DNA of 53,337 nucleotides from Nanobdellota archaeon. Its GTDB lineage: Archaea > Nanobdellota > Nanobdellia > Pacearchaeales > GW2011-AR1. The stretch spans positions 1-53,337 of the forward strand of contig JBBSXO010000004.1 in the NCBI GenBank assembly GCA_038045705.1. Reading direction: 5' to 3'. Position 1 is the stretch's first letter, and the number at the start of each line of letters is the position of its first letter. A model generated the notes under the pieces. The model worked only from the letters and a program-made list of their open reading frames with translations. It had not been told where the DNA came from and did not search any database. This document shows, piece after piece, positions 1 through 53,337 of this stretch. Made by a program: the position numbers and the translations under genes.

Positions 1-2580
1 GTCTTTCCAATTAAGTCTCAACTGTATAGAACTTACTGGAGTAACGTTTAAGTCACTAGGCGTATTAGGAACTGTCGGCAATAAAACGGTCAAGTTTAAA
101 CGATTACTAACCTGTCCATCTAAGTTTCTAACTTGAAAACCGTAAACATCTGGAGGAGTATCTCTTCCGGCAATAAATCTCATTTCTTGCGAGCTAATGA
201 TAGTAGAAGGCACAGAAGAACAAATCGAAGATAAACAAGCTTCAAGTATTGCTCCGGGATTATCAAAACGAGTTCCTATAAGTTGAATAGTATGATCTTG
301 ATTATTCATAATAGGATTTGGTGAAATCCCAGTTAATATTGGAGCAACAGATCCTCCTAATTCATAAATCCCTGCATCGATATTACCAACACGAGAATTC
401 ATTCTAATGTCTAATAAAGGAGCACCTAAAAACAAGCCTAAATTGATAGAAAGTGAATTTGTAGAAATAGGATCAAAATTATAATTACCAGGATTCAAGT
501 AATAACTTACAGAAACATCACTAAAACCAGGATTTCCTAAAACGTTGTTTCGAACAAAACTTCTCCAAATAACATGATTTTGAAATTCGCTAAACGTCCA
601 AGTGTAATAACGTGGGGTTACTCCAAAAGCATTAGAATGTGTTCCATCAGTTGAAGTAGAAATCAATCCAGCAGGTTCTCCAGTAGATCTAAAGAAGAGA
701 TTGTTTTCTATTAAAGCACCAGGAGTAATTAAGTGAGAGATATTATCTGTTTTGAAGAGAGGTGCACCATAATTACTAAAAATATTATTTCTAAAAATAT
801 TTCCAGTAAAAGTATAAACTTTCCTTGGAGTAACATCTGCAAATTCAACAGCAGAAAAATCAAAAGGAGCATTAGTTCTTGAACAAGGTGGTGCAGCCCA
901 TTGATCTTCACAAACACCATTATGACTAGAACCTATCCAGACAAGATTATTTATGAATTGATTATAATCATTACTCTGTCTATAAAGTGCTCCATCGCCA
1001 TAACATTGAGGAAATGCGCCACGATTACAAGAAGTATTACTCGTCGGACACTCTGGAATCTGTCCAACTAAACAACTACCAGGATATAAACTTGCACAAG
1101 TAAAATAAGCACTATCGCAATATGAAAATAATATAATCCCCTGTTTATTATTGTTAAATATAAGATTGTTTCTAAATTTGCTATATTGAACTCCATTTGT
1201 AAGAGTTATACCTCCTAAAGCATTAGAGTGGATTATGTTATTTTCAACGATAAAGTTCTCCATTTTCCCATTAAACTGAATTCCGTGTCTACGATTCCTA
1301 TAAATCAAGTTACCATTTATTACAAAATTAGTATGGGGATTTTGATCAGAATTAGGAATATAAATCCCATGTTCTCCAGCATTATCATGAATTACAGAAC
1401 TTTCAATAGTAACTCTATCTTTGGGAGTACCACCCCATACTCCCCAACGATGTCTTAAAGATTCTACATTTCGAATAGTTAGATTGATTGCAGAACCAGT
1501 AATATCTATACCTATTTGACCAAACCCATTAGTATTACAAACTCCAGGCTGACAAGTGATAACAAAACCATCAACAACAATATTCCTTGTTCCGGCAAGT
1601 CCTCCAATACCATAAAATGCATCAAAAACAGCCAATTCACCAGGATAAGACATAAAAACTATTGGGTTTCCAGGAGTACCTCTAGGGATAGTACTTCCAC
1701 TAGCTAAATTAAGTATTGAAAAACTACTTGAATAAGTCCCATTTCTATAAATCACAAAATCATTTGAACCCACAAGACTTCTAATTGCTCCAAAGCCTGC
1801 ATAAGGTCTAGAAATATTATTTGCTTGACCATTAGTATTTACTCCATTTGGTGCAATGAAATAAATATTTCTAGGATTATTATACCCTCTTGAGACTAAA
1901 AAATTTCTAAGATTTTGAATATCTCTAAAATCACCATAATTTTGATTAACTGACTGAGGAGTATTCAAATTAGGATCACTGTCATCAACATCAGGTAAAT
2001 CTCCATGTATATTTACATCATACCGTCCATATTGTCCACCACTTTGTTTTCCAACTCCATAACCATCACAGTCTTTATCAATATACCAAGCAGTAGTGCA
2101 ACCAAAACCGACAGGATAATTTAAAGATGGTTGTAAAAGAATTTTCTTAGATTTAGAAACATGAAGGGTATTTGATATTTTCTTATCCCATAAATTAACA
2201 AATGCGTAAAGCTCCAGTTCCTGTCCCTCAAACCGTTCACCAAACAAACCATAAATCTCTTTATCAATCAACCATTCTACCAAAACCTTATCTTCAATAA
2301 AATTTCCAGAAAAGGTATGAATCTTATCATTAAAAAAAGAATCTTTTTCAAAGATATCTATATTTATATCATGACCATTACAATTTTCACCAATAACTAC
2401 TATATTAACAGTATCCTCGACATTTGCAGAAACACGATCAAATGAAACATCTGTAATTAGGCAGTCTAAAGAATCTGATGAAATCTGGTTACCTGTAATG
2501 CTGTAAAAATTAAACCAAGATAAAAAAGAAACAATCAAAAGAAATAAACAAGCAATAAAAATACCATTTATATTTTTCAT
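1..2580 (-). CDS. Large secreted/surface protein, 3'-truncated by the window edge (>860 aa): signal/anchor, DxDxDGYG metal-binding motif, right-handed beta-helix, choice-of-anchor-Q-like motif, IPT/TIG domain, start of an FN3 domain
   Basis: Hand-translated open frame from ATG 2580 (MKNINGIFIACLFLLIVSFLSWFNFYSITGNQI) with no stop found down to base 1. Contains WYIDKDCDGYG...DVDDSDPNLN, IYFIAPNG...PY, GTPGNPIVFMSYPGE, EHGIY, repeated NN(I/L)(I/F) ladders, DIRMNSRVGNIDAGIYE, APILTGISP and PNTPSDLNVTPVSSIQLRLNWKD. Not in the ORF track because it has no stop in the window. Confidence 0.85.
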   Translation of the reverse strand, partial: MKNINGIFIACLFLLIVSFLSWFNFYSITGNQISSDSLDCLITDVSFDRVSANVEDTVNIVVIGENCNGHDINIDIFEKDSFFNDKIHTFSGNFIEDKVLVEWLIDKEIYGLFGERFEGQELELYAFVNLWDKKISNTLHVSKSKKILLQPSLNYPVGFGCTTAWYIDKDCDGYGVGKQSGGQYGRYDVNIHGDLPDVDDSDPNLNTPQSVNQNYGDFRDIQNLRNFLVSRGYNNPRNIYFIAPNGVNTNGQANNISRPYAGFGAIRSLVGSNDFVIYRNGTYSSSFSILNLASGSTIPRGTPGNPIVFMSYPGELAVFDAFYGIGGLAGTRNIVVDGFVITCQPGVCNTNGFGQIGIDITGSAINLTIRNVESLRHRWGVWGGTPKDRVTIESSVIHDNAGEHGIYIPNSDQNPHTNFVINGNLIYRNRRHGIQFNGKMENFIVENNIIHSNALGGITLTNGVQYSKFRNNLIFNNNKQGIILFSYCDSAYFTCASLYPGSCLVGQIPECPTSNTSCNRGAFPQCYGDGALYRQSNDYNQFINNLVWIGSSHNGVCEDQWAAPPCSRTNAPFDFSAVEFADVTPRKVYTFTGNIFRNNIFSNYGAPLFKTDNISHLITPGALIENNLFFRSTGEPAGLISTSTDGTHSNAFGVTPRYYTWTFSEFQNHVIWRSFVRNNVLGNPGFSDVSVSYYLNPGNYNFDPISTNSLSINLGLFLGAPLLDIRMNSRVGNIDAGIYELGGSVAPILTGISPNPIMNNQDHTIQLIGTRFDNPGAILEACLSSICSSVPSTIISSQEMRFIAGRDTPPDVYGFQVRNLDGQVSNRLNLTVLLPTVPNTPSDLNVTPVSSIQLRLNWKD

Positions 2581-2726
2581 AAACTATATTAGCAATTACG
2601 GTTTATAATAGTTTTTTATTAGTAAATCAAAAAATAGACACATCACATTTTAGAGTATAATTTCTATGAAAAACCATTAGTATTAGAAAACACAAATTTA
2701 TTAACCCTTCATAAACTCGATATTTA

Positions 2727-4094
2727 ATGCTTGATAAACTTTCAGATGCAATAAAAAAGACAACAGATAAGATAGCGAATGCTATATTTCTTGATAAGAA
2801 TCTTGTAGATTCAGTAATAAAAGAATTACAAAGAGCACTAATAGAGTCTGATGTTAATGTCAAGTTAGTTCTAGAAATAACTCAAAAAATAAAGAAATCT
2901 GCACTAGATGAACGACTCAAAGGAGTAGAAAAGAAAGAGCATATAATTAAGCTTTTACATGATGAACTAAAGACAATTTTAGGAGAGAAAAAAGAACTAA
3001 AATTAGAAAATAAGAATAACAGATTCATGATGTTAGGATTATATGGGGTAGGTAAAACTACTACAATTTCAAAATTAGCCCTTTATTACTCAAAAAGAGG
3101 AAGTAAAGTATGTACAATAGGTCTTGATGTTCACAGACCTGCAGCATCTATTCAATTAAAACAATTATGTGATAAAATAAACATAGCATGTTTCATAAAT
3201 CCGGAAGAAAAGAACCCAACAAAAATATGGAAAGAATTTGAAAAAGATTTAGAAAAATATGATCTAGTAATAATAGATACAGCTGGAAGAGATGCATTAG
3301 AAAACGATTTAATAAAAGAAATAAAATCAATAGCAAAAATAGCAAAACCAACTGAAACAATCCTTGTAATACCCGCAGATATAGGGCAAACAGCAAGAAA
3401 ACAAGCAATAGCATTCAAAGAAGCCGTAAACATAACAGGAGTTATAATAACAAGAATGGACTCAACTGCAAAAGCAGGAGGAGCCCTGACTTCATGTTAT
3501 GAGGCAAAAGTCCCTGTAATATTTATAGGAACTGGAGAAAAAACAGCAGATTTAGAACAATTCAATCCAGAATCTTTCTTATCAAGAATGCTTGGAATGG
3601 GAGATCTAGAAACTTTAATGGAAAAGATAAAAACAGTTACTGATGAAAAAGCTCTTAAAAAAACCCAAAAAAATATAGAAGAAGGTAAGCTGACACTAAG
3701 AGATGTTCAAGCTCAATTAGAGTCAATGGAATCAATAGGTGGTATGGATAAAATGCTATCCTTAATACCCGGTTTTGGAAAAATGAAAGAAAAAGTTTCA
3801 CAAGACAAATTAGAACAACAACAATCAAAACTTAAAGGCTATAAACATGCAATAAATTCAATGACTAAAGAAGAGATAGAAAATCCAGAAATAATTGAAA
3901 AGGAAACTTCAAGATTACAAAGAATAAGTAAGGGTTCGGGAGTTAGCACAACAGATATAAGAAATCTAATAAAACAATATAAAGTCCTCAAAGAAATGAT
4001 TCAATCAGGAAAATCATCAGAAGAAGGTATGATGGATCAAAAGAATCTAATGAAAATGGCAAAGAAACTAGCAAAGAAAGGTATGAGACTTTAG
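2727..4094 (+). CDS. srp54: Signal recognition particle protein SRP54
   Basis: RALIESDVNVKLV N-domain, GLYGVGKTTT, DVHRPAA, DTAGR, TRMDSTAKAGGAL, FIGTGEK and a Met-rich M domain (RISKGSG). Confidence 0.97.
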   Translation: MLDKLSDAIKKTTDKIANAIFLDKNLVDSVIKELQRALIESDVNVKLVLEITQKIKKSALDERLKGVEKKEHIIKLLHDELKTILGEKKELKLENKNNRFMMLGLYGVGKTTTISKLALYYSKRGSKVCTIGLDVHRPAASIQLKQLCDKINIACFINPEEKNPTKIWKEFEKDLEKYDLVIIDTAGRDALENDLIKEIKSIAKIAKPTETILVIPADIGQTARKQAIAFKEAVNITGVIITRMDSTAKAGGALTSCYEAKVPVIFIGTGEKTADLEQFNPESFLSRMLGMGDLETLMEKIKTVTDEKALKKTQKNIEEGKLTLRDVQAQLESMESIGGMDKMLSLIPGFGKMKEKVSQDKLEQQQSKLKGYKHAINSMTKEEIENPEIIEKETSRLQRISKGSGVSTTDIRNLIKQYKVLKEMIQSGKSSEEGMMDQKNLMKMAKKLAKKGMRL

Positions 4095-4106
4095 TATTAA
4101 AAGGAT

Positions 4107-4119
4107 TTAAATACAAGTA
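4107..4119 (+). promoter_or_regulatory. TATA-box promoter of the first vapBC operon
   Basis: TTAAATACAAGTA begins 29 nt before ATG 4136, followed by the direct repeat CAAGTAT-N5-CAAGTAT. The identical 13-mer lies before the second vapBC. Confidence 0.55.
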
Positions 4120-4135
4120 TAACCTCAAGTATGAC

Positions 4136-4420
4136 ATGGTAGAACTAAGAGTAAGACTTGGATCAAAGGGACAAGTAGTAATTCCTAAAATTCTTAGAGA
4201 TTACTATAAAATGTTTCCTAAAGAAGAAGTCATAATAATCGAACAGAAAGAAGGAGTTCTAATAAAGAGAGATAGTGAAGACCCCATAGAAATGCTGAAA
4301 AAAATAGCTGAAAAAATAAACGAAAAAAAGAAAATAAAAGTTCCTTCTGCCAAGGAATTGAAAGAAACATTCTATGAACAATATGAAGAAAGAACAAGAA
4401 GAGCAGGAATTAGAATCTAA
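4136..4420 (+). CDS. vapB: AbrB/MazE/SpoVT-family antitoxin (VapB)
   Basis: RVRLGSKGQVVIPKILR AbrB signature; overlaps a PIN-domain gene. Confidence 0.9.
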   Translation: MVELRVRLGSKGQVVIPKILRDYYKMFPKEEVIIIEQKEGVLIKRDSEDPIEMLKKIAEKINEKKKIKVPSAKELKETFYEQYEERTRRAGIRI

Positions 4421-4826
4421 AGAAGTTTATTTAGATTCTAATCTATTCATAACTTCTGTAATTAGTACTGCAACAGATGGAGAAAAAGCTAGGGCCATAA
4501 TCAAACAGATAAAAGAAGGAGAATATGAAGGATATACATCTGTACTAACTTTAGATGAAGTTATATGGATAGTACAAAAATTTAAAGATAAAGAAACAGC
4601 ATATGAAACAGGAAAAACATTAATAGGAATACCAAATATTAACTTTGTACCAATAGGAGTAGAACTAATTTCAAAATCTCTTGAATTATATAAAAATACT
4701 CTTCTAGATCCAAGAGACGCGATTCATTTAGCAACAATGCAACAAAAAGGCATAAAGACAATAATAAGCCAAGATTCAGATTTTGACAAAATCAAAAATA
4801 TTAAAAGAATAGATTTCTCAAAATGA
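4374..4826 (+). CDS. vapC: PIN-domain toxin VapC
   Basis: VYLDSNLFI, TLDEV, DPRDAIHLAT and SQDSDFD acidic PIN residues. Confidence 0.9.
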   Translation: MNNMKKEQEEQELESKEVYLDSNLFITSVISTATDGEKARAIIKQIKEGEYEGYTSVLTLDEVIWIVQKFKDKETAYETGKTLIGIPNINFVPIGVELISKSLELYKNTLLDPRDAIHLATMQQKGIKTIISQDSDFDKIKNIKRIDFSK

Positions 4827-5444
4827 TTGATGAAAATGACAAAAGAAACCATTCTAGCGAGAGGTGCAGAAGCCATAATAATAAAAAAAGAAAAGACTAT
4901 ATTAAAAGATAGAATAGAAAAATCTTATAGACATCCAGAATTAGATAAGAAAATAAGAAAATTAAGAACAAGGTCTGAAAGCAAAATTCTAGAAAAATTA
5001 CAAAAAGTCATAAACGTTCCAAAAATAATTAGTTCAGACGAGGTAAAAGGCAAAATAGAGATGGAGTACATTGACGGTAAAAAATTAGCAGACCACCTAG
5101 AAAAGACAGATTATAAAAAAGTCTGTATTAATATTGGAAAGCAATTAGCAAAGCTTCATGATAACGACATAATCCATGGAGACTTAACAACTTCAAATAT
5201 GATTCTAAAGAAAGACAAAGTTTATTTCATAGATTTTGGTCTAGGGTTTCATTCATCAAGAGTTGAAGACAAAGCAGTAGACTTACACTTAATCAAACAA
5301 GCATTAGAGGCCAAACACCACTCAATTCAAGAAGAAGCATTTAAATCAATAGTTAAAGGCTACAAAAAGTCAAAAAATCAGAAACAAACATTATTACAGT
5401 TAGAAAAAGTAGAGCACAGAGGAAGATACAAAGCCCAATACTAA
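4827..5444 (+). CDS. bud32: KEOPS complex kinase Bud32, stand-alone (start may be 4830 or 4836)
   Basis: RGAEA, KSYRHPELD, IHGDLTTSN, IDFGLG, EDKAVDL, C-terminal RGRY. Confidence 0.95.
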   Translation: MMKMTKETILARGAEAIIIKKEKTILKDRIEKSYRHPELDKKIRKLRTRSESKILEKLQKVINVPKIISSDEVKGKIEMEYIDGKKLADHLEKTDYKKVCINIGKQLAKLHDNDIIHGDLTTSNMILKKDKVYFIDFGLGFHSSRVEDKAVDLHLIKQALEAKHHSIQEEAFKSIVKGYKKSKNQKQTLLQLEKVEHRGRYKAQY

Positions 5445-5473
5445 AAGGCTATCTTACTTTGTAAGTTTTTATA

Positions 5474-5547
5474 TAGCCCCGCCCGGATTCGAACCGGGGT
5501 CTCAGGCGCCAAAGGCCTGCGAACTTGGCCAGCTATTCTACGGGGCT
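5474..5547 (-). tRNA. tRNA-Gln (TTG)
   Basis: Minus strand AGCCCCG...CGGGGCT-A acceptor stem (A1-U72, typical of archaeal tRNA-Gln), anticodon arm CAGGC-CTTTGGC-GCCTG, T-loop GGTTCGAATCC; no intron, no encoded CCA. Confidence 0.95.
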
Positions 5548-5607
5548 AAACCTAATAATTAAATTCAAACCACCAGCTTTAAAAACCCATCCATCCAAAC
5601 TCAAATC

Positions 5608-5937
5608 ATGGCAGAAAAAGCAGATTGGACAAAATTTAAACCAGTAGAAGTTGAAAAAATAATAGTTGATCTAGCAAGACAAGGAATAGCTCCTGAAAAA
5701 ATAGGATTAATCCTTAGAGATCAACATGGTATCCCAAAAGCAAAATTACTTGGAATAAAGATAAAAGATGTTCTTGTAAAAAATAAAATAGATACAAACT
5801 CTGAAAAAACAAACACTCTAAACAAAATTGAAAGATTAAAAAAACATTCTCTAAAAAACAAGCATGATTATACCGCTATAAGAAAAGCAGTTATGTACTC
5901 TGCAAGAATAAACAAAAGAGCAAAGATTGGCCAATAA
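5608..5937 (+). CDS. rps15: 30S ribosomal protein uS15 (S15P/S13e), shortened
   Basis: EVEKIIVDLARQG..PEKIGLILRDQHGIP and H...NKHD motifs of archaeal uS15. Confidence 0.85.
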   Translation: MAEKADWTKFKPVEVEKIIVDLARQGIAPEKIGLILRDQHGIPKAKLLGIKIKDVLVKNKIDTNSEKTNTLNKIERLKKHSLKNKHDYTAIRKAVMYSARINKRAKIGQ

Positions 5938-5967
5938 TTAAATAAAATCCATAGAACCATTAATAAA

Positions 5968-6138
5968 ATGAATAAAGGAAAATTAATAAGAATTAAATGT
6001 CCAAGATGCGGAAATTCTCAAACAACTTATGGTAAAGCAACAACAATGGTAAAATGTAATAGATGTAACAAACTCCTTCTCAAACCTCAAGGGGGAAAGG
6101 CAAAAATCAAAGCCTTAATAAAATATGTCTTCAGATAA
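5968..6138 (+). CDS. rps27e: 30S ribosomal protein eS27 (56 aa, below the ORF-track cutoff)
   Basis: MNKGKLIRIKCPRCGNSQTTYGKATTMVKCNRCNKLLLKPQGGKAKIKALIKYVFR: two CxxC motifs plus PxGGKA, directly upstream of aIF2a. Confidence 0.93.
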   Translation: MNKGKLIRIKCPRCGNSQTTYGKATTMVKCNRCNKLLLKPQGGKAKIKALIKYVFR

Positions 6139-6835
6139 TTCTCCAAAAGAAGATGAAGTTATATTATGCACAGTAACTAGAATAGATTCTGGGGGAGTGT
6201 TTGTAAGTTTAGAAGGATACGCATACGAAGGTCACATAATCTTAGCAGAAATATCCCCTGGTAGAATAAGAAATATAAGGGAGTTTGTAAGTGTTGGAAA
6301 AAAGATAGTATGTAAAGTTCTAAGAAATAAAGATAATAATTTAGAAATGAGTTTAAGAAGAGTATCTGCAAAGGAAAGAGATACAATCCTAGAATACTAT
6401 CAAAAAGAAAGAGTTTTTTCAAGTATTTTAAAATCAGTATCTCCTGATAATGTAACAGATTTAATAAATAAAATAAAAGAAAAAGAAGATTTATCTCAAA
6501 TAATAGAAAATGTAAAAACAAATCCAGAAATACTAAAGAAATATTTAAGCTCAAAAGAGTTTGATAAATTAAAAGATATATTATCTCAAAAGAAAGAGAC
6601 TGAAAAAGAAGTCCAAAAAAAGATAACATTAAAATCTTATAAAGAAAATGGTATATCTGAAATAAAAAACATACTTGAAACAAAAGATGCAAATATATCT
6701 TATTTAGGGTCATCAAATTTCCTAGTAAGAGTTAAAGGAACAGAATATAAATTAGCAAATAACCAGTTAGATAAGGTCATAGAAACAATAAAAGAAAGAG
6801 CAAAGAAGGTCCATGCACAGTTAGAGATAAAATGA
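6125..6835 (+). CDS. aif2A: Translation initiation factor 2 alpha subunit
   Basis: S1 domain with EISPGRIRNIREFV, KIVCKVLR, SLRRVS; conserved eS27-aIF2a-Nop10 order. Confidence 0.93.
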   Translation: MSSDNSPKEDEVILCTVTRIDSGGVFVSLEGYAYEGHIILAEISPGRIRNIREFVSVGKKIVCKVLRNKDNNLEMSLRRVSAKERDTILEYYQKERVFSSILKSVSPDNVTDLINKIKEKEDLSQIIENVKTNPEILKKYLSSKEFDKLKDILSQKKETEKEVQKKITLKSYKENGISEIKNILETKDANISYLGSSNFLVRVKGTEYKLANNQLDKVIETIKERAKKVHAQLEIK

Positions 6836-6990
6836 TGTTGAAGTTTTATATAAATAAAAAGAATGAAAAAGTTTATACATTAAAAAGTAGCCAAGATGAT
6901 AAACAAACACTAGAAGCTCATTACAAATTTATCAAATTCAAAGATGAAAAAGAACGCAATAATCCTTATATATCAAAACAAGTAAAATAA
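6832..6990 (+). CDS. nop10: Nop10-like H/ACA RNP protein without cysteines (52 aa, not in the ORF track)
   Basis: MMLKFYINKKNEKVYTLKSSQDDKQTLEAHYKFIKFKDEKERNNPYISKQVK; YTLK...T..AH motif; ATGA overlap with the aIF2a stop; syntenic position of nop10. Confidence 0.7.
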   Translation: MMLKFYINKKNEKVYTLKSSQDDKQTLEAHYKFIKFKDEKERNNPYISKQVK

Positions 6991-6993
6991 TAA

Positions 6994-7353
6994 GTGGAAG
7001 AATCGCAAAATAAGATAAAAGAATTCAACGACAAAAGAGGCTGGTCAGATCACGGCTCAATAAAAGATCTTCTTCTAAATATGAATGAGGAAATAGGCGA
7101 ATTCTGGAACCTCATAAAATGGGTAAATACTGAAAAACAAAAAGAACTGATAGGTAAAAATAAAGAACTATGTGAAGATTTCATAGGAGATATGGTATAC
7201 CTTGTTCTCAAAATATCGTACCTTTGTGATGTAAACTCAAAAAAAGCAATCACGGATGTCTTAAATGAATATGAGGTTAGATTTCCAATAGATAAAATAA
7301 ATGGAAACCATGCAAATATTAAAGCAGGTGGAATCGATTTAAAATACCAATAA
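6994..7353 (+). CDS. MazG-like all-alpha nucleotide pyrophosphohydrolase
   Basis: FNDKRGW, EEIGE and EDFIGD acidic motifs, RFP near the C-terminus. Confidence 0.8.
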   Translation: MEESQNKIKEFNDKRGWSDHGSIKDLLLNMNEEIGEFWNLIKWVNTEKQKELIGKNKELCEDFIGDMVYLVLKISYLCDVNSKKAITDVLNEYEVRFPIDKINGNHANIKAGGIDLKYQ

Positions 7354-7354
7354 A

Positions 7355-7840
7355 ATGAGTAGACAAGGATATTTTCACAGAGCAATAGCAAAACGCCATC
7401 AAGTACCGTTTATGCTGTTAGTGGATGGGTTAAAGAGATATATTGAAGGTGGAGAGTTTTCAGTAGAAAAAGGAGCAACAGCATCAGTTCGTAGATTTTT
7501 TCTTCAAGCATACGAATTTGCAAAGGTTCACGGGAACTTACCAGAATTAGGGGAAAGATATCAAGTATTAGGATCTAATAAAAGATCAGAAATTGCAATC
7601 CCCTCTATGTTTAAACTAAAAGAATTATACGAAAGAACAGAGGGACAAGAAGAATTAGATGAAAGGCAAGTAGGTCTTGCAGCAGTAAGATTCTTAGGAT
7701 TATTAGACAATTTAGAAGAGAATCCAGATGTAAATAAAAAAGAAAGAAGACAGTATAAAACTTTACTCCAATTTGGTCAGACATTAATACAAGACCCAGA
7801 ATGTCAAGAAGTTAATTTAGGAAATGAAGATGATGAATAA
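7355..7840 (+). CDS. Hypothetical protein
   Basis: 161-aa ORF starting 1 nt after the upstream stop; no recognisable motif. Confidence 0.7.
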   Translation: MSRQGYFHRAIAKRHQVPFMLLVDGLKRYIEGGEFSVEKGATASVRRFFLQAYEFAKVHGNLPELGERYQVLGSNKRSEIAIPSMFKLKELYERTEGQEELDERQVGLAAVRFLGLLDNLEENPDVNKKERRQYKTLLQFGQTLIQDPECQEVNLGNEDDE

Positions 7841-7876
7841 AGAAGTAAATTTAAATAAGAATAAAATATCAATAAA

Positions 7877-8152
7877 ATGGTTAAATTAAAAGATTTATCT
7901 CAACAAGAAGCTGAAGCACGTAAAGAAAGAGGAGAATTATTAGGTGAAGAAATACCAGGAACAGAAACAAGATGGTTTAATATGGTTCCAATAATTAGAT
8001 TATTATCTCCATCAGCGCAAACAAGATACGAATGGGAAATACAAAGGCTTGCAAAAAAATATCATGCAAATGCCGTGTATGAAGAGCCAGACAGAGACAG
8101 AGAGTTAATAGGGGCAGAATTCCCATACAGATTACACTTTTTCACAAATTAA
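7877..8152 (+). CDS. Hypothetical protein
   Basis: 91-aa ORF with a TTTAAATA box about 27 nt upstream; no recognisable motif. Confidence 0.65.
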   Translation: MVKLKDLSQQEAEARKERGELLGEEIPGTETRWFNMVPIIRLLSPSAQTRYEWEIQRLAKKYHANAVYEEPDRDRELIGAEFPYRLHFFTN

Positions 8153-8754
8153 AACAAACTCTTCTGCTCAATTTCTTTCTTAACAATCTCTATATCTTTT
8201 TCCCACTCACCAAGTAAACTCCTGTTGTAAATTATAGCAGCAGGGTGAAACAAAGGAATTAATTTAACTTTCTTGCCATGCAATTCAATAATTCTAACTT
8301 TCCCGTGAACTGAAGTTATCCCAGGTTGATTTTTCATATTCTTAACATCAGTCCCAGCAAGAAAGAATTTGGTAGCATAATTTCCTAAAGAACAAATAAC
8401 TTTTGGATTTATTTCCTCTACCTGTTTCAAAAGCCAAGGAGTATGTGCCTTTATCTCTTCATCAAGCGGATCTCTATTCTCAGGAGGCCTACACTTCAAA
8501 ATATTAGCAATATAAACATCATTCATGCTTAAGCCAACTTTGTCAAGCAATTTATCTAAATTCTTCCCAGCAGCGCCAACAAAAGGCAATCCTTGCTCAT
8601 CTTCATTGCGACCTGGAGATTCTCCAATAAACATTATCGGAGCATTCAAATTTCCTTTACCAACAACTATATTCTTACAATTACTAAAAATTTCAGTATT
8701 TTTCACAAGTAAAGCTTCCGCAAAGTTAAAATCTTCCGATTCTTTATTATCCAT
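8149..8754 (-). CDS. udg: Family 4 uracil-DNA glycosylase
   Basis: FIGESPGRNED..G.PFVGAAG, NILKCRPPENRDP, LGNYA, FHPAAIIY; ATG 8754 preferred over TTG 8763. Confidence 0.93.
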   Translation of the reverse strand: MDNKESEDFNFAEALLVKNTEIFSNCKNIVVGKGNLNAPIMFIGESPGRNEDEQGLPFVGAAGKNLDKLLDKVGLSMNDVYIANILKCRPPENRDPLDEEIKAHTPWLLKQVEEINPKVICSLGNYATKFFLAGTDVKNMKNQPGITSVHGKVRIIELHGKKVKLIPLFHPAAIIYNRSLLGEWEKDIEIVKKEIEQKSLF

Positions 8755-8774
8755 AAAATACAAAAATATTTGAC

Positions 8775-9806
8775 CTATTTAATGATTATTAGTTTCTTAG
8801 TAAACTTACTCAAAACATCACACCCTGATTTTGTCACCAAAACATCATCTTCTATCCTAATCCCATATCTACCTTCAACATATTCTCCTGGTTCAATTGT
8901 AATTACCATTCCTTCCCTAAGTCCAACTTTAGAATTATCTGTAATATTTGGAAACTCATGAACTTCTATGCCTAAACCATGTCCAAGACTATGAATTAAT
9001 TTTTGTTTAAGCTTTTTTTCTGCTTCAATGCAAAAATCTCCGATCATTTTTCCAGGTTTAATTAAAGAAATCGCATTCTCTTGATTTTCAAGTAAATCAT
9101 AATAAGTTTTCTCTTCTTCTTTAGTTGGTTTTCCATGATAAAATGTGCGTGTAACATCAGAACAATAGCCTTCAAACTTTACCCCAAAGTCAACAACACA
9201 AAACCCCATTTTAATTTTCCCACTAGGAACATGATGAGGGATAGCTGCATTTGCGCCAGTTGCAACAATAGGTTCGAATGCTAATCCACAACCAAGTTTG
9301 CGAGATTCATAAACAAGAAATGCACTAGCTTCTTCTTCTGTTTTAAAAGTCTTAAAATTGTCAATAAATTTACCAATTATCTTATCGGTTATCTGACAGG
9401 CCTTAGTAATCTTATCAATTTCATTTTTTCCCTTAACAGCTCGTAATTCATTCATAAAATCAGTCAAATCAAATAGTTCACATTCAAATCTCTCTTTTAG
9501 CATGTTAGCTTCAGAAACAGTTGCATTCACAAAATCAATTCCTATTTTTTTAGCAATAACTTTTCTTTCAGATAAAACTTCAGACAACTTCTTACCAGAA
9601 GAAACAATAACATCTTTAACATTTTTAGCTTGAGTTAAATCTCTAGAAGGCACATGTAAGATAGGCTTACCAGAAGCAGGAACAACCAAAAAACCAGCAC
9701 CAATATATCCAGTAAAATAAAATAAGTTAGGATTAGTATCTTCATAAGTTGCAAAAATAGCACAATCTAGTCCTTTCTTAGCAAGCTCTTCCTGTAATAA
9801 TTTCAT
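8775..9806 (-). CDS. pepP: Xaa-Pro peptidase, M24 family
   Basis: DFG..FEGYCSDVTRT, HSLGHGLGIEVHE, TIEPG, GIRIEDD. Confidence 0.93.
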   Translation of the reverse strand: MKLLQEELAKKGLDCAIFATYEDTNPNLFYFTGYIGAGFLVVPASGKPILHVPSRDLTQAKNVKDVIVSSGKKLSEVLSERKVIAKKIGIDFVNATVSEANMLKERFECELFDLTDFMNELRAVKGKNEIDKITKACQITDKIIGKFIDNFKTFKTEEEASAFLVYESRKLGCGLAFEPIVATGANAAIPHHVPSGKIKMGFCVVDFGVKFEGYCSDVTRTFYHGKPTKEEEKTYYDLLENQENAISLIKPGKMIGDFCIEAEKKLKQKLIHSLGHGLGIEVHEFPNITDNSKVGLREGMVITIEPGEYVEGRYGIRIEDDVLVTKSGCDVLSKFTKKLIIIK

Positions 9807-9859
9807 ATAAAAAATAAAACAACAATCTTTAAAATACCTCTCTTCAACTATAAGTTACT

Positions 9860-10423
9860 ATGGAAAAAACATTAATCCTGTTGAAACATGACTCAATATC
9901 TCGTGGTTTAGTAGGTAAAATAATCACAAGATTTGAAGATATAGGTCTAAAAATAGTTGCAATGAAAATGCTTCTTCCAGATGAAGATCTAGCAAAAAAC
10001 CATTATTTTTTAGATGAAGAATGGGCAAAAAACGTATTTGAAAAAACAAAAGCAAGTTATGAAAAAGATAACAAACCTTTCCCATATAAAGACCACATGG
10101 AATTCGGACTGCAAATACAAAACTGGAACATAAAGTTCTTAAGAGAAGGTCCAATAATAGCAATTATACTAGAAGGTACTCATGCAATAGAAATAGTAAG
10201 AAAAATAGTAGGCTCAACAGAACCTAAATCATCGGCACCTGGAACAATAAGAGGAGATTTCGCAATGATGGAGTCTTATGCCGTTGCGGATGTAAAAAAT
10301 AGAGTTCTAAGAAATCTTATACACGCTTCTGATTCACCAAAAAACGCAGATAGAGAAATAGCATTATGGTTTTCAAAAGCAGAAATCCAATCATATAGTA
10401 AAGAATTAGACAAACATTTCTAA
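9860..10423 (+). CDS. ndk: Nucleoside diphosphate kinase
   Basis: EKTLILLKHD, PGTIRGDF, RNLIHASDS with the catalytic His. Confidence 0.96.
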   Translation: MEKTLILLKHDSISRGLVGKIITRFEDIGLKIVAMKMLLPDEDLAKNHYFLDEEWAKNVFEKTKASYEKDNKPFPYKDHMEFGLQIQNWNIKFLREGPIIAIILEGTHAIEIVRKIVGSTEPKSSAPGTIRGDFAMMESYAVADVKNRVLRNLIHASDSPKNADREIALWFSKAEIQSYSKELDKHF

Positions 10424-10433
10424 CACGTAAAAC

Positions 10434-10446
10434 TTAAATACAAGTA
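10434..10446 (+). promoter_or_regulatory. TATA-box promoter of the second vapBC operon
   Basis: TTAAATACAAGTA begins 28 nt before ATG 10462 and runs into the direct repeat TAATACT-T-TAATACT. Confidence 0.55.
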
Positions 10447-10461
10447 ATACTTTAATACTCT

Positions 10462-10704
10462 ATGGAGATAAATACAATTAAAGGAATAAGCACTGAAAAA
10501 TGGGTTAAGTTAAAAGTTTTAGCAGCTAAAAATAAAGTTGCAATGGGAAAACTAGTTGAAAACATGATCGACAATTATGAAAAGCAAAATGATGATTTTT
10601 GGAATGAAATTTTAAGTGGAGAAAAGAGAATCTCTGAAGAAGAAGCCGAAATAATGCAAAAAATAGCAAACAAATCAAGAAAAGAATGGGGATTTAGAAA
10701 GTGA
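10462..10704 (+). CDS. Putative antitoxin (RHH-like)
   Basis: 80 aa with a TIKGIS..W.KLK..A strand-helix-helix pattern; GTGA overlap with a PIN gene. Confidence 0.7.
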   Translation: MEINTIKGISTEKWVKLKVLAAKNKVAMGKLVENMIDNYEKQNDDFWNEILSGEKRISEEEAEIMQKIANKSRKEWGFRK

Positions 10705-11081
10705 CACTAATATTTGATACTTCAATTTTAGTAGACCTAGATAGAGGAAGAATAGATACAATAAGCAAAATAGAAAATCTAAAAAAGATGTATCCAATAC
10801 CTGCAACAATAGGTTTTATAGCATATTTTGAATTCTTATTGGGGTTAAAGGATAAATCTGTTAAAAATAAAGAAAAATCAAAAGAATTTATCGAAAGATT
10901 TAATGTTTTACAGACAACAAGAAACACTGCAGACAAATTAGTAGAACTAAAGCAGAAGTACGAACTGCCACTTGCAGACCTGTTCATTGCATCGCAAGTA
11001 ATGGAAAATAATGGAGTTTTGGTAACAAAAGATAAAGATTTTGAACAAATCAAAGAGATAGACAAGATAATTCTAATCTAA
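10701..11081 (+). CDS. vapC: PIN-domain toxin VapC
   Basis: IFDTSILVD, YFE, LADLFIA, VTKDKDF. Confidence 0.9.
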   Translation: MTLIFDTSILVDLDRGRIDTISKIENLKKMYPIPATIGFIAYFEFLLGLKDKSVKNKEKSKEFIERFNVLQTTRNTADKLVELKQKYELPLADLFIASQVMENNGVLVTKDKDFEQIKEIDKIILI

Positions 11082-11132
11082 ATTTTCTCACAACCAAATA
11101 ATTTAAAAGTCACTAGGCTTGGAACATTATAA

Positions 11133-11206
11133 GCCCTGATAGTTCAGCCCGGATAGAATAAGACCTTGCGGAGGTTTAGACCGAGGTTCAAATCCTCGTC
11201 GGGGCA
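11133..11206 (+). tRNA. tRNA-Arg (GCG)
   Basis: GCCCTGA/TCGGGGC-A acceptor stem, anticodon arm AGACC-TTGCGGA-GGTTT, T-loop GGTTCAAATCC; TTTAAAA box at about 11102. Confidence 0.93.
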
Positions 11207-11220
11207 TAAAAAACAAATTC

Positions 11221-12021
11221 TTACTTTTCATCATCTTCAAAATATTCGTAATAAACCATAACTGCAAATGCAAAAAGCAAAATCCACCAAATGAGCTCTT
11301 CCAATGGAAACCTCACTCCGAATATCTCCAACCAACCAATATAAGTAGAACTTGGAAAACTCCACCACCCATATCTTAAAGCAATTATCTCATAAATGAA
11401 GCTTAAATAAAAAAAGTAAGCCGAAGCTTTCAACATTTTTATTATTACTTTCTTAGTATTTGAGTAATTAATTAATTGCAATCCAATTGGGAGTGCAAAA
11501 AGAATTAGACCAAATAAAAGATAGAAATATGGTATATTCAAATTAATTTTATTAAAAACAAAAAAAGAGAATATTGAAAACAATAACAAAATACCTATTA
11601 AAAAGTACTTAAGTTTGGGATTCCACAATTTATAGGTAATATGATGATCTAAAAAAGATTCATAAAATATAATCACATAATATACATTAAAAAAGACCCA
11701 GAAGATTACTTCAATGATCACCACACCAAAAATCTCAATAGGAAAGATTGATGAAGGAAATGACCAAGCAAGAGAATAGTAACCAATATACTCTATGATA
11801 ATCATTACAGGACAAATGAGAATAGCAGGGATTAATGATTTTATCACGAAGTGTCTATTTCTAAATGAAAGATATATTGCAGGCAAACCTAAGAAAAGTA
11901 CTATTGAAATAAAAAAATTTGAGTTAACAACCTCTAACTCTTCCAAAATTATAGAAATTATCGAAGCAATTATAGGCCAAACTAAAACCAAAATTAAATC
12001 TGCCTTCTCACCTTTCCTCAT
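11221..12021 (-). CDS. Polytopic membrane protein with duplicated lycopene-cyclase-like (CrtYc/d) domains
   Basis: Two internal repeats: E....AWSFPSSIFPIEIFGVVIIEVIFW and E....GWWSFPSSTYIGWLEIFGVRFPLEELIWW, matching the W.F...G..P.EE..F motif. Confidence 0.65.
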   Translation of the reverse strand: MRKGEKADLILVLVWPIIASIISIILEELEVVNSNFFISIVLFLGLPAIYLSFRNRHFVIKSLIPAILICPVMIIIEYIGYYSLAWSFPSSIFPIEIFGVVIIEVIFWVFFNVYYVIIFYESFLDHHITYKLWNPKLKYFLIGILLLFSIFSFFVFNKINLNIPYFYLLFGLILFALPIGLQLINYSNTKKVIIKMLKASAYFFYLSFIYEIIALRYGWWSFPSSTYIGWLEIFGVRFPLEELIWWILLFAFAVMVYYEYFEDDEK

Positions 12022-12051
12022 TAACTACAAAGTAACTGGTCAATTAAAAAT

Positions 12052-13050
12052 CTATTCACTGCTTGGTTCATCTTTAAGACCCTGTTGTGTTACAAAAAAA
12101 GCAGCTTCATTATCAGGCAAATCAGGAGAATCAACCATTTTTGCAACTCTTGATCCTTGTTTTCCTCTTCTAAGATAAATTCTCACTTTTGCAGCGTGTC
12201 CAACTATATGGCCTCCGACATGAGTCGTAGGATCTCCAAACATCATAGCAGGGTTTGCCATTACTTGATTAGTAACATAAACTGCAAACCCCCTCTGCTC
12301 TGCCAACCTAGTAAGAGCATGAAGATATTTGTTAAGCTTCTGTTGTCTATCTGCCAATTGACCACGACCGGTAAACTCGGCTCTAAAATGTGCTGTCAGC
12401 GAATCAACAATCAAGAGTTTTATTGGTTCTCCTTCTTTTATGAGCTCTCCAACTTTATCAAGCAACAAAATCTGATGGTCTGCATTAAATGCTCTTGCAA
12501 CCAAAATATTTTTTAGCACCTTCTCAGAGCTTGCTCCAAGTCCATCTGCAATTTGTTTTATTCTTGCAGGAGAAAAAGTCCCCTCAGTATCTATAAAAAC
12601 AGTTTTTCCATTAACACCACCTTGCTCAATTGGTAATTGTGTATTTACAGCAAGAGCAAAACCTAGTTGACTTTTTCCAGAACCGAAAGCACCATAAGCC
12701 TCTGTCATTGCCCCCACTTCAACACCTCTGCCACCAAGCAAAGCATCTAAATTTTTGCTTCCAGTAGTAATGTAACCAACAGACTCTCTTTTTTTAGCAA
12801 ATTCAGCCCCATCCATGAAACCAAGTTTCATCATTCCTCGCGCAGCTTGTATAGCTTTCCTAGCAACTGCTTCTCCAACACCGGCAAGTTCAGAAAGTGC
12901 TGGAGGAGACATAACAGCAAGGCCCATTAAGTCGTAAACACCAGCAGCCTCCAGTTTAGAAGCAATACCTGGACCAATTCCAGGAATGCTTGTCAATCCA
13001 GGCTCAGCAATATCTTCAGTCACTTCTTTATCTCCCTTCTCTTTTACCAT
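12052..13050 (-). CDS. radA: DNA repair and recombination protein RadA
   Basis: HhH (IPGIGP), GAFGSGKSQ, IDTEGTF, VDSLTAHFRAEFTGRGQLADRQQKL, TNQV, DSPDLP; ATG 13050 preferred. Confidence 0.97.
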   Translation of the reverse strand: MVKEKGDKEVTEDIAEPGLTSIPGIGPGIASKLEAAGVYDLMGLAVMSPPALSELAGVGEAVARKAIQAARGMMKLGFMDGAEFAKKRESVGYITTGSKNLDALLGGRGVEVGAMTEAYGAFGSGKSQLGFALAVNTQLPIEQGGVNGKTVFIDTEGTFSPARIKQIADGLGASSEKVLKNILVARAFNADHQILLLDKVGELIKEGEPIKLLIVDSLTAHFRAEFTGRGQLADRQQKLNKYLHALTRLAEQRGFAVYVTNQVMANPAMMFGDPTTHVGGHIVGHAAKVRIYLRRGKQGSRVAKMVDSPDLPDNEAAFFVTQQGLKDEPSSE

Positions 13051-13109
13051 CAAACAAATTGCTTCAAACACTATATAAAGATTTTAGCAGTCTAAGATAA
13101 ATAAGCTCT

Positions 13110-13562
13110 CTAAAAAAACAAAAACCAGATTAAAATTATGTCTGCAAAAATAAATGAATAAAATATCATATGCTCAATATTCCCACCAGTTCTGACATTC
13201 CCTTTAGCAATATATCTAAGAGGCCAAAATGGTCTAATCCCTTCTATAGTCCAAGAGTCAACTATTAAATGAGTACCATAAGCCAAAAAGAAGGGAAAAG
13301 CCATAGTTGGCAAAAACCATGCAAACAAAGCAGTTATGATTAAACAAAAAGTAAAACTATGAAGAAAGCTTCTTTTTCGAGAAACTCCAGTTTTACTATT
13401 CTTAGTAAAATTTAATCTACGAAAAGACAATCCTCTATCTAAATTAGGCAGTAAAGTAGCAATAACAAAAACAAATATGTAAATCCAAACATGAATAACC
13501 TTGGAAACAAAAAAAAGCATAAAAAACAGAGCAATAGCAATATGTGTTTTATTAAGCATCAA
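13110..13562 (-). CDS. Membrane-bound metal-dependent hydrolase-like protein (YdjM/DUF457 type), degenerate
   Basis: TH...LLPNLD...RSFLHS...THLIVD..T..GIRPFWP pattern. Confidence 0.75.
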   Translation of the reverse strand: MMLNKTHIAIALFFMLFFVSKVIHVWIYIFVFVIATLLPNLDRGLSFRRLNFTKNSKTGVSRKRSFLHSFTFCLIITALFAWFLPTMAFPFFLAYGTHLIVDSWTIEGIRPFWPLRYIAKGNVRTGGNIEHMIFYSFIFADIILIWFLFF

Positions 13563-13627
13563 AAAAGAAGTAAAACCTAAATTTTAAACCTTGCGTAAGA
13601 TTTTTTAGTTATAAACTTCTGTTTAAA

Positions 13628-14521
13628 TCAGTTTTTTTGGACTTCAAGATCTTTTACTACTTCATCAATAGAAAAATCCTCAATATTTCTTACAGAAAAC
13701 TCAAGATTATTACTAAAAGAATTCATTCTAAAACTCCCAGTAAATACCTTTTCATCGCCTATAATTTCAGCACGCTTAGAATTCAAAACATCAAGAGAAA
13801 ATAAGTCTGAATCTGAAACAGAAAGTAATTTTTTTATATTCTCGCTAAATAAAACAGATCTCATAGTAGCATAACCATCATCTAAAACAACATTTAATAA
13901 AACTCCTTTTTCACCTTCATTTTTCTTGGAATCAAAGAATCTAGGTTCAAAAGTCTGAACAATGAAAGCTCTAACATTTACGAAAGAACCTTCTTTCGCT
14001 TCAGCAAAGTTTCCAGCGCTAGTGGTAGTAGTTTCTTTTACAGAATCAAATTTCTTTTCACTAGGCTTTATATCTGAAAAAGCAGAGACGTGTAACTCCC
14101 CGTTTTTCACGTTAGCTCCCTTAATCTCAATAACATTTCCTTGGACAAGATTTCCAGATTCAATTAAAGATACATGATTGGAGTCCCATAAAACAACACG
14201 AACATTAGAAGTCTCATCACCTAAAGTAAAACTTGCAAATTTACCACTCCGTCCATTTTTAGAAAATTCTTTTACTGGAAAGACCCTAGTCACCTTACCT
14301 ATTACATTAGCTCTCCTAAGACCATCACTCAACTCCTTAATCTTAAGCATTTCATTTTCAAAGCTTATTCCAAGTTCAGCAGCAACTATTTGAGCAGCAC
14401 CTTCTTTTGATATTAAACCAGAAAGTTTAGACTTCTTAGCATCAACCTTCTTTTCAATTTCTTCTAAAGCCAAACCAGAATGCCTAGATATTTTTTCAAT
14501 TAAGTTGATATAATTATCCAT
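13628..14521 (-). CDS. rpa: Replication protein A (OB-fold ssDNA-binding protein)
   Basis: LSGLISKEGAAQIVAAELG N-terminus; OB folds LGDETSNVRVVLWD and LDDGYATMRSVLF. Confidence 0.9.
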   Translation of the reverse strand: MDNYINLIEKISRHSGLALEEIEKKVDAKKSKLSGLISKEGAAQIVAAELGISFENEMLKIKELSDGLRRANVIGKVTRVFPVKEFSKNGRSGKFASFTLGDETSNVRVVLWDSNHVSLIESGNLVQGNVIEIKGANVKNGELHVSAFSDIKPSEKKFDSVKETTTTSAGNFAEAKEGSFVNVRAFIVQTFEPRFFDSKKNEGEKGVLLNVVLDDGYATMRSVLFSENIKKLLSVSDSDLFSLDVLNSKRAEIIGDEKVFTGSFRMNSFSNNLEFSVRNIEDFSIDEVVKDLEVQKN

Positions 14522-14646
14522 TGAATCAACACAAATGTTAGGTTTAAAAGAATACCGCTAATCAAGAACAAATATCAGATTAATCACAAATGACACAAAA
14601 CTTTTCAATTAGCAATGTTTAAAAAACCCTTTAAACAAACAAAAAT

Positions 14647-14922
14647 ATGGCAAACACAGCAGTAATAATAATAAAAATAATGCCTGAATCAGTAGATTCA
14701 GATTTAGAAAAGATAAAAGAACAAGTAAGACACAAAATGGAGTCTAATGGTGCAAAAGCAGTAACATTTGAAGAAAAAGCAGTTGCTTTCGGACTTAAAG
14801 CAATAATTCTAAAAATGGCATTTCCAGAAGAAAAAGGAACAGACCTAGTAGAACAAGAAATAGCCAAAATACCCCACATCTCATCAGTAACAATAGAGGA
14901 TTATAGAAGAGCCTTTGGTTAA
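14647..14922 (+). CDS. ef1b: Translation elongation factor 1-beta
   Basis: KIMPES..SDLE and VAFGLKAI motifs. Confidence 0.95.
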   Translation: MANTAVIIIKIMPESVDSDLEKIKEQVRHKMESNGAKAVTFEEKAVAFGLKAIILKMAFPEEKGTDLVEQEIAKIPHISSVTIEDYRRAFG

Positions 14923-14923
14923 G

Positions 14924-15529
14924 ATGAGTTTAACAAAAGAACAAATATCACAGTTAAAAAAACAATTATTTGAACAAATAAAAGAACTTCCAAAAGAACA
15001 GAGACAAGAAGCAGAAAAACAAATAGAAGATTTATCTGACGAAGCAATAGAATCTATGTTAGAAAAGCAAAAAGAATCTCAAGTTAAAATATTTAGGGAG
15101 ATAGTGACAGAAAAGATACCCAGTAAAAAAATAAGTGAAAACAATAGTGCAATTGCTGTTCTGGACATAAAACCATTATCAAGAGGACATTCAATAATAA
15201 TACCTAAAGAGAAACTTACAGATTTAGACAAAATTCCAAGCGAAATCTCAATTCTTATAGATAAAATATCAAAAGTTCTATCAGAAAAACTAAAACCAAA
15301 AAATGTAAAAATAGTACCAGAAATAAAATTCGGAGAAGCAATAGTGAATATTATTCCTATATATGAAAAAGATTTAACTTTAGAAAACGAAAGATTAAAT
15401 TCTTCTGAAGAAGACTTAGAAAGAACCTTAGAGATAATTAACAAAAAAGAAGAAAAAATTCAAGAACCAAAAGAAAAAGAAGAAAAACAGAAAGAAGAGT
15501 TAAAGAAATTTAAGAGAAGAATACCCTAA
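14924..15529 (+). CDS. HIT-fold protein with degenerate histidine triad and an N-terminal helical extension
   Basis: IFREIVTEKIPS, AVLDIKPLSRGHSIIIPK; the HxHxH position reads EAIVNIIP. Confidence 0.8.
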   Translation: MSLTKEQISQLKKQLFEQIKELPKEQRQEAEKQIEDLSDEAIESMLEKQKESQVKIFREIVTEKIPSKKISENNSAIAVLDIKPLSRGHSIIIPKEKLTDLDKIPSEISILIDKISKVLSEKLKPKNVKIVPEIKFGEAIVNIIPIYEKDLTLENERLNSSEEDLERTLEIINKKEEKIQEPKEKEEKQKEELKKFKRRIP

Positions 15530-16322
15530 AAGTTATCAAGGCAATAAGAAAAGCAGGAGCAAATGGAATACCCATTTTTACTCTAACTTTTTTTCCAGCG
15601 CTTCTTAAAGCCAATACTTCTTTAAACGTTAGTCCAGCAAAATTTTTCTTAATAATTTTTCCATTAACCTTAACATCTTCATATAACCAATCACCTTCAG
15701 TCAATTTTTCAGGAGAGACAAGCTGAATCATACAAGACTTCTCAACAGATTTAACATAAGCAAAAAGCAAGGGAGATAAAAATATGAAAAGAGAAAACAT
15801 TAAAGTAAACAAATCAAAACTAGAGTTATTAAGATATAACAAAACACCCAACACAAAAGATATGATAAATAAATACTTTTTTCTATAAATTTGTTCATAA
15901 AAAGATTTTTTAAAACTCTTAGAATTACTTCTAACTAAAAAAATACTATAAATCAGAGTATACAAAACTCCAGAAGTAAATAAAATAAATATAAATCCAA
16001 ACCCATAGTAAATATAATCCATTAAAGATGAATAAGGGAATATCCCCCCTATACCAAAAAGTAATTTGGCATCTCCTCCTGCAAAAACCTTAGAATAATA
16101 AAATAAATAACCAAAACCAATAAATAAAATTACACCCATTAGACCATAAATGAAAAACATAAAGTCATTTGAATAAATAGAATAAAATGCCCTATAAGCA
16201 AGCACAAAAGCAACTAAAGAGAAAGTTAACCAGTTTGCAATCTCCCTAGTTCTTAAGTCTTGAAAAACTGCAAAGAGTATCGCAACAAAACTAACAGAAT
16301 ACAAAAAGAAATACGCATCCAT
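15510..16322 (-). CDS. Prepilin/class III signal peptidase, A24 family (FlaK/PibD-like)
   Basis: QDLRTREIANW, FAGGDAKLL (both catalytic Asp), C-terminal GIPFAPAFLIA; ATG 16322 preferred. Confidence 0.92.
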   Translation of the reverse strand: MDAYFFLYSVSFVAILFAVFQDLRTREIANWLTFSLVAFVLAYRAFYSIYSNDFMFFIYGLMGVILFIGFGYLFYYSKVFAGGDAKLLFGIGGIFPYSSLMDYIYYGFGFIFILFTSGVLYTLIYSIFLVRSNSKSFKKSFYEQIYRKKYLFIISFVLGVLLYLNNSSFDLFTLMFSLFIFLSPLLFAYVKSVEKSCMIQLVSPEKLTEGDWLYEDVKVNGKIIKKNFAGLTFKEVLALRSAGKKVRVKMGIPFAPAFLIALITFRVFFS

Positions 16323-16372
16323 AAGACTATAAAAAAGAACAGCTTTATTAATATTAGTTCTTATCAATTACC

Positions 16373-17344
16373 ATGAGAAAAGAGTGGATACATAGATACT
16401 TACCAATAATAATTCTCTTAGCACTAACTTCTATTTCTTTAATAATAATAAAAGACTATATCGTAGCAATAATAGGTGCATTCATAACTACCTATTTAGT
16501 TTATCCAATTCATAAAAAACTCGCAAAAAAGCTTCCAATCTGGTTTGCAGCATCAATAACATTAGCAGGAACAATATTAATAATATTTTTACCAATAGTC
16601 TTAGTAATAAAAGAAGTAATTTCGCAAATATATAAGGCGATTCAAAGCGGAGCAATAGCAGTCTTAATAGTAAAAATAGAAAACTTAGAGTTTATACAAA
16701 AATATAATTTTAACTTATCAGAATTAACAAATAATTTCTTTAGTTTTGGTATAAAAGTTTTATCTGGGATAACTGTTTCAGTAGCAACTTCAATAGTTTC
16801 CCTATTTGTGATGATATTCATAATTTACTATCTATTGTTAAGTTGGCCTAAATTAAGCGTCAGAATAAAGAATTATGTTCCATTTGATAATAAAGAAAAA
16901 GTAATGAAAGACATTGCAGAGACTACCAAGAAAATAGTTAGGGGAACACTTCTCTTAGCATTTATTGAAGCATTGATTGCAGGGATAGGTTTCTGGCTTG
17001 CGGGAATCGACTTTTATTTAATCCTAGCAATTTTGATAGGTTTATTTGCATTCATACCTGGAGGTCCAGCAATAGTCTGGGTTCCAACACTAATCATAAA
17101 AATAACTCAGGCAGATTATGTTTCATCTGGGATAATTTTAGCATTTGGATTATTTATTTCAATTTACATAGATACAATACTAAGAACAAAAGTAGCTGGA
17201 AAAGATTCAAGCATTCACCCAGTAGTAATGCTCCTGGGAGTCATGGGTGGAACACCAGTCTTAGGACTAGCAGGAATAGTAGTTGGACCTTTATTGCTTA
17301 GCTACACTTTAGAAATATTAGAAGAAATACTTAGCCAGCACTAG
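16373..17344 (+). CDS. AI-2E family (UPF0118) transporter
   Basis: YLVYPIH, FAFIPGGPAIVWVP, IDTILR, IHPVVMLLGVMGG..LGLAGIVVGP. Confidence 0.9.
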   Translation: MRKEWIHRYLPIIILLALTSISLIIIKDYIVAIIGAFITTYLVYPIHKKLAKKLPIWFAASITLAGTILIIFLPIVLVIKEVISQIYKAIQSGAIAVLIVKIENLEFIQKYNFNLSELTNNFFSFGIKVLSGITVSVATSIVSLFVMIFIIYYLLLSWPKLSVRIKNYVPFDNKEKVMKDIAETTKKIVRGTLLLAFIEALIAGIGFWLAGIDFYLILAILIGLFAFIPGGPAIVWVPTLIIKITQADYVSSGIILAFGLFISIYIDTILRTKVAGKDSSIHPVVMLLGVMGGTPVLGLAGIVVGPLLLSYTLEILEEILSQH

Positions 17345-17465
17345 ATTTCTCGTTTTGACGAGTTCTAAACTGTCCACCACGCTTATACTTATTATGTCCA
17401 CGTTGCTTTTTCTTATCATTCTTGCTTTTTCTCTTTCCACCAAAATAACCATAATCATCAGACAT
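17331..17465 (-). CDS. Small highly basic protein (44 aa, not in the ORF track)
   Basis: MSDDYGYFGGKRKSKNDKKKQRGHNKYKRGGQFRTRQNEKSSAG; fills the intergenic gap; TTTTTATA box about 22-30 nt upstream of the ATG. Confidence 0.6.
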   Translation of the reverse strand: MSDDYGYFGGKRKSKNDKKKQRGHNKYKRGGQFRTRQNEKSSAG

Positions 17466-17495
17466 GAAACTCAGAAATAAAGCACCTATAAAAAT

Positions 17496-17804
17496 CTAGC
17501 TACAAACAACTTTAGAACAGTCAAAATTACAGTTAACATTCAATCTAGAATCACCACAATATATTTCTTCATTATTCAGACTCATAGATTCACAACAAAA
17601 GGTAATCTCATTATCACTTCTGCAAATCAATTCGCAAGCTTGTCTAGTAGCTTCTAAGCTTTGAGTCTTTAAGATAGGTTCAGTTCCAGACTTAAAAAAA
17701 CTAAAACCATTCTTAATAAAAAAAACAAACCCAATCAAAATTGCAACGCCTATAACTATCAATATAATAGTGGTGATTGCAATATCAAAACCTCTGCTAT
17801 TCAT
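17496..17804 (-). CDS. Pilin-like protein with class III signal and Cys-rich head
   Basis: MNSRG|FDIAITTIILIVIGVAILIGF; 8 Cys in the C-terminal half; ATG 17804 preferred over the track start. Confidence 0.8.
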   Translation of the reverse strand: MNSRGFDIAITTIILIVIGVAILIGFVFFIKNGFSFFKSGTEPILKTQSLEATRQACELICRSDNEITFCCESMSLNNEEIYCGDSRLNVNCNFDCSKVVCS

Positions 17805-17805
17805 C

Positions 17806-18207
17806 TTAAGAACAGATGCCTTCGCCATTATTAAATGTAGCGTCGCAAACACCCTCTGATTGATAACAAACAGCACTAATACCACATCTACAAGGAACTT
17901 CACTTGTTATGACATGGAAAGCATCAAATGTGCAAAATCTCAAAACCTCTCCTTCAGAAACAGTTCCAGAATCTCCAATACCAAAACTTCCTCCTGAACT
18001 AGCACCTCCAGAATTAGATGAACCTGAAGGCAATGGCACAGCAGGAGAGTCTTCAGCATTTTCAGCAGACTTAAATCCAATAGTTTCAAAGAATCTTTCA
18101 ACTCCACGATTATTATCGCTCAAAAAAACAAAATAAAAAATTAAAATAAAAACAGAAATCAAAATAGCAAGAAAAACACGAAAAGCAATCTTTTGATTCC
18201 AAACCAT
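17806..18207 (-). CDS. Membrane-anchored protein with Ser/Gly linker and Cys-rich C-terminal domain
   Basis: N-terminal TM, SGSSNSGGASSGG linker, 6 Cys near the C-terminus; co-directional inside the pilin cluster. Confidence 0.75.
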   Translation of the reverse strand: MVWNQKIAFRVFLAILISVFILIFYFVFLSDNNRGVERFFETIGFKSAENAEDSPAVPLPSGSSNSGGASSGGSFGIGDSGTVSEGEVLRFCTFDAFHVITSEVPCRCGISAVCYQSEGVCDATFNNGEGICS

Positions 18208-18241
18208 TCTATGTAATAAATTAAAGAGCTATTAAATTTAA

Positions 18242-18775
18242 TTATGTCCAAGTACAACCAGCAGTCCTACAAGCAAAGTCTGTATTGTAAGTACTACAAG
18301 CAGGACTAATAACGACAGGACCAGTACAACGAACTGTTGTTCCAGATAGATAATCTGCACAAGTCTTCTCACCATCAGATGTAGTTATTTTAGTTTCAGG
18401 TTTAGCAGGAGCTAGAGTTTGACAAGCAGACTGCCTAAATGAAAAGTTATCCATATCACATCTTAATGAATTAATTTCAGTATTAACCCCATCATTTTTA
18501 AGAGAATCAATAATAGTAGGATGTCTACAATTAACAATTTCATCTCCAATCAACTTGTAACTACAAAAATCAATTCTCAAGGTACCTTGAGCATACAATG
18601 CACAAGCCTTTGCAAGAGTCTGCAATTCACTAGGAGCATTATCAAATGCTCCAAAGAAAAAGTCCCATCCCTTAGTAAAACCAACAATTAGCATAACAAG
18701 AACCGCAAGGCCTAAAACAATCAGTATAACTGTAGAAATAGTAACATCTCCTTTTCTTTCCCTTACAATCACCAT
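18242..18775 (-). CDS. Pilin-like protein with class III signal, Cys-rich
   Basis: MVIVRERKG|DVTISTVILIVLGLAVLVMLIVGF. Confidence 0.82.
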   Translation of the reverse strand: MVIVRERKGDVTISTVILIVLGLAVLVMLIVGFTKGWDFFFGAFDNAPSELQTLAKACALYAQGTLRIDFCSYKLIGDEIVNCRHPTIIDSLKNDGVNTEINSLRCDMDNFSFRQSACQTLAPAKPETKITTSDGEKTCADYLSGTTVRCTGPVVISPACSTYNTDFACRTAGCTWT

Positions 18776-18797
18776 ACTAAACAGTAATAAAAGTTCT

Positions 18798-19283
18798 TTA
18801 TAAATCTTGTTCTATAATCTCATTAATAGAGACAACATCAACATCAAATAAAATGACTTTTGAATAAGAGTAACGCATTTCATTATTAGAAACAACATAA
18901 TCCTCAAAAACATCTGAAACAACAAGTTTGTAACCTAAAGCAGTTTGTTCAATAGAATAATCTCCAAGAGATATTTTGGCATATAGGTTTGTGTTCAATC
19001 CAGATAAGCGCTTTTCAAGACCCAGTCTTTTCAAAGATTCATTGAAAGATGTCAAAAAATCAGTAGAGTCTTTTGAATCAGTAATTGACAATAGAACAAT
19101 CTCTTTAAGACTTTCTTCAAATAATCTATGACTTGCTTCACTTTTACTAGTCAAAATTTGAAGATTTGCTTTTTGATCATAAATATCTCCATTAAAAGTT
19201 ATCATGTTAAACAATGCTAAAATAATCAAAATAAAAGCTAAAAAAGGAGTTAGAATAACAGCAATATTTCCGCCCCTATTCAT
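18798..19283 (-). CDS. Minor pilin-like protein
   Basis: MNRGG|NIAVILTPFLAFILIILALF. Confidence 0.7.
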   Translation of the reverse strand: MNRGGNIAVILTPFLAFILIILALFNMITFNGDIYDQKANLQILTSKSEASHRLFEESLKEIVLLSITDSKDSTDFLTSFNESLKRLGLEKRLSGLNTNLYAKISLGDYSIEQTALGYKLVVSDVFEDYVVSNNEMRYSYSKVILFDVDVVSINEIIEQDL

Positions 19284-19789
19284 GCTACCCTCTTAATAAA
19301 CAAGTTTAGTTCATTTGGATTGCAGAACCCAATAGCATCATAGTTCTTAGTATTAGTATCAAAAATTTTCTCAAATTCAGAAGCAGGAATCTCACTTACG
19401 GCAAAATTCTCAAATGCTTGAAATTTTAAATGAGCAAAATAACGTGCATTGATATCAAAATGAGCTGAACTACGAGTAGCAAAAACAAAAGCATAACCAT
19501 ATCCATATCTATCAGAAAATTCCCTTATTAATACCTCTTTAAGTTCCTCATTTAAAGAATAAAGTTTTCCAGATTTGCATCCTTTATCAACAGCTTCTCT
19601 GACAGTGAGAATTTCATTATTAAATATTATATAACTCATTCCAAAGTTATTAGCAATATTTTCTTCATTTTCAAAATCAATAGAAATAAAACCAGCCAAA
19701 ATTACAAACAAAACCATAAAAAAAAATACAACAATCATTCCAGGAAAATTAGCTAATATGTTCCCTAATATTTTACCAAATCTATTCAT
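19280..19789 (-). CDS. Minor pilin-like protein
   Basis: MNRFG|KILGNILANFPGMIVVFFFMVLFV; ATGA overlaps at both ends. Confidence 0.65.
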   Translation of the reverse strand: MNRFGKILGNILANFPGMIVVFFFMVLFVILAGFISIDFENEENIANNFGMSYIIFNNEILTVREAVDKGCKSGKLYSLNEELKEVLIREFSDRYGYGYAFVFATRSSAHFDINARYFAHLKFQAFENFAVSEIPASEFEKIFDTNTKNYDAIGFCNPNELNLFIKRVA

Positions 19790-20247
19790 GCTAAAACTCT
19801 CCTTGGACTCTGGGAGCTTCCAACCAAAATATAATTTCCGTTTTGAGATTTGAATTCAGCACACAAAGGTAAACCCCTATTTCTAAATCTTGTATCTAAA
19901 AAACATCTTACCTTGAAGTCTTCAACACCAATAGAAAGTTCAGCTCCTTTACTGTTCTTCAAATAAACAAAATGCTTTCCATCTTCTAGAATACTCTGAC
20001 TAACATCACATTTCTCAAAAAAAGAATTTTTATCAATTGAATTTAAATCAAAAAACCCTTCTCTAACAAAACAGTCCTTTGCTTCCTCTAAAATCAAATT
20101 AGACTCAGTAAACCTATAGTCGTAACCTTTACCATAAAAAGCTACTAATCCTCCAATCAAACCAGCAGCAATTATAGTCAAAGTAATCAAAAATGGTATG
20201 TATAATATACCTTCAGGCACAGCACCTTTTCTATCTTTAAAGTTCAT
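19786..20247 (-). CDS. Minor pilin-like protein
   Basis: MNFKDRKG|AVPEGILYIPFLITLTIIAAGL. Confidence 0.75.
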   Translation of the reverse strand: MNFKDRKGAVPEGILYIPFLITLTIIAAGLIGGLVAFYGKGYDYRFTESNLILEEAKDCFVREGFFDLNSIDKNSFFEKCDVSQSILEDGKHFVYLKNSKGAELSIGVEDFKVRCFLDTRFRNRGLPLCAEFKSQNGNYILVGSSQSPRRVLA

Positions 20248-20662
20248 TTCTTTGTTTCCTCACTACTTTGAAAATAAGTCTTGTTTTATCTGCCCCACCA
20301 GAAGGACTTTCCACATACCAATCAATAATGTCAAAATCCATAAAGAAATCAAAACTAGTTCCAGATCCTATCCTAGCACTTGCAGTAACTTTATTATTTA
20401 CATTATCAATAGAAATAATTTCTTTTATAAGTTTTTCATTTTTGCTTGCAGCATTAGCTAAAGGAGTTATATCTATTTTAAATTCCATTCCTGGTTCAGC
20501 TTTATTTATTATTTTTACAATCTCTTTCGAATAAAAGTCTTCATAATAAGTAGCACCGTTGGAATAAGAACTTATGATTGAAAACATGTAAAACAAAAAA
20601 AGAATAAGGATTATCAAATAAACAATGTTTCCAGTAAAGAAATCAATACCTCTTTTATTCAT
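20237..20662 (-). CDS. Minor pilin-like protein
   Basis: MNKRG|IDFFTGNIVYLIILILFLFYMF. Confidence 0.78.
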   Translation of the reverse strand: MNKRGIDFFTGNIVYLIILILFLFYMFSIISSYSNGATYYEDFYSKEIVKIINKAEPGMEFKIDITPLANAASKNEKLIKEIISIDNVNNKVTASARIGSGTSFDFFMDFDIIDWYVESPSGGADKTRLIFKVVRKQRNEL

Positions 20663-20702
20663 GTTTTGAAAAGTAAAAACAAGAATATAAAGATAACTAA
20701 AA

Positions 20703-21317
20703 TTAGCTAAAAGATAAATCTCTACCTAAGTTACAAGTGTTTTTAACAAACTGAATTTCATCAAAAACGCTAACATAACTAATAGGTCCACTAATAGATA
20801 TCCCAGATTTTTCTTTTTTAACAAAAAATGGTATTAAGTTAGACTGTTGATTCATTATATAACAAGATACAAAATCACTCTTTATAGATTGACCTTGCGG
20901 AAACTTATATTTATATTCTGAAGAAACTTCAATATTTCTATCAAAATACCTACAATAGCTTACTTGCTGACAATTTGTAATAGATTTCTCACATAAGCAC
21001 AAACAACTCTTGTCAAAGCATTTCTGAGGTTTTCTATCCTTGCCAATAATATCTGATCCACTAGCTATAGGTACATCTTTACTCCATGCAGATAAAATCC
21101 ACCCACTAACACTTACTAAAGCAAAGGTATTACTCTCTCCATCTTCTAAATTTTCAATCTTAGCGCTTAAGCTGTTGACGAAAGCTTGTGCATTGTTTTC
21201 ATTCTGTTTAGTATAAGACTCAAAAAGATTTTTTGCAAATATCCCTATTACTATTATAGCAACTACAACCAATAATGTTCCAAGGAGTTCTTCCAGTGTC
21301 CATACTCCATTTCTCAT
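20703..21317 (-). CDS. Minor pilin-like protein
   Basis: MRNG|VWTLEELLGTLLVVVAIIVIG (Glu at +5); CFDKSCLCLC motif. Confidence 0.78.
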   Translation of the reverse strand: MRNGVWTLEELLGTLLVVVAIIVIGIFAKNLFESYTKQNENNAQAFVNSLSAKIENLEDGESNTFALVSVSGWILSAWSKDVPIASGSDIIGKDRKPQKCFDKSCLCLCEKSITNCQQVSYCRYFDRNIEVSSEYKYKFPQGQSIKSDFVSCYIMNQQSNLIPFFVKKEKSGISISGPISYVSVFDEIQFVKNTCNLGRDLSFS

Positions 21318-22618
21318 AATTTACCCTCTATTAAATTACAAATACCGTTAATGCTATTCACATCCCAGTTCATTAATTTCACGAGTGAACATCCTTTCTT
21401 TTCTGTTTCACTCAAAGTACTTTCAAATTTTCCACATGTGGCGGCAGATAACGCCTGATTAGCTGAAACAGCAGAAGAAGCATCAGAAGCAAGACTCAAA
21501 GAAGTACCCCCTACAGCAGCAATAGTGAAAAGAGCCTTGTACCATCCTGGGCCAGGAATTAGGAAGCTAGCAATCTTTCCAGGTCCGCTTAAAGCTGTAA
21601 TTCCTCCAAGAATAGCTCCATTCTGTAAAGTATTCCAGAAAGCATCATCCTCCTTAATTGAAGGAACCTTAATTTGTGAAAATACAATTGCAATCTGGTT
21701 TGAAGAGGTAGCTTTTTTCAAATTAGCAAGATAACTAACAAGTTTAGGCTCCAGCATTTTTTCAATTTCAGCTTTTTCCACAGGCTGATTCTTGAACTGC
21801 TCTAGCAATACAGCTTTTGCATTAGCAAATTCCTCGGGAGTCAAATCAGTCTTGCCAAAGTACTGGCTTAATCCTTCTGTATCTCCTATAGAACTATATC
21901 CTGTCCCAGCACTAGGATCAGTAAATGCCTGGAAATAAGTCAAACTGCTTCTAGGAACTTTCTCTCTTGACATGTAAGTGTTATAATTTATCTGCTTCAA
22001 AATTCCCAATTGCTTTAATTGCTTGTCAGCCTCAATTAATTTATCAGAAAATGCAACTCTTGAGCATATCACACATGCAGGTTTAATTTTAGGGATAGCT
22101 AATCCCAGAGTCTCTGTTGCAGTATTTGCGAGTATATCTTCTATATCTTTTCCATAATTGCTACTTTGAGTGAAAATGTCCATTTTTCCCTGTCCAGTCA
22201 TATACCAACAGTCAAACATTGCGTTTGCAACCTTTCTTTGAATAGTTTCTAGTGTCTGTGTTTGTTCTCCAATATCTGAGCTCATCTTTACTTTTATATC
22301 CGCAACATTTTTTTCTCCAGCAAATTGCTTGCAGTCACTCTTCTGATTTCCAAAGATAGTAAAAGAATCAAAAAATCCTTCATTAACAGTTATACAAATC
22401 TTTTCAGTATGGCAATTCAAAGGAATAGCTTGTTGAACAACACTAGGAACAGTAGCTCTTGAAATAATAGAAAGCCTACATAAATCTCTTTCAGATAAAT
22501 CTCTATTTTCAAAAACCTGGAAAAGTGCAAATGCAAGTATTGCAAATCCCACAATAGTTGCAATTATCAAAGCAAGTTGCGAAGAAACAAGATCGCCCTT
22601 TTTATTATTAAATATCAT
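21314..22618 (-). CDS. Large pilin-like protein with internal hydrophobic hairpin
   Basis: MIFNNKKG|DLVSSQLALIIATIVGFAILAF; multiple Cys; late Gly/Ala-rich segment GAILGGITALSGPGKIASFLIPGPGWYKALFTIAAVGG. Confidence 0.78.
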   Translation of the reverse strand: MIFNNKKGDLVSSQLALIIATIVGFAILAFALFQVFENRDLSERDLCRLSIISRATVPSVVQQAIPLNCHTEKICITVNEGFFDSFTIFGNQKSDCKQFAGEKNVADIKVKMSSDIGEQTQTLETIQRKVANAMFDCWYMTGQGKMDIFTQSSNYGKDIEDILANTATETLGLAIPKIKPACVICSRVAFSDKLIEADKQLKQLGILKQINYNTYMSREKVPRSSLTYFQAFTDPSAGTGYSSIGDTEGLSQYFGKTDLTPEEFANAKAVLLEQFKNQPVEKAEIEKMLEPKLVSYLANLKKATSSNQIAIVFSQIKVPSIKEDDAFWNTLQNGAILGGITALSGPGKIASFLIPGPGWYKALFTIAAVGGTSLSLASDASSAVSANQALSAATCGKFESTLSETEKKGCSLVKLMNWDVNSINGICNLIEGKL

Positions 22619-22652
22619 AGAAAAGAAAGAAAAAACAAGTTTATAATTCTAA

Positions 22653-22760
22653 TCACGTCAATCTCTTAAATAAAAAGTAAATAGAGAATCCTGCAAGGAC
22701 CAATATCAAAACCCAAAGAAGGATATTTGTCAAGTTCTCATAAGCAAAACCCTTATGCAT
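22653..22760 (-). CDS. Mini-pilin (35 aa, not in the ORF track)
   Basis: MHKG|FAYENLTNILLWVLILVLAGFSIYFLFKRLT; SD-like GGTGGTG upstream; overlaps the stop of the upstream gene. Confidence 0.7.
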   Translation of the reverse strand: MHKGFAYENLTNILLWVLILVLAGFSIYFLFKRLT

Positions 22761-24000
22761 TTGCACCACCTTTAACAATTTTATAATCTGCATAATATCC
22801 ATTTAAAATATTAAAAACAAATTGACTTGTCTGTGCATGATTTAGCCTATGCCATTCCTTTTCTCTAAGGTAATCAACATCAATAGCTCTTCCTTTTATG
22901 AAAACTCCATCATTGCCATCATTTTTATCTTTTTCAAAATAAACTTCTTCATTCCAAAATAGACCATTAGGTTTAGTCAATAAAATCAAGTTTTCATAAA
23001 AACTATTTTCAGAAGTAATTAGCCTAGCATCATCAAATCTAGGATCAACATTCCACCCACTTGAAGAATAAGAAACATAACCAGGTGCAGGAGTATCAAA
23101 ATCAGTATCAAAATCAAAGCTAAATCTTATATCGGGTTTTGTTCCTACTTGCGTATACATTTCCGATGATATCTCATCTTTGTCTTCATAACTAACTAAT
23201 CCAAAGCAATTATCCTTGTAATCCTGTGTTTTTCCAACATTGTCAAGTTTAAGATCAACAAGAAGATAACCGTCAACTAATCTCACAGAAAATTCCTTGT
23301 CTGATTTAGCTTTATCTTCTTTCAAATTTGCAAAAGTCAAAAATTTCTCACATTTGTTTCCTTGAAGTATTGAATCTCTCCATGCAAGTATATTTTGCAC
23401 ATGATCTGAGTTCTTCAAAGATTCATATTCAGGTTTTACAAATTCAGGGACAAAAGCATCTTGTGCAATATTGTAATCTTCAAAATCTATAGTTGCATCA
23501 TTGGTATAACCAAATTTAAAGTAAAGAGGCAACGAGTTTACTTTTTCTTTTTCTTCAAATGTTTTTTTAGTTTTTGGATAAACCTTAACAAGACTATTAA
23601 CAGACATTTCCTGAGAAACAACCCAGTATCTCCAACTGTTAATGTCAATGTTAAAATTTTCAGGTTTCCTCTTTGTATTAACATAAAAATCGAGAAGCTC
23701 TTTTTTTATTTCATTAGGTACAAATTCATACTTATCAAGAGTATAGGCTTTAGAAGAATCAGCAATAACTTGCCATCTATCTCCTTCAATGTAATAGCCA
23801 AGTTCAAGTTCATTAGTTTTTAAATTCACCCCAACAATTGAAGTACCTTCAGGAGCAGTTATATTGAAGCTTGGAAGCAGTTTAGCCAATCCAACAAAAA
23901 CCAAAAAATTCTTCCAAACACCAGTCAAAGTAATAACTAAAACTGCAATCCCTATAATCACTCCAACCCATATAGTTCTAGTATCTCCCCTATTAATCAT
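22753..24000 (-). CDS. Large pilin-like/adhesin protein
   Basis: MINRG|DTRTIWVGVIIGIAVLVITLTG followed by a ~380-aa soluble region. Confidence 0.75.
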   Translation of the reverse strand: MINRGDTRTIWVGVIIGIAVLVITLTGVWKNFLVFVGLAKLLPSFNITAPEGTSIVGVNLKTNELELGYYIEGDRWQVIADSSKAYTLDKYEFVPNEIKKELLDFYVNTKRKPENFNIDINSWRYWVVSQEMSVNSLVKVYPKTKKTFEEKEKVNSLPLYFKFGYTNDATIDFEDYNIAQDAFVPEFVKPEYESLKNSDHVQNILAWRDSILQGNKCEKFLTFANLKEDKAKSDKEFSVRLVDGYLLVDLKLDNVGKTQDYKDNCFGLVSYEDKDEISSEMYTQVGTKPDIRFSFDFDTDFDTPAPGYVSYSSSGWNVDPRFDDARLITSENSFYENLILLTKPNGLFWNEEVYFEKDKNDGNDGVFIKGRAIDVDYLREKEWHRLNHAQTSQFVFNILNGYYADYKIVKGGANA

Positions 24001-24152
24001 CTACCAAATCTCCACAAATCCTTTAAAAAATCAAGAGTAGAATTAGTCTTTCCACTTAAAACAGAGTAAAGAAACAGTATAATAGCAAGAGTTCCTAAAG
24101 TTATTATCCAAGGAATCAAAGTATCAAAAGTCAATTCACCTTTTTTCACCAT
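23997..24152 (-). CDS. Short Flp-sized pilin (51 aa, not in the ORF track)
   Basis: MVKKG|ELTFDTLIPWIITLGTLAIILFLYSVLSGKTNSTLDFLKDLWRFGR; first gene of the cluster, ATGA overlap with the next gene, TTTATA box about 25-30 nt upstream. Confidence 0.8.
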   Translation of the reverse strand: MVKKGELTFDTLIPWIITLGTLAIILFLYSVLSGKTNSTLDFLKDLWRFGR

Positions 24153-24251
24153 GCAAAACAAAACAAAAGCATCAATATAAATCTAATTATCTTTAACCAA
24201 AGTTTAATAACATAAAAAAGGTATCCTTACAATGCAAAAAGGAGTTGAAAA

Positions 24252-26408
24252 ATGGTAACAACAGATGAAATTCTCAAAAAGTATCAACAAAAAATAGAAT
24301 CAGAAATTGGTAGTAAAACAGGCTACAACAAAGCTTCTTATTCACAAGACTATGAACATTTCAAAGAAGACATGCTTCCAGATATTTCTAGGTACAAAAG
24401 GTGGGCAGATGCTTTAGGAAGAATAATAAAAATAAGACTTTCAGAAAAAGAAAATACAAAAATCCAACGCCATCTTAACATAGCACATTTAGATATAATG
24501 CCCTCACAATCAGCAGGCTTGGCATTAGTAGCAATGTTTCTAACAATGTTAGTAACTTTAACTTTAGTATTAAGCATAACGTTTCTAAATAGTTCATTCC
24601 CATTAATGCTTACTTTTCTAGGATTTATCCTAAGTGGATTTGTTTATTATTACGTTTACTCTATGCCAAATAGATTAGCTAACATATGGAGACTAAAAGC
24701 ATCTTCTCAAATGATCCCTGCAATATTATATATTGTAATTTATATGAAACATACTTCAAATTTAGAAAGAGCAGTTCAGTTTACCTCTGAACATTTAGAC
24801 ACCCCATTAGCTCTTGACTTCAAAAAAATACTTTATGATGTAGAAACAGGAAGATATCAAACAGTTAAACAATCCCTAGATGCTTATTTAGAAACATGGA
24901 GAGACTATTCTCCTGAATTTATAGAATCATTCCACTTAATTGAATCGAGCCTTTACGAGCCAGGAGAATCACAAAGAGTAAACACTTTAGAAAGAGCATT
25001 GCAAGTAATGTTAGAAGGTGTTTATGATAAAATGCTCTCTTATTCAAGAGACATAAGAGCACCATTAACCAATGTCTACATGTTAGGAATTATTCTTCCA
25101 ACATTAGCATTAGCACTTCTCCCATTAGCCAGCGTAGTAATCGCAGGAGGTCTAAAATGGTATCATCTTTTTACGATATTTAATCTGATAATACCTTTAG
25201 GAGTCTATTTCATGACTTCAGAAATCTTGCTAAAAAGACCTGGAGGTTACGGAGAAAATTCTAATATAGAAAAAAATCCAGATTACCACAAATTCACATC
25301 ATCAAAGCCATGGTTAATCGCAGGTATAATCTGCATACCACTTTTCATTTTAGGGATATTACCATTTATATTACAAAGTGATTTAATTACTTCCATTTTA
25401 AACATAAAGAGCGATTATACTTTTGGGGAATTAGGATTCCCATTTTTTCAAGATCAGTATCTTTTTGATTTTAAAGAAGTAGCAAGTAGTAAAGTTGGAC
25501 CATTTGGCCTTGCAGGAATAATGCTAAGTTTATTCATCCCATTATCGATAGCAAGTTACTTCAGTATCGCTTATAGACTAAAAACGAAAGAAATAATTAA
25601 AGCAAGAAGAGAAACAAAAGAATTAGAAAAAGAATTCACAAGTACCTTATTCCAGTTAGGCAATCGTTTAGGTGATGGTGTTCCAGCAGAAAGAGTCTTT
25701 GCAAAAGTGGCAGAATCATCTCAAGGTCAAAAAACACAAAGTTTCTTCACATTAGTAAATCAAAACATCCAGCAAATGGGTATGTCAATAGAACAAGCAG
25801 TTTTTGACAATCAAAGAGGAGCGATAATCTACTATCCATCTGCAATAATATCTACTAGCATGAAAATTCTTATAGAATCTGTAAAAAAGGGTCTCAAAAT
25901 AGCAGCAAGATCAATGATGTCAATCTCAGATTATATAAAAAATATTCAAAAAATAAATGACAGGCTGAAAGACTTACTAGCAGAAGTAGTATCAGATATG
26001 CGCTCCAATATGGTTTTTCTAGCACCATTATTATCTGGAATAATTGTAGGTTTAACTTCAATGATTGCAATAATTCTAAACAAACTAAAATCTCTTTCAG
26101 ATTTAACGGCAGGAGGAACAGAGATAGCAGGCATAGGAAGCATAGGAAATATAACTAATCTGTTTGATATAACAAGCATAATACCTCCATATTTTGTTCA
26201 AGTCTCAATAGGGCTATATTTGATAGAAATAATTTTTATCCTAACAGGAACGTTAGTAACTGTAGATTCAGGTAAGGATGAGTTACAAGAAAAACATGAA
26301 TTAAGTAGGAATCTAAAACGTGGATTAACATTATATCTAATAACCACATTCATAGGAACATTGATGTTAACAGGTTTGGCAGCCGTTGCCCTTTCAGGTT
26401 TAGGTTAA
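24252..26408 (+). CDS. Type IV pilus membrane platform protein (two T2SSF/TadB-TadC-like halves)
   Basis: 718-aa polytopic protein: HTSNLERAV..PLALDF first repeat, LFQLGNRLGDGVPAE second repeat; lies between the pilins and the ATPase; SD GGAG. Confidence 0.8.
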   Translation: MVTTDEILKKYQQKIESEIGSKTGYNKASYSQDYEHFKEDMLPDISRYKRWADALGRIIKIRLSEKENTKIQRHLNIAHLDIMPSQSAGLALVAMFLTMLVTLTLVLSITFLNSSFPLMLTFLGFILSGFVYYYVYSMPNRLANIWRLKASSQMIPAILYIVIYMKHTSNLERAVQFTSEHLDTPLALDFKKILYDVETGRYQTVKQSLDAYLETWRDYSPEFIESFHLIESSLYEPGESQRVNTLERALQVMLEGVYDKMLSYSRDIRAPLTNVYMLGIILPTLALALLPLASVVIAGGLKWYHLFTIFNLIIPLGVYFMTSEILLKRPGGYGENSNIEKNPDYHKFTSSKPWLIAGIICIPLFILGILPFILQSDLITSILNIKSDYTFGELGFPFFQDQYLFDFKEVASSKVGPFGLAGIMLSLFIPLSIASYFSIAYRLKTKEIIKARRETKELEKEFTSTLFQLGNRLGDGVPAERVFAKVAESSQGQKTQSFFTLVNQNIQQMGMSIEQAVFDNQRGAIIYYPSAIISTSMKILIESVKKGLKIAARSMMSISDYIKNIQKINDRLKDLLAEVVSDMRSNMVFLAPLLSGIIVGLTSMIAIILNKLKSLSDLTAGGTEIAGIGSIGNITNLFDITSIIPPYFVQVSIGLYLIEIIFILTGTLVTVDSGKDELQEKHELSRNLKRGLTLYLITTFIGTLMLTGLAAVALSGLG

Positions 26409-28663
26409 ACCTTCTTAACAGTATTCATCAACCAACTCTTCCATTCAGGAAATACTCTTTCAGAAACGGGTAAACCAACTTCACGAGTTATCTTCTCACT
26501 TATTCTATGAAACATATCATTGCTTAAAGCATTAAACTTACTCTCCATCAGAGCAGGCATTTGCATCTTTTTAGAAACATCAACAATCTCTTGTTTTATC
26601 TTTCCCCTAAGTAAAATATTATCCCACACGGCATCCCAGTTTCCAGCCCATCCTTTAACGGTTCCAGCAATTTCTTTTATAATTTCAGAGTCTCCGTTCA
26701 TCAAATCATCAGTAGGCTCAAGCTCATCTTTTTCAACATTATATCTTACAAGATCAACAAATCCTTTTTCATCTTGGGGATCTTTAGTCCAATGTTTCCT
26801 AACTTCAGTAAGTTGGGTAACTCTCTTTTTATAATGGAGTCCGTCAGGAGTCCTTATTGGATTAGCAACAACAATAATATCAGTTGCCTTAAAACTTGTA
26901 ACAGGAACTCCTAAATCATTTACAACTCTGTCAAAGACACCATATGGATTAGCACCATGAATTGTTCCAGCAACTAAATTTGCCAAGGCTCCAACTCTCA
27001 TTGCTTCATAAAGCGCTTTTGCTTCAGAACTTCTAACTTCTCCTACTATTAAAGCAGAGTCTCCTAAACGCAAACTAGCTCTAATACCTTCAGAAGCCTC
27101 AACTTCAGTAGTAGCTTCTAGCAAGGCACTTCTAACTTTCATCCTCTGGATATTGTAACCTAACTTACGTAAAGAATCGACAGGCAATTCAAGCGTATCT
27201 TCAATAACAATTGTCCTAACAGATGGAATAACTTCAAGCATTGCGCTTCCAAGAAGAGAAGTCTTACCACTAGATCTAGTGCCTGCAATCAACATAGTTC
27301 TATTTCCATCAATCAAAAAACTAAGCAGTCCAGCAGTAAACGAGTTAATCATCTTATTATTTACAAAAAGTGGTAACGTCCAAGGATCCTCCCTATGTCT
27401 ACGTAAAGCATAAGCAATACCATTAGGAGATAATGGTCTTTGAATGGCCGCAACTCTAGCACGAACATTTCCAAAGAAAATATCGGTATCTAATATTGGG
27501 TTAGCCTCATCTAATGGCCTTCCACTTTGTAAACGTAGTTTAGAAGCCCATGAATCCGCATCTTCATATGAAGGCAATATATTTGTAACACAATCTCCAT
27601 GCTTTGCATGCCTTACAAAAATATAATTTTGACCAATAGGAGAGTTCAAAAAAATATCTTGTAAATTATCATCAAATAACAAAACCTCTATAAGTCCAAA
27701 GCCTATTGTCTGCCTAACAAGTATTTTAGCAAGAGCATTTAATTCGCGATAGTTTAAAGGAATTCTCTTATTTTGAGATAACTCTGATAATAAGTCTCTT
27801 GCTACATTAAAAAATAAAGAACGTACTTTTTCAGAATCAACAAATTCTTCAGATTTAGGCTGATATTCAAGTAAAACATTCTTACCCAAATTCAACAAAT
27901 AGTGATGTTCTTCGCTAAGAGAATATTCAGGAGGAGTAATATGATAGAGATATTTTGAATCCCCTTCAATTTTCAAAACAATTACGGGAACATCCTCAAA
28001 CCCAGAATGAACTTCGTACTGATCAATTAACTCCGCATTTTCTGGAATTTGTGAAACTAATCTTGTAAAAGTAAAATTAGGTAATATATCGGGTCTAAAC
28101 AGGGAATAGTAAATCTTCCTATCTCCGACAGCATAAGTATCTATTACATCTATCGAAGAGGATATCAATTTAGTTTTCATAAGCATATCCCTAAAGCGCA
28201 AAAGCAAATTAACATATCCCTCAAGATGAGAATTTTTAGATTCATTTCTCTTATATAAAGAAATTCTTTTAGAGATCTCAAGATAACAAGAAGCAGGATC
28301 TTGCCTTAAAAGACTAAGCAAATAGCTTAGTTCTGCTGGGACAAAGTCTAATCCTGCAAATAAACCAAGCTTATCAGAAGAAAGTATCCTTTCTTGTTTT
28401 AACAAATAAGTATACAATTGAGATATTTCTAGTAACAATGAAACTTGTTCAAAAGGATAATTATAATTTCTCTGTTGAACTAAAATAACCCTTGAGACTT
28501 CAGGATTATCCATTAAAGCATCAATGACCCTTCCCATGACCTCGGCAGAATCGGCAACAGAAGGAACTATTGAAGCACCCAGATAATTAATGTATAATAT
28601 AGTTTCCCCCTCTTTTCTCTGAAGTTCAGTAGAATATACTGGAGAGTTTAGTTTAAACACCAT
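26405..28663 (-). CDS. Type II/IV secretion (pilus assembly) ATPase with long N-terminal extension
   Basis: GFGLIEVLL.DD.LQDI, Walker A AGTRSSGKTS, IEDTLEL, LRLGDSALIVGEVRS.EA, GTIHG. Confidence 0.93.
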   Translation of the reverse strand: MVFKLNSPVYSTELQRKEGETILYINYLGASIVPSVADSAEVMGRVIDALMDNPEVSRVILVQQRNYNYPFEQVSLLLEISQLYTYLLKQERILSSDKLGLFAGLDFVPAELSYLLSLLRQDPASCYLEISKRISLYKRNESKNSHLEGYVNLLLRFRDMLMKTKLISSSIDVIDTYAVGDRKIYYSLFRPDILPNFTFTRLVSQIPENAELIDQYEVHSGFEDVPVIVLKIEGDSKYLYHITPPEYSLSEEHHYLLNLGKNVLLEYQPKSEEFVDSEKVRSLFFNVARDLLSELSQNKRIPLNYRELNALAKILVRQTIGFGLIEVLLFDDNLQDIFLNSPIGQNYIFVRHAKHGDCVTNILPSYEDADSWASKLRLQSGRPLDEANPILDTDIFFGNVRARVAAIQRPLSPNGIAYALRRHREDPWTLPLFVNNKMINSFTAGLLSFLIDGNRTMLIAGTRSSGKTSLLGSAMLEVIPSVRTIVIEDTLELPVDSLRKLGYNIQRMKVRSALLEATTEVEASEGIRASLRLGDSALIVGEVRSSEAKALYEAMRVGALANLVAGTIHGANPYGVFDRVVNDLGVPVTSFKATDIIVVANPIRTPDGLHYKKRVTQLTEVRKHWTKDPQDEKGFVDLVRYNVEKDELEPTDDLMNGDSEIIKEIAGTVKGWAGNWDAVWDNILLRGKIKQEIVDVSKKMQMPALMESKFNALSNDMFHRISEKITREVGLPVSERVFPEWKSWLMNTVKKV

Positions 28664-29068
28664 AAAAATAAAAAAGGTTCTCTTGTTAAATAGTTATTGA
28701 TATCTATTTTTTTGATTTTATTTGAATTCTAAAGTTTCTAAATATGAAGAAAGATATTAATAATGATTGCCACATATCTATCAGATGAGCATTTCTGTTG
28801 ATATTCCTATTTCTGATTTGAAGAGAGCGATTTGTCATTTGGAGACTTTTTATAGGTATCAACGAGGTCTCCAATTGAGCGATTCAGAAATTGCGATGCT
28901 AGTAGAAACGTTCAAAATCTCCTCAGAAGAACTGACTACTCCCGGATAAATCATTTGATTGAAGCTTGTGAAAAATCTAAAAGAGGAATAAACTACGATT
29001 TGAGAATTAATGTATAATTTAGAAACTTTTTAATAAAACTTATTGGCAATGTTTGAATTAGATTTTTT

Positions 29069-29380
29069 TTATTTTTTACTGGCTAAATTAATTTCTTTTA
29101 CAAGATCTTCTATTGTATTATAGGTAGTTGGTCTCATTACCCCTGAGAAATCTGAAGTAACTACGGGGGATTTTGTGATCACACAAGCTTTTCCACCAGG
29201 ATCATAACAGATACATGGGATAAATTCCATCCAATGACATTCATCTCTTGTTCTTTCATGATAAACTCCTATAATTAATTCAGTTTCAATTCTATATGTT
29301 ACAAGATTACCTTCATGTCCTACAAAATGAGATTTTTTGTCTTTTCTGCCAGGTAATTCAAATGGTCTAGGTGATTCCAT
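29069..29380 (-). CDS. Hypothetical protein
   Basis: 103-aa ORF with a TTTAAAAA box about 23-30 nt upstream; no recognised motif. Confidence 0.6.
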   Translation of the reverse strand: MESPRPFELPGRKDKKSHFVGHEGNLVTYRIETELIIGVYHERTRDECHWMEFIPCICYDPGGKACVITKSPVVTSDFSGVMRPTTYNTIEDLVKEINLASKK

Positions 29381-29430
29381 GAAAGAACTTCAAAGGAACC
29401 ATTTTTAAATGTTTCCGATTACTTACTTCT

Positions 29431-30336
29431 ATGCCCATAAATGCAGGATATGAATATTTTAATGCAGAGAAGAAATATCTAGCTGCGCAGACACTTGATG
29501 AGAGGATTATTGCTTTAAGAGAATTAATTAAGGCCGCCCCTAAACATAAGAGTTCTGAAAACTTACTTGCTGAACTTAAAACTAGGCTTAAAAAATTTCT
29601 TGAAAAATCTGAAAAGTCTGCAAGTGTTGGAAAAGGCAAAAAAGGAATAAGAAAAGAAGGTTTTCAAGTAATTCTTGTAGGACTATCTAATTCTGGTAAG
29701 TCTATGTTGTTAAGCAGGTTAACTAATGCCCTACCTGTTGTATCTTCTTCTCCTTATACTACGAGATTGCCAAATGTTGGCACTATGAATTATGAAGGTG
29801 TTTATGTTCAAGTGGTAGATTTACCAGCAATTCTTGGAAAAGATTTTGATATGAGTATATTACATACTGCAGACTTAGTTCTTACTGTACTAGAAAAAAT
29901 TGAAGATTTAAAATTATTTGAAAAAGTTCTCGAACATTGTAGAGGGAAAAGACTGATTGTAATAAATAAAGTTGATTTACTTGACTCGGATTCTATTCGA
30001 AAACTTGACGCTCGTCTCAAATCAAATAAGTTAGATTTTGTTTTGATTTCTGCTCTTAAAAATATTGGAATTGATATATTAAAGAATAAGATACTTCTTT
30101 CTATGGATATAATCAGAGTATTTACTAAAGAACCTGGAAAGCAACCTTCGAAGCAACCTATTGTTTTGTCTGAAAAAAGAACTGTTAAAGATGCTGCTGA
30201 ATCTATCTATAAAGGCTTTTCAAAGATAATTGTTGAGACAAAACTTACCGGACCTAGTGGTAAGTTTGCAAACCAAAGAGTAGGGTTAAGTCATGTTCTA
30301 AAAGACAGGGATGTCTTGGAATTTAAAACAAGATAA
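29431..30336 (+). CDS. DRG/OBG-family GTPase with TGS domain
   Basis: APKHKSSE, GLSNSGKS, PYTT, DLPA, NKVD, SA, IRVFTKEPG, QRVGLSHVLKDRDVLE. Confidence 0.92.
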   Translation: MPINAGYEYFNAEKKYLAAQTLDERIIALRELIKAAPKHKSSENLLAELKTRLKKFLEKSEKSASVGKGKKGIRKEGFQVILVGLSNSGKSMLLSRLTNALPVVSSSPYTTRLPNVGTMNYEGVYVQVVDLPAILGKDFDMSILHTADLVLTVLEKIEDLKLFEKVLEHCRGKRLIVINKVDLLDSDSIRKLDARLKSNKLDFVLISALKNIGIDILKNKILLSMDIIRVFTKEPGKQPSKQPIVLSEKRTVKDAAESIYKGFSKIIVETKLTGPSGKFANQRVGLSHVLKDRDVLEFKTR

Positions 30337-30344
30337 AAAAATAA

Positions 30345-31619
30345 TTATCTTCTTCTTTTTATCATTACTGTTATAGCTATAACTACTACAATTAATGCAA
30401 TTACTCCAATTATCCATCCAGCACTTGAAGATTCTGTTTCATTTACTCCCTCTCCTTGAGCAGATGAACCTACACCTGTGTTTGGCTCTTGAGATCCTTG
30501 AGTTGTTTCAGGACTTAAACCAGCACTACCACTACCAGAAGAGCTTCCTGAAGAACTCCCTCCAGAAGACGAGCCTCCACTAGATCTCCCACCAGATCCT
30601 GAAGATTGCACTTCATATGTCGTTGTTGTTGAAGCAGTGTTCCCTGCTTTATCTTGGGTAGAGCAACTTGTTTGGAAACTTGAACCTGTTTGAGTAGTTG
30701 ATGGATTAGCTGTGAAAGAAACACCACTTGATCCATAAGATGCATTTAATCCTGAAAGCGAGTCTGTAGCACTGCAGGTACAAGTAATTGTTTCTTGTTC
30801 AACTACAGGGTTAGGAGTACAAGTGAATGAAGATATTGATGGAGGCGTGTTATCAAAAGTTACTCTTTGTACTACGGCACTATTATTCAAGTTTCCTAAA
30901 GTATCATTCGCATAAATTGTTAGGTTATATTCTCCATCGGGGAATTGAGAAGTATTCAAATTTGCAACTACGAAATTATCTGTACTTCCTTCCCTTGTAG
31001 CTATAAATGTGCCATTCTGTCCACCAGAAGAGTTTGTAATATTGATAATCACACTTTGAACACCGATGGTAGCATCAAAAATACTAACATTTATGGTATG
31101 GTTGCTACCTCTTGCATTTGTGGAAAGATTAGCTCCTTGAGAAAATGGATTTGAGAAATTTGCTGAATTTGCTTGAGGAGGCGTTGCATCAATGAATATT
31201 CCATGAGTAAGATTTGCAGTATGAGCTACGGATATAGAAGCAGAAGCGTTATATATCGTTGCGTTTAAGCTATAAACACCGTCTGCTACTGTAGCATTTA
31301 GGTTAATTGCACATGAAGACAATCCTGCTTTAACGTTGCATCCTGTAGCTGTAGTATTTCCTACTTTTGTCCATGTTCCACTAATGTTAAAGAAAAATGT
31401 TGCATTTAAAGCGTTTGGAATATCCGTTGTGTTATCGAAAGAAACGTTAAACGCCCTATTTAATACAGAAGTCATATTTGTTCCTGAAGCAGAAGAAATT
31501 ATTCTTACATTATCTCCGGCAGCAGCCATTACTAGCCATGCAAAAATAGACGCAAAAATAATTAATCCTGAGAAGAATATGATTTTACTTTTTATTTTGT
31601 CTCTCTTCATCATCATCAA
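30345..31619 (-). CDS. Surface glycoprotein with Ig-like domains, Ser/Gly linker and C-terminal TM anchor (paralog A)
   Basis: Signal peptide, many NxS/T sequons, DG.Y.L, D..GN and DNTPP motifs, poly-S/G linker, WIIGVIALIVVVIAITVMIKRRR. Confidence 0.85.
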   Translation of the reverse strand: MMMMKRDKIKSKIIFFSGLIIFASIFAWLVMAAAGDNVRIISSASGTNMTSVLNRAFNVSFDNTTDIPNALNATFFFNISGTWTKVGNTTATGCNVKAGLSSCAINLNATVADGVYSLNATIYNASASISVAHTANLTHGIFIDATPPQANSANFSNPFSQGANLSTNARGSNHTINVSIFDATIGVQSVIINITNSSGGQNGTFIATREGSTDNFVVANLNTSQFPDGEYNLTIYANDTLGNLNNSAVVQRVTFDNTPPSISSFTCTPNPVVEQETITCTCSATDSLSGLNASYGSSGVSFTANPSTTQTGSSFQTSCSTQDKAGNTASTTTTYEVQSSGSGGRSSGGSSSGGSSSGSSSGSGSAGLSPETTQGSQEPNTGVGSSAQGEGVNETESSSAGWIIGVIALIVVVIAITVMIKRRR

Positions 31620-31638
31620 TAGGGTAAATGTTAGATTG

Positions 31639-32883
31639 TTATTTAAATCTTTTGGTAATCTTTTTTCTTATTAATATAAATAATACTATTACTAGTCCTA
31701 TCCCTAATATTACTAATGATATCTTCCAATAATTAATTTTTATTTTATTTTTTTCATCTTGATTTTCCTGGTTTCCCTGGAGTGAATTTGCATTTCCGGT
31801 TGACGAGTTCTGGGAATTGTTATTTGAAGTTGAATTTGTTGAACTTGAAGATGATCCTCCACTGGAGGATCCTCCTGAACTTCCTCCAGAGCTTGAAGAC
31901 CCAGAGATGCCTGTTACATTATAATAGCGTATAGATGTATTTAGGTTTCCTGCTTTGTCTAATGCAGTACATGTTGTTTGTCGATTATTTCCAGTATTAG
32001 ATGTCGATGGGCTTGATGTATAAGAGACTCCACTAGTTCCATAAGAAGTATTTAATCCTGAAAGTGAGTCTGTAGCACTGCAAGTACAATCCATTTCATC
32101 ATCTTCTTCTACAATGTAATCATCACAACTGTGAGTTATAGATGGGAGAGTATTATCAAACAATAACTGGTAGACTCTTGCAGAGTTGTTTAAATTTCCA
32201 AGAGAATCGTTAATATACGCGGTTATGTTAATCGAACCTTCAACATAATGTGATGTGTTTATTGTGGTTACATAGTTTGATGTTGAGCCTTCTCTTGTTG
32301 CAGTTACAGTTGCATTTTGCCCGCCTGAAGAATTAGTTATATTAAACATTACAGTTTGAACACCTAATGTCTCGTCTATTGCCGAGATGTTTATTACTAG
32401 TAATTGAGAATAATTTCTTCCTGTTGCTACACTTGAGAAGTTTTGTGCAAAAATAATTGGTCTTGTTGAGTCAAGATATATAGAATTGCTTAAATTTCCA
32501 ATGTGACTTACAGATATTCTTGCAGAACTTGTTGCATTGTATATTGTCGCATTTATGCTGTAAACTCCATCTGGAATGGAGTTGTTAGTCACAAGGACTG
32601 CACACGAAGAGGTTGTTGCTCCTACCTGACAACCTCCTGTTGCTGAAGTATTTCCCATTATAGTCCAAACTCCACTTATGTTTAGAAAGAATGTTGCGTT
32701 AGCCGGTTGAGTAATATCACTACCATTTACAAAAGTTATATTAAATAATACATTCGTGAAATTTGTGTAATTAGTTCCAGATACTGGAGATACTATTTTT
32801 AGACCATCGCCCGCAACTGCTAAGACTATATAAGCCAATAATATTATTGCTACTATTGTGAGTAATAAAATCTTGTTTTTCAT
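31639..32883 (-). CDS. Surface glycoprotein with Ig-like domains, Ser/Gly linker and C-terminal TM anchor (paralog B)
   Basis: Colinear with 30345..31619: NATFF.NISG.WT..GNT, ATIYNA, TNSSGGQN, ATREGST, LGNLNNSA, CTCSATDSLSGLN, DKAGN. Confidence 0.85.
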   Translation of the reverse strand: MKNKILLLTIVAIILLAYIVLAVAGDGLKIVSPVSGTNYTNFTNVLFNITFVNGSDITQPANATFFLNISGVWTIMGNTSATGGCQVGATTSSCAVLVTNNSIPDGVYSINATIYNATSSARISVSHIGNLSNSIYLDSTRPIIFAQNFSSVATGRNYSQLLVINISAIDETLGVQTVMFNITNSSGGQNATVTATREGSTSNYVTTINTSHYVEGSINITAYINDSLGNLNNSARVYQLLFDNTLPSITHSCDDYIVEEDDEMDCTCSATDSLSGLNTSYGTSGVSYTSSPSTSNTGNNRQTTCTALDKAGNLNTSIRYYNVTGISGSSSSGGSSGGSSSGGSSSSSTNSTSNNNSQNSSTGNANSLQGNQENQDEKNKIKINYWKISLVILGIGLVIVLFILIRKKITKRFK

Positions 32884-32888
32884 CGTCT

Positions 32889-33845
32889 CTATGCTAAATT
32901 GTTACGAATTGGCTTTATAATTTCTTCTAAACATTGTACTGTTGAATTCTTTAGATCTAATGGATGAAGCGAGCCTTTTTTGTAATCTGCTTCTAATTCA
33001 TCGTAACTATTATAATCTTTATCTCCTCCAAATTTTATTGGTCTTTTTATTTTAGCTATTTTAAATATTGGAAAAACTATAAGCTTATTTATTTGAAGTA
33101 TAGGATTCTCTTTTATTTCTTTTTCAGGACAGTAAGCTTCAGATATTGATTTTTTTATTTCTTCATAATTATCTGTTAATGAAATTCCACTTCCAGGTAT
33201 AGATTTTGACATTTTTTTACCTGGCCCACTTAGAGATGTTATTAATGGTGTATGCATAGCTATGAATTTGTGGTTTGTAGTATTTTCAATGTCTTTTCCA
33301 AGCATATGTATTTTTCTTTGTTCTAAACCTCCTAGAGCTATGTCTACGCCTAAATATTTTATATCTACTACTTGCATTAAAGGATACCACAATTGAGAAA
33401 TTGTTGCATTTTCTATATCTCTTGCTACTTCTTGCATACTTCTTAGTCCTCTGTTAATGGACATAGATTGTGATGCTTTCATTACATCAAGTTGATATTC
33501 TTTAGAAAACTGAAAACTGCTTCCTAAAATTACTTCTGCTTTTATTCCTATTGATTTTATTGTTTTTTTCCAAGATTCTATTTCTTTTTTTATAGATTCT
33601 TCTGATTTTCTATTTAACATTGCATGTATATCGGCTAGTAAGATTATTACTTTGAAACCTGCTTTTTCTAAATCCATCAGTTTGGTTATTGTAACAAAAT
33701 GTCCTAAATGCATCGGTCCATTGGGTTCATATCCACAATACACAACTGGTCTCTTTTTTTCATCTAGAATTTTTGATAACTCTTCTTCAGTAACTATCTC
33801 TTCAGTATTTCTCTTTATTAGACTTAATTTTTCTTTAAGATTCAT
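32889..33845 (-). CDS. tyrS: Tyrosyl-tRNA synthetase (archaeal type)
   Basis: YCGYEPNGPMHLGH, ADIHA, YPLMQVVD, GGLEQRKIH, KMSKS, LHPLDLK. Confidence 0.97.
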   Translation of the reverse strand: MNLKEKLSLIKRNTEEIVTEEELSKILDEKKRPVVYCGYEPNGPMHLGHFVTITKLMDLEKAGFKVIILLADIHAMLNRKSEESIKKEIESWKKTIKSIGIKAEVILGSSFQFSKEYQLDVMKASQSMSINRGLRSMQEVARDIENATISQLWYPLMQVVDIKYLGVDIALGGLEQRKIHMLGKDIENTTNHKFIAMHTPLITSLSGPGKKMSKSIPGSGISLTDNYEEIKKSISEAYCPEKEIKENPILQINKLIVFPIFKIAKIKRPIKFGGDKDYNSYDELEADYKKGSLHPLDLKNSTVQCLEEIIKPIRNNLA

Positions 33846-33892
33846 ATTTTTGATCAGCGAAAGGTTAATTTAAAGGTTATTATTGTTATTTT

Positions 33893-34198
33893 GTGCGAAA
33901 ACTTGCTTTTGTGATAGGAATTATAGGATTGGGGTTTTTAGTTGGCTTTTTATTAAATGAACCTTTTTATGTTGAAAGTCTTGATGGGTTGATTGTTGGA
34001 GATATTGTTAAAATTCAAGGAATTGTTGATGAACAAAGAAGATTTGGCAATGGCAAACTTTTGACTATAAGAAATATATCTGTTTTTTGTGAATGTATGG
34101 ATGATTATGCTGGTTTAGACGTTGTTGTTTCAGGGATAGTTGAAAAATTTCCTCAAGACTTACGTGTGAAAGCATTTAGTGTTCAAATTCTTGATTGA
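33893..34198 (+). CDS. Small membrane-anchored OB-fold-like protein
   Basis: N-terminal TM followed by GDIVKIQGIV...VVVSGIVE beta pattern; fills the gap between tyrS and the ERCC4 gene. Confidence 0.65.
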   Translation: MRKLAFVIGIIGLGFLVGFLLNEPFYVESLDGLIVGDIVKIQGIVDEQRRFGNGKLLTIRNISVFCECMDDYAGLDVVVSGIVEKFPQDLRVKAFSVQILD

Positions 34199-34835
34199 AT
34201 AAATTGTATATTTCTTCTGCTTGTTTTCCAATTATTTTTTCAAGAATTTCTTTTGATGCGTTTGCTACATCCTTCAAATTTTTGAAGTTATCCATTATTT
34301 CTTTTGTTTTTACTGGACCAATTCCCGGAAAGCCTTCTAAGATGAATCTTATTTGTTCTTCTTTTGAAAATTGTCTTTTTAGGGGTCTTATTGATTCTTT
34401 TTTGCTTTGTTTTTTATTTGCTAAAATTGTTAAGTATTTTGCAGTATCTTTTTCATTTTTTGTATAGATTATTGGAACCTTAAATTTTAAGGCAATGCTA
34501 AGTAGAAATCCCTTGATTGCATTTTCATGCATATTTATTTGACTACTATCTTGTTCTAAAATTAATAAAGAATTTTGATATTGTTTTAAATTTTCTAATT
34601 GAGAGAATATTCTTTTATCAATTATTGAACTTGCTAAATCGCTTTGTGTTTTTCTTTCTATTGCAATGTTATTTATTATATAATCTGCTATGTCTAGTTG
34701 TTCAAATTGAACTTTATTGCCTAAGCTAATCAATTCACTTATTACTAAGGAGTTTTTTTCTCTATGGTCTGCAATTATTGTTTGAGATTCTTTTTGTTTT
34801 ATTTTTTTATTTGAGAATATGTTGAAAAAAGTCAT
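34176..34835 (-). CDS. ERCC4/XPF structure-specific nuclease with HhH (Hef nuclease half)
   Basis: IADHRE, ADY, IERKTQSDLASSIIDKRIFSQ, FPGIGP. Confidence 0.92.
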   Translation of the reverse strand: MTFFNIFSNKKIKQKESQTIIADHREKNSLVISELISLGNKVQFEQLDIADYIINNIAIERKTQSDLASSIIDKRIFSQLENLKQYQNSLLILEQDSSQINMHENAIKGFLLSIALKFKVPIIYTKNEKDTAKYLTILANKKQSKKESIRPLKRQFSKEEQIRFILEGFPGIGPVKTKEIMDNFKNLKDVANASKEILEKIIGKQAEEIYNLFNQEFEH

Positions 34836-34938
34836 GTTATTTTAATGAAGTATGATATTTTTCTATTTATGTTATGTCTTTATAGGAGTTACAATACTAA
34901 TATTTAAATACCTAAATATTGTTTAAAAATTGAGCAAA

Positions 34939-35877
34939 ATGGGAGTAACAAGAAGAAGATTTTTAGGAGCAAGCATAGGAATGGTAGGTGGAGCCATGAT
35001 AGGGAGAGCATTAGGGTCAGCCTTAGAAGGGATTTTTGGAGTAGCAGATGAAGTTGCAAGAGATTTTACTGTAATCTATAAATTCGAAAAAAATGATAGA
35101 GCTTATTTAGATAAAATATCAAAAGATCTTCCTATTGATACCCTCCAAACTTATCAAGCTAACCTAGATGGAAAAAATCAGTTATATCAAGGTGCTTGGG
35201 ATTATATCGAAAGCCTTCAAAGACAAGCATTGAAATTGCCTGGTGCTGAGTCAAAGCCAGTCAAAAAAGCAACAGGTCTTAAAGATAGAATTTTTGAATG
35301 GACAAAAGGCAAACTTGGGGAAAAGAGTGCTAAAGAAGCACAAATTCAAGTACAAGAAGATTACATAGACAATTACAATAATCTAGCTAGATTGAGAGCA
35401 AGCTTAATGGAAAGGATCAATGATATAGAATATAGTCTTAATGAAACAGCTTATAAAATTTTAGCCAATGAACATAATACTCATGATAAAGATAGAATAG
35501 CAAGATCTGAATTAATAGATGGATTATTCTCTCAACATAATGTCTCTTTTGATTTACTTAGACAATTTAGAAATTTGACTCCTGAACAAGTTTTAGAAGG
35601 AATAAGAAATGAAAAATATCTAGATGCAATTCAAAAAGCAACAGAATATGGGATCAAACCATATGAACCTCATGGATTTCTTACAAGAAATGTTGCGCTA
35701 GTATCTACATTAGGGGTAGCAGTAGCTGGAGCTGTGACAGGGGGTATTGTTGGTAACAAAGCAGGCTATACTGTTTCAAGAGTAGCTCAAGCAGGTAAAG
35801 ATCTCACAAGTTATGTTGCTAAAATGACAAGAAGGATTGTAAATATATTGCCTAAAAAAAGAGGCCGAAAAACATAA
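34939..35877 (+). CDS. Hypothetical protein with Tat-like N-terminus, coiled-coil core and glycine-zipper helices
   Basis: MGVTRRRFLGASIGMVGGAMIG; C-terminal LGVAVAGAVTGGIVG and basic tail; TTTAAATA box upstream; ATG 34939. Confidence 0.75.
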   Translation: MGVTRRRFLGASIGMVGGAMIGRALGSALEGIFGVADEVARDFTVIYKFEKNDRAYLDKISKDLPIDTLQTYQANLDGKNQLYQGAWDYIESLQRQALKLPGAESKPVKKATGLKDRIFEWTKGKLGEKSAKEAQIQVQEDYIDNYNNLARLRASLMERINDIEYSLNETAYKILANEHNTHDKDRIARSELIDGLFSQHNVSFDLLRQFRNLTPEQVLEGIRNEKYLDAIQKATEYGIKPYEPHGFLTRNVALVSTLGVAVAGAVTGGIVGNKAGYTVSRVAQAGKDLTSYVAKMTRRIVNILPKKRGRKT

Positions 35878-35901
35878 ATAGAGTACAGAGTTAACAAAAA
35901 A

Positions 35902-36297
35902 ATGACTGAAGATAGCATAATAAAAATAACTATCCATAAAGCATTAACTTGCAATGCAGATGAAAATGTAAAAGAGATTGCAAAAAAACTTAAAGATAGC
36001 AAAGATAGAAGAATTTTTGTCGTAGACAAGCAGGATAAACTTATAGGAATTATAACAACTACAGACCTTGTTTATAAGACTCTTTGCGATAGGGAAAAAT
36101 CAAGTGAGATGAAAGCGTCTGACGTAATGGTTAATGAAGTAAAAGCTGTTGATTTGAGTGAAGATTTCGAAAAAGCTCTGGAAATAATGAATGAATTAAA
36201 GACATTTACTTGCCCCGTTACAGATAAAGAAAAAATGGTTGGAGTAATCTCATATCATGAACTCGTTAATTATATTTTTACCAGCTTACAAAAATAA
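35902..36297 (+). CDS. Stand-alone CBS-pair protein
   Basis: VVDKQDKLIGIITTTDLV, ASDVM, CPVTDKEKMVGVISYHEL. Confidence 0.9.
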   Translation: MTEDSIIKITIHKALTCNADENVKEIAKKLKDSKDRRIFVVDKQDKLIGIITTTDLVYKTLCDREKSSEMKASDVMVNEVKAVDLSEDFEKALEIMNELKTFTCPVTDKEKMVGVISYHELVNYIFTSLQK

Positions 36298-36305
36298 TTT
36301 AAAAC

Positions 36306-36938
36306 ATGAGCCTTGAAAAATTACTTGCTAAAGTGAAAACAGATTTTCTTCCAGCTAGTAAGAACAGGATAAGAGATTATGTGCAAAAATATGAATTAGA
36401 AGGATATTTCAATGAAGATGTTCCAGAAGACTATAAGACTAGATTTAGAGAAGGCCTTGACAGAATAACAAATGAAGTAACCGATAATTATTCTACAGAA
36501 TTAAGATCATTTCTAAGAACGCCTATAGGTAAAGGTAGTATGGCTTTAGCAGTTGCTAATGATTTGAGCGCGTACGCAACTACAGTTCCGTTTCACCAAG
36601 TAAGTATCTTAGGGTTATATCTATTTGCTGCTAAAACAATAAACGAAGTCCCAGCAGTCTTAAGATATGCACGTAAGTCTAAAGATTGGTATGGAGCATT
36701 AGGGCACATGTTACTAAAACCAGTCAGATATTTGCTACCTGTTTTAGGACCAGCTTTAGAATCAGGAGCTTTTGAAAGAATGGTTAAAAGAAGAGTAAGA
36801 AAAGAGATCGCAAGAAAATTCGTAGAAAGATATGGTAATTATGAACCTTTAGAAAATAGATTAAAAGAGAGACTCAAAGAGCCCCTAGGAGAACACGTAT
36901 ATGTTGAAAAAAGAGAAGAAGAATTAGTTGGAGTTTAA
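36306..36938 (+). CDS. Hypothetical protein with central amphipathic/hydrophobic helices
   Basis: 210-aa ORF starting 8 nt after the CBS gene; segments VSILGLYLFAA and YLLPVLGPAL. Confidence 0.72.
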   Translation: MSLEKLLAKVKTDFLPASKNRIRDYVQKYELEGYFNEDVPEDYKTRFREGLDRITNEVTDNYSTELRSFLRTPIGKGSMALAVANDLSAYATTVPFHQVSILGLYLFAAKTINEVPAVLRYARKSKDWYGALGHMLLKPVRYLLPVLGPALESGAFERMVKRRVRKEIARKFVERYGNYEPLENRLKERLKEPLGEHVYVEKREEELVGV

Positions 36939-38480
36939 ACTAAAATCGTCTAATGTAATTGGTTTGTTGTCTAATTCCTTTTTTACAGATTCAATTATCT
37001 TTTTCATTTTTTTCTCACGAGCTATTGAAGCATAATGATAAGCTTCATCTCTTGTTCCTTTTGTAATTAATATCACTAATTTTCCTTTGCTTAGACGGGC
37101 TGTTCTGCCTGCTCGCTGAATTTTTCTTATCTCTGAAGGGATTGGTTCGTAAAAATAAACTGCATTGACTTCTGGAATATCAAGGCCCTCTTCCCCAATT
37201 GAAGTTGCACATAACACATTTATATTCCCTAGCTTAAATTGTTCTATTACTTCTTTTTGTTCTTTTTGAGAAAGACCTGAACTTCCTGATGAATGTTGTT
37301 TTTTTGCCTGGCCTACAAAAGTTTTTGATTTTACATCAGGTATTTCATTTAATTTATTGGATATTGTATTTGCTGTTTCTCTATATTGAGTAAATATTAT
37401 TATTTTAGTTTGTTTGTTATTTTTGAACTCTCCTTCAATTAACTTTTTTAGTTCTCCTATCTTTGGATGTTCTATTTTATTTTCTATTAATCTATTTATT
37501 GATATAATTGTTGCTTTGAATTCTGCGGAGTTAACTAATGTCTGGACACCTTTGCTTTTTTTCTCTCTTGCCTGTCTTTCTAAATTTTTCAGATATTCAT
37601 TTAGTCCAGAAATAGTTTGGGTTTCTAATAATTCCATTGCATGAGATATCTTTATTGCTTGTGCACATAAAGACATTCCAATCATTGCATTGAAGTTCCC
37701 AGGATTTACTTGAGAAGCTAAACGATTTTGGAGTTTTAGTAAAGTTATTTTATTTGCTGGTTCAAAAAGTAAATTTCTATTTTTTAGTTGTTCTACTTTT
37801 GAATCGTAAATTCTCTTTAACAAAACTCTTAACTCTATAAAATCTTGTGGAAATTGAACTTCATGTTTTTTTATTTCTAATTGTTGTAAGTATGGTTTTA
37901 CATCCTCTGAATCTCTTGTTCTTAACTCTAATTTTTCTATTCCTAGATTTTTACATATTTGAGTGACTCTGTCTTTTTCAGAACCAGGGGACGCAGTCAA
38001 ACCTAATATTCTTTGATTTATTGCTTGAGACTTATAGGCATTTGCTACATAAGTATAATCATAATTTTTTAGGCATCTGTGTGCTTCATCGATCACTAAA
38101 AGAGATACATCTTCTAAATTGTATAATCCTTTTTTTACATCATTTGCAATACATTGTGGTGTTGAAAATATTATTTCTGCAGACTTCCAGATATTCATTC
38201 TTTTTTTGGAGTTGACTGTTCCAGTAAATATATCTATTCCTGCAAATAATTCTGGTAAGTTTTTTTTGAATGATTCAAGATGTTGTTCTACTAATGGTCT
38301 TGTTGGAGCAAGAATTAATACTTTTTTCCCAGGAAATTTTTGTATCCTCTCTACAGAAAGCATCAAGGCGATTAAAGTTTTTCCTATCCCTGTAGGTAGC
38401 ACCACTAAAGTATTGTTATCTTTTGCAGTATCTAAAATTGATTTTTGATATTCTCTTGGAGAAAGCTTGATTGTTTCCAT
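36924..38480 (-). CDS. hef: Hef/FANCM-like DEAH helicase without nuclease domain
   Basis: PREYQ, LPTGIGKT, APTRPLVEQH, DEAHR, GLTASPGS, HPK, FVGQ, ATSIGEEGLDIP, YEPIPSEIRKIQRAGRTAR. Confidence 0.93.
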   Translation of the reverse strand: METIKLSPREYQKSILDTAKDNNTLVVLPTGIGKTLIALMLSVERIQKFPGKKVLILAPTRPLVEQHLESFKKNLPELFAGIDIFTGTVNSKKRMNIWKSAEIIFSTPQCIANDVKKGLYNLEDVSLLVIDEAHRCLKNYDYTYVANAYKSQAINQRILGLTASPGSEKDRVTQICKNLGIEKLELRTRDSEDVKPYLQQLEIKKHEVQFPQDFIELRVLLKRIYDSKVEQLKNRNLLFEPANKITLLKLQNRLASQVNPGNFNAMIGMSLCAQAIKISHAMELLETQTISGLNEYLKNLERQAREKKSKGVQTLVNSAEFKATIISINRLIENKIEHPKIGELKKLIEGEFKNNKQTKIIIFTQYRETANTISNKLNEIPDVKSKTFVGQAKKQHSSGSSGLSQKEQKEVIEQFKLGNINVLCATSIGEEGLDIPEVNAVYFYEPIPSEIRKIQRAGRTARLSKGKLVILITKGTRDEAYHYASIAREKKMKKIIESVKKELDNKPITLDDFSLNSN

Positions 38481-38483
38481 GCT

Positions 38484-39128
38484 TTAAACTAAAAGCAATG
38501 CATACATCATAAATATTAGTGTGATTACTGCTAATACTGACCAGAGGACTCTGGAGCCGAAATAAATTTGAGAGCCATCTAATTTAGAAAAAGGGAACAT
38601 GTTGAAGAAAGCATAAAATGTAGCCATTCTAGATATTGTAACCCAGGCATCTCCTGGTAACCAGTAAGTTATAAATGTTATAAGAATTGCTGAAATTATT
38701 CCTGATGCTCCTACTAATGCATTATGAAAATCAGTCATTTCGGTGAAACTATAGGGTCCAAATCTTTTTGCAGCTCTCCTTTTTAGAGCTCTTGTTTCAT
38801 AAGTTAAGATTGTCATTAATTTTATAGTTCCTAAACTAACTATTGCTACAAATAGAGGTATGATGACTCCAGCGAATATACTTTTGTTTAATTTATCAGA
38901 TGGATTAAACCAGAATCTGTCCATTTTCCAAATTTCATGTTCTACATCTGCGTCTAGTCTTGATGCTACTATTTTTTTTGTGATTATATTGATTCCAATT
39001 ATTATTGCTCCAAAAAGAACGATCATTGAAAATGCTTTTAAATTTCCTTGAATTAAATCTATAAATCCTGAAATAAAACCCAATGTTATTATCGCAACTA
39101 TTATTTGAGTTATCTCTTTGTCTTTCAT
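38484..39128 (-). CDS. M50/site-2 protease-like membrane protein lacking HExxH
   Basis: FFNMFPFSKLDGSQI (NxxPxxxxDG) is present; the expected HExxH position reads NIITKKIVA. Confidence 0.7.
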   Translation of the reverse strand: MKDKEITQIIVAIITLGFISGFIDLIQGNLKAFSMIVLFGAIIIGINIITKKIVASRLDADVEHEIWKMDRFWFNPSDKLNKSIFAGVIIPLFVAIVSLGTIKLMTILTYETRALKRRAAKRFGPYSFTEMTDFHNALVGASGIISAILITFITYWLPGDAWVTISRMATFYAFFNMFPFSKLDGSQIYFGSRVLWSVLAVITLIFMMYALLLV

Positions 39129-39237
39129 TTTCTTGTTAATTTTCTATTTATTATAAAGCTTGTCACTAGTTGCTATTACTCTAACATGTCTATTTGTTTA
39201 ACGTAAAGTATAAATACACAACAAATTAATTTTATTT

Positions 39238-39576
39238 ATGCTTAAAATAAAGAAAGTTTCGGAAGTAATGAATAAACACGTTTATACAGCTGAAGGTGAA
39301 TACTTTGGTCAGGTAGAGGATGTTAACTTAATGGATAATAAAGTTGATGGGTGGAAGATACGTGTTAATGGAAGTTTTGTTAGTTCTCTTGGTGGTGCTA
39401 AAGGAGTTATTATTCCTCATCAGTTTGTTAAGGCTATTGGAGATGTTTTTGTTATAACTGGAAGTTCTATTCCTTCAAAGAGTGAAGGTATTGATTTAGG
39501 TTCTGGCTCTCCTAATGTTTCTCCTGGAAGTAATACTGGAAGTAGCATGATGACTTCTGGTTTTGATAGTTTCTGA
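39238..39576 (+). CDS. PRC-barrel domain protein (CdpB-like)
   Basis: KHVYTAEGEYFGQVEDV...GVIIPHQFVKAIGDVFVI followed by a low-complexity tail. Confidence 0.88.
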   Translation: MLKIKKVSEVMNKHVYTAEGEYFGQVEDVNLMDNKVDGWKIRVNGSFVSSLGGAKGVIIPHQFVKAIGDVFVITGSSIPSKSEGIDLGSGSPNVSPGSNTGSSMMTSGFDSF

Positions 39577-39615
39577 TAGTGAAGTTTAAATAATTGTTTT
39601 ATTTGTGCTTGTCTG

Positions 39616-40125
39616 ATGGTAGAGACTATTTTATCTAGCCCGATTATATCCGAGGGAGTTTTACCTTTTATTTTGATTTTTACTGTTGTGTTTGCAATCT
39701 TGCAAAAATCTAAAGTTTTGGGAGATGATAAAAAGCAAATTGATGCGATGGTTGCTTTGGTTTTTGGACTAGTCACTATTACTTTTGCTAGGGCTGTTGG
39801 AATAATTAATCAATTACTTCCTTTTCTTGCTGTTGCTATTATAATGATTTTAGTGTTTATGATTCTAATTGCTTTATTTTATAAGAATGGAGATGGAAGT
39901 GAAACTAAGTTGTATGGAGCTTTTAAGACTATAATGATGATACTTGCATTTGTTGCAGTGGTTATTGCAGGACTTTATTTTACAGGTGCTTGGGATTATC
40001 TTTCTTATAAGTTTAGTGAACCTGGAAGTAATTTAGTTACAAATATTGTTTTTATTGCGATCATTATTGGCGGATTTTTGGTTATTTTCTTTGGAGATAA
40101 GCAGAAGAAGCCTGAAGGCAAGTAG
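39616..40125 (+). CDS. Uncharacterised ~5-TM membrane protein (paralog 1)
   Basis: VLPFILIFTVVFAILQKSKVLG...IDAMVALVFG...LLPFLAVAII. Confidence 0.8.
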   Translation: MVETILSSPIISEGVLPFILIFTVVFAILQKSKVLGDDKKQIDAMVALVFGLVTITFARAVGIINQLLPFLAVAIIMILVFMILIALFYKNGDGSETKLYGAFKTIMMILAFVAVVIAGLYFTGAWDYLSYKFSEPGSNLVTNIVFIAIIIGGFLVIFFGDKQKKPEGK

Positions 40126-40173
40126 TAAGGGGTTTTACGAAACATATTTAAATAAAGTTAATATTTTTACTGT

Positions 40174-40737
40174 ATGATGATTGGTGCTGGAATGTTTGTA
40201 CAATTCTTTTCTTTATTTGATTTGTATGCTCAATGGGAAACTTCTGGTGTTTTTGACTTTCTCCTTCCAGCTTTGTTAATATTCGCAGTCATATTCGGCA
40301 TTTTAACCTCTACAGGGGTTTTAGGTGGCAATAGAGGAGTTAATTTTGTTATTGCGGCTGCTTCTGCTTTGATGGCTATGAGACTTCAGATAGTCTCTGA
40401 CTTCTTTGCATTGTTATTGCCTGGACTTGGTATTGGTGTTGCAGTGCTAGTTGTTGTCCTTGTTTTATCTGGGTTGTTTTTACAAAAATCTAATTGGAGA
40501 CAATGGATGCCTACATTCTTCTGGGGGGGAGTTATAATTGCGTTGATAATAGTTATTAGTGTATTGAATAGTTTCGCTTGGTTTGGTTCAGTGTGGTGGC
40601 AGACGAATTGGGTTTCAATTATTTGGGTAATTGTTATTATTGCAATTCTTGCTCCTATGTTTACAACTCCTAAGACCCCTGGAGAAATAGCTACTGAAGA
40701 ATCTAACTTCAAAATGCCGTTTGATAAGGTAAGATAA
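40174..40737 (+). CDS. Uncharacterised ~5-TM membrane protein (paralog 2)
   Basis: LLPALLIFAVIFGILTSTGVLG...VNFVIAAA...LLPGLGIGVAV. Confidence 0.8.
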   Translation: MMIGAGMFVQFFSLFDLYAQWETSGVFDFLLPALLIFAVIFGILTSTGVLGGNRGVNFVIAAASALMAMRLQIVSDFFALLLPGLGIGVAVLVVVLVLSGLFLQKSNWRQWMPTFFWGGVIIALIIVISVLNSFAWFGSVWWQTNWVSIIWVIVIIAILAPMFTTPKTPGEIATEESNFKMPFDKVR

Positions 40738-40741
40738 TATA

Positions 40742-41287
40742 ATGGTTGCTGATGTATCTAGTTTTGTTTATTTTGCACCTGTTTTAGTTTTTCTTGCGGT
40801 TTTTGGAATTATGGTCGCTTTGCTTCATAAGACTAAGTTATTGTGGGACAGCTTACCCCTTAACATTTTTGTTTCTTTTGTAATTGCTGCTATCTTTATA
40901 ACTGCATCTAGTGCTACTGAAATACTTTTGAATGTTGTTCCTTGGTTTGCTGTTTTACTTATTGCTTTGTTTTTGATTATGGCCCTTGTTGGATTTATAG
41001 GGGGGAAAGGGGTTGAAGGAATGATGGGTAAAGGTATAGCATGGGTGTTTATTGTCTTGTTAATAATTGTATTTTTAATTTCGGGGATAAAGGTATTTTC
41101 TAATTCTCTTGCTCCTTATTGGCCTAGCGCGACTTATGATGATGTTTCTTATGGAGATCCTACTCTTGTTTCTTTATTTAGCTGGCTTTATTCTCCTCAA
41201 GTTAAGGGATTCTTTTTGTTGATTGGAGTTGCTGGTTTAGTTACTTGGATATTAGTGAAGAAAGGTGGACTCACGAATAAGAAATAG
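40742..41287 (+). CDS. Uncharacterised ~5-TM membrane protein (paralog 3)
   Basis: FAPVLVFLAVFGIMVALLHKTKLL...LNIFVSFVIA...VVPWFAVLLI. Confidence 0.8.
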   Translation: MVADVSSFVYFAPVLVFLAVFGIMVALLHKTKLLWDSLPLNIFVSFVIAAIFITASSATEILLNVVPWFAVLLIALFLIMALVGFIGGKGVEGMMGKGIAWVFIVLLIIVFLISGIKVFSNSLAPYWPSATYDDVSYGDPTLVSLFSWLYSPQVKGFFLLIGVAGLVTWILVKKGGLTNKK

Positions 41288-41292
41288 TTTTT

Positions 41293-41922
41293 TTATTTGT
41301 GATGTTTTTCTCCTAGGACCTTTGCAAATGTTTTTTGTGTTTCTATTAATTCGTGTTTGATATCTTCAACATTAGTTACATAATCTCCAACCTTTCTTAA
41401 TACAGATGTTTGTAACATATCTATTATTTTTTCTATTCTTTTAAGTCTATCTTCAATTGCTTCAGTTTTTGTTTCTAATTCTGTTTTGAAATTAGACATT
41501 TTTTCTAATTTTTTTCTAACATCTGATAATTTTTCAGAAACTATCTGCTCTGATATTTCCATTATGGTATCACTACTTAATCCACCTGCAGAGTAGTCAT
41601 AATTTTGTTGTTGATAGTTTTGTGGTTGACTTTGTGGATCATATCCTGAAAAATATTCTTGATTTTGTGGTTGGTTTTCTTGTGGTTGAGGAGGCATCAT
41701 TGACTGTTGCATTTCTTGATCTGAATATTGTGGTGTGGGTTGTGCATCACTTGGCATTGGAGGTAGTGGCTCTTCTTGTTCTATGGCTTGTTTTATTTTA
41801 CTTTGGGAAATTGCCTCTGATATTGCCCTATAAGGATTTCCTTGTTCTTGTAATTTTAAGATTATTTGGTCATCTTGCATTCCTGTTTGACGCATTCTTT
41901 GAATTTCTTCTAGTAAGCCCAT
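41293..41922 (-). CDS. Hypothetical protein: helical N-domain, P/Q-rich disordered linker, coiled-coil C-terminus
   Basis: MGLLEEIQRMRQTGMQDDQIILKLQEQG...; PPMP/QPQ-rich middle; heptad-rich C-terminal half. Confidence 0.8.
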   Translation of the reverse strand: MGLLEEIQRMRQTGMQDDQIILKLQEQGNPYRAISEAISQSKIKQAIEQEEPLPPMPSDAQPTPQYSDQEMQQSMMPPQPQENQPQNQEYFSGYDPQSQPQNYQQQNYDYSAGGLSSDTIMEISEQIVSEKLSDVRKKLEKMSNFKTELETKTEAIEDRLKRIEKIIDMLQTSVLRKVGDYVTNVEDIKHELIETQKTFAKVLGEKHHK

Positions 41923-42242
41923 CAGTTTTTTTTACCTCTTGCAGTCATGAATAATTCTATTTGGCGTTGAAGCATCATTAATTCCTCTTTTCTAGCTGAT
42001 TCAGATAATTGATCAGCTACTTTCTTTAAGAAATCCTGTATTTTGATGTTTTCTTCTCTTGTTTTTGATAGTAGTTTTTTTATCTCTTGTATTTCTTGTA
42101 CTGTAGATTCACGATCATCTACAACATTTTTTCCTATTAATAATATTCGATCTCTAAGTAATCTTTGCTTTTCTTCCATATCTTTTAGTCTGCTGGATGC
42201 ATCATTATAGGATTCTTCCGTTGGTTGATACTCTTGAGGCAT
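41922..42242 (-). CDS. Hypothetical coiled-coil protein
   Basis: 106 aa, heptad pattern (RLKDMEEKQRLLRDRILLI); TGATG overlap with the downstream gene. Confidence 0.8.
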   Translation of the reverse strand: MPQEYQPTEESYNDASSRLKDMEEKQRLLRDRILLIGKNVVDDRESTVQEIQEIKKLLSKTREENIKIQDFLKKVADQLSESARKEELMMLQRQIELFMTARGKKN

Positions 42243-42327
42243 TAGAATTTATAGCTAATTGTATTTAAAACTGTTTGTAGTCTTTCAGAATGTCAATTTA
42301 TTTAAAGCCCTGTTTTTACTTATTTAT

Positions 42328-42522
42328 ATGAGTTTATTAAAACATTTATTACTAGTTTTTATTTTTATTAGTCTTATTTTTTCAGTATTATTTTCTGTAA
42401 AAAGTTTTACTGGATATCTTGTTTCAGATATAACTAATAATTCTGCTAATTTGACTGCTTTCTTATTTTTGTTTTTGGGTATTCTTGGTACTTTGCTGTA
42501 TACACATAGATTTAGGAATTAG
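42328..42522 (+). CDS. Small two-TM membrane protein
   Basis: MSLLKHLLLVFIFISLIFSVLFSVKSFTGYLVS...AFLFLFLGILGTLLY; TTTAAA box about 27 nt before ATG 42328. Confidence 0.6.
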   Translation: MSLLKHLLLVFIFISLIFSVLFSVKSFTGYLVSDITNNSANLTAFLFLFLGILGTLLYTHRFRN

Positions 42523-42596
42523 TATCAAAAAATAGATACACCACCAAATACTAAAATGCATTAAGACATAAAAAAGCATATAAAAGGGCAATTGTA

Positions 42597-43802
42597 ATGC
42601 AGTTTATGAATTTTATAAAGAAAAAATTAAAAAATGGTATAACTGTTTTATTTGAAAAGAGAGACTTGCCAATGGTTTGTTATAGTGTTTCAAATCCATT
42701 TGGAGGAGCACATGAGACTTCTGAAATCAAAGGAGTAGCACATTTATTTGAGCATCTTCTATTTACAGGAACAAAAACAAGAACAAATGAACAAATCCTT
42801 GCAGAAATAGAAAAATTAGGGGGAGTTCTAAATGCATTTACTGCACAAGAAGTAACTACTTATTTTTTTAAGTTACCATCTGAGCATATAGAAACAGGAA
42901 TGAATCTGATACATGATATACTAAAAAATCCAATATTTGAAAAAGAGAAGATGGAAAGAGAAAAGAGAGTAGTAATCGAAGAAATAAAAATTTATCACGA
43001 TGACCCAGAAAGAAGAGCTTCTGAATTGTTAGAATCTGCATTATATGAAAAACCATTTGGCGAAGGAGTTACTGGAACAGAAGAAACAGTAAAATCTTTG
43101 ACAAGAGAAAAGATTATAGAAATATTCAAAGAAAATTATGCTCCCGAAAATTTTATAATTACAATAGTGGGAAAAGCAGATATAGATAAAATATGCTCAA
43201 GGTTAGAAGAAGATTTTAAACCATTAAATAAAAAATATGTCCATATTCCAATAAAGAAAAAAAACCAAGATATCAAAGAAGAAAGAGAAGACATAAACCA
43301 AGCAAAAATAGTTCTAGGTATGCATGTTCCATTAGATGAAAAAACACATTATACTTTAGAGGTTCTAAACACTTATTTAGCAAGTGGGATGTCTTCTAAA
43401 TTAGCACTAGAAATTAGAGAGAAAAGAGGATTAGCTTATACTGTAAGCGGTAGAATAGAAAAAGAAAAGAATTATGGTTATTATAGCATTTTTGCAGGAA
43501 CAACTAAAGAGGCATTAGATGAAGTAAAAAACCTAATAATAAAAGGATTTAATGAGGTAATAAAAATGTCTGAGCAAGATCTAAAAGAAGCAAAACAAAG
43601 ATTAATAGGTCTAAGAAAAATATCTTCTGAAGAGAGCCTTAATGTAATGCAAGGTTTAATTTTTATGGAAATCGCAACAGGAAAAGCAGAAGATCATTAC
43701 AAATACGAAGAAAAAGTAAAATCAGTCAGATTAAATGAAGTTAAGAATCTGGCCAAAATATTAATTAAAAATTATAGCACTGCAATAGTCTGCCCTAAAT
43801 GA
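42597..43802 (+). CDS. M16-family zinc peptidase
   Basis: GVAHLFEHLLFTGT (HxxEH), LNAFT, VIEEI, GMSSKL..EIREKRGLAY. Confidence 0.94.
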   Translation: MQFMNFIKKKLKNGITVLFEKRDLPMVCYSVSNPFGGAHETSEIKGVAHLFEHLLFTGTKTRTNEQILAEIEKLGGVLNAFTAQEVTTYFFKLPSEHIETGMNLIHDILKNPIFEKEKMEREKRVVIEEIKIYHDDPERRASELLESALYEKPFGEGVTGTEETVKSLTREKIIEIFKENYAPENFIITIVGKADIDKICSRLEEDFKPLNKKYVHIPIKKKNQDIKEEREDINQAKIVLGMHVPLDEKTHYTLEVLNTYLASGMSSKLALEIREKRGLAYTVSGRIEKEKNYGYYSIFAGTTKEALDEVKNLIIKGFNEVIKMSEQDLKEAKQRLIGLRKISSEESLNVMQGLIFMEIATGKAEDHYKYEEKVKSVRLNEVKNLAKILIKNYSTAIVCPK

Positions 43803-43827
43803 TAAAAATCAAGAATCATAGATAAAT

Positions 43828-45033
43828 ATGTTAGATTTAGTTCTGTCAATTTTAGCAGGTCTTTTAATAGGCATATTTACGGGCATTACACCAGGAATAC
43901 ACATAAACACTGTAACAACAATCCTGGTAGCAAATATCACTTTGTTTTCTTCATTTTCAACAACCTCTCTAATAACATTCATAGTTTCTTTAGCAATAGC
44001 TCATACAATACTAGACTTCATCCCATCAGTATTAACTGGTGCAACTGATGAAGAATCCTTTATGTCCGTTCTTCCAGGACATGAAATGCTCAAACAAGGC
44101 AAGGGCAAAGAAGCAATTCTCTTAATTTTAATAGGAGCACTAACAGCTATACCTCTAATTTTAGCTATAACTCCTTTATTTTTAAAAATAATCCCTTTAA
44201 TTTATGAAAATGTAATATTCATAATCCCATTTATCCTTATATTTATCTCGATTTATACTATCTCGAGAGAAGATAAAATCTTTATAGCTCTAACAGTTTT
44301 TATAGCAACAGGATTATTAGGGTTTACAGCATTAAACTCTCCAGTTAAAGATCCATTACTCCCCTTATTGGGAGGTTTATTTGGGGCATCAAGTATAATA
44401 ATAAGCTTAACACAAAAAATAAAAATTCCAAAACAACAGAAAATTAATATACCTAAATTTAATGAAATAAAAAAAGATTATTTTAAGTCAATCTTAGGAT
44501 CAATAATTTCAGCGCCATTATGTTCTTTCCTTCCGGCAATAGGTTCGGGACATGCAGCAACAATATCCTCTGAAGTCACACAACAATCAAGAAAAGGATT
44601 TTTAATAATGCTAGGTACAATAAACATAATAGTAATGACTTTAAGTTTTGCTACACTATACTCCTTAAATAAAACAAGAACAGGTGCTGCAGCTGCAATA
44701 AAAAATATTGCTGGAGAGCTAACAATAGAAAACTTATGGATGATAATAACAATTGTGATATTTACAATAATAATAACCTCAATTATTGCAATATTAATTA
44801 CCAATTTATTTATCAAGTTAATTGAAAAAGTAAATTATCGAAATGTATCTTTAATCATGCTTTTAATTTTAACATTTGCAGTAATAATTCTCTCAAATCT
44901 TTTAGGTCTAGTAGTTTTCATAACTTCAACTGCTTGGGGTATATTTGCAATTAAGTCCAATATAAGGAGAATAAATATGATGGGAGTCTTGTTAATTCCT
45001 ACAATAATAATTTATCTAACAAATCAACTCTAA
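43828..45033 (+). CDS. TctA/DUF112-family membrane permease
   Basis: TGITPGIHINT, DFIPS, SVLPGHEMLKQGKG, LPLLGGLFG. Confidence 0.88.
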   Translation: MLDLVLSILAGLLIGIFTGITPGIHINTVTTILVANITLFSSFSTTSLITFIVSLAIAHTILDFIPSVLTGATDEESFMSVLPGHEMLKQGKGKEAILLILIGALTAIPLILAITPLFLKIIPLIYENVIFIIPFILIFISIYTISREDKIFIALTVFIATGLLGFTALNSPVKDPLLPLLGGLFGASSIIISLTQKIKIPKQQKINIPKFNEIKKDYFKSILGSIISAPLCSFLPAIGSGHAATISSEVTQQSRKGFLIMLGTINIIVMTLSFATLYSLNKTRTGAAAAIKNIAGELTIENLWMIITIVIFTIIITSIIAILITNLFIKLIEKVNYRNVSLIMLLILTFAVIILSNLLGLVVFITSTAWGIFAIKSNIRRINMMGVLLIPTIIIYLTNQL

Positions 45034-48000
45034 AAATTCAATTTCATCTGTTTTTCCGTTTCTTTCCCAAAAATACTTTCAATATCAAGTTGAACAATCT
45101 CCAGATTCTCGAGCAAATAAGGACTTACATGATAAGTTCTTGCGAGATTAAGTGCAGCTTCCATATATTTTACTATACTCCCTTCAGATATTGTAAATAT
45201 TATCTTACCACCGCAATCGGTACATTTTCCAGCTAATGGGGGTCTTCTAAATTTTTCATTACAATTAACACATCTAAAAACTTGTTGAGAAAACTTTCTC
45301 AAATTACCCCTTATGTCTCTAATAAAGTGTCTTTCAATTATCAATCTAGCCACATCACTTGTGTCTACTGCACGTATTTTAGAACATAAATCCATTTGTT
45401 CAGCAACTTTATCATGCATCGTAGGAAGCGTCTTATAAGCTGAGTTCAAAACTGCAAGATTGATATCATCACAATCATGAGTGTATCCTAAATTAGTAAA
45501 TGTATCTTGTCCATTTTTCAGTCTATGAGATATTTTCTCAATCTTAACTTCTGAAGAATGTTTTCTTTGTTCTGAAAGTTCATAAAGTTCCAATGGATAT
45601 TTCCCACAAACAAAGTCTAAAATTTGATCATCCACTTCTCCAGCATTTATTTTTATGTTCAAAACAAGAGGAGCATCTTGAGTTCCACCCCTATGAGAAG
45701 GTAAAAACTTTCTTGAAAAATTAAGAAGCATATCCATCAGTAAAATTACGGCAGCTTCATCGCCATCACAATCTCTTCTCATAGCTGCATGCATAAATGG
45801 AGATGCAAAAAAAGCCTGAGTTTTAGAAAAACCAATCAGTCTTCCAACAGTAGCAGTACAAATATGAGGAGCGATACAAGCAAACAATGTACCCAACAAA
45901 GATTCTTTGCTTACTGGCTTGAAAAATCTCTCAAGACCATAAATCTTATCAAGTTCATCATCTACAAATTTAACTATATTATAAAAAACATCATCTGCTC
46001 TTTCATCAAGAGTTTCAGGACAAGATGGCAAGATTATATCATGGGGAAAGATTTCTAATATCTGATTTTCATTTTCCAATTTAGCCCCATTAATATCTTT
46101 TTCATAACCTAATTCGATCAGTTTAACGACACTAGTGCCTATCTCTTTAGGCTTAAAATAACTAATAGGCATCTCAGTCATATCATATCTTATAGTTCCA
46201 TCTTTATTTACATGCAAATTATATTTAGCGCGCAACAATCCCTTTGCAAGGTGTTCGCAATTATGTTCTTCACTTGAAGTCCCTCTTACACCCTTGATAA
46301 CCACAGGTAAATCATCAATTCTAGCACCAATTAGTTTTTTAGCAAGTTCAAACTGTTGTTTTATATCCACTCTTCTTAAAGAAAAATTCTGATTCCTATC
46401 TGGATGCAATTCACAATTAGAGTCTGAATATTTTTTACAGATAGTACAATAATTTCTTTTTTTACAAAGAGTCATGCAGAGAGGACATCTTGGATAAGGA
46501 CTATCATCACCACATAAAGTGCAAAAATAATTTGGAAAATCTGCCTGAACACTACCATATTCAACAGCTGCTTGAATACTCCTTAATCTTCCACCTTCTT
46601 CGCTAACTGGAAAAATAACATGAGGGCTCCCAGTAAGTTTACGTAACTTTGCTTTTTCAGGCCTACCCATTCTAGCTCCAATGAAATCTCCTGCTTTATC
46701 TTTAATATTAACTTTAGATAAATTGTTTACAACATCTAAAACAACGCCTTCATGCGGAACTTTCTTAATAATCTCATCAAAGGATTCTTCTAATTTATCA
46801 AAAGAATCCATCCCTAAATTAAAGAGCAAAGCTTTTCCATTAACCTCATCAAGGACAACATTCTCGATACTAGTATTATGTGGACAGCCTATTAACTCAA
46901 GAGCTCTCTTCCCAATATTAAATCTTTCCCTGTCATTTTTAGAATAAGGCAAAACAAATTTACCCTCATATTTACCATGAACGATCCAATCAATAAGACC
47001 AAGAAATTGAGGATAACTTATCTGAGTCCAATAATAAATATATCTTGGGTATAATGGGACAGAATAATCTTTAGAAATTTTAACCGCCTCATCAAACGAA
47101 ACATTAAACACATCTAAAACGCTCCCTCCAGCTTTCTCAAGTTGTAAATTCCACCATTCCTCAACATAACCTGCCTTTAGCAAAGGAGAATTTCTATTAA
47201 TTACATCATCTAATGGAAATAGAATATCTCCTAAGTAAATTATTTCTTCTACCTGATTCTTTATTTTGTGAGCATCTTCCATAGTTGTTGGTTTTACAAC
47301 AGACCCATCCTTTAACTTAACAATTGGACCTTCAATATTTTCAACCATTGATATAGCACATCCTTTTGTTGGTTTCTCTATCTTTAGTTGGGTCCCGACA
47401 GCTAAAAATGAACGAGAAATCGCCATTGTAGCAGGACTCACAGAAGTTGCAGAAAATCCAGCATTTCTAGCCCGACCATATCTAAATCTAAATCCTCCGG
47501 AACGTGAAGGGTGACAGTAAATTGGCCTCCCAGCAACAATATCCTTCATATAAGTTGGAACACCATCTCCCTCTCCAGTTCCTTTAACTTTCTTCTTCTG
47601 AATATTTACATATTCTTCCAAAAAATCAAAACCAGTTGATTTGAACCCATTCTCTTTAGCAACTTTTAACAATCTAAAACCCTTAGCTGCTTTTTGTGCA
47701 AGGCACTCTGAAAAAATCAAACACATCCCACCACGTATAAAATTAGTTTCTATTCTCGGCAAATCTTTGTAATTATATACCTCTCTCTGTTCAGTTGGTT
47801 CTCCAGCTATTTGTATCGGAATGTTTTTAGCAAGAAATGTTAATTCTTCTTCTGAAGGTAAATACTGTAAGTTAGTAACTCTTTCATGATAATCATAGTT
47901 TTCAGTAACATATCTCTTAACCTCATCTTCTGTAGGGTCATATTTTGCAAACCCAAATAACTCTCTCAAATAATCAATAACCATTAAAGCAACACAACCC

Positions 48001-48470
48001 GCAGTTGTTCCAGCACTGCGTATTGGTCCAGAAAAATAAGCAACAAAGTAATCTTTTCCATCTCTAGTCTTATTCAATTTTAAATCTGTATATCCCTCAA
48101 TTGGAGAAGAAACAACTCCCAAAGTAAAATAAGAAAAAGCAACACGTATTCCTGCATCTATTGCTTGCAACAAGCTTTCAAATTTGCAATATTTTTCTCT
48201 TGCAATATCTTCTGCAACACCTAAACAAACAGACATTGTCAATTGCCCATATTGTTTCTCCAACTCTAAAATCCTATTAACAAGTCTCTGATCTTGTAAT
48301 TGAGGGTAAACGACAGAGATTAACCCAACAGCTTTTTCAGCAAGAGATATTGCAATAGGAGTTTCAACTTTAGAAATTGGATCAAGACCCTTAGCACGAG
48401 CAAGCTGAGCCACATCATATGCTTTTTTTACCTCGTCACTTATATGTTGAAAATATTGTTTTGAATTCAT
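45030..48470 (-). CDS. polC: DNA polymerase D large subunit DP2
   Basis: GVVSSPIEG, GPIRSAGTTA, GGFRFRYGRAR, GARMGRPEKAK, KDGTIRYD, RRDCDGDE, RGGTQDAPLVL, C-terminal Zn finger. Confidence 0.97.
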   Translation of the reverse strand: MNSKQYFQHISDEVKKAYDVAQLARAKGLDPISKVETPIAISLAEKAVGLISVVYPQLQDQRLVNRILELEKQYGQLTMSVCLGVAEDIAREKYCKFESLLQAIDAGIRVAFSYFTLGVVSSPIEGYTDLKLNKTRDGKDYFVAYFSGPIRSAGTTAGCVALMVIDYLRELFGFAKYDPTEDEVKRYVTENYDYHERVTNLQYLPSEEELTFLAKNIPIQIAGEPTEQREVYNYKDLPRIETNFIRGGMCLIFSECLAQKAAKGFRLLKVAKENGFKSTGFDFLEEYVNIQKKKVKGTGEGDGVPTYMKDIVAGRPIYCHPSRSGGFRFRYGRARNAGFSATSVSPATMAISRSFLAVGTQLKIEKPTKGCAISMVENIEGPIVKLKDGSVVKPTTMEDAHKIKNQVEEIIYLGDILFPLDDVINRNSPLLKAGYVEEWWNLQLEKAGGSVLDVFNVSFDEAVKISKDYSVPLYPRYIYYWTQISYPQFLGLIDWIVHGKYEGKFVLPYSKNDRERFNIGKRALELIGCPHNTSIENVVLDEVNGKALLFNLGMDSFDKLEESFDEIIKKVPHEGVVLDVVNNLSKVNIKDKAGDFIGARMGRPEKAKLRKLTGSPHVIFPVSEEGGRLRSIQAAVEYGSVQADFPNYFCTLCGDDSPYPRCPLCMTLCKKRNYCTICKKYSDSNCELHPDRNQNFSLRRVDIKQQFELAKKLIGARIDDLPVVIKGVRGTSSEEHNCEHLAKGLLRAKYNLHVNKDGTIRYDMTEMPISYFKPKEIGTSVVKLIELGYEKDINGAKLENENQILEIFPHDIILPSCPETLDERADDVFYNIVKFVDDELDKIYGLERFFKPVSKESLLGTLFACIAPHICTATVGRLIGFSKTQAFFASPFMHAAMRRDCDGDEAAVILLMDMLLNFSRKFLPSHRGGTQDAPLVLNIKINAGEVDDQILDFVCGKYPLELYELSEQRKHSSEVKIEKISHRLKNGQDTFTNLGYTHDCDDINLAVLNSAYKTLPTMHDKVAEQMDLCSKIRAVDTSDVARLIIERHFIRDIRGNLRKFSQQVFRCVNCNEKFRRPPLAGKCTDCGGKIIFTISEGSIVKYMEAALNLARTYHVSPYLLENLEIVQLDIESIFGKETEKQMKLNF

Positions 48471-50038
48471 TCAACCTTCCCTTGATTTCTCTCATCCGAA
48501 ATACTAAAATCCAAAACTTTTAGTTCATGAGTCTTAATATTAAAAATAGGAACCTTGCAAGGGTCTGGTATATTTCCAACTTTTTCTTCAAACTCAGTTC
48601 TAGCCTGCCAACAGCTCCCAGTCATTATTAATGTTCCATTATATCTTTCAATATCAAGTCTATGAACTTCACCAGTACAAAAAATATCTGGAACCTCTGA
48701 AATTACCAATGCATCATTTTCAGGATTAGGCACATAAACCACAGATGCAGAAACTCCATGACTAGGAGCAAGATGTCTCCTTTTGAGCATATGTTTAACC
48801 GCTTTTGCAGGAGACTTGTGAGCTTTAATTAGGCGCAACTCTTCAATATTATTAATAAATGCATGTATACTCGCACCATGATACATTTGAACTTTAAACT
48901 CCTTACCTTTTTCATTTAGTTTAACAAGACAAGGATTAGGCACAAGAACTATATTAGATATATTATGGAGTGCTCCAGCATAATTTTTATCAAGGGGTGG
49001 TTGTGGCTCTGGAACTCTTGAAATATCATGCTGCCCCGGACAAATAAAAACGGTTATTTTTTCAGGAATTCTTTTTAAATATTTTGCAAAATCATCATAC
49101 TGCCCTTTCAAAGTTTTTATTTCAAGAAACTTTTCCTGTCCTGGAAAAACACCCAACCCATCAACAGAATCCCCCACAACAAACAAATACTTAATTTTCT
49201 GAGCGAGTTCATCATCACTAGAAAGCCATTCAATAAAACTATCAAATTCAGGTCTTAAAAACTTTTTACTTCCAACATGAATATCTGAAATAAATGCAAG
49301 ACCACAATCTTCATCAAACTTAGTTTTTTGTAAAACAAAAGAGTCAGGAAAAAATACTTCATGACCCATTATTAGTTCATTATTTCCAGTACATCTAACT
49401 GCAACAACCTCATCTAACTGTAATTCATTAGCATCTTTGAAAGAAGTGCCTCCAAGTTTAAAAACAACGTTCGTTTTTCCAGTTAAATCTTCAAAAACAA
49501 CAAGAAGATTTTTATTTTTTGTAATCCTTTTTTCAGAAACCATACCAATAATAGTAAATTGTTGTCTTGTGTTTGAAATTTTATTTATTGAAATTAAATT
49601 ATCAAGATTATTTCTTCTAAGCAATATGTTTTGAATTTCCTTGTAACGCGCTCTAAAATGTCCAACAAAATCAGAAACCTCTATTTTTTTAGCAAAGGTA
49701 GTTTTTCCATAATGTAATGTATAATTAGGCCTAGATTTTTCAATTTTCTCTACCTTTTTTTCAACACCCCCATTAATATTAATTTCAATTCCTAATTTAA
49801 TAAACACACTAAGAAATTTAGGTTCAATCCCGTCAATCAAATGACTAATATCTTTTGATATAACCCAATTTCTTATAAGTGAAGATCTAGTAATCATTTT
49901 TTGTCCTGAAACTTGCTCAAAATTTTCAAGCAATTTTCTAATTGTAGAAAGATCAGTTATACCACTAAGAGCTTCAAATATTTCCTTCTCAAGCAAGAGT
50001 CCCTTTTCTTTAACTATTTGAAGTAATTCAGAATTCAT
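48467..50038 (-). CDS. polB: DNA polymerase D small subunit DP1
   Basis: OB fold (IIGMVSEKR, EDLTG) and phosphoesterase motifs SDIHVGS, GDSVDG.GVFPGQ, PGQHD, YHG, RRHLAP, TGEVH. Confidence 0.95.
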   Translation of the reverse strand: MNSELLQIVKEKGLLLEKEIFEALSGITDLSTIRKLLENFEQVSGQKMITRSSLIRNWVISKDISHLIDGIEPKFLSVFIKLGIEININGGVEKKVEKIEKSRPNYTLHYGKTTFAKKIEVSDFVGHFRARYKEIQNILLRRNNLDNLISINKISNTRQQFTIIGMVSEKRITKNKNLLVVFEDLTGKTNVVFKLGGTSFKDANELQLDEVVAVRCTGNNELIMGHEVFFPDSFVLQKTKFDEDCGLAFISDIHVGSKKFLRPEFDSFIEWLSSDDELAQKIKYLFVVGDSVDGLGVFPGQEKFLEIKTLKGQYDDFAKYLKRIPEKITVFICPGQHDISRVPEPQPPLDKNYAGALHNISNIVLVPNPCLVKLNEKGKEFKVQMYHGASIHAFINNIEELRLIKAHKSPAKAVKHMLKRRHLAPSHGVSASVVYVPNPENDALVISEVPDIFCTGEVHRLDIERYNGTLIMTGSCWQARTEFEEKVGNIPDPCKVPIFNIKTHELKVLDFSISDERNQGKVE

Positions 50039-52335
50039 ATGTTTAAAGCAGTCTCCAAAATCTCCTTTGCTTTTGGTTTTAAATTTTCTGGAACCATCAA
50101 TTTTATTTCTCTAGTCCTTCCCATTCTACCTCTACTTATAACATCTACATTAATCAAACCAAGCATGTCAAATTCTGCAATTATATCTGAAACACGACGT
50201 TGTGTTAAAATTTCAATTTTAGTTTTCTGACACATCTCCTGATATTTATTATATACATTTCCAGTAAAAATGCCTTCTTTATTATCATTCTTAGTTAAAT
50301 TCAAAATACTGTAAAGAACAAGCTGATGTTGTCTTGGTTCATTTTCAATAATATCTAACATTTTATCTCTTTCAATTTTATTATTTGCTTTATCAATAAA
50401 TTCCATAGTTAATTTCTTAGAATTTTCTCTTTCAGCAAGCTCTCCCGCTACACGAAGTAAATCTAATGCTCTTCTAGCATCTCCATGTTCACGAGCGGCA
50501 AATGCAGCACATTTTGAAAAAACACCTTCATCCAAAACACCTTCAGCAAAAGCTTGATTTGCCCTTTCACGTAATATATCTTGTAATTGTAAAGCATTGT
50601 AAGGCGCAAATACAAGTTCCTCTTCTCCAAGAGAACTTCTAACTCTGGGGTCTATATGATCCATAAAAGTCAAACTATTACTTATTCCAACAAGACTTAT
50701 TTGAGCATTCTTCAATTCAGAATTTAATCTAGTTAAATTATATAAAAATCCATCAGAAATCTTTTTTACAGCTTGATCTATTTCATCCATAACTATTAAA
50801 ATTAGTTGTTTCTTCCTTTCAATAATTTCTATAAACTTAGAATAAACTGCATCAGTAGGAAGTCCAGTAGCAGGAACACTCTCTCCCAAAGCAGATATTA
50901 TTTCAGCTAAAATTCTATATTCAGTATCTGCAATTTTCTTGAGTTTACAATTAAGATAAACAACTTTTAGATTATTTGCACCTGAGTCACTAACTCTCTT
51001 CAAAATTTCTTTAGTTACATATTGTACTGAAAGCGTTTTCCCAGTATTATGTGAAATAATACCATTAGCTATAAAATTATGATTATTTGGGACAGTCAAA
51101 TCATAAACAAATGGTTCATAGACTTCTTCTATTTTAGATATAGGTGAAGTTAAGTAAGACAAATCATTAACACCCATATTTTTAACATACTTTTGAAGCA
51201 TAATTTTTAGTTTTTCCTGTTTACTTAGACTATAAAATCCAATTTTATAATAAAATTTTGTTAAATTTTCCTGGTTGCTTATAGAAAGTCTATATGAATC
51301 AAAATATTTATCTTTTAATTTTGCTTTTTTATAACTTACTCTACAAGATATTCCATCTTGATGTAAAATATAAGAAATTTGTTGTAATAACTTTTTAGAA
51401 TTAGAATAATATTCCACTAAATAAGTTTGTTGGTTAACAGTCCCATCTCCAGAAAATAGAGCTTTAAGAAATTCTCTTTGAATCACATCTGACGCTTCTA
51501 AAATAATAGAAGGTATCTCCACTATAGCACTTTTACTTCCAAAAGGAACACCATAAAAATTCAAAGTTCCACAAACTTGTTGAGATATTGTCTGGATATG
51601 GATACATCTATTTTTTAGATAAATTATTGTGGGAGTACAATTAAATAATTCTTTCAAATCTCTTTGAACAATTTGTAAAAGATTATTATCAATACTAAAA
51701 TATCTAAATCTTTGCCTGTTAGAATTATAAAAACCACCTCTACTATGCTCAACTCTTCTTTCTCTTTTATTTAAACTACCATCACTTATAGTAAAACCTA
51801 ATAACCTCGCTAAAGCAAGAGGAATCTCTTTTGTATTAATTGAAGGTAAATTATAACTTATAGTTAAATTATCATCAAGAGAAAGTTCATGAGCTTTCTT
51901 CCATTGCATATTAGGTAAAAGCAAAGGATGATCCTTTGTTACTATTAATTCATATCCATTATGAAGAGTTATTTTTAAAAGTTTATCTTTATTCTCAAAT
52001 CTCAAAAATACAAATTCACTCCATTCATATTCTTTAGTGTTAACATTAAAACTCAAAACTTTATCAGTTCTATGATTAACTTCTTTTATTTTTTTCCAAC
52101 CATTATCTGTATAAATTAAACTATCTCCAGCTATACAACCAGTTTTCCCGAAAACGAATAAGTTACTTACTCTCTCCCCACGAATAGCAGGTGCAAGTAT
52201 AGATGCAACTTCTTCTATTTGTTTATCTCTATGAGGTATAGTTTCAGGAGTATAATTTATCTGTAAAACACTTTTATTCTTAAATATACTTCCATTTGAA
52301 TAAGAATTAAAAATATTATCTAATTTTGAAACCAT
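50035..52335 (-). CDS. cdc6: Cdc6/Orc1 replication initiator containing an intein
   Basis: YTPETIPHRD, Walker A GKTG|intein|TGKT, YLNC, MDEID, DPRVRSSL, F.PYNA.QL.DIL, GDARRALDLLR, winged helix; SD GAGGTG favours ATG 52335. Confidence 0.96.
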   Translation of the reverse strand: MVSKLDNIFNSYSNGSIFKNKSVLQINYTPETIPHRDKQIEEVASILAPAIRGERVSNLFVFGKTGCIAGDSLIYTDNGWKKIKEVNHRTDKVLSFNVNTKEYEWSEFVFLRFENKDKLLKITLHNGYELIVTKDHPLLLPNMQWKKAHELSLDDNLTISYNLPSINTKEIPLALARLLGFTISDGSLNKRERRVEHSRGGFYNSNRQRFRYFSIDNNLLQIVQRDLKELFNCTPTIIYLKNRCIHIQTISQQVCGTLNFYGVPFGSKSAIVEIPSIILEASDVIQREFLKALFSGDGTVNQQTYLVEYYSNSKKLLQQISYILHQDGISCRVSYKKAKLKDKYFDSYRLSISNQENLTKFYYKIGFYSLSKQEKLKIMLQKYVKNMGVNDLSYLTSPISKIEEVYEPFVYDLTVPNNHNFIANGIISHNTGKTLSVQYVTKEILKRVSDSGANNLKVVYLNCKLKKIADTEYRILAEIISALGESVPATGLPTDAVYSKFIEIIERKKQLILIVMDEIDQAVKKISDGFLYNLTRLNSELKNAQISLVGISNSLTFMDHIDPRVRSSLGEEELVFAPYNALQLQDILRERANQAFAEGVLDEGVFSKCAAFAAREHGDARRALDLLRVAGELAERENSKKLTMEFIDKANNKIERDKMLDIIENEPRQHQLVLYSILNLTKNDNKEGIFTGNVYNKYQEMCQKTKIEILTQRRVSDIIAEFDMLGLINVDVISRGRMGRTREIKLMVPENLKPKAKEILETALNI
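51046..52137 (-). mobile_element. Intein with LAGLIDADG homing endonuclease (364 aa) in the Cdc6 Walker A motif
   Basis: Starts CIAGDSLIYT, block B VTKDHPL, LAGLIDADG helices LLGFTISDGSL and FLKALFSGDGTV, ends VYDLTVPNNHNFIANGIISHN with Thr at +1. Confidence 0.95.
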
Positions 52336-52384
52336 TAACACCTCAATATATTTTGAAATCGTATTTATTTAAACATATTGTTAC

Positions 52385-52790
52385 ACTAACCATTACTTCC
52401 GATGAAACTAGCATTAAATTACGACGGTAAAATATATCTTAAATTAAACGAACACCTTAACTCACAGACACCATCATTTCCGATGTAGAATAGTTATTAA
52501 TAATAATATAATCATTTATTAATCTATATACTAGATAAGATATATCTTAATATATATAATAGAATATATTCTTTATAATATAATATTTATAAAAATATAT
52601 ATTATATTGTATATATTTTACTATTCATATCAATAGATAAGATATATTATGATATATTATAATATATAAAAATTTATAAACTAAAAATATAAAAATAAAA
52701 TATATTATTATTATTTAAACCTAACACATCTTTCCACAAGAAATCAAGGGGAGACAGTGTAAATAACATTTACAAATTAAACGAACTCTA
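52385..52790. other. Probable replication origin (oriC): ORB-like boxes flanking an AT-rich unwinding element
   Basis: Non-coding ~520 nt upstream of cdc6; near-pure A/T core at about 52490-52720; TTCCACAAGAAATCAAGGGG (+, 52732-52751) and minus-strand TTTCATCGGAAGTAATGG and TACATCGGAAATGATGGTG (about 52390-52407 and 52469-52487) resemble the ORB consensus TTCCAGTGGAAAC..AGGGG. Confidence 0.8.
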
Positions 52791-52859
52791 ATAAATATGA
52801 TTTAAAAGACTCAATTTTGATATAATAATCTTTATATACTTAACAAATTAATCCAGCCT

Positions 52860-53120
52860 ATGAATATAAATAAAAAACCATTAAGAGAATTTATAGGAAA
52901 ACCAGTTGTCACAAAAGAAGGTAAACGTTTAGGTTTAGTAAAAGATATTACATTTGAAACAAGAACAGGAGAATTAATTCAATTATTAATAAAAGACCAA
53001 ACACCTTATCTAAAAAGTCTTAATATAGAAACAAATACTTCAAAAGAATCAGTAATCCCTTACAATTCTATCATTGCAGTAGCGGATTTTATAGTAGTTT
53101 CTGAAGAAGATTTGATTTAG
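52860..53120 (+). CDS. PRC-barrel domain protein (CdpB-like)
   Basis: FIGKPVVTKEGKRLGLVKDITFETRTGEL...IPYNSIIAVADFIVV. Confidence 0.9.
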   Translation: MNINKKPLREFIGKPVVTKEGKRLGLVKDITFETRTGELIQLLIKDQTPYLKSLNIETNTSKESVIPYNSIIAVADFIVVSEEDLI

Positions 53121-53123
53121 TTT

Positions 53124-53291
53124 ATGAAAAATTCAATTAATTGGGTATTTAATATTTTATTAATAATTCCTTATCTTATAGCAGTAACTATTATGATTAA
53201 GATATTCATTTATTATATAATAAAAGGGTACTTTCCAGTATATAATTTCTTTTTATTGGTTGCCCCTTTATCTCTATTAATATTTAGGTGA
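53124..53291 (+). CDS. Possible small membrane protein (55 aa)
   Basis: Open frame 3 nt after the PRC-barrel stop: MKNSINWVFNILLIIPYLIAVTIMIKIFIYYIIKGYFPVYNFFLLVAPLSLLIFR; could be a chance ORF in AT-rich DNA. Confidence 0.35.
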   Translation: MKNSINWVFNILLIIPYLIAVTIMIKIFIYYIIKGYFPVYNFFLLVAPLSLLIFR

Positions 53292-53337
53292 TTAGTGGAA
53301 ATACGCACTAAACTCGCCTCCTTACACAAATATCAAA

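Follow-up and report, generated by a model that had tools for sequence, protein, structure and literature searches.

A near-universal type IV filament machine of Nanobdellota with an ordered block of divergent pilins, a candidate host-contact filament

How DPANN archaea attach to their hosts and feed on them is an open question. An attachment organelle, present once per cell and seen as a 6.6-8 nm filament or tube via a portal, has been described (PMC11420986, PMC11104419, 10.64898/2026.06.04.730037); in the text of the first two of these papers it is known from tomography and proposed to be phylum-wide, with no genes assigned, and the available text of the third, a 2026 preprint, lists type IV pilus genes as adhesive only, untied to the organelle. 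On the gene side, the text of the census by Makarova et al. (2016, PMC4858521) describes subclade 4F by an N-terminally extended ATPase with a coiled-coil partner, and reports that this ATPase occurs in nanoarchaea, where its pilins escaped identification. Hamm et al. (2024, PMC11291902) described loci combining a motor with coiled-coil proteins (CCP) in Pacearchaeota, other Nanobdellota and Nanohaloarchaeota, and the proteins of such loci are produced in a parasitic nanohaloarchaeon. Those loci and the one reported here have in common a CpaF-like ATPase, a TadC-like platform and two coiled-coil proteins, and ours most likely corresponds to their Locus 2. The available text of that paper names filament proteins only for Locus 1 and contains no pilin block, membrane trio or hairpin pilin, and its Dataset 13 may list the neighbours as hypothetical proteins. 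The pilin block, the membrane trio and the hairpin are undescribed in the literature covered, a scope that leaves out subscription journals and several supplements.

The window, that is, the whole stretch of 53,337 nt analysed here from Nanobdellota archaeon GCA_038045705.1 (contig JBBSXO010000004.1), carries the pilus locus at positions 15510..28663 (Table 1). The peptidase, eleven genes with class III leaders, 718-aa platform and 752-aa ATPase described there by the original prediction were all recovered with the claimed lengths and strands, and the ORFs reproduced the residues +1 to +5 (FDIAI, DVTIS, NIAVI, KILGN, AVPEG, IDFFT, VWTLE, DLVSS, FAYEN, DTRTI and ELTFD), the FDIAI gene starting at the ATG at 17804. 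A scan with our own leader-plus-helix rule flagged 87 of the 983 ORFs called in the genome, and the best run of 12 consecutive genes contained 11 of them, against at most 8 in 2000 shuffles. The eleven leader genes (35 to 434 aa) are co-directional, as had been claimed, but a twelfth co-directional gene without a Gly leader lies inside the block; intergenic gaps among the 12 genes range from -11 to +40 bases. Because the leader genes at 17496 and 18242 are paralogues (blastp E 2e-8), the eleven genes amount to ten families. The convergence of platform and ATPase exists here but is a local arrangement, the two genes lying on the same strand in 61 of the 72 loci that show both. The locus had also been called self-contained and minimal, and neither word is supported: conserved partners are found outside the claimed range, at 39616-42242 and on contig C1, and its single A24 peptidase must serve other systems too.

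Table 1. Coordinates of the filament machine and associated features (positions in the window unless a contig is given).
Feature	Position	Strand	Evidence or remark
RPA, YdjM-family membrane protein, RadA	12052..14521	-	Pfam; adjacency count
A24 prepilin peptidase, 285 aa, 6 predicted TM segments	15510..16367	-	PF01478, 40.5 bits (cut-off 26.5)
AI-2E transporter	16373-17344	+	between peptidase and pilins
Pilin family A, copy 2, 102 aa	17496..17804	-	
Single-TM protein without Gly leader, 133 aa	17806..18207	-	genus-restricted, 6 loci
Pilin family A, copy 1, 177 aa	18242..18775	-	candidate major pilin family
Pilin family C, 161 aa	18798..19283	-	closes the pilin series, ahead of RPA, in most lineages
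Pilin family D, 169 aa	19280..19789	-	
Pilin family E, 153 aa	19786..20247	-	alignment + model
Pilin family F, 141 aa	20237..20662	-	
Pilin family G, 204 aa	20703..21317	-	
Pilin family H, 434 aa, candidate tip subunit	21314..22618	-	model + hairpin statistics
Pilin family I, 35 aa, helix only, HKG/FAYEN	22653..22760	-	
Pilin-like family J, 415 aa, fast-evolving	22753..24000	-	recognised only within genus: 9 loci, none distant
Pilin family K, 54 aa, helix only, KKG/ELTFD	23997..24161	-	
Fused two-half membrane platform, 718 aa, 9 predicted TM segments	24252..26408	+	homologues
Assembly ATPase, 752 aa, family-specific N-terminal extension of about 200 aa	26405..28663	-	PF00437
Three paralogous membrane proteins, 169, 187 and 181 aa, 5 predicted TM each	39616..41287	+	no named family
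Coiled-coil protein CCP2, 209 aa	41293..41922	-	small helical N-domain, Q/P linker, coiled coil
Coiled-coil protein CCP1, 106 aa	41922..42242	-	displaced here; at most 4 genes from ATPase in 69/85 relatives' loci
Further pilin-like genes	contig C1:118893-120863		

The ATPase matched PF00437 with 51.8 bits (cut-off 24.9), and its Walker A, Walker B and His-box residues are invariant in an alignment of 68 sequences, in which no Cys is conserved before residue 358. As a VirB11-type ATPase with intact catalytic motifs it carries a hallmark of the archaeal type IV filament superfamily, three further hallmarks, a platform, an A24 peptidase with two aspartates and leader-bearing subunits, being present as well. 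The platform itself had no match in Pfam or in a solved-structure profile search, and the direct profile comparison of one half with the other gave no support; judged through its homologues only, it is a TadC/ArlJ-like fused two-half platform. Four of 28 family members match T2SSF, the N-half matches the genome's other (System-1-type) platform half (E 2.6e-9), both halves match the platform of a Haloterrigena plasmid (E 5e-28 and 2e-16), and the gene is fused in relatives too. The A24 peptidase, whose TM count comes from a simple hydropathy scan, is the only match genome-wide and has both aspartates conserved in 22 homologues; being single-copy, it must also serve the two further pilus systems of this genome, which are patchier and have recognisable pilin leaders (the System-1-type locus lies at C3:109266-122756). 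An archaellum was considered and discarded, as no archaellin family matched in the locus and the FlaI model gave 110.5 bits, far below its cut-off of 550.

None of the eleven leader genes scored above cut-off against the pilin and archaellin families of Pfam and NCBIfam. The leader rule (basic leader, G/A, hydrophobic N-terminal helix) holds for 700 of 755 members of the pilin families, a count that is partly circular in that the profiles contain the leader. Substrates of EppA, the Epd pilins, share a motif with Q at +1 and E at +5. No such motif, of the QxSxE kind, unites the present pilins, E standing at +5 in at most 34% of the members of any family, which agrees with what had been predicted. 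Families C and D align over 74-104 columns, leader included, and once the first 38 columns were removed no pair of pilin heads reached a probability of at least 50 in profile comparison. Both modelled families (E and H, two of the ten) display a long N-terminal helix. In family E the helix extends to residue 63 and is followed by a small alpha+beta head with four conserved Cys (alignment; model pLDDT 90.1). This model had no PDB match with E <= 0.001, and solved-structure profile searches with families E and H gave no match; the wide fold search over the two modelled families reached best Z values of 6.3 and 6.9, below trust level, family E matching only Cache/PDC-like sensor domains (Z <= 6.9, rmsd 3.2, 82 aligned). 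These profile, database and fold searches support the prediction of a type IV filament system whose pilins belong to uncharacterised families.

The order of the pilins is largely preserved even where the block is unlinked from the ATPase. Type II secretion systems comprise minor pilins plus additional membrane partners, and the single-copy minor pilins in fixed order, with their extra membrane and coiled-coil partners, resemble those parts. A short piston of this kind, an endopilus that would push proteins through the S-layer or build a surface structure with no long filament, also suits the second class III block and the very large secreted proteins that precede the pilin block in distant genomes. 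It is nevertheless a very unlikely reading, given that no substrate or outer pore was recognised and that the tandem copies of family A suggest a polymer shaft. Family A is the candidate major pilin family because it is short, multi-copy and the most widespread.

Family H was found in 172 of the 201 phylum genomes (missed in 29) and comprises 4591 representatives. Its model (pLDDT 81.6) consists of a long N-terminal helix, a disulfide-type alpha/beta head and, inserted between two strands, a glycine-rich hydrophobic helical hairpin at about residues 323-396. Over 150 sequences, a 19-residue hydropathy of at least 1.6 was reached in 104 hairpins and in none of the remaining heads, an uncharged run of at least 20 residues occurred in 129 hairpins and 11 remaining heads, and GxxxG was present in 129 hairpins. 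For the H protein of this locus the hairpin values are among the weakest (hydropathy 1.39, a single GxxxG), and a match to the Pfam glycine zipper was obtained for just 1 of 35 family members. Fold search against the PDB and a viral library returned no match with E <= 0.001, the wide fold search with residues 316-401 returned generic hairpins only (Z <= 6.3, below trust level, the query barely covering the head), and matches in the ESM Atlas were only hypothetical Nanobdellota clusters. For the most reduced order, five genomes were searched with family H; three gave matches, all confined to the leader region and with E >= 0.0066, so the hairpin may not be universal.

Starting from the gene set, its conservation, the operon order and the predicted hairpin, we tentatively favour, with confidence somewhat short of even, a host-contact filament with a membrane-anchoring tip. 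As known for its family, the A24 peptidase would remove the basic leaders, and the ATPase and fused platform would polymerise the pilins. Co-occurrence and synteny suggest that the coiled-coil pair and the membrane trio may form a cytoplasmic scaffold and a membrane collar around the motor. Short pilins of family A would build the shaft, and families C-H, single-copy and constant in order, a priming tip complex, from which the extruded H hairpin would most likely insert into the target membrane, the filament then gripping and pulling the host membrane. Alternatively, the hairpin could return to the membrane of the cell that makes it, or pack against other subunits.

The N-terminal 260 aa of the ATPase were detected in 198 of the 201 phylum genomes, single-copy in all but three, and the membrane trio likewise in 198, mostly in three copies, whereas the System-1-type (ordinary pilus) ATPase of the same genome, used as control, was found in only 116, in 1-4 copies. 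One order, with genomes of only 0.4-0.8 Mb, keeps the machine in 21 of 21 cases; among the 11 loci retrieved from it, the platform adjoins the ATPase in all 11 and CCP1 does so in 10. Among relatives, 68 of 85 ATPase loci include the platform and 59 the trio, and two Nanohaloarchaeota-type loci (L070, L071) also carry the machine, with class III genes following. Judged by gene content, this would be an envelope machine belonging to the core equipment of Nanobdellota, and of Nanohaloarchaeota too. New here are the near-universality of its core, the block of pilins in order and the large family H. Such universality, as a feature of genomes, shows importance and is silent on which function. An ordinary adhesion pilus, representing subclade 4F in DPANN, bearing divergent pilins and playing no special part in host penetration, would account for the four standard parts, for an ATPase and platform closest to a haloarchaeal pair and for large variable heads (J; H up to about 450 aa) of the sort that suits adhesins. 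We consider it unlikely: the two patchier systems with recognisable leaders suit plain adhesion better, and strict restriction to one copy, three additional membrane proteins that are universal and a hairpin exceed what adhesion needs. The role in host attachment or delivery that had originally been predicted is plausible, and is better argued from the near-universal single copy and the hydrophobic hairpin pilin.

The CCP genes are displaced in the window by about 12.6 kb from the ATPase. Likeness of CCP1 to FlaC was dismissed as generic coiled-coil noise (only 2 of 86 members at E < 0.001), and a weak NuoJ-like match of the membrane trio among solved-structure profiles (E 0.0017) was taken as hydrophobic likeness; one membrane paralogue had ESM Atlas matches only to hypothetical Nanobdellota clusters. 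Of 44 scorable loci (7 truncated ones dropped), 25 have RPA next after the last pilins and on their strand, mostly with gaps below 100 bases; these are 25 of the 27 loci outside this genome's family, against 0 of 17 inside it. RadA was found in 22 of the 85 ATPase loci. In most other families the RPA, YdjM-family and RadA genes come straight after the pilin operon, which makes a functional link possible. This arrangement could indicate a DNA-uptake pilus that binds DNA and pulls it in for nucleotides or repair, with the membrane trio as a channel replacing ComEC and with co-transcribed RPA and RadA taking the strand; import of DNA through pili has been hypothesised for DPANN in the text of PMC9563170. 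However, ComEC and DprA had no match in this 91%-complete genome, no DNA-binding domain was recognised by Pfam in any pilin, and catching DNA needs no hydrophobic hairpin. The RPA link is moreover broken in all 17 loci of this genome's family, and old gene order may suffice to explain it elsewhere, since three unrelated neighbour clusters recur at similar rates (16-17 loci each). DNA uptake is in our view somewhat unlikely. For its part, a host-contact filament leaves the RPA link unexplained.

The machine is, in our view, a good candidate for the filament by which Nanobdellota cells contact their hosts. A further-reaching proposal, possible although doubtful, is that the Nanobdellota attachment organelle is built around this gene set as its molecular core, a type IV filament having become a cell-invasion device common to most cluster 2 DPANN. 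The motor, platform, trio and coiled-coil proteins would then be the portal or gate, and the hairpin-tipped filament would insert into or cross the host membrane. A diameter of 6.6-8 nm falls within the range of type IV filaments. One organelle per cell can be set beside single-copy genes; the link between organelle and locus is one that we infer. Papers that imaged the organelle named no genes. The machine, present once in 98% of the genomes sampled and comprising some 15 defined parts, offers a short gene list for it. It would also supply the pilins missing from the 2016 census for the 4F ATPase of nanoarchaea, and it qualifies the remark, made in 2026, that ordered loci are rare in Nanobdellati: order exists, in pilins that match no Pfam or NCBIfam model.

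Compared with System 1, the Epd pilus of Methanococcus, as described in the text of PMC13705601, the present machine shares many pilins per operon and helix-only small pilins, but the Epd pilus has two platform genes and a 9-TM EppA, against one fused 718-aa gene and a 6-TM peptidase here. The closest named ATPase and fused platform are the pair on a Haloterrigena turkmenica plasmid (4F; haloarchaeal PilB2/C2 in the text of PMC9856176). The comparison with the Haloterrigena ATPase gave 280 bits, the remaining ATPases of this genome reaching 136 and 95, and a quick tree, subject to a long-branch warning and containing one non-DPANN row only, joins it with this haloarchaeal row, whose 4F label was deduced from supplement rows. 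On the other hand, the N-domain of the haloarchaeal 4F ATPases is Cys-rich and that of the present ATPase is not (profile match E 0.13, not significant), the pilin profiles gave at most 6.4 bits against two haloarchaeal 4F pilin-like candidates, and the Haloterrigena plasmid locus has no CCP or membrane-trio homologue. Coiled-coil partners occur both in 4F (arCOG07564) and here, the likeness to arCOG07564 being by description only. Finally, 4F is patchy in haloarchaea, whereas the present machine is near-universal in Nanobdellota.

All open reading frames of the original prediction, with their lengths and N-termini, were present in the window sequence, and the peptidase and the ATPase each matched their own Pfam family above the cut-off. 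The eleven genes with class III leaders are likewise all in the sequence, but two of them are paralogues of each other; none matched any pilin or archaellin model. The block contains twelve co-directional genes, overlapping or at most 40 bases apart, and its region is interrupted by a 133-aa gene lacking a leader and by an AI-2E transporter. The leader-plus-helix rule was positive for 87 of the 983 ORFs of the genome, and 11 of these fell within 12 consecutive genes, the maximum in 2000 shuffles being 8. The locus had been considered self-contained; five partner genes and further class III homologues lie outside its proposed range, and therefore it is not. The convergent orientation of platform and ATPase does exist here, but the two genes share a strand in 61 of 72 loci, so that it represents a local inversion. 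Altogether, the locus is real and important to the lineage, with a motor already known and subunits that are uncharted.

Features of the pilus-like locus and related regions
Feature	Location	Strand	Content
Class III-leader block	window 17496-24161	-	pilin families A, C-K
Fused platform	window 24252-26408	+	two halves
Long ATPase	window 26405-28663	-	752 aa
Ig-like pair	window 30345-32883		tandem paralogues, both secreted; Ig-like domains, Ser/Gly linkers, C-terminal TM anchors
Membrane protein	window 38484-39128		214 aa, no Pfam family
PRC-barrel gene	window 39238-39576		
Membrane trio	window 39616-41287		three paralogues
Five partner genes	window 39616-42242		membrane trio, coiled-coil proteins CCP1 and CCP2
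Cdc6/Orc1-like gene	window 50035-52341		768 aa
Class III homologues	C1:118893-120863		three genes
Second class III block (L190)	C1:118893-132409		genes of 168, 181, 323, 167, 690, 252 and 254 aa; large secreted proteins
System-1-like locus (L188/L189 pair)	C3:109266-122756		two platform genes, KaiC-like ATPase, Q+1/E+5 leaders
Filament locus (L188/L189 pair)	C5:53876-62793		two platform genes, PilA-type leaders
Haloterrigena turkmenica pHTUR04	L229:8527-14372		ATPase-platform pair, DEAD/DEAH helicase

Of 60 close relatives, 58 gave a match to the long ATPase that was nearly full-length or clearly orthologous (E <= 3e-112), with 56-92% identity where the protein is whole. Its N-terminal 260 residues, unmatched in the two paralogous ATPases of the genome, were detected in 198 of 201 phylum-wide genomes (single copy in all but three) and in 21/21 genomes of an order with genomes of 0.4-0.8 Mb; the C3-type ATPase, used as control, occurred in 116 of 201 same-phylum genomes in 1-4 copies. 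In two Nanohaloarchaeota-type loci the ATPase showed 43-44% identity; coiled-coil genes precede it there, and the platform and class III genes follow. Inteins with homing endonucleases have repeatedly invaded the long ATPase (L042, L109, L137; P0014, P0033, P0086), and the Cdc6/Orc1-like gene, judged from its sequence, appears to contain an intein. Intein invasion is common for conserved essential genes.

Of 85 ATPase neighbourhoods of up to 20 kb, many ending at contig ends, 72 include the platform, 69 CCP1, 69 CCP2 and 59 the membrane-trio family. This last family, matching no named family, has members in 198 of 201 genomes, with three copies in most. The trio is preceded in the window, and likewise in 16-17 further loci, by the PRC-barrel gene and the 214-aa membrane protein gene; proteins with a PRC barrel have a role in the division of archaeal cells. 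A gene of 354-367 aa within the ATPase loci of seven genomes (L028, L031, L032, L036, L038, L039, L041) may be FtsZ-like, judged by its motif. Just past the ATPase region, the Ig-like pair may encode adhesins or S-layer-like proteins.

The genome (844 kb, 91% complete) encodes three secretion ATPases and a single A24 peptidase. Since it carries two other filament systems, on contigs C3 and C5, both complete-looking, the peptidase is probably common to all three. The second class III block, on contig C1, is probably part of the same machine as the window locus, because in distant genomes homologues of three of its genes immediately precede the pilin block. In 20 distant genomes, selected through family H, the genes of the block largely retain the arrangement H, K, A, G, F, E, D, C; upstream there are often four additional class III genes and one very large protein.

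The leader rule held for 700 of 755 distinct members of the ten families and, as originally proposed, no +1..+5 motif is shared, these residues differing between families and being only loosely kept inside each. Only family A, which is short, often tandem and sometimes helix-only, can still be recognised clearly in the most reduced order; it is likely the shaft pilin. In the model of family E (153 aa; pLDDT 90.1), the helix extends to residue 63 and is followed by a small alpha+beta head; no trustworthy match was found in the PDB. Family H (434 aa; 4591 representatives) occurs in 172 of 201 genomes and within the Atlas in Nanobdellota clusters only; five genomes from the reduced order gave leader-region matches at most. 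Its model (pLDDT 81.6) begins with a long N-terminal helix and has an alpha/beta head, with residues 323-396 inserted as a helical hairpin. Among 150 H sequences, insertion hydropathy was at least 1.6 in 104 (rest of the head, 0), an uncharged run of at least 20 was found in 129 (rest of the head, 11), and GxxxG was present in 129. The window copy is weak in this respect (hairpin hydropathy 1.39), and 1 of 35 H members matched the Pfam glycine zipper.

Our tentatively preferred explanation is a host-contact filament: class III leaders would be cleaved, family A polymerised onto a C-H tip, and the H hairpin would anchor in the host membrane, while the membrane trio and coiled coils would brace the motor. 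The attachment organelle, described as one per cell with a 6.6-8 nm filament and without assigned genes (PMC11420986, PMC11104419, 10.64898/2026.06.04.730037), is the obvious structure against which to test it. DNA uptake, the main rival, is considered rather unlikely. In its favour, 25 of 27 scorable loci outside the window's family have an RPA gene after the last pilins, with the same orientation, as against 0 of 17 loci within that family. Against it, neighbours without any relation recur at about this frequency, and neither ComEC nor DprA was found in this genome at its 91% completeness. Both readings can be combined in a filament entering the host and drawing DNA. Plain adhesion seems slightly less probable than DNA uptake, and a secretion piston improbable.

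Regarding known systems, the best plasmid match to the long ATPase was that of Haloterrigena turkmenica (229 bits, residues 185-673), followed by a fused platform which both halves of the window-type platform match. Profile scores were 280 bits for this ATPase and 166 for its platform, versus 136/95 and 36 bits for the other ATPases and other platform of the window's genome. On the other hand, the N-domain, pilins and partners at the Haloterrigena locus have no match to the window locus. A quick tree joined the Haloterrigena sequence to the long ATPases, with a long-branch warning. On pHTUR04 the helicase gene directly follows the ATPase-platform pair, and ParA and a DUF87 ATPase lie nearby, another DNA-handling neighbourhood. 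The tables of Makarova list one clade 4 ATPase for Haloterrigena turkmenica, which we infer to be the plasmid one, adjoining in the tree listing a Natronomonas ATPase whose locus has the subclade-4F coiled-coil arCOG07564 (PMC4858521). The same source reports a 4F ATPase in nanoarchaea without identifiable pilins; the clade 4 ATPase of Nanoarchaeum equitans, at 714 aa (PMC4858521), falls within the size class of the window family (699-847 aa without inteins). According to a 2026 survey, ordered loci are rare in Nanobdellati, most being assigned to System 1 via pilins. Hamm et al., in the sections available, describe two loci conserved in DPANN, each combining an ATPase, a platform and coiled-coil proteins, and report filament proteins for Locus 1 only (PMC11291902); the window-type locus is most likely their Locus 2.
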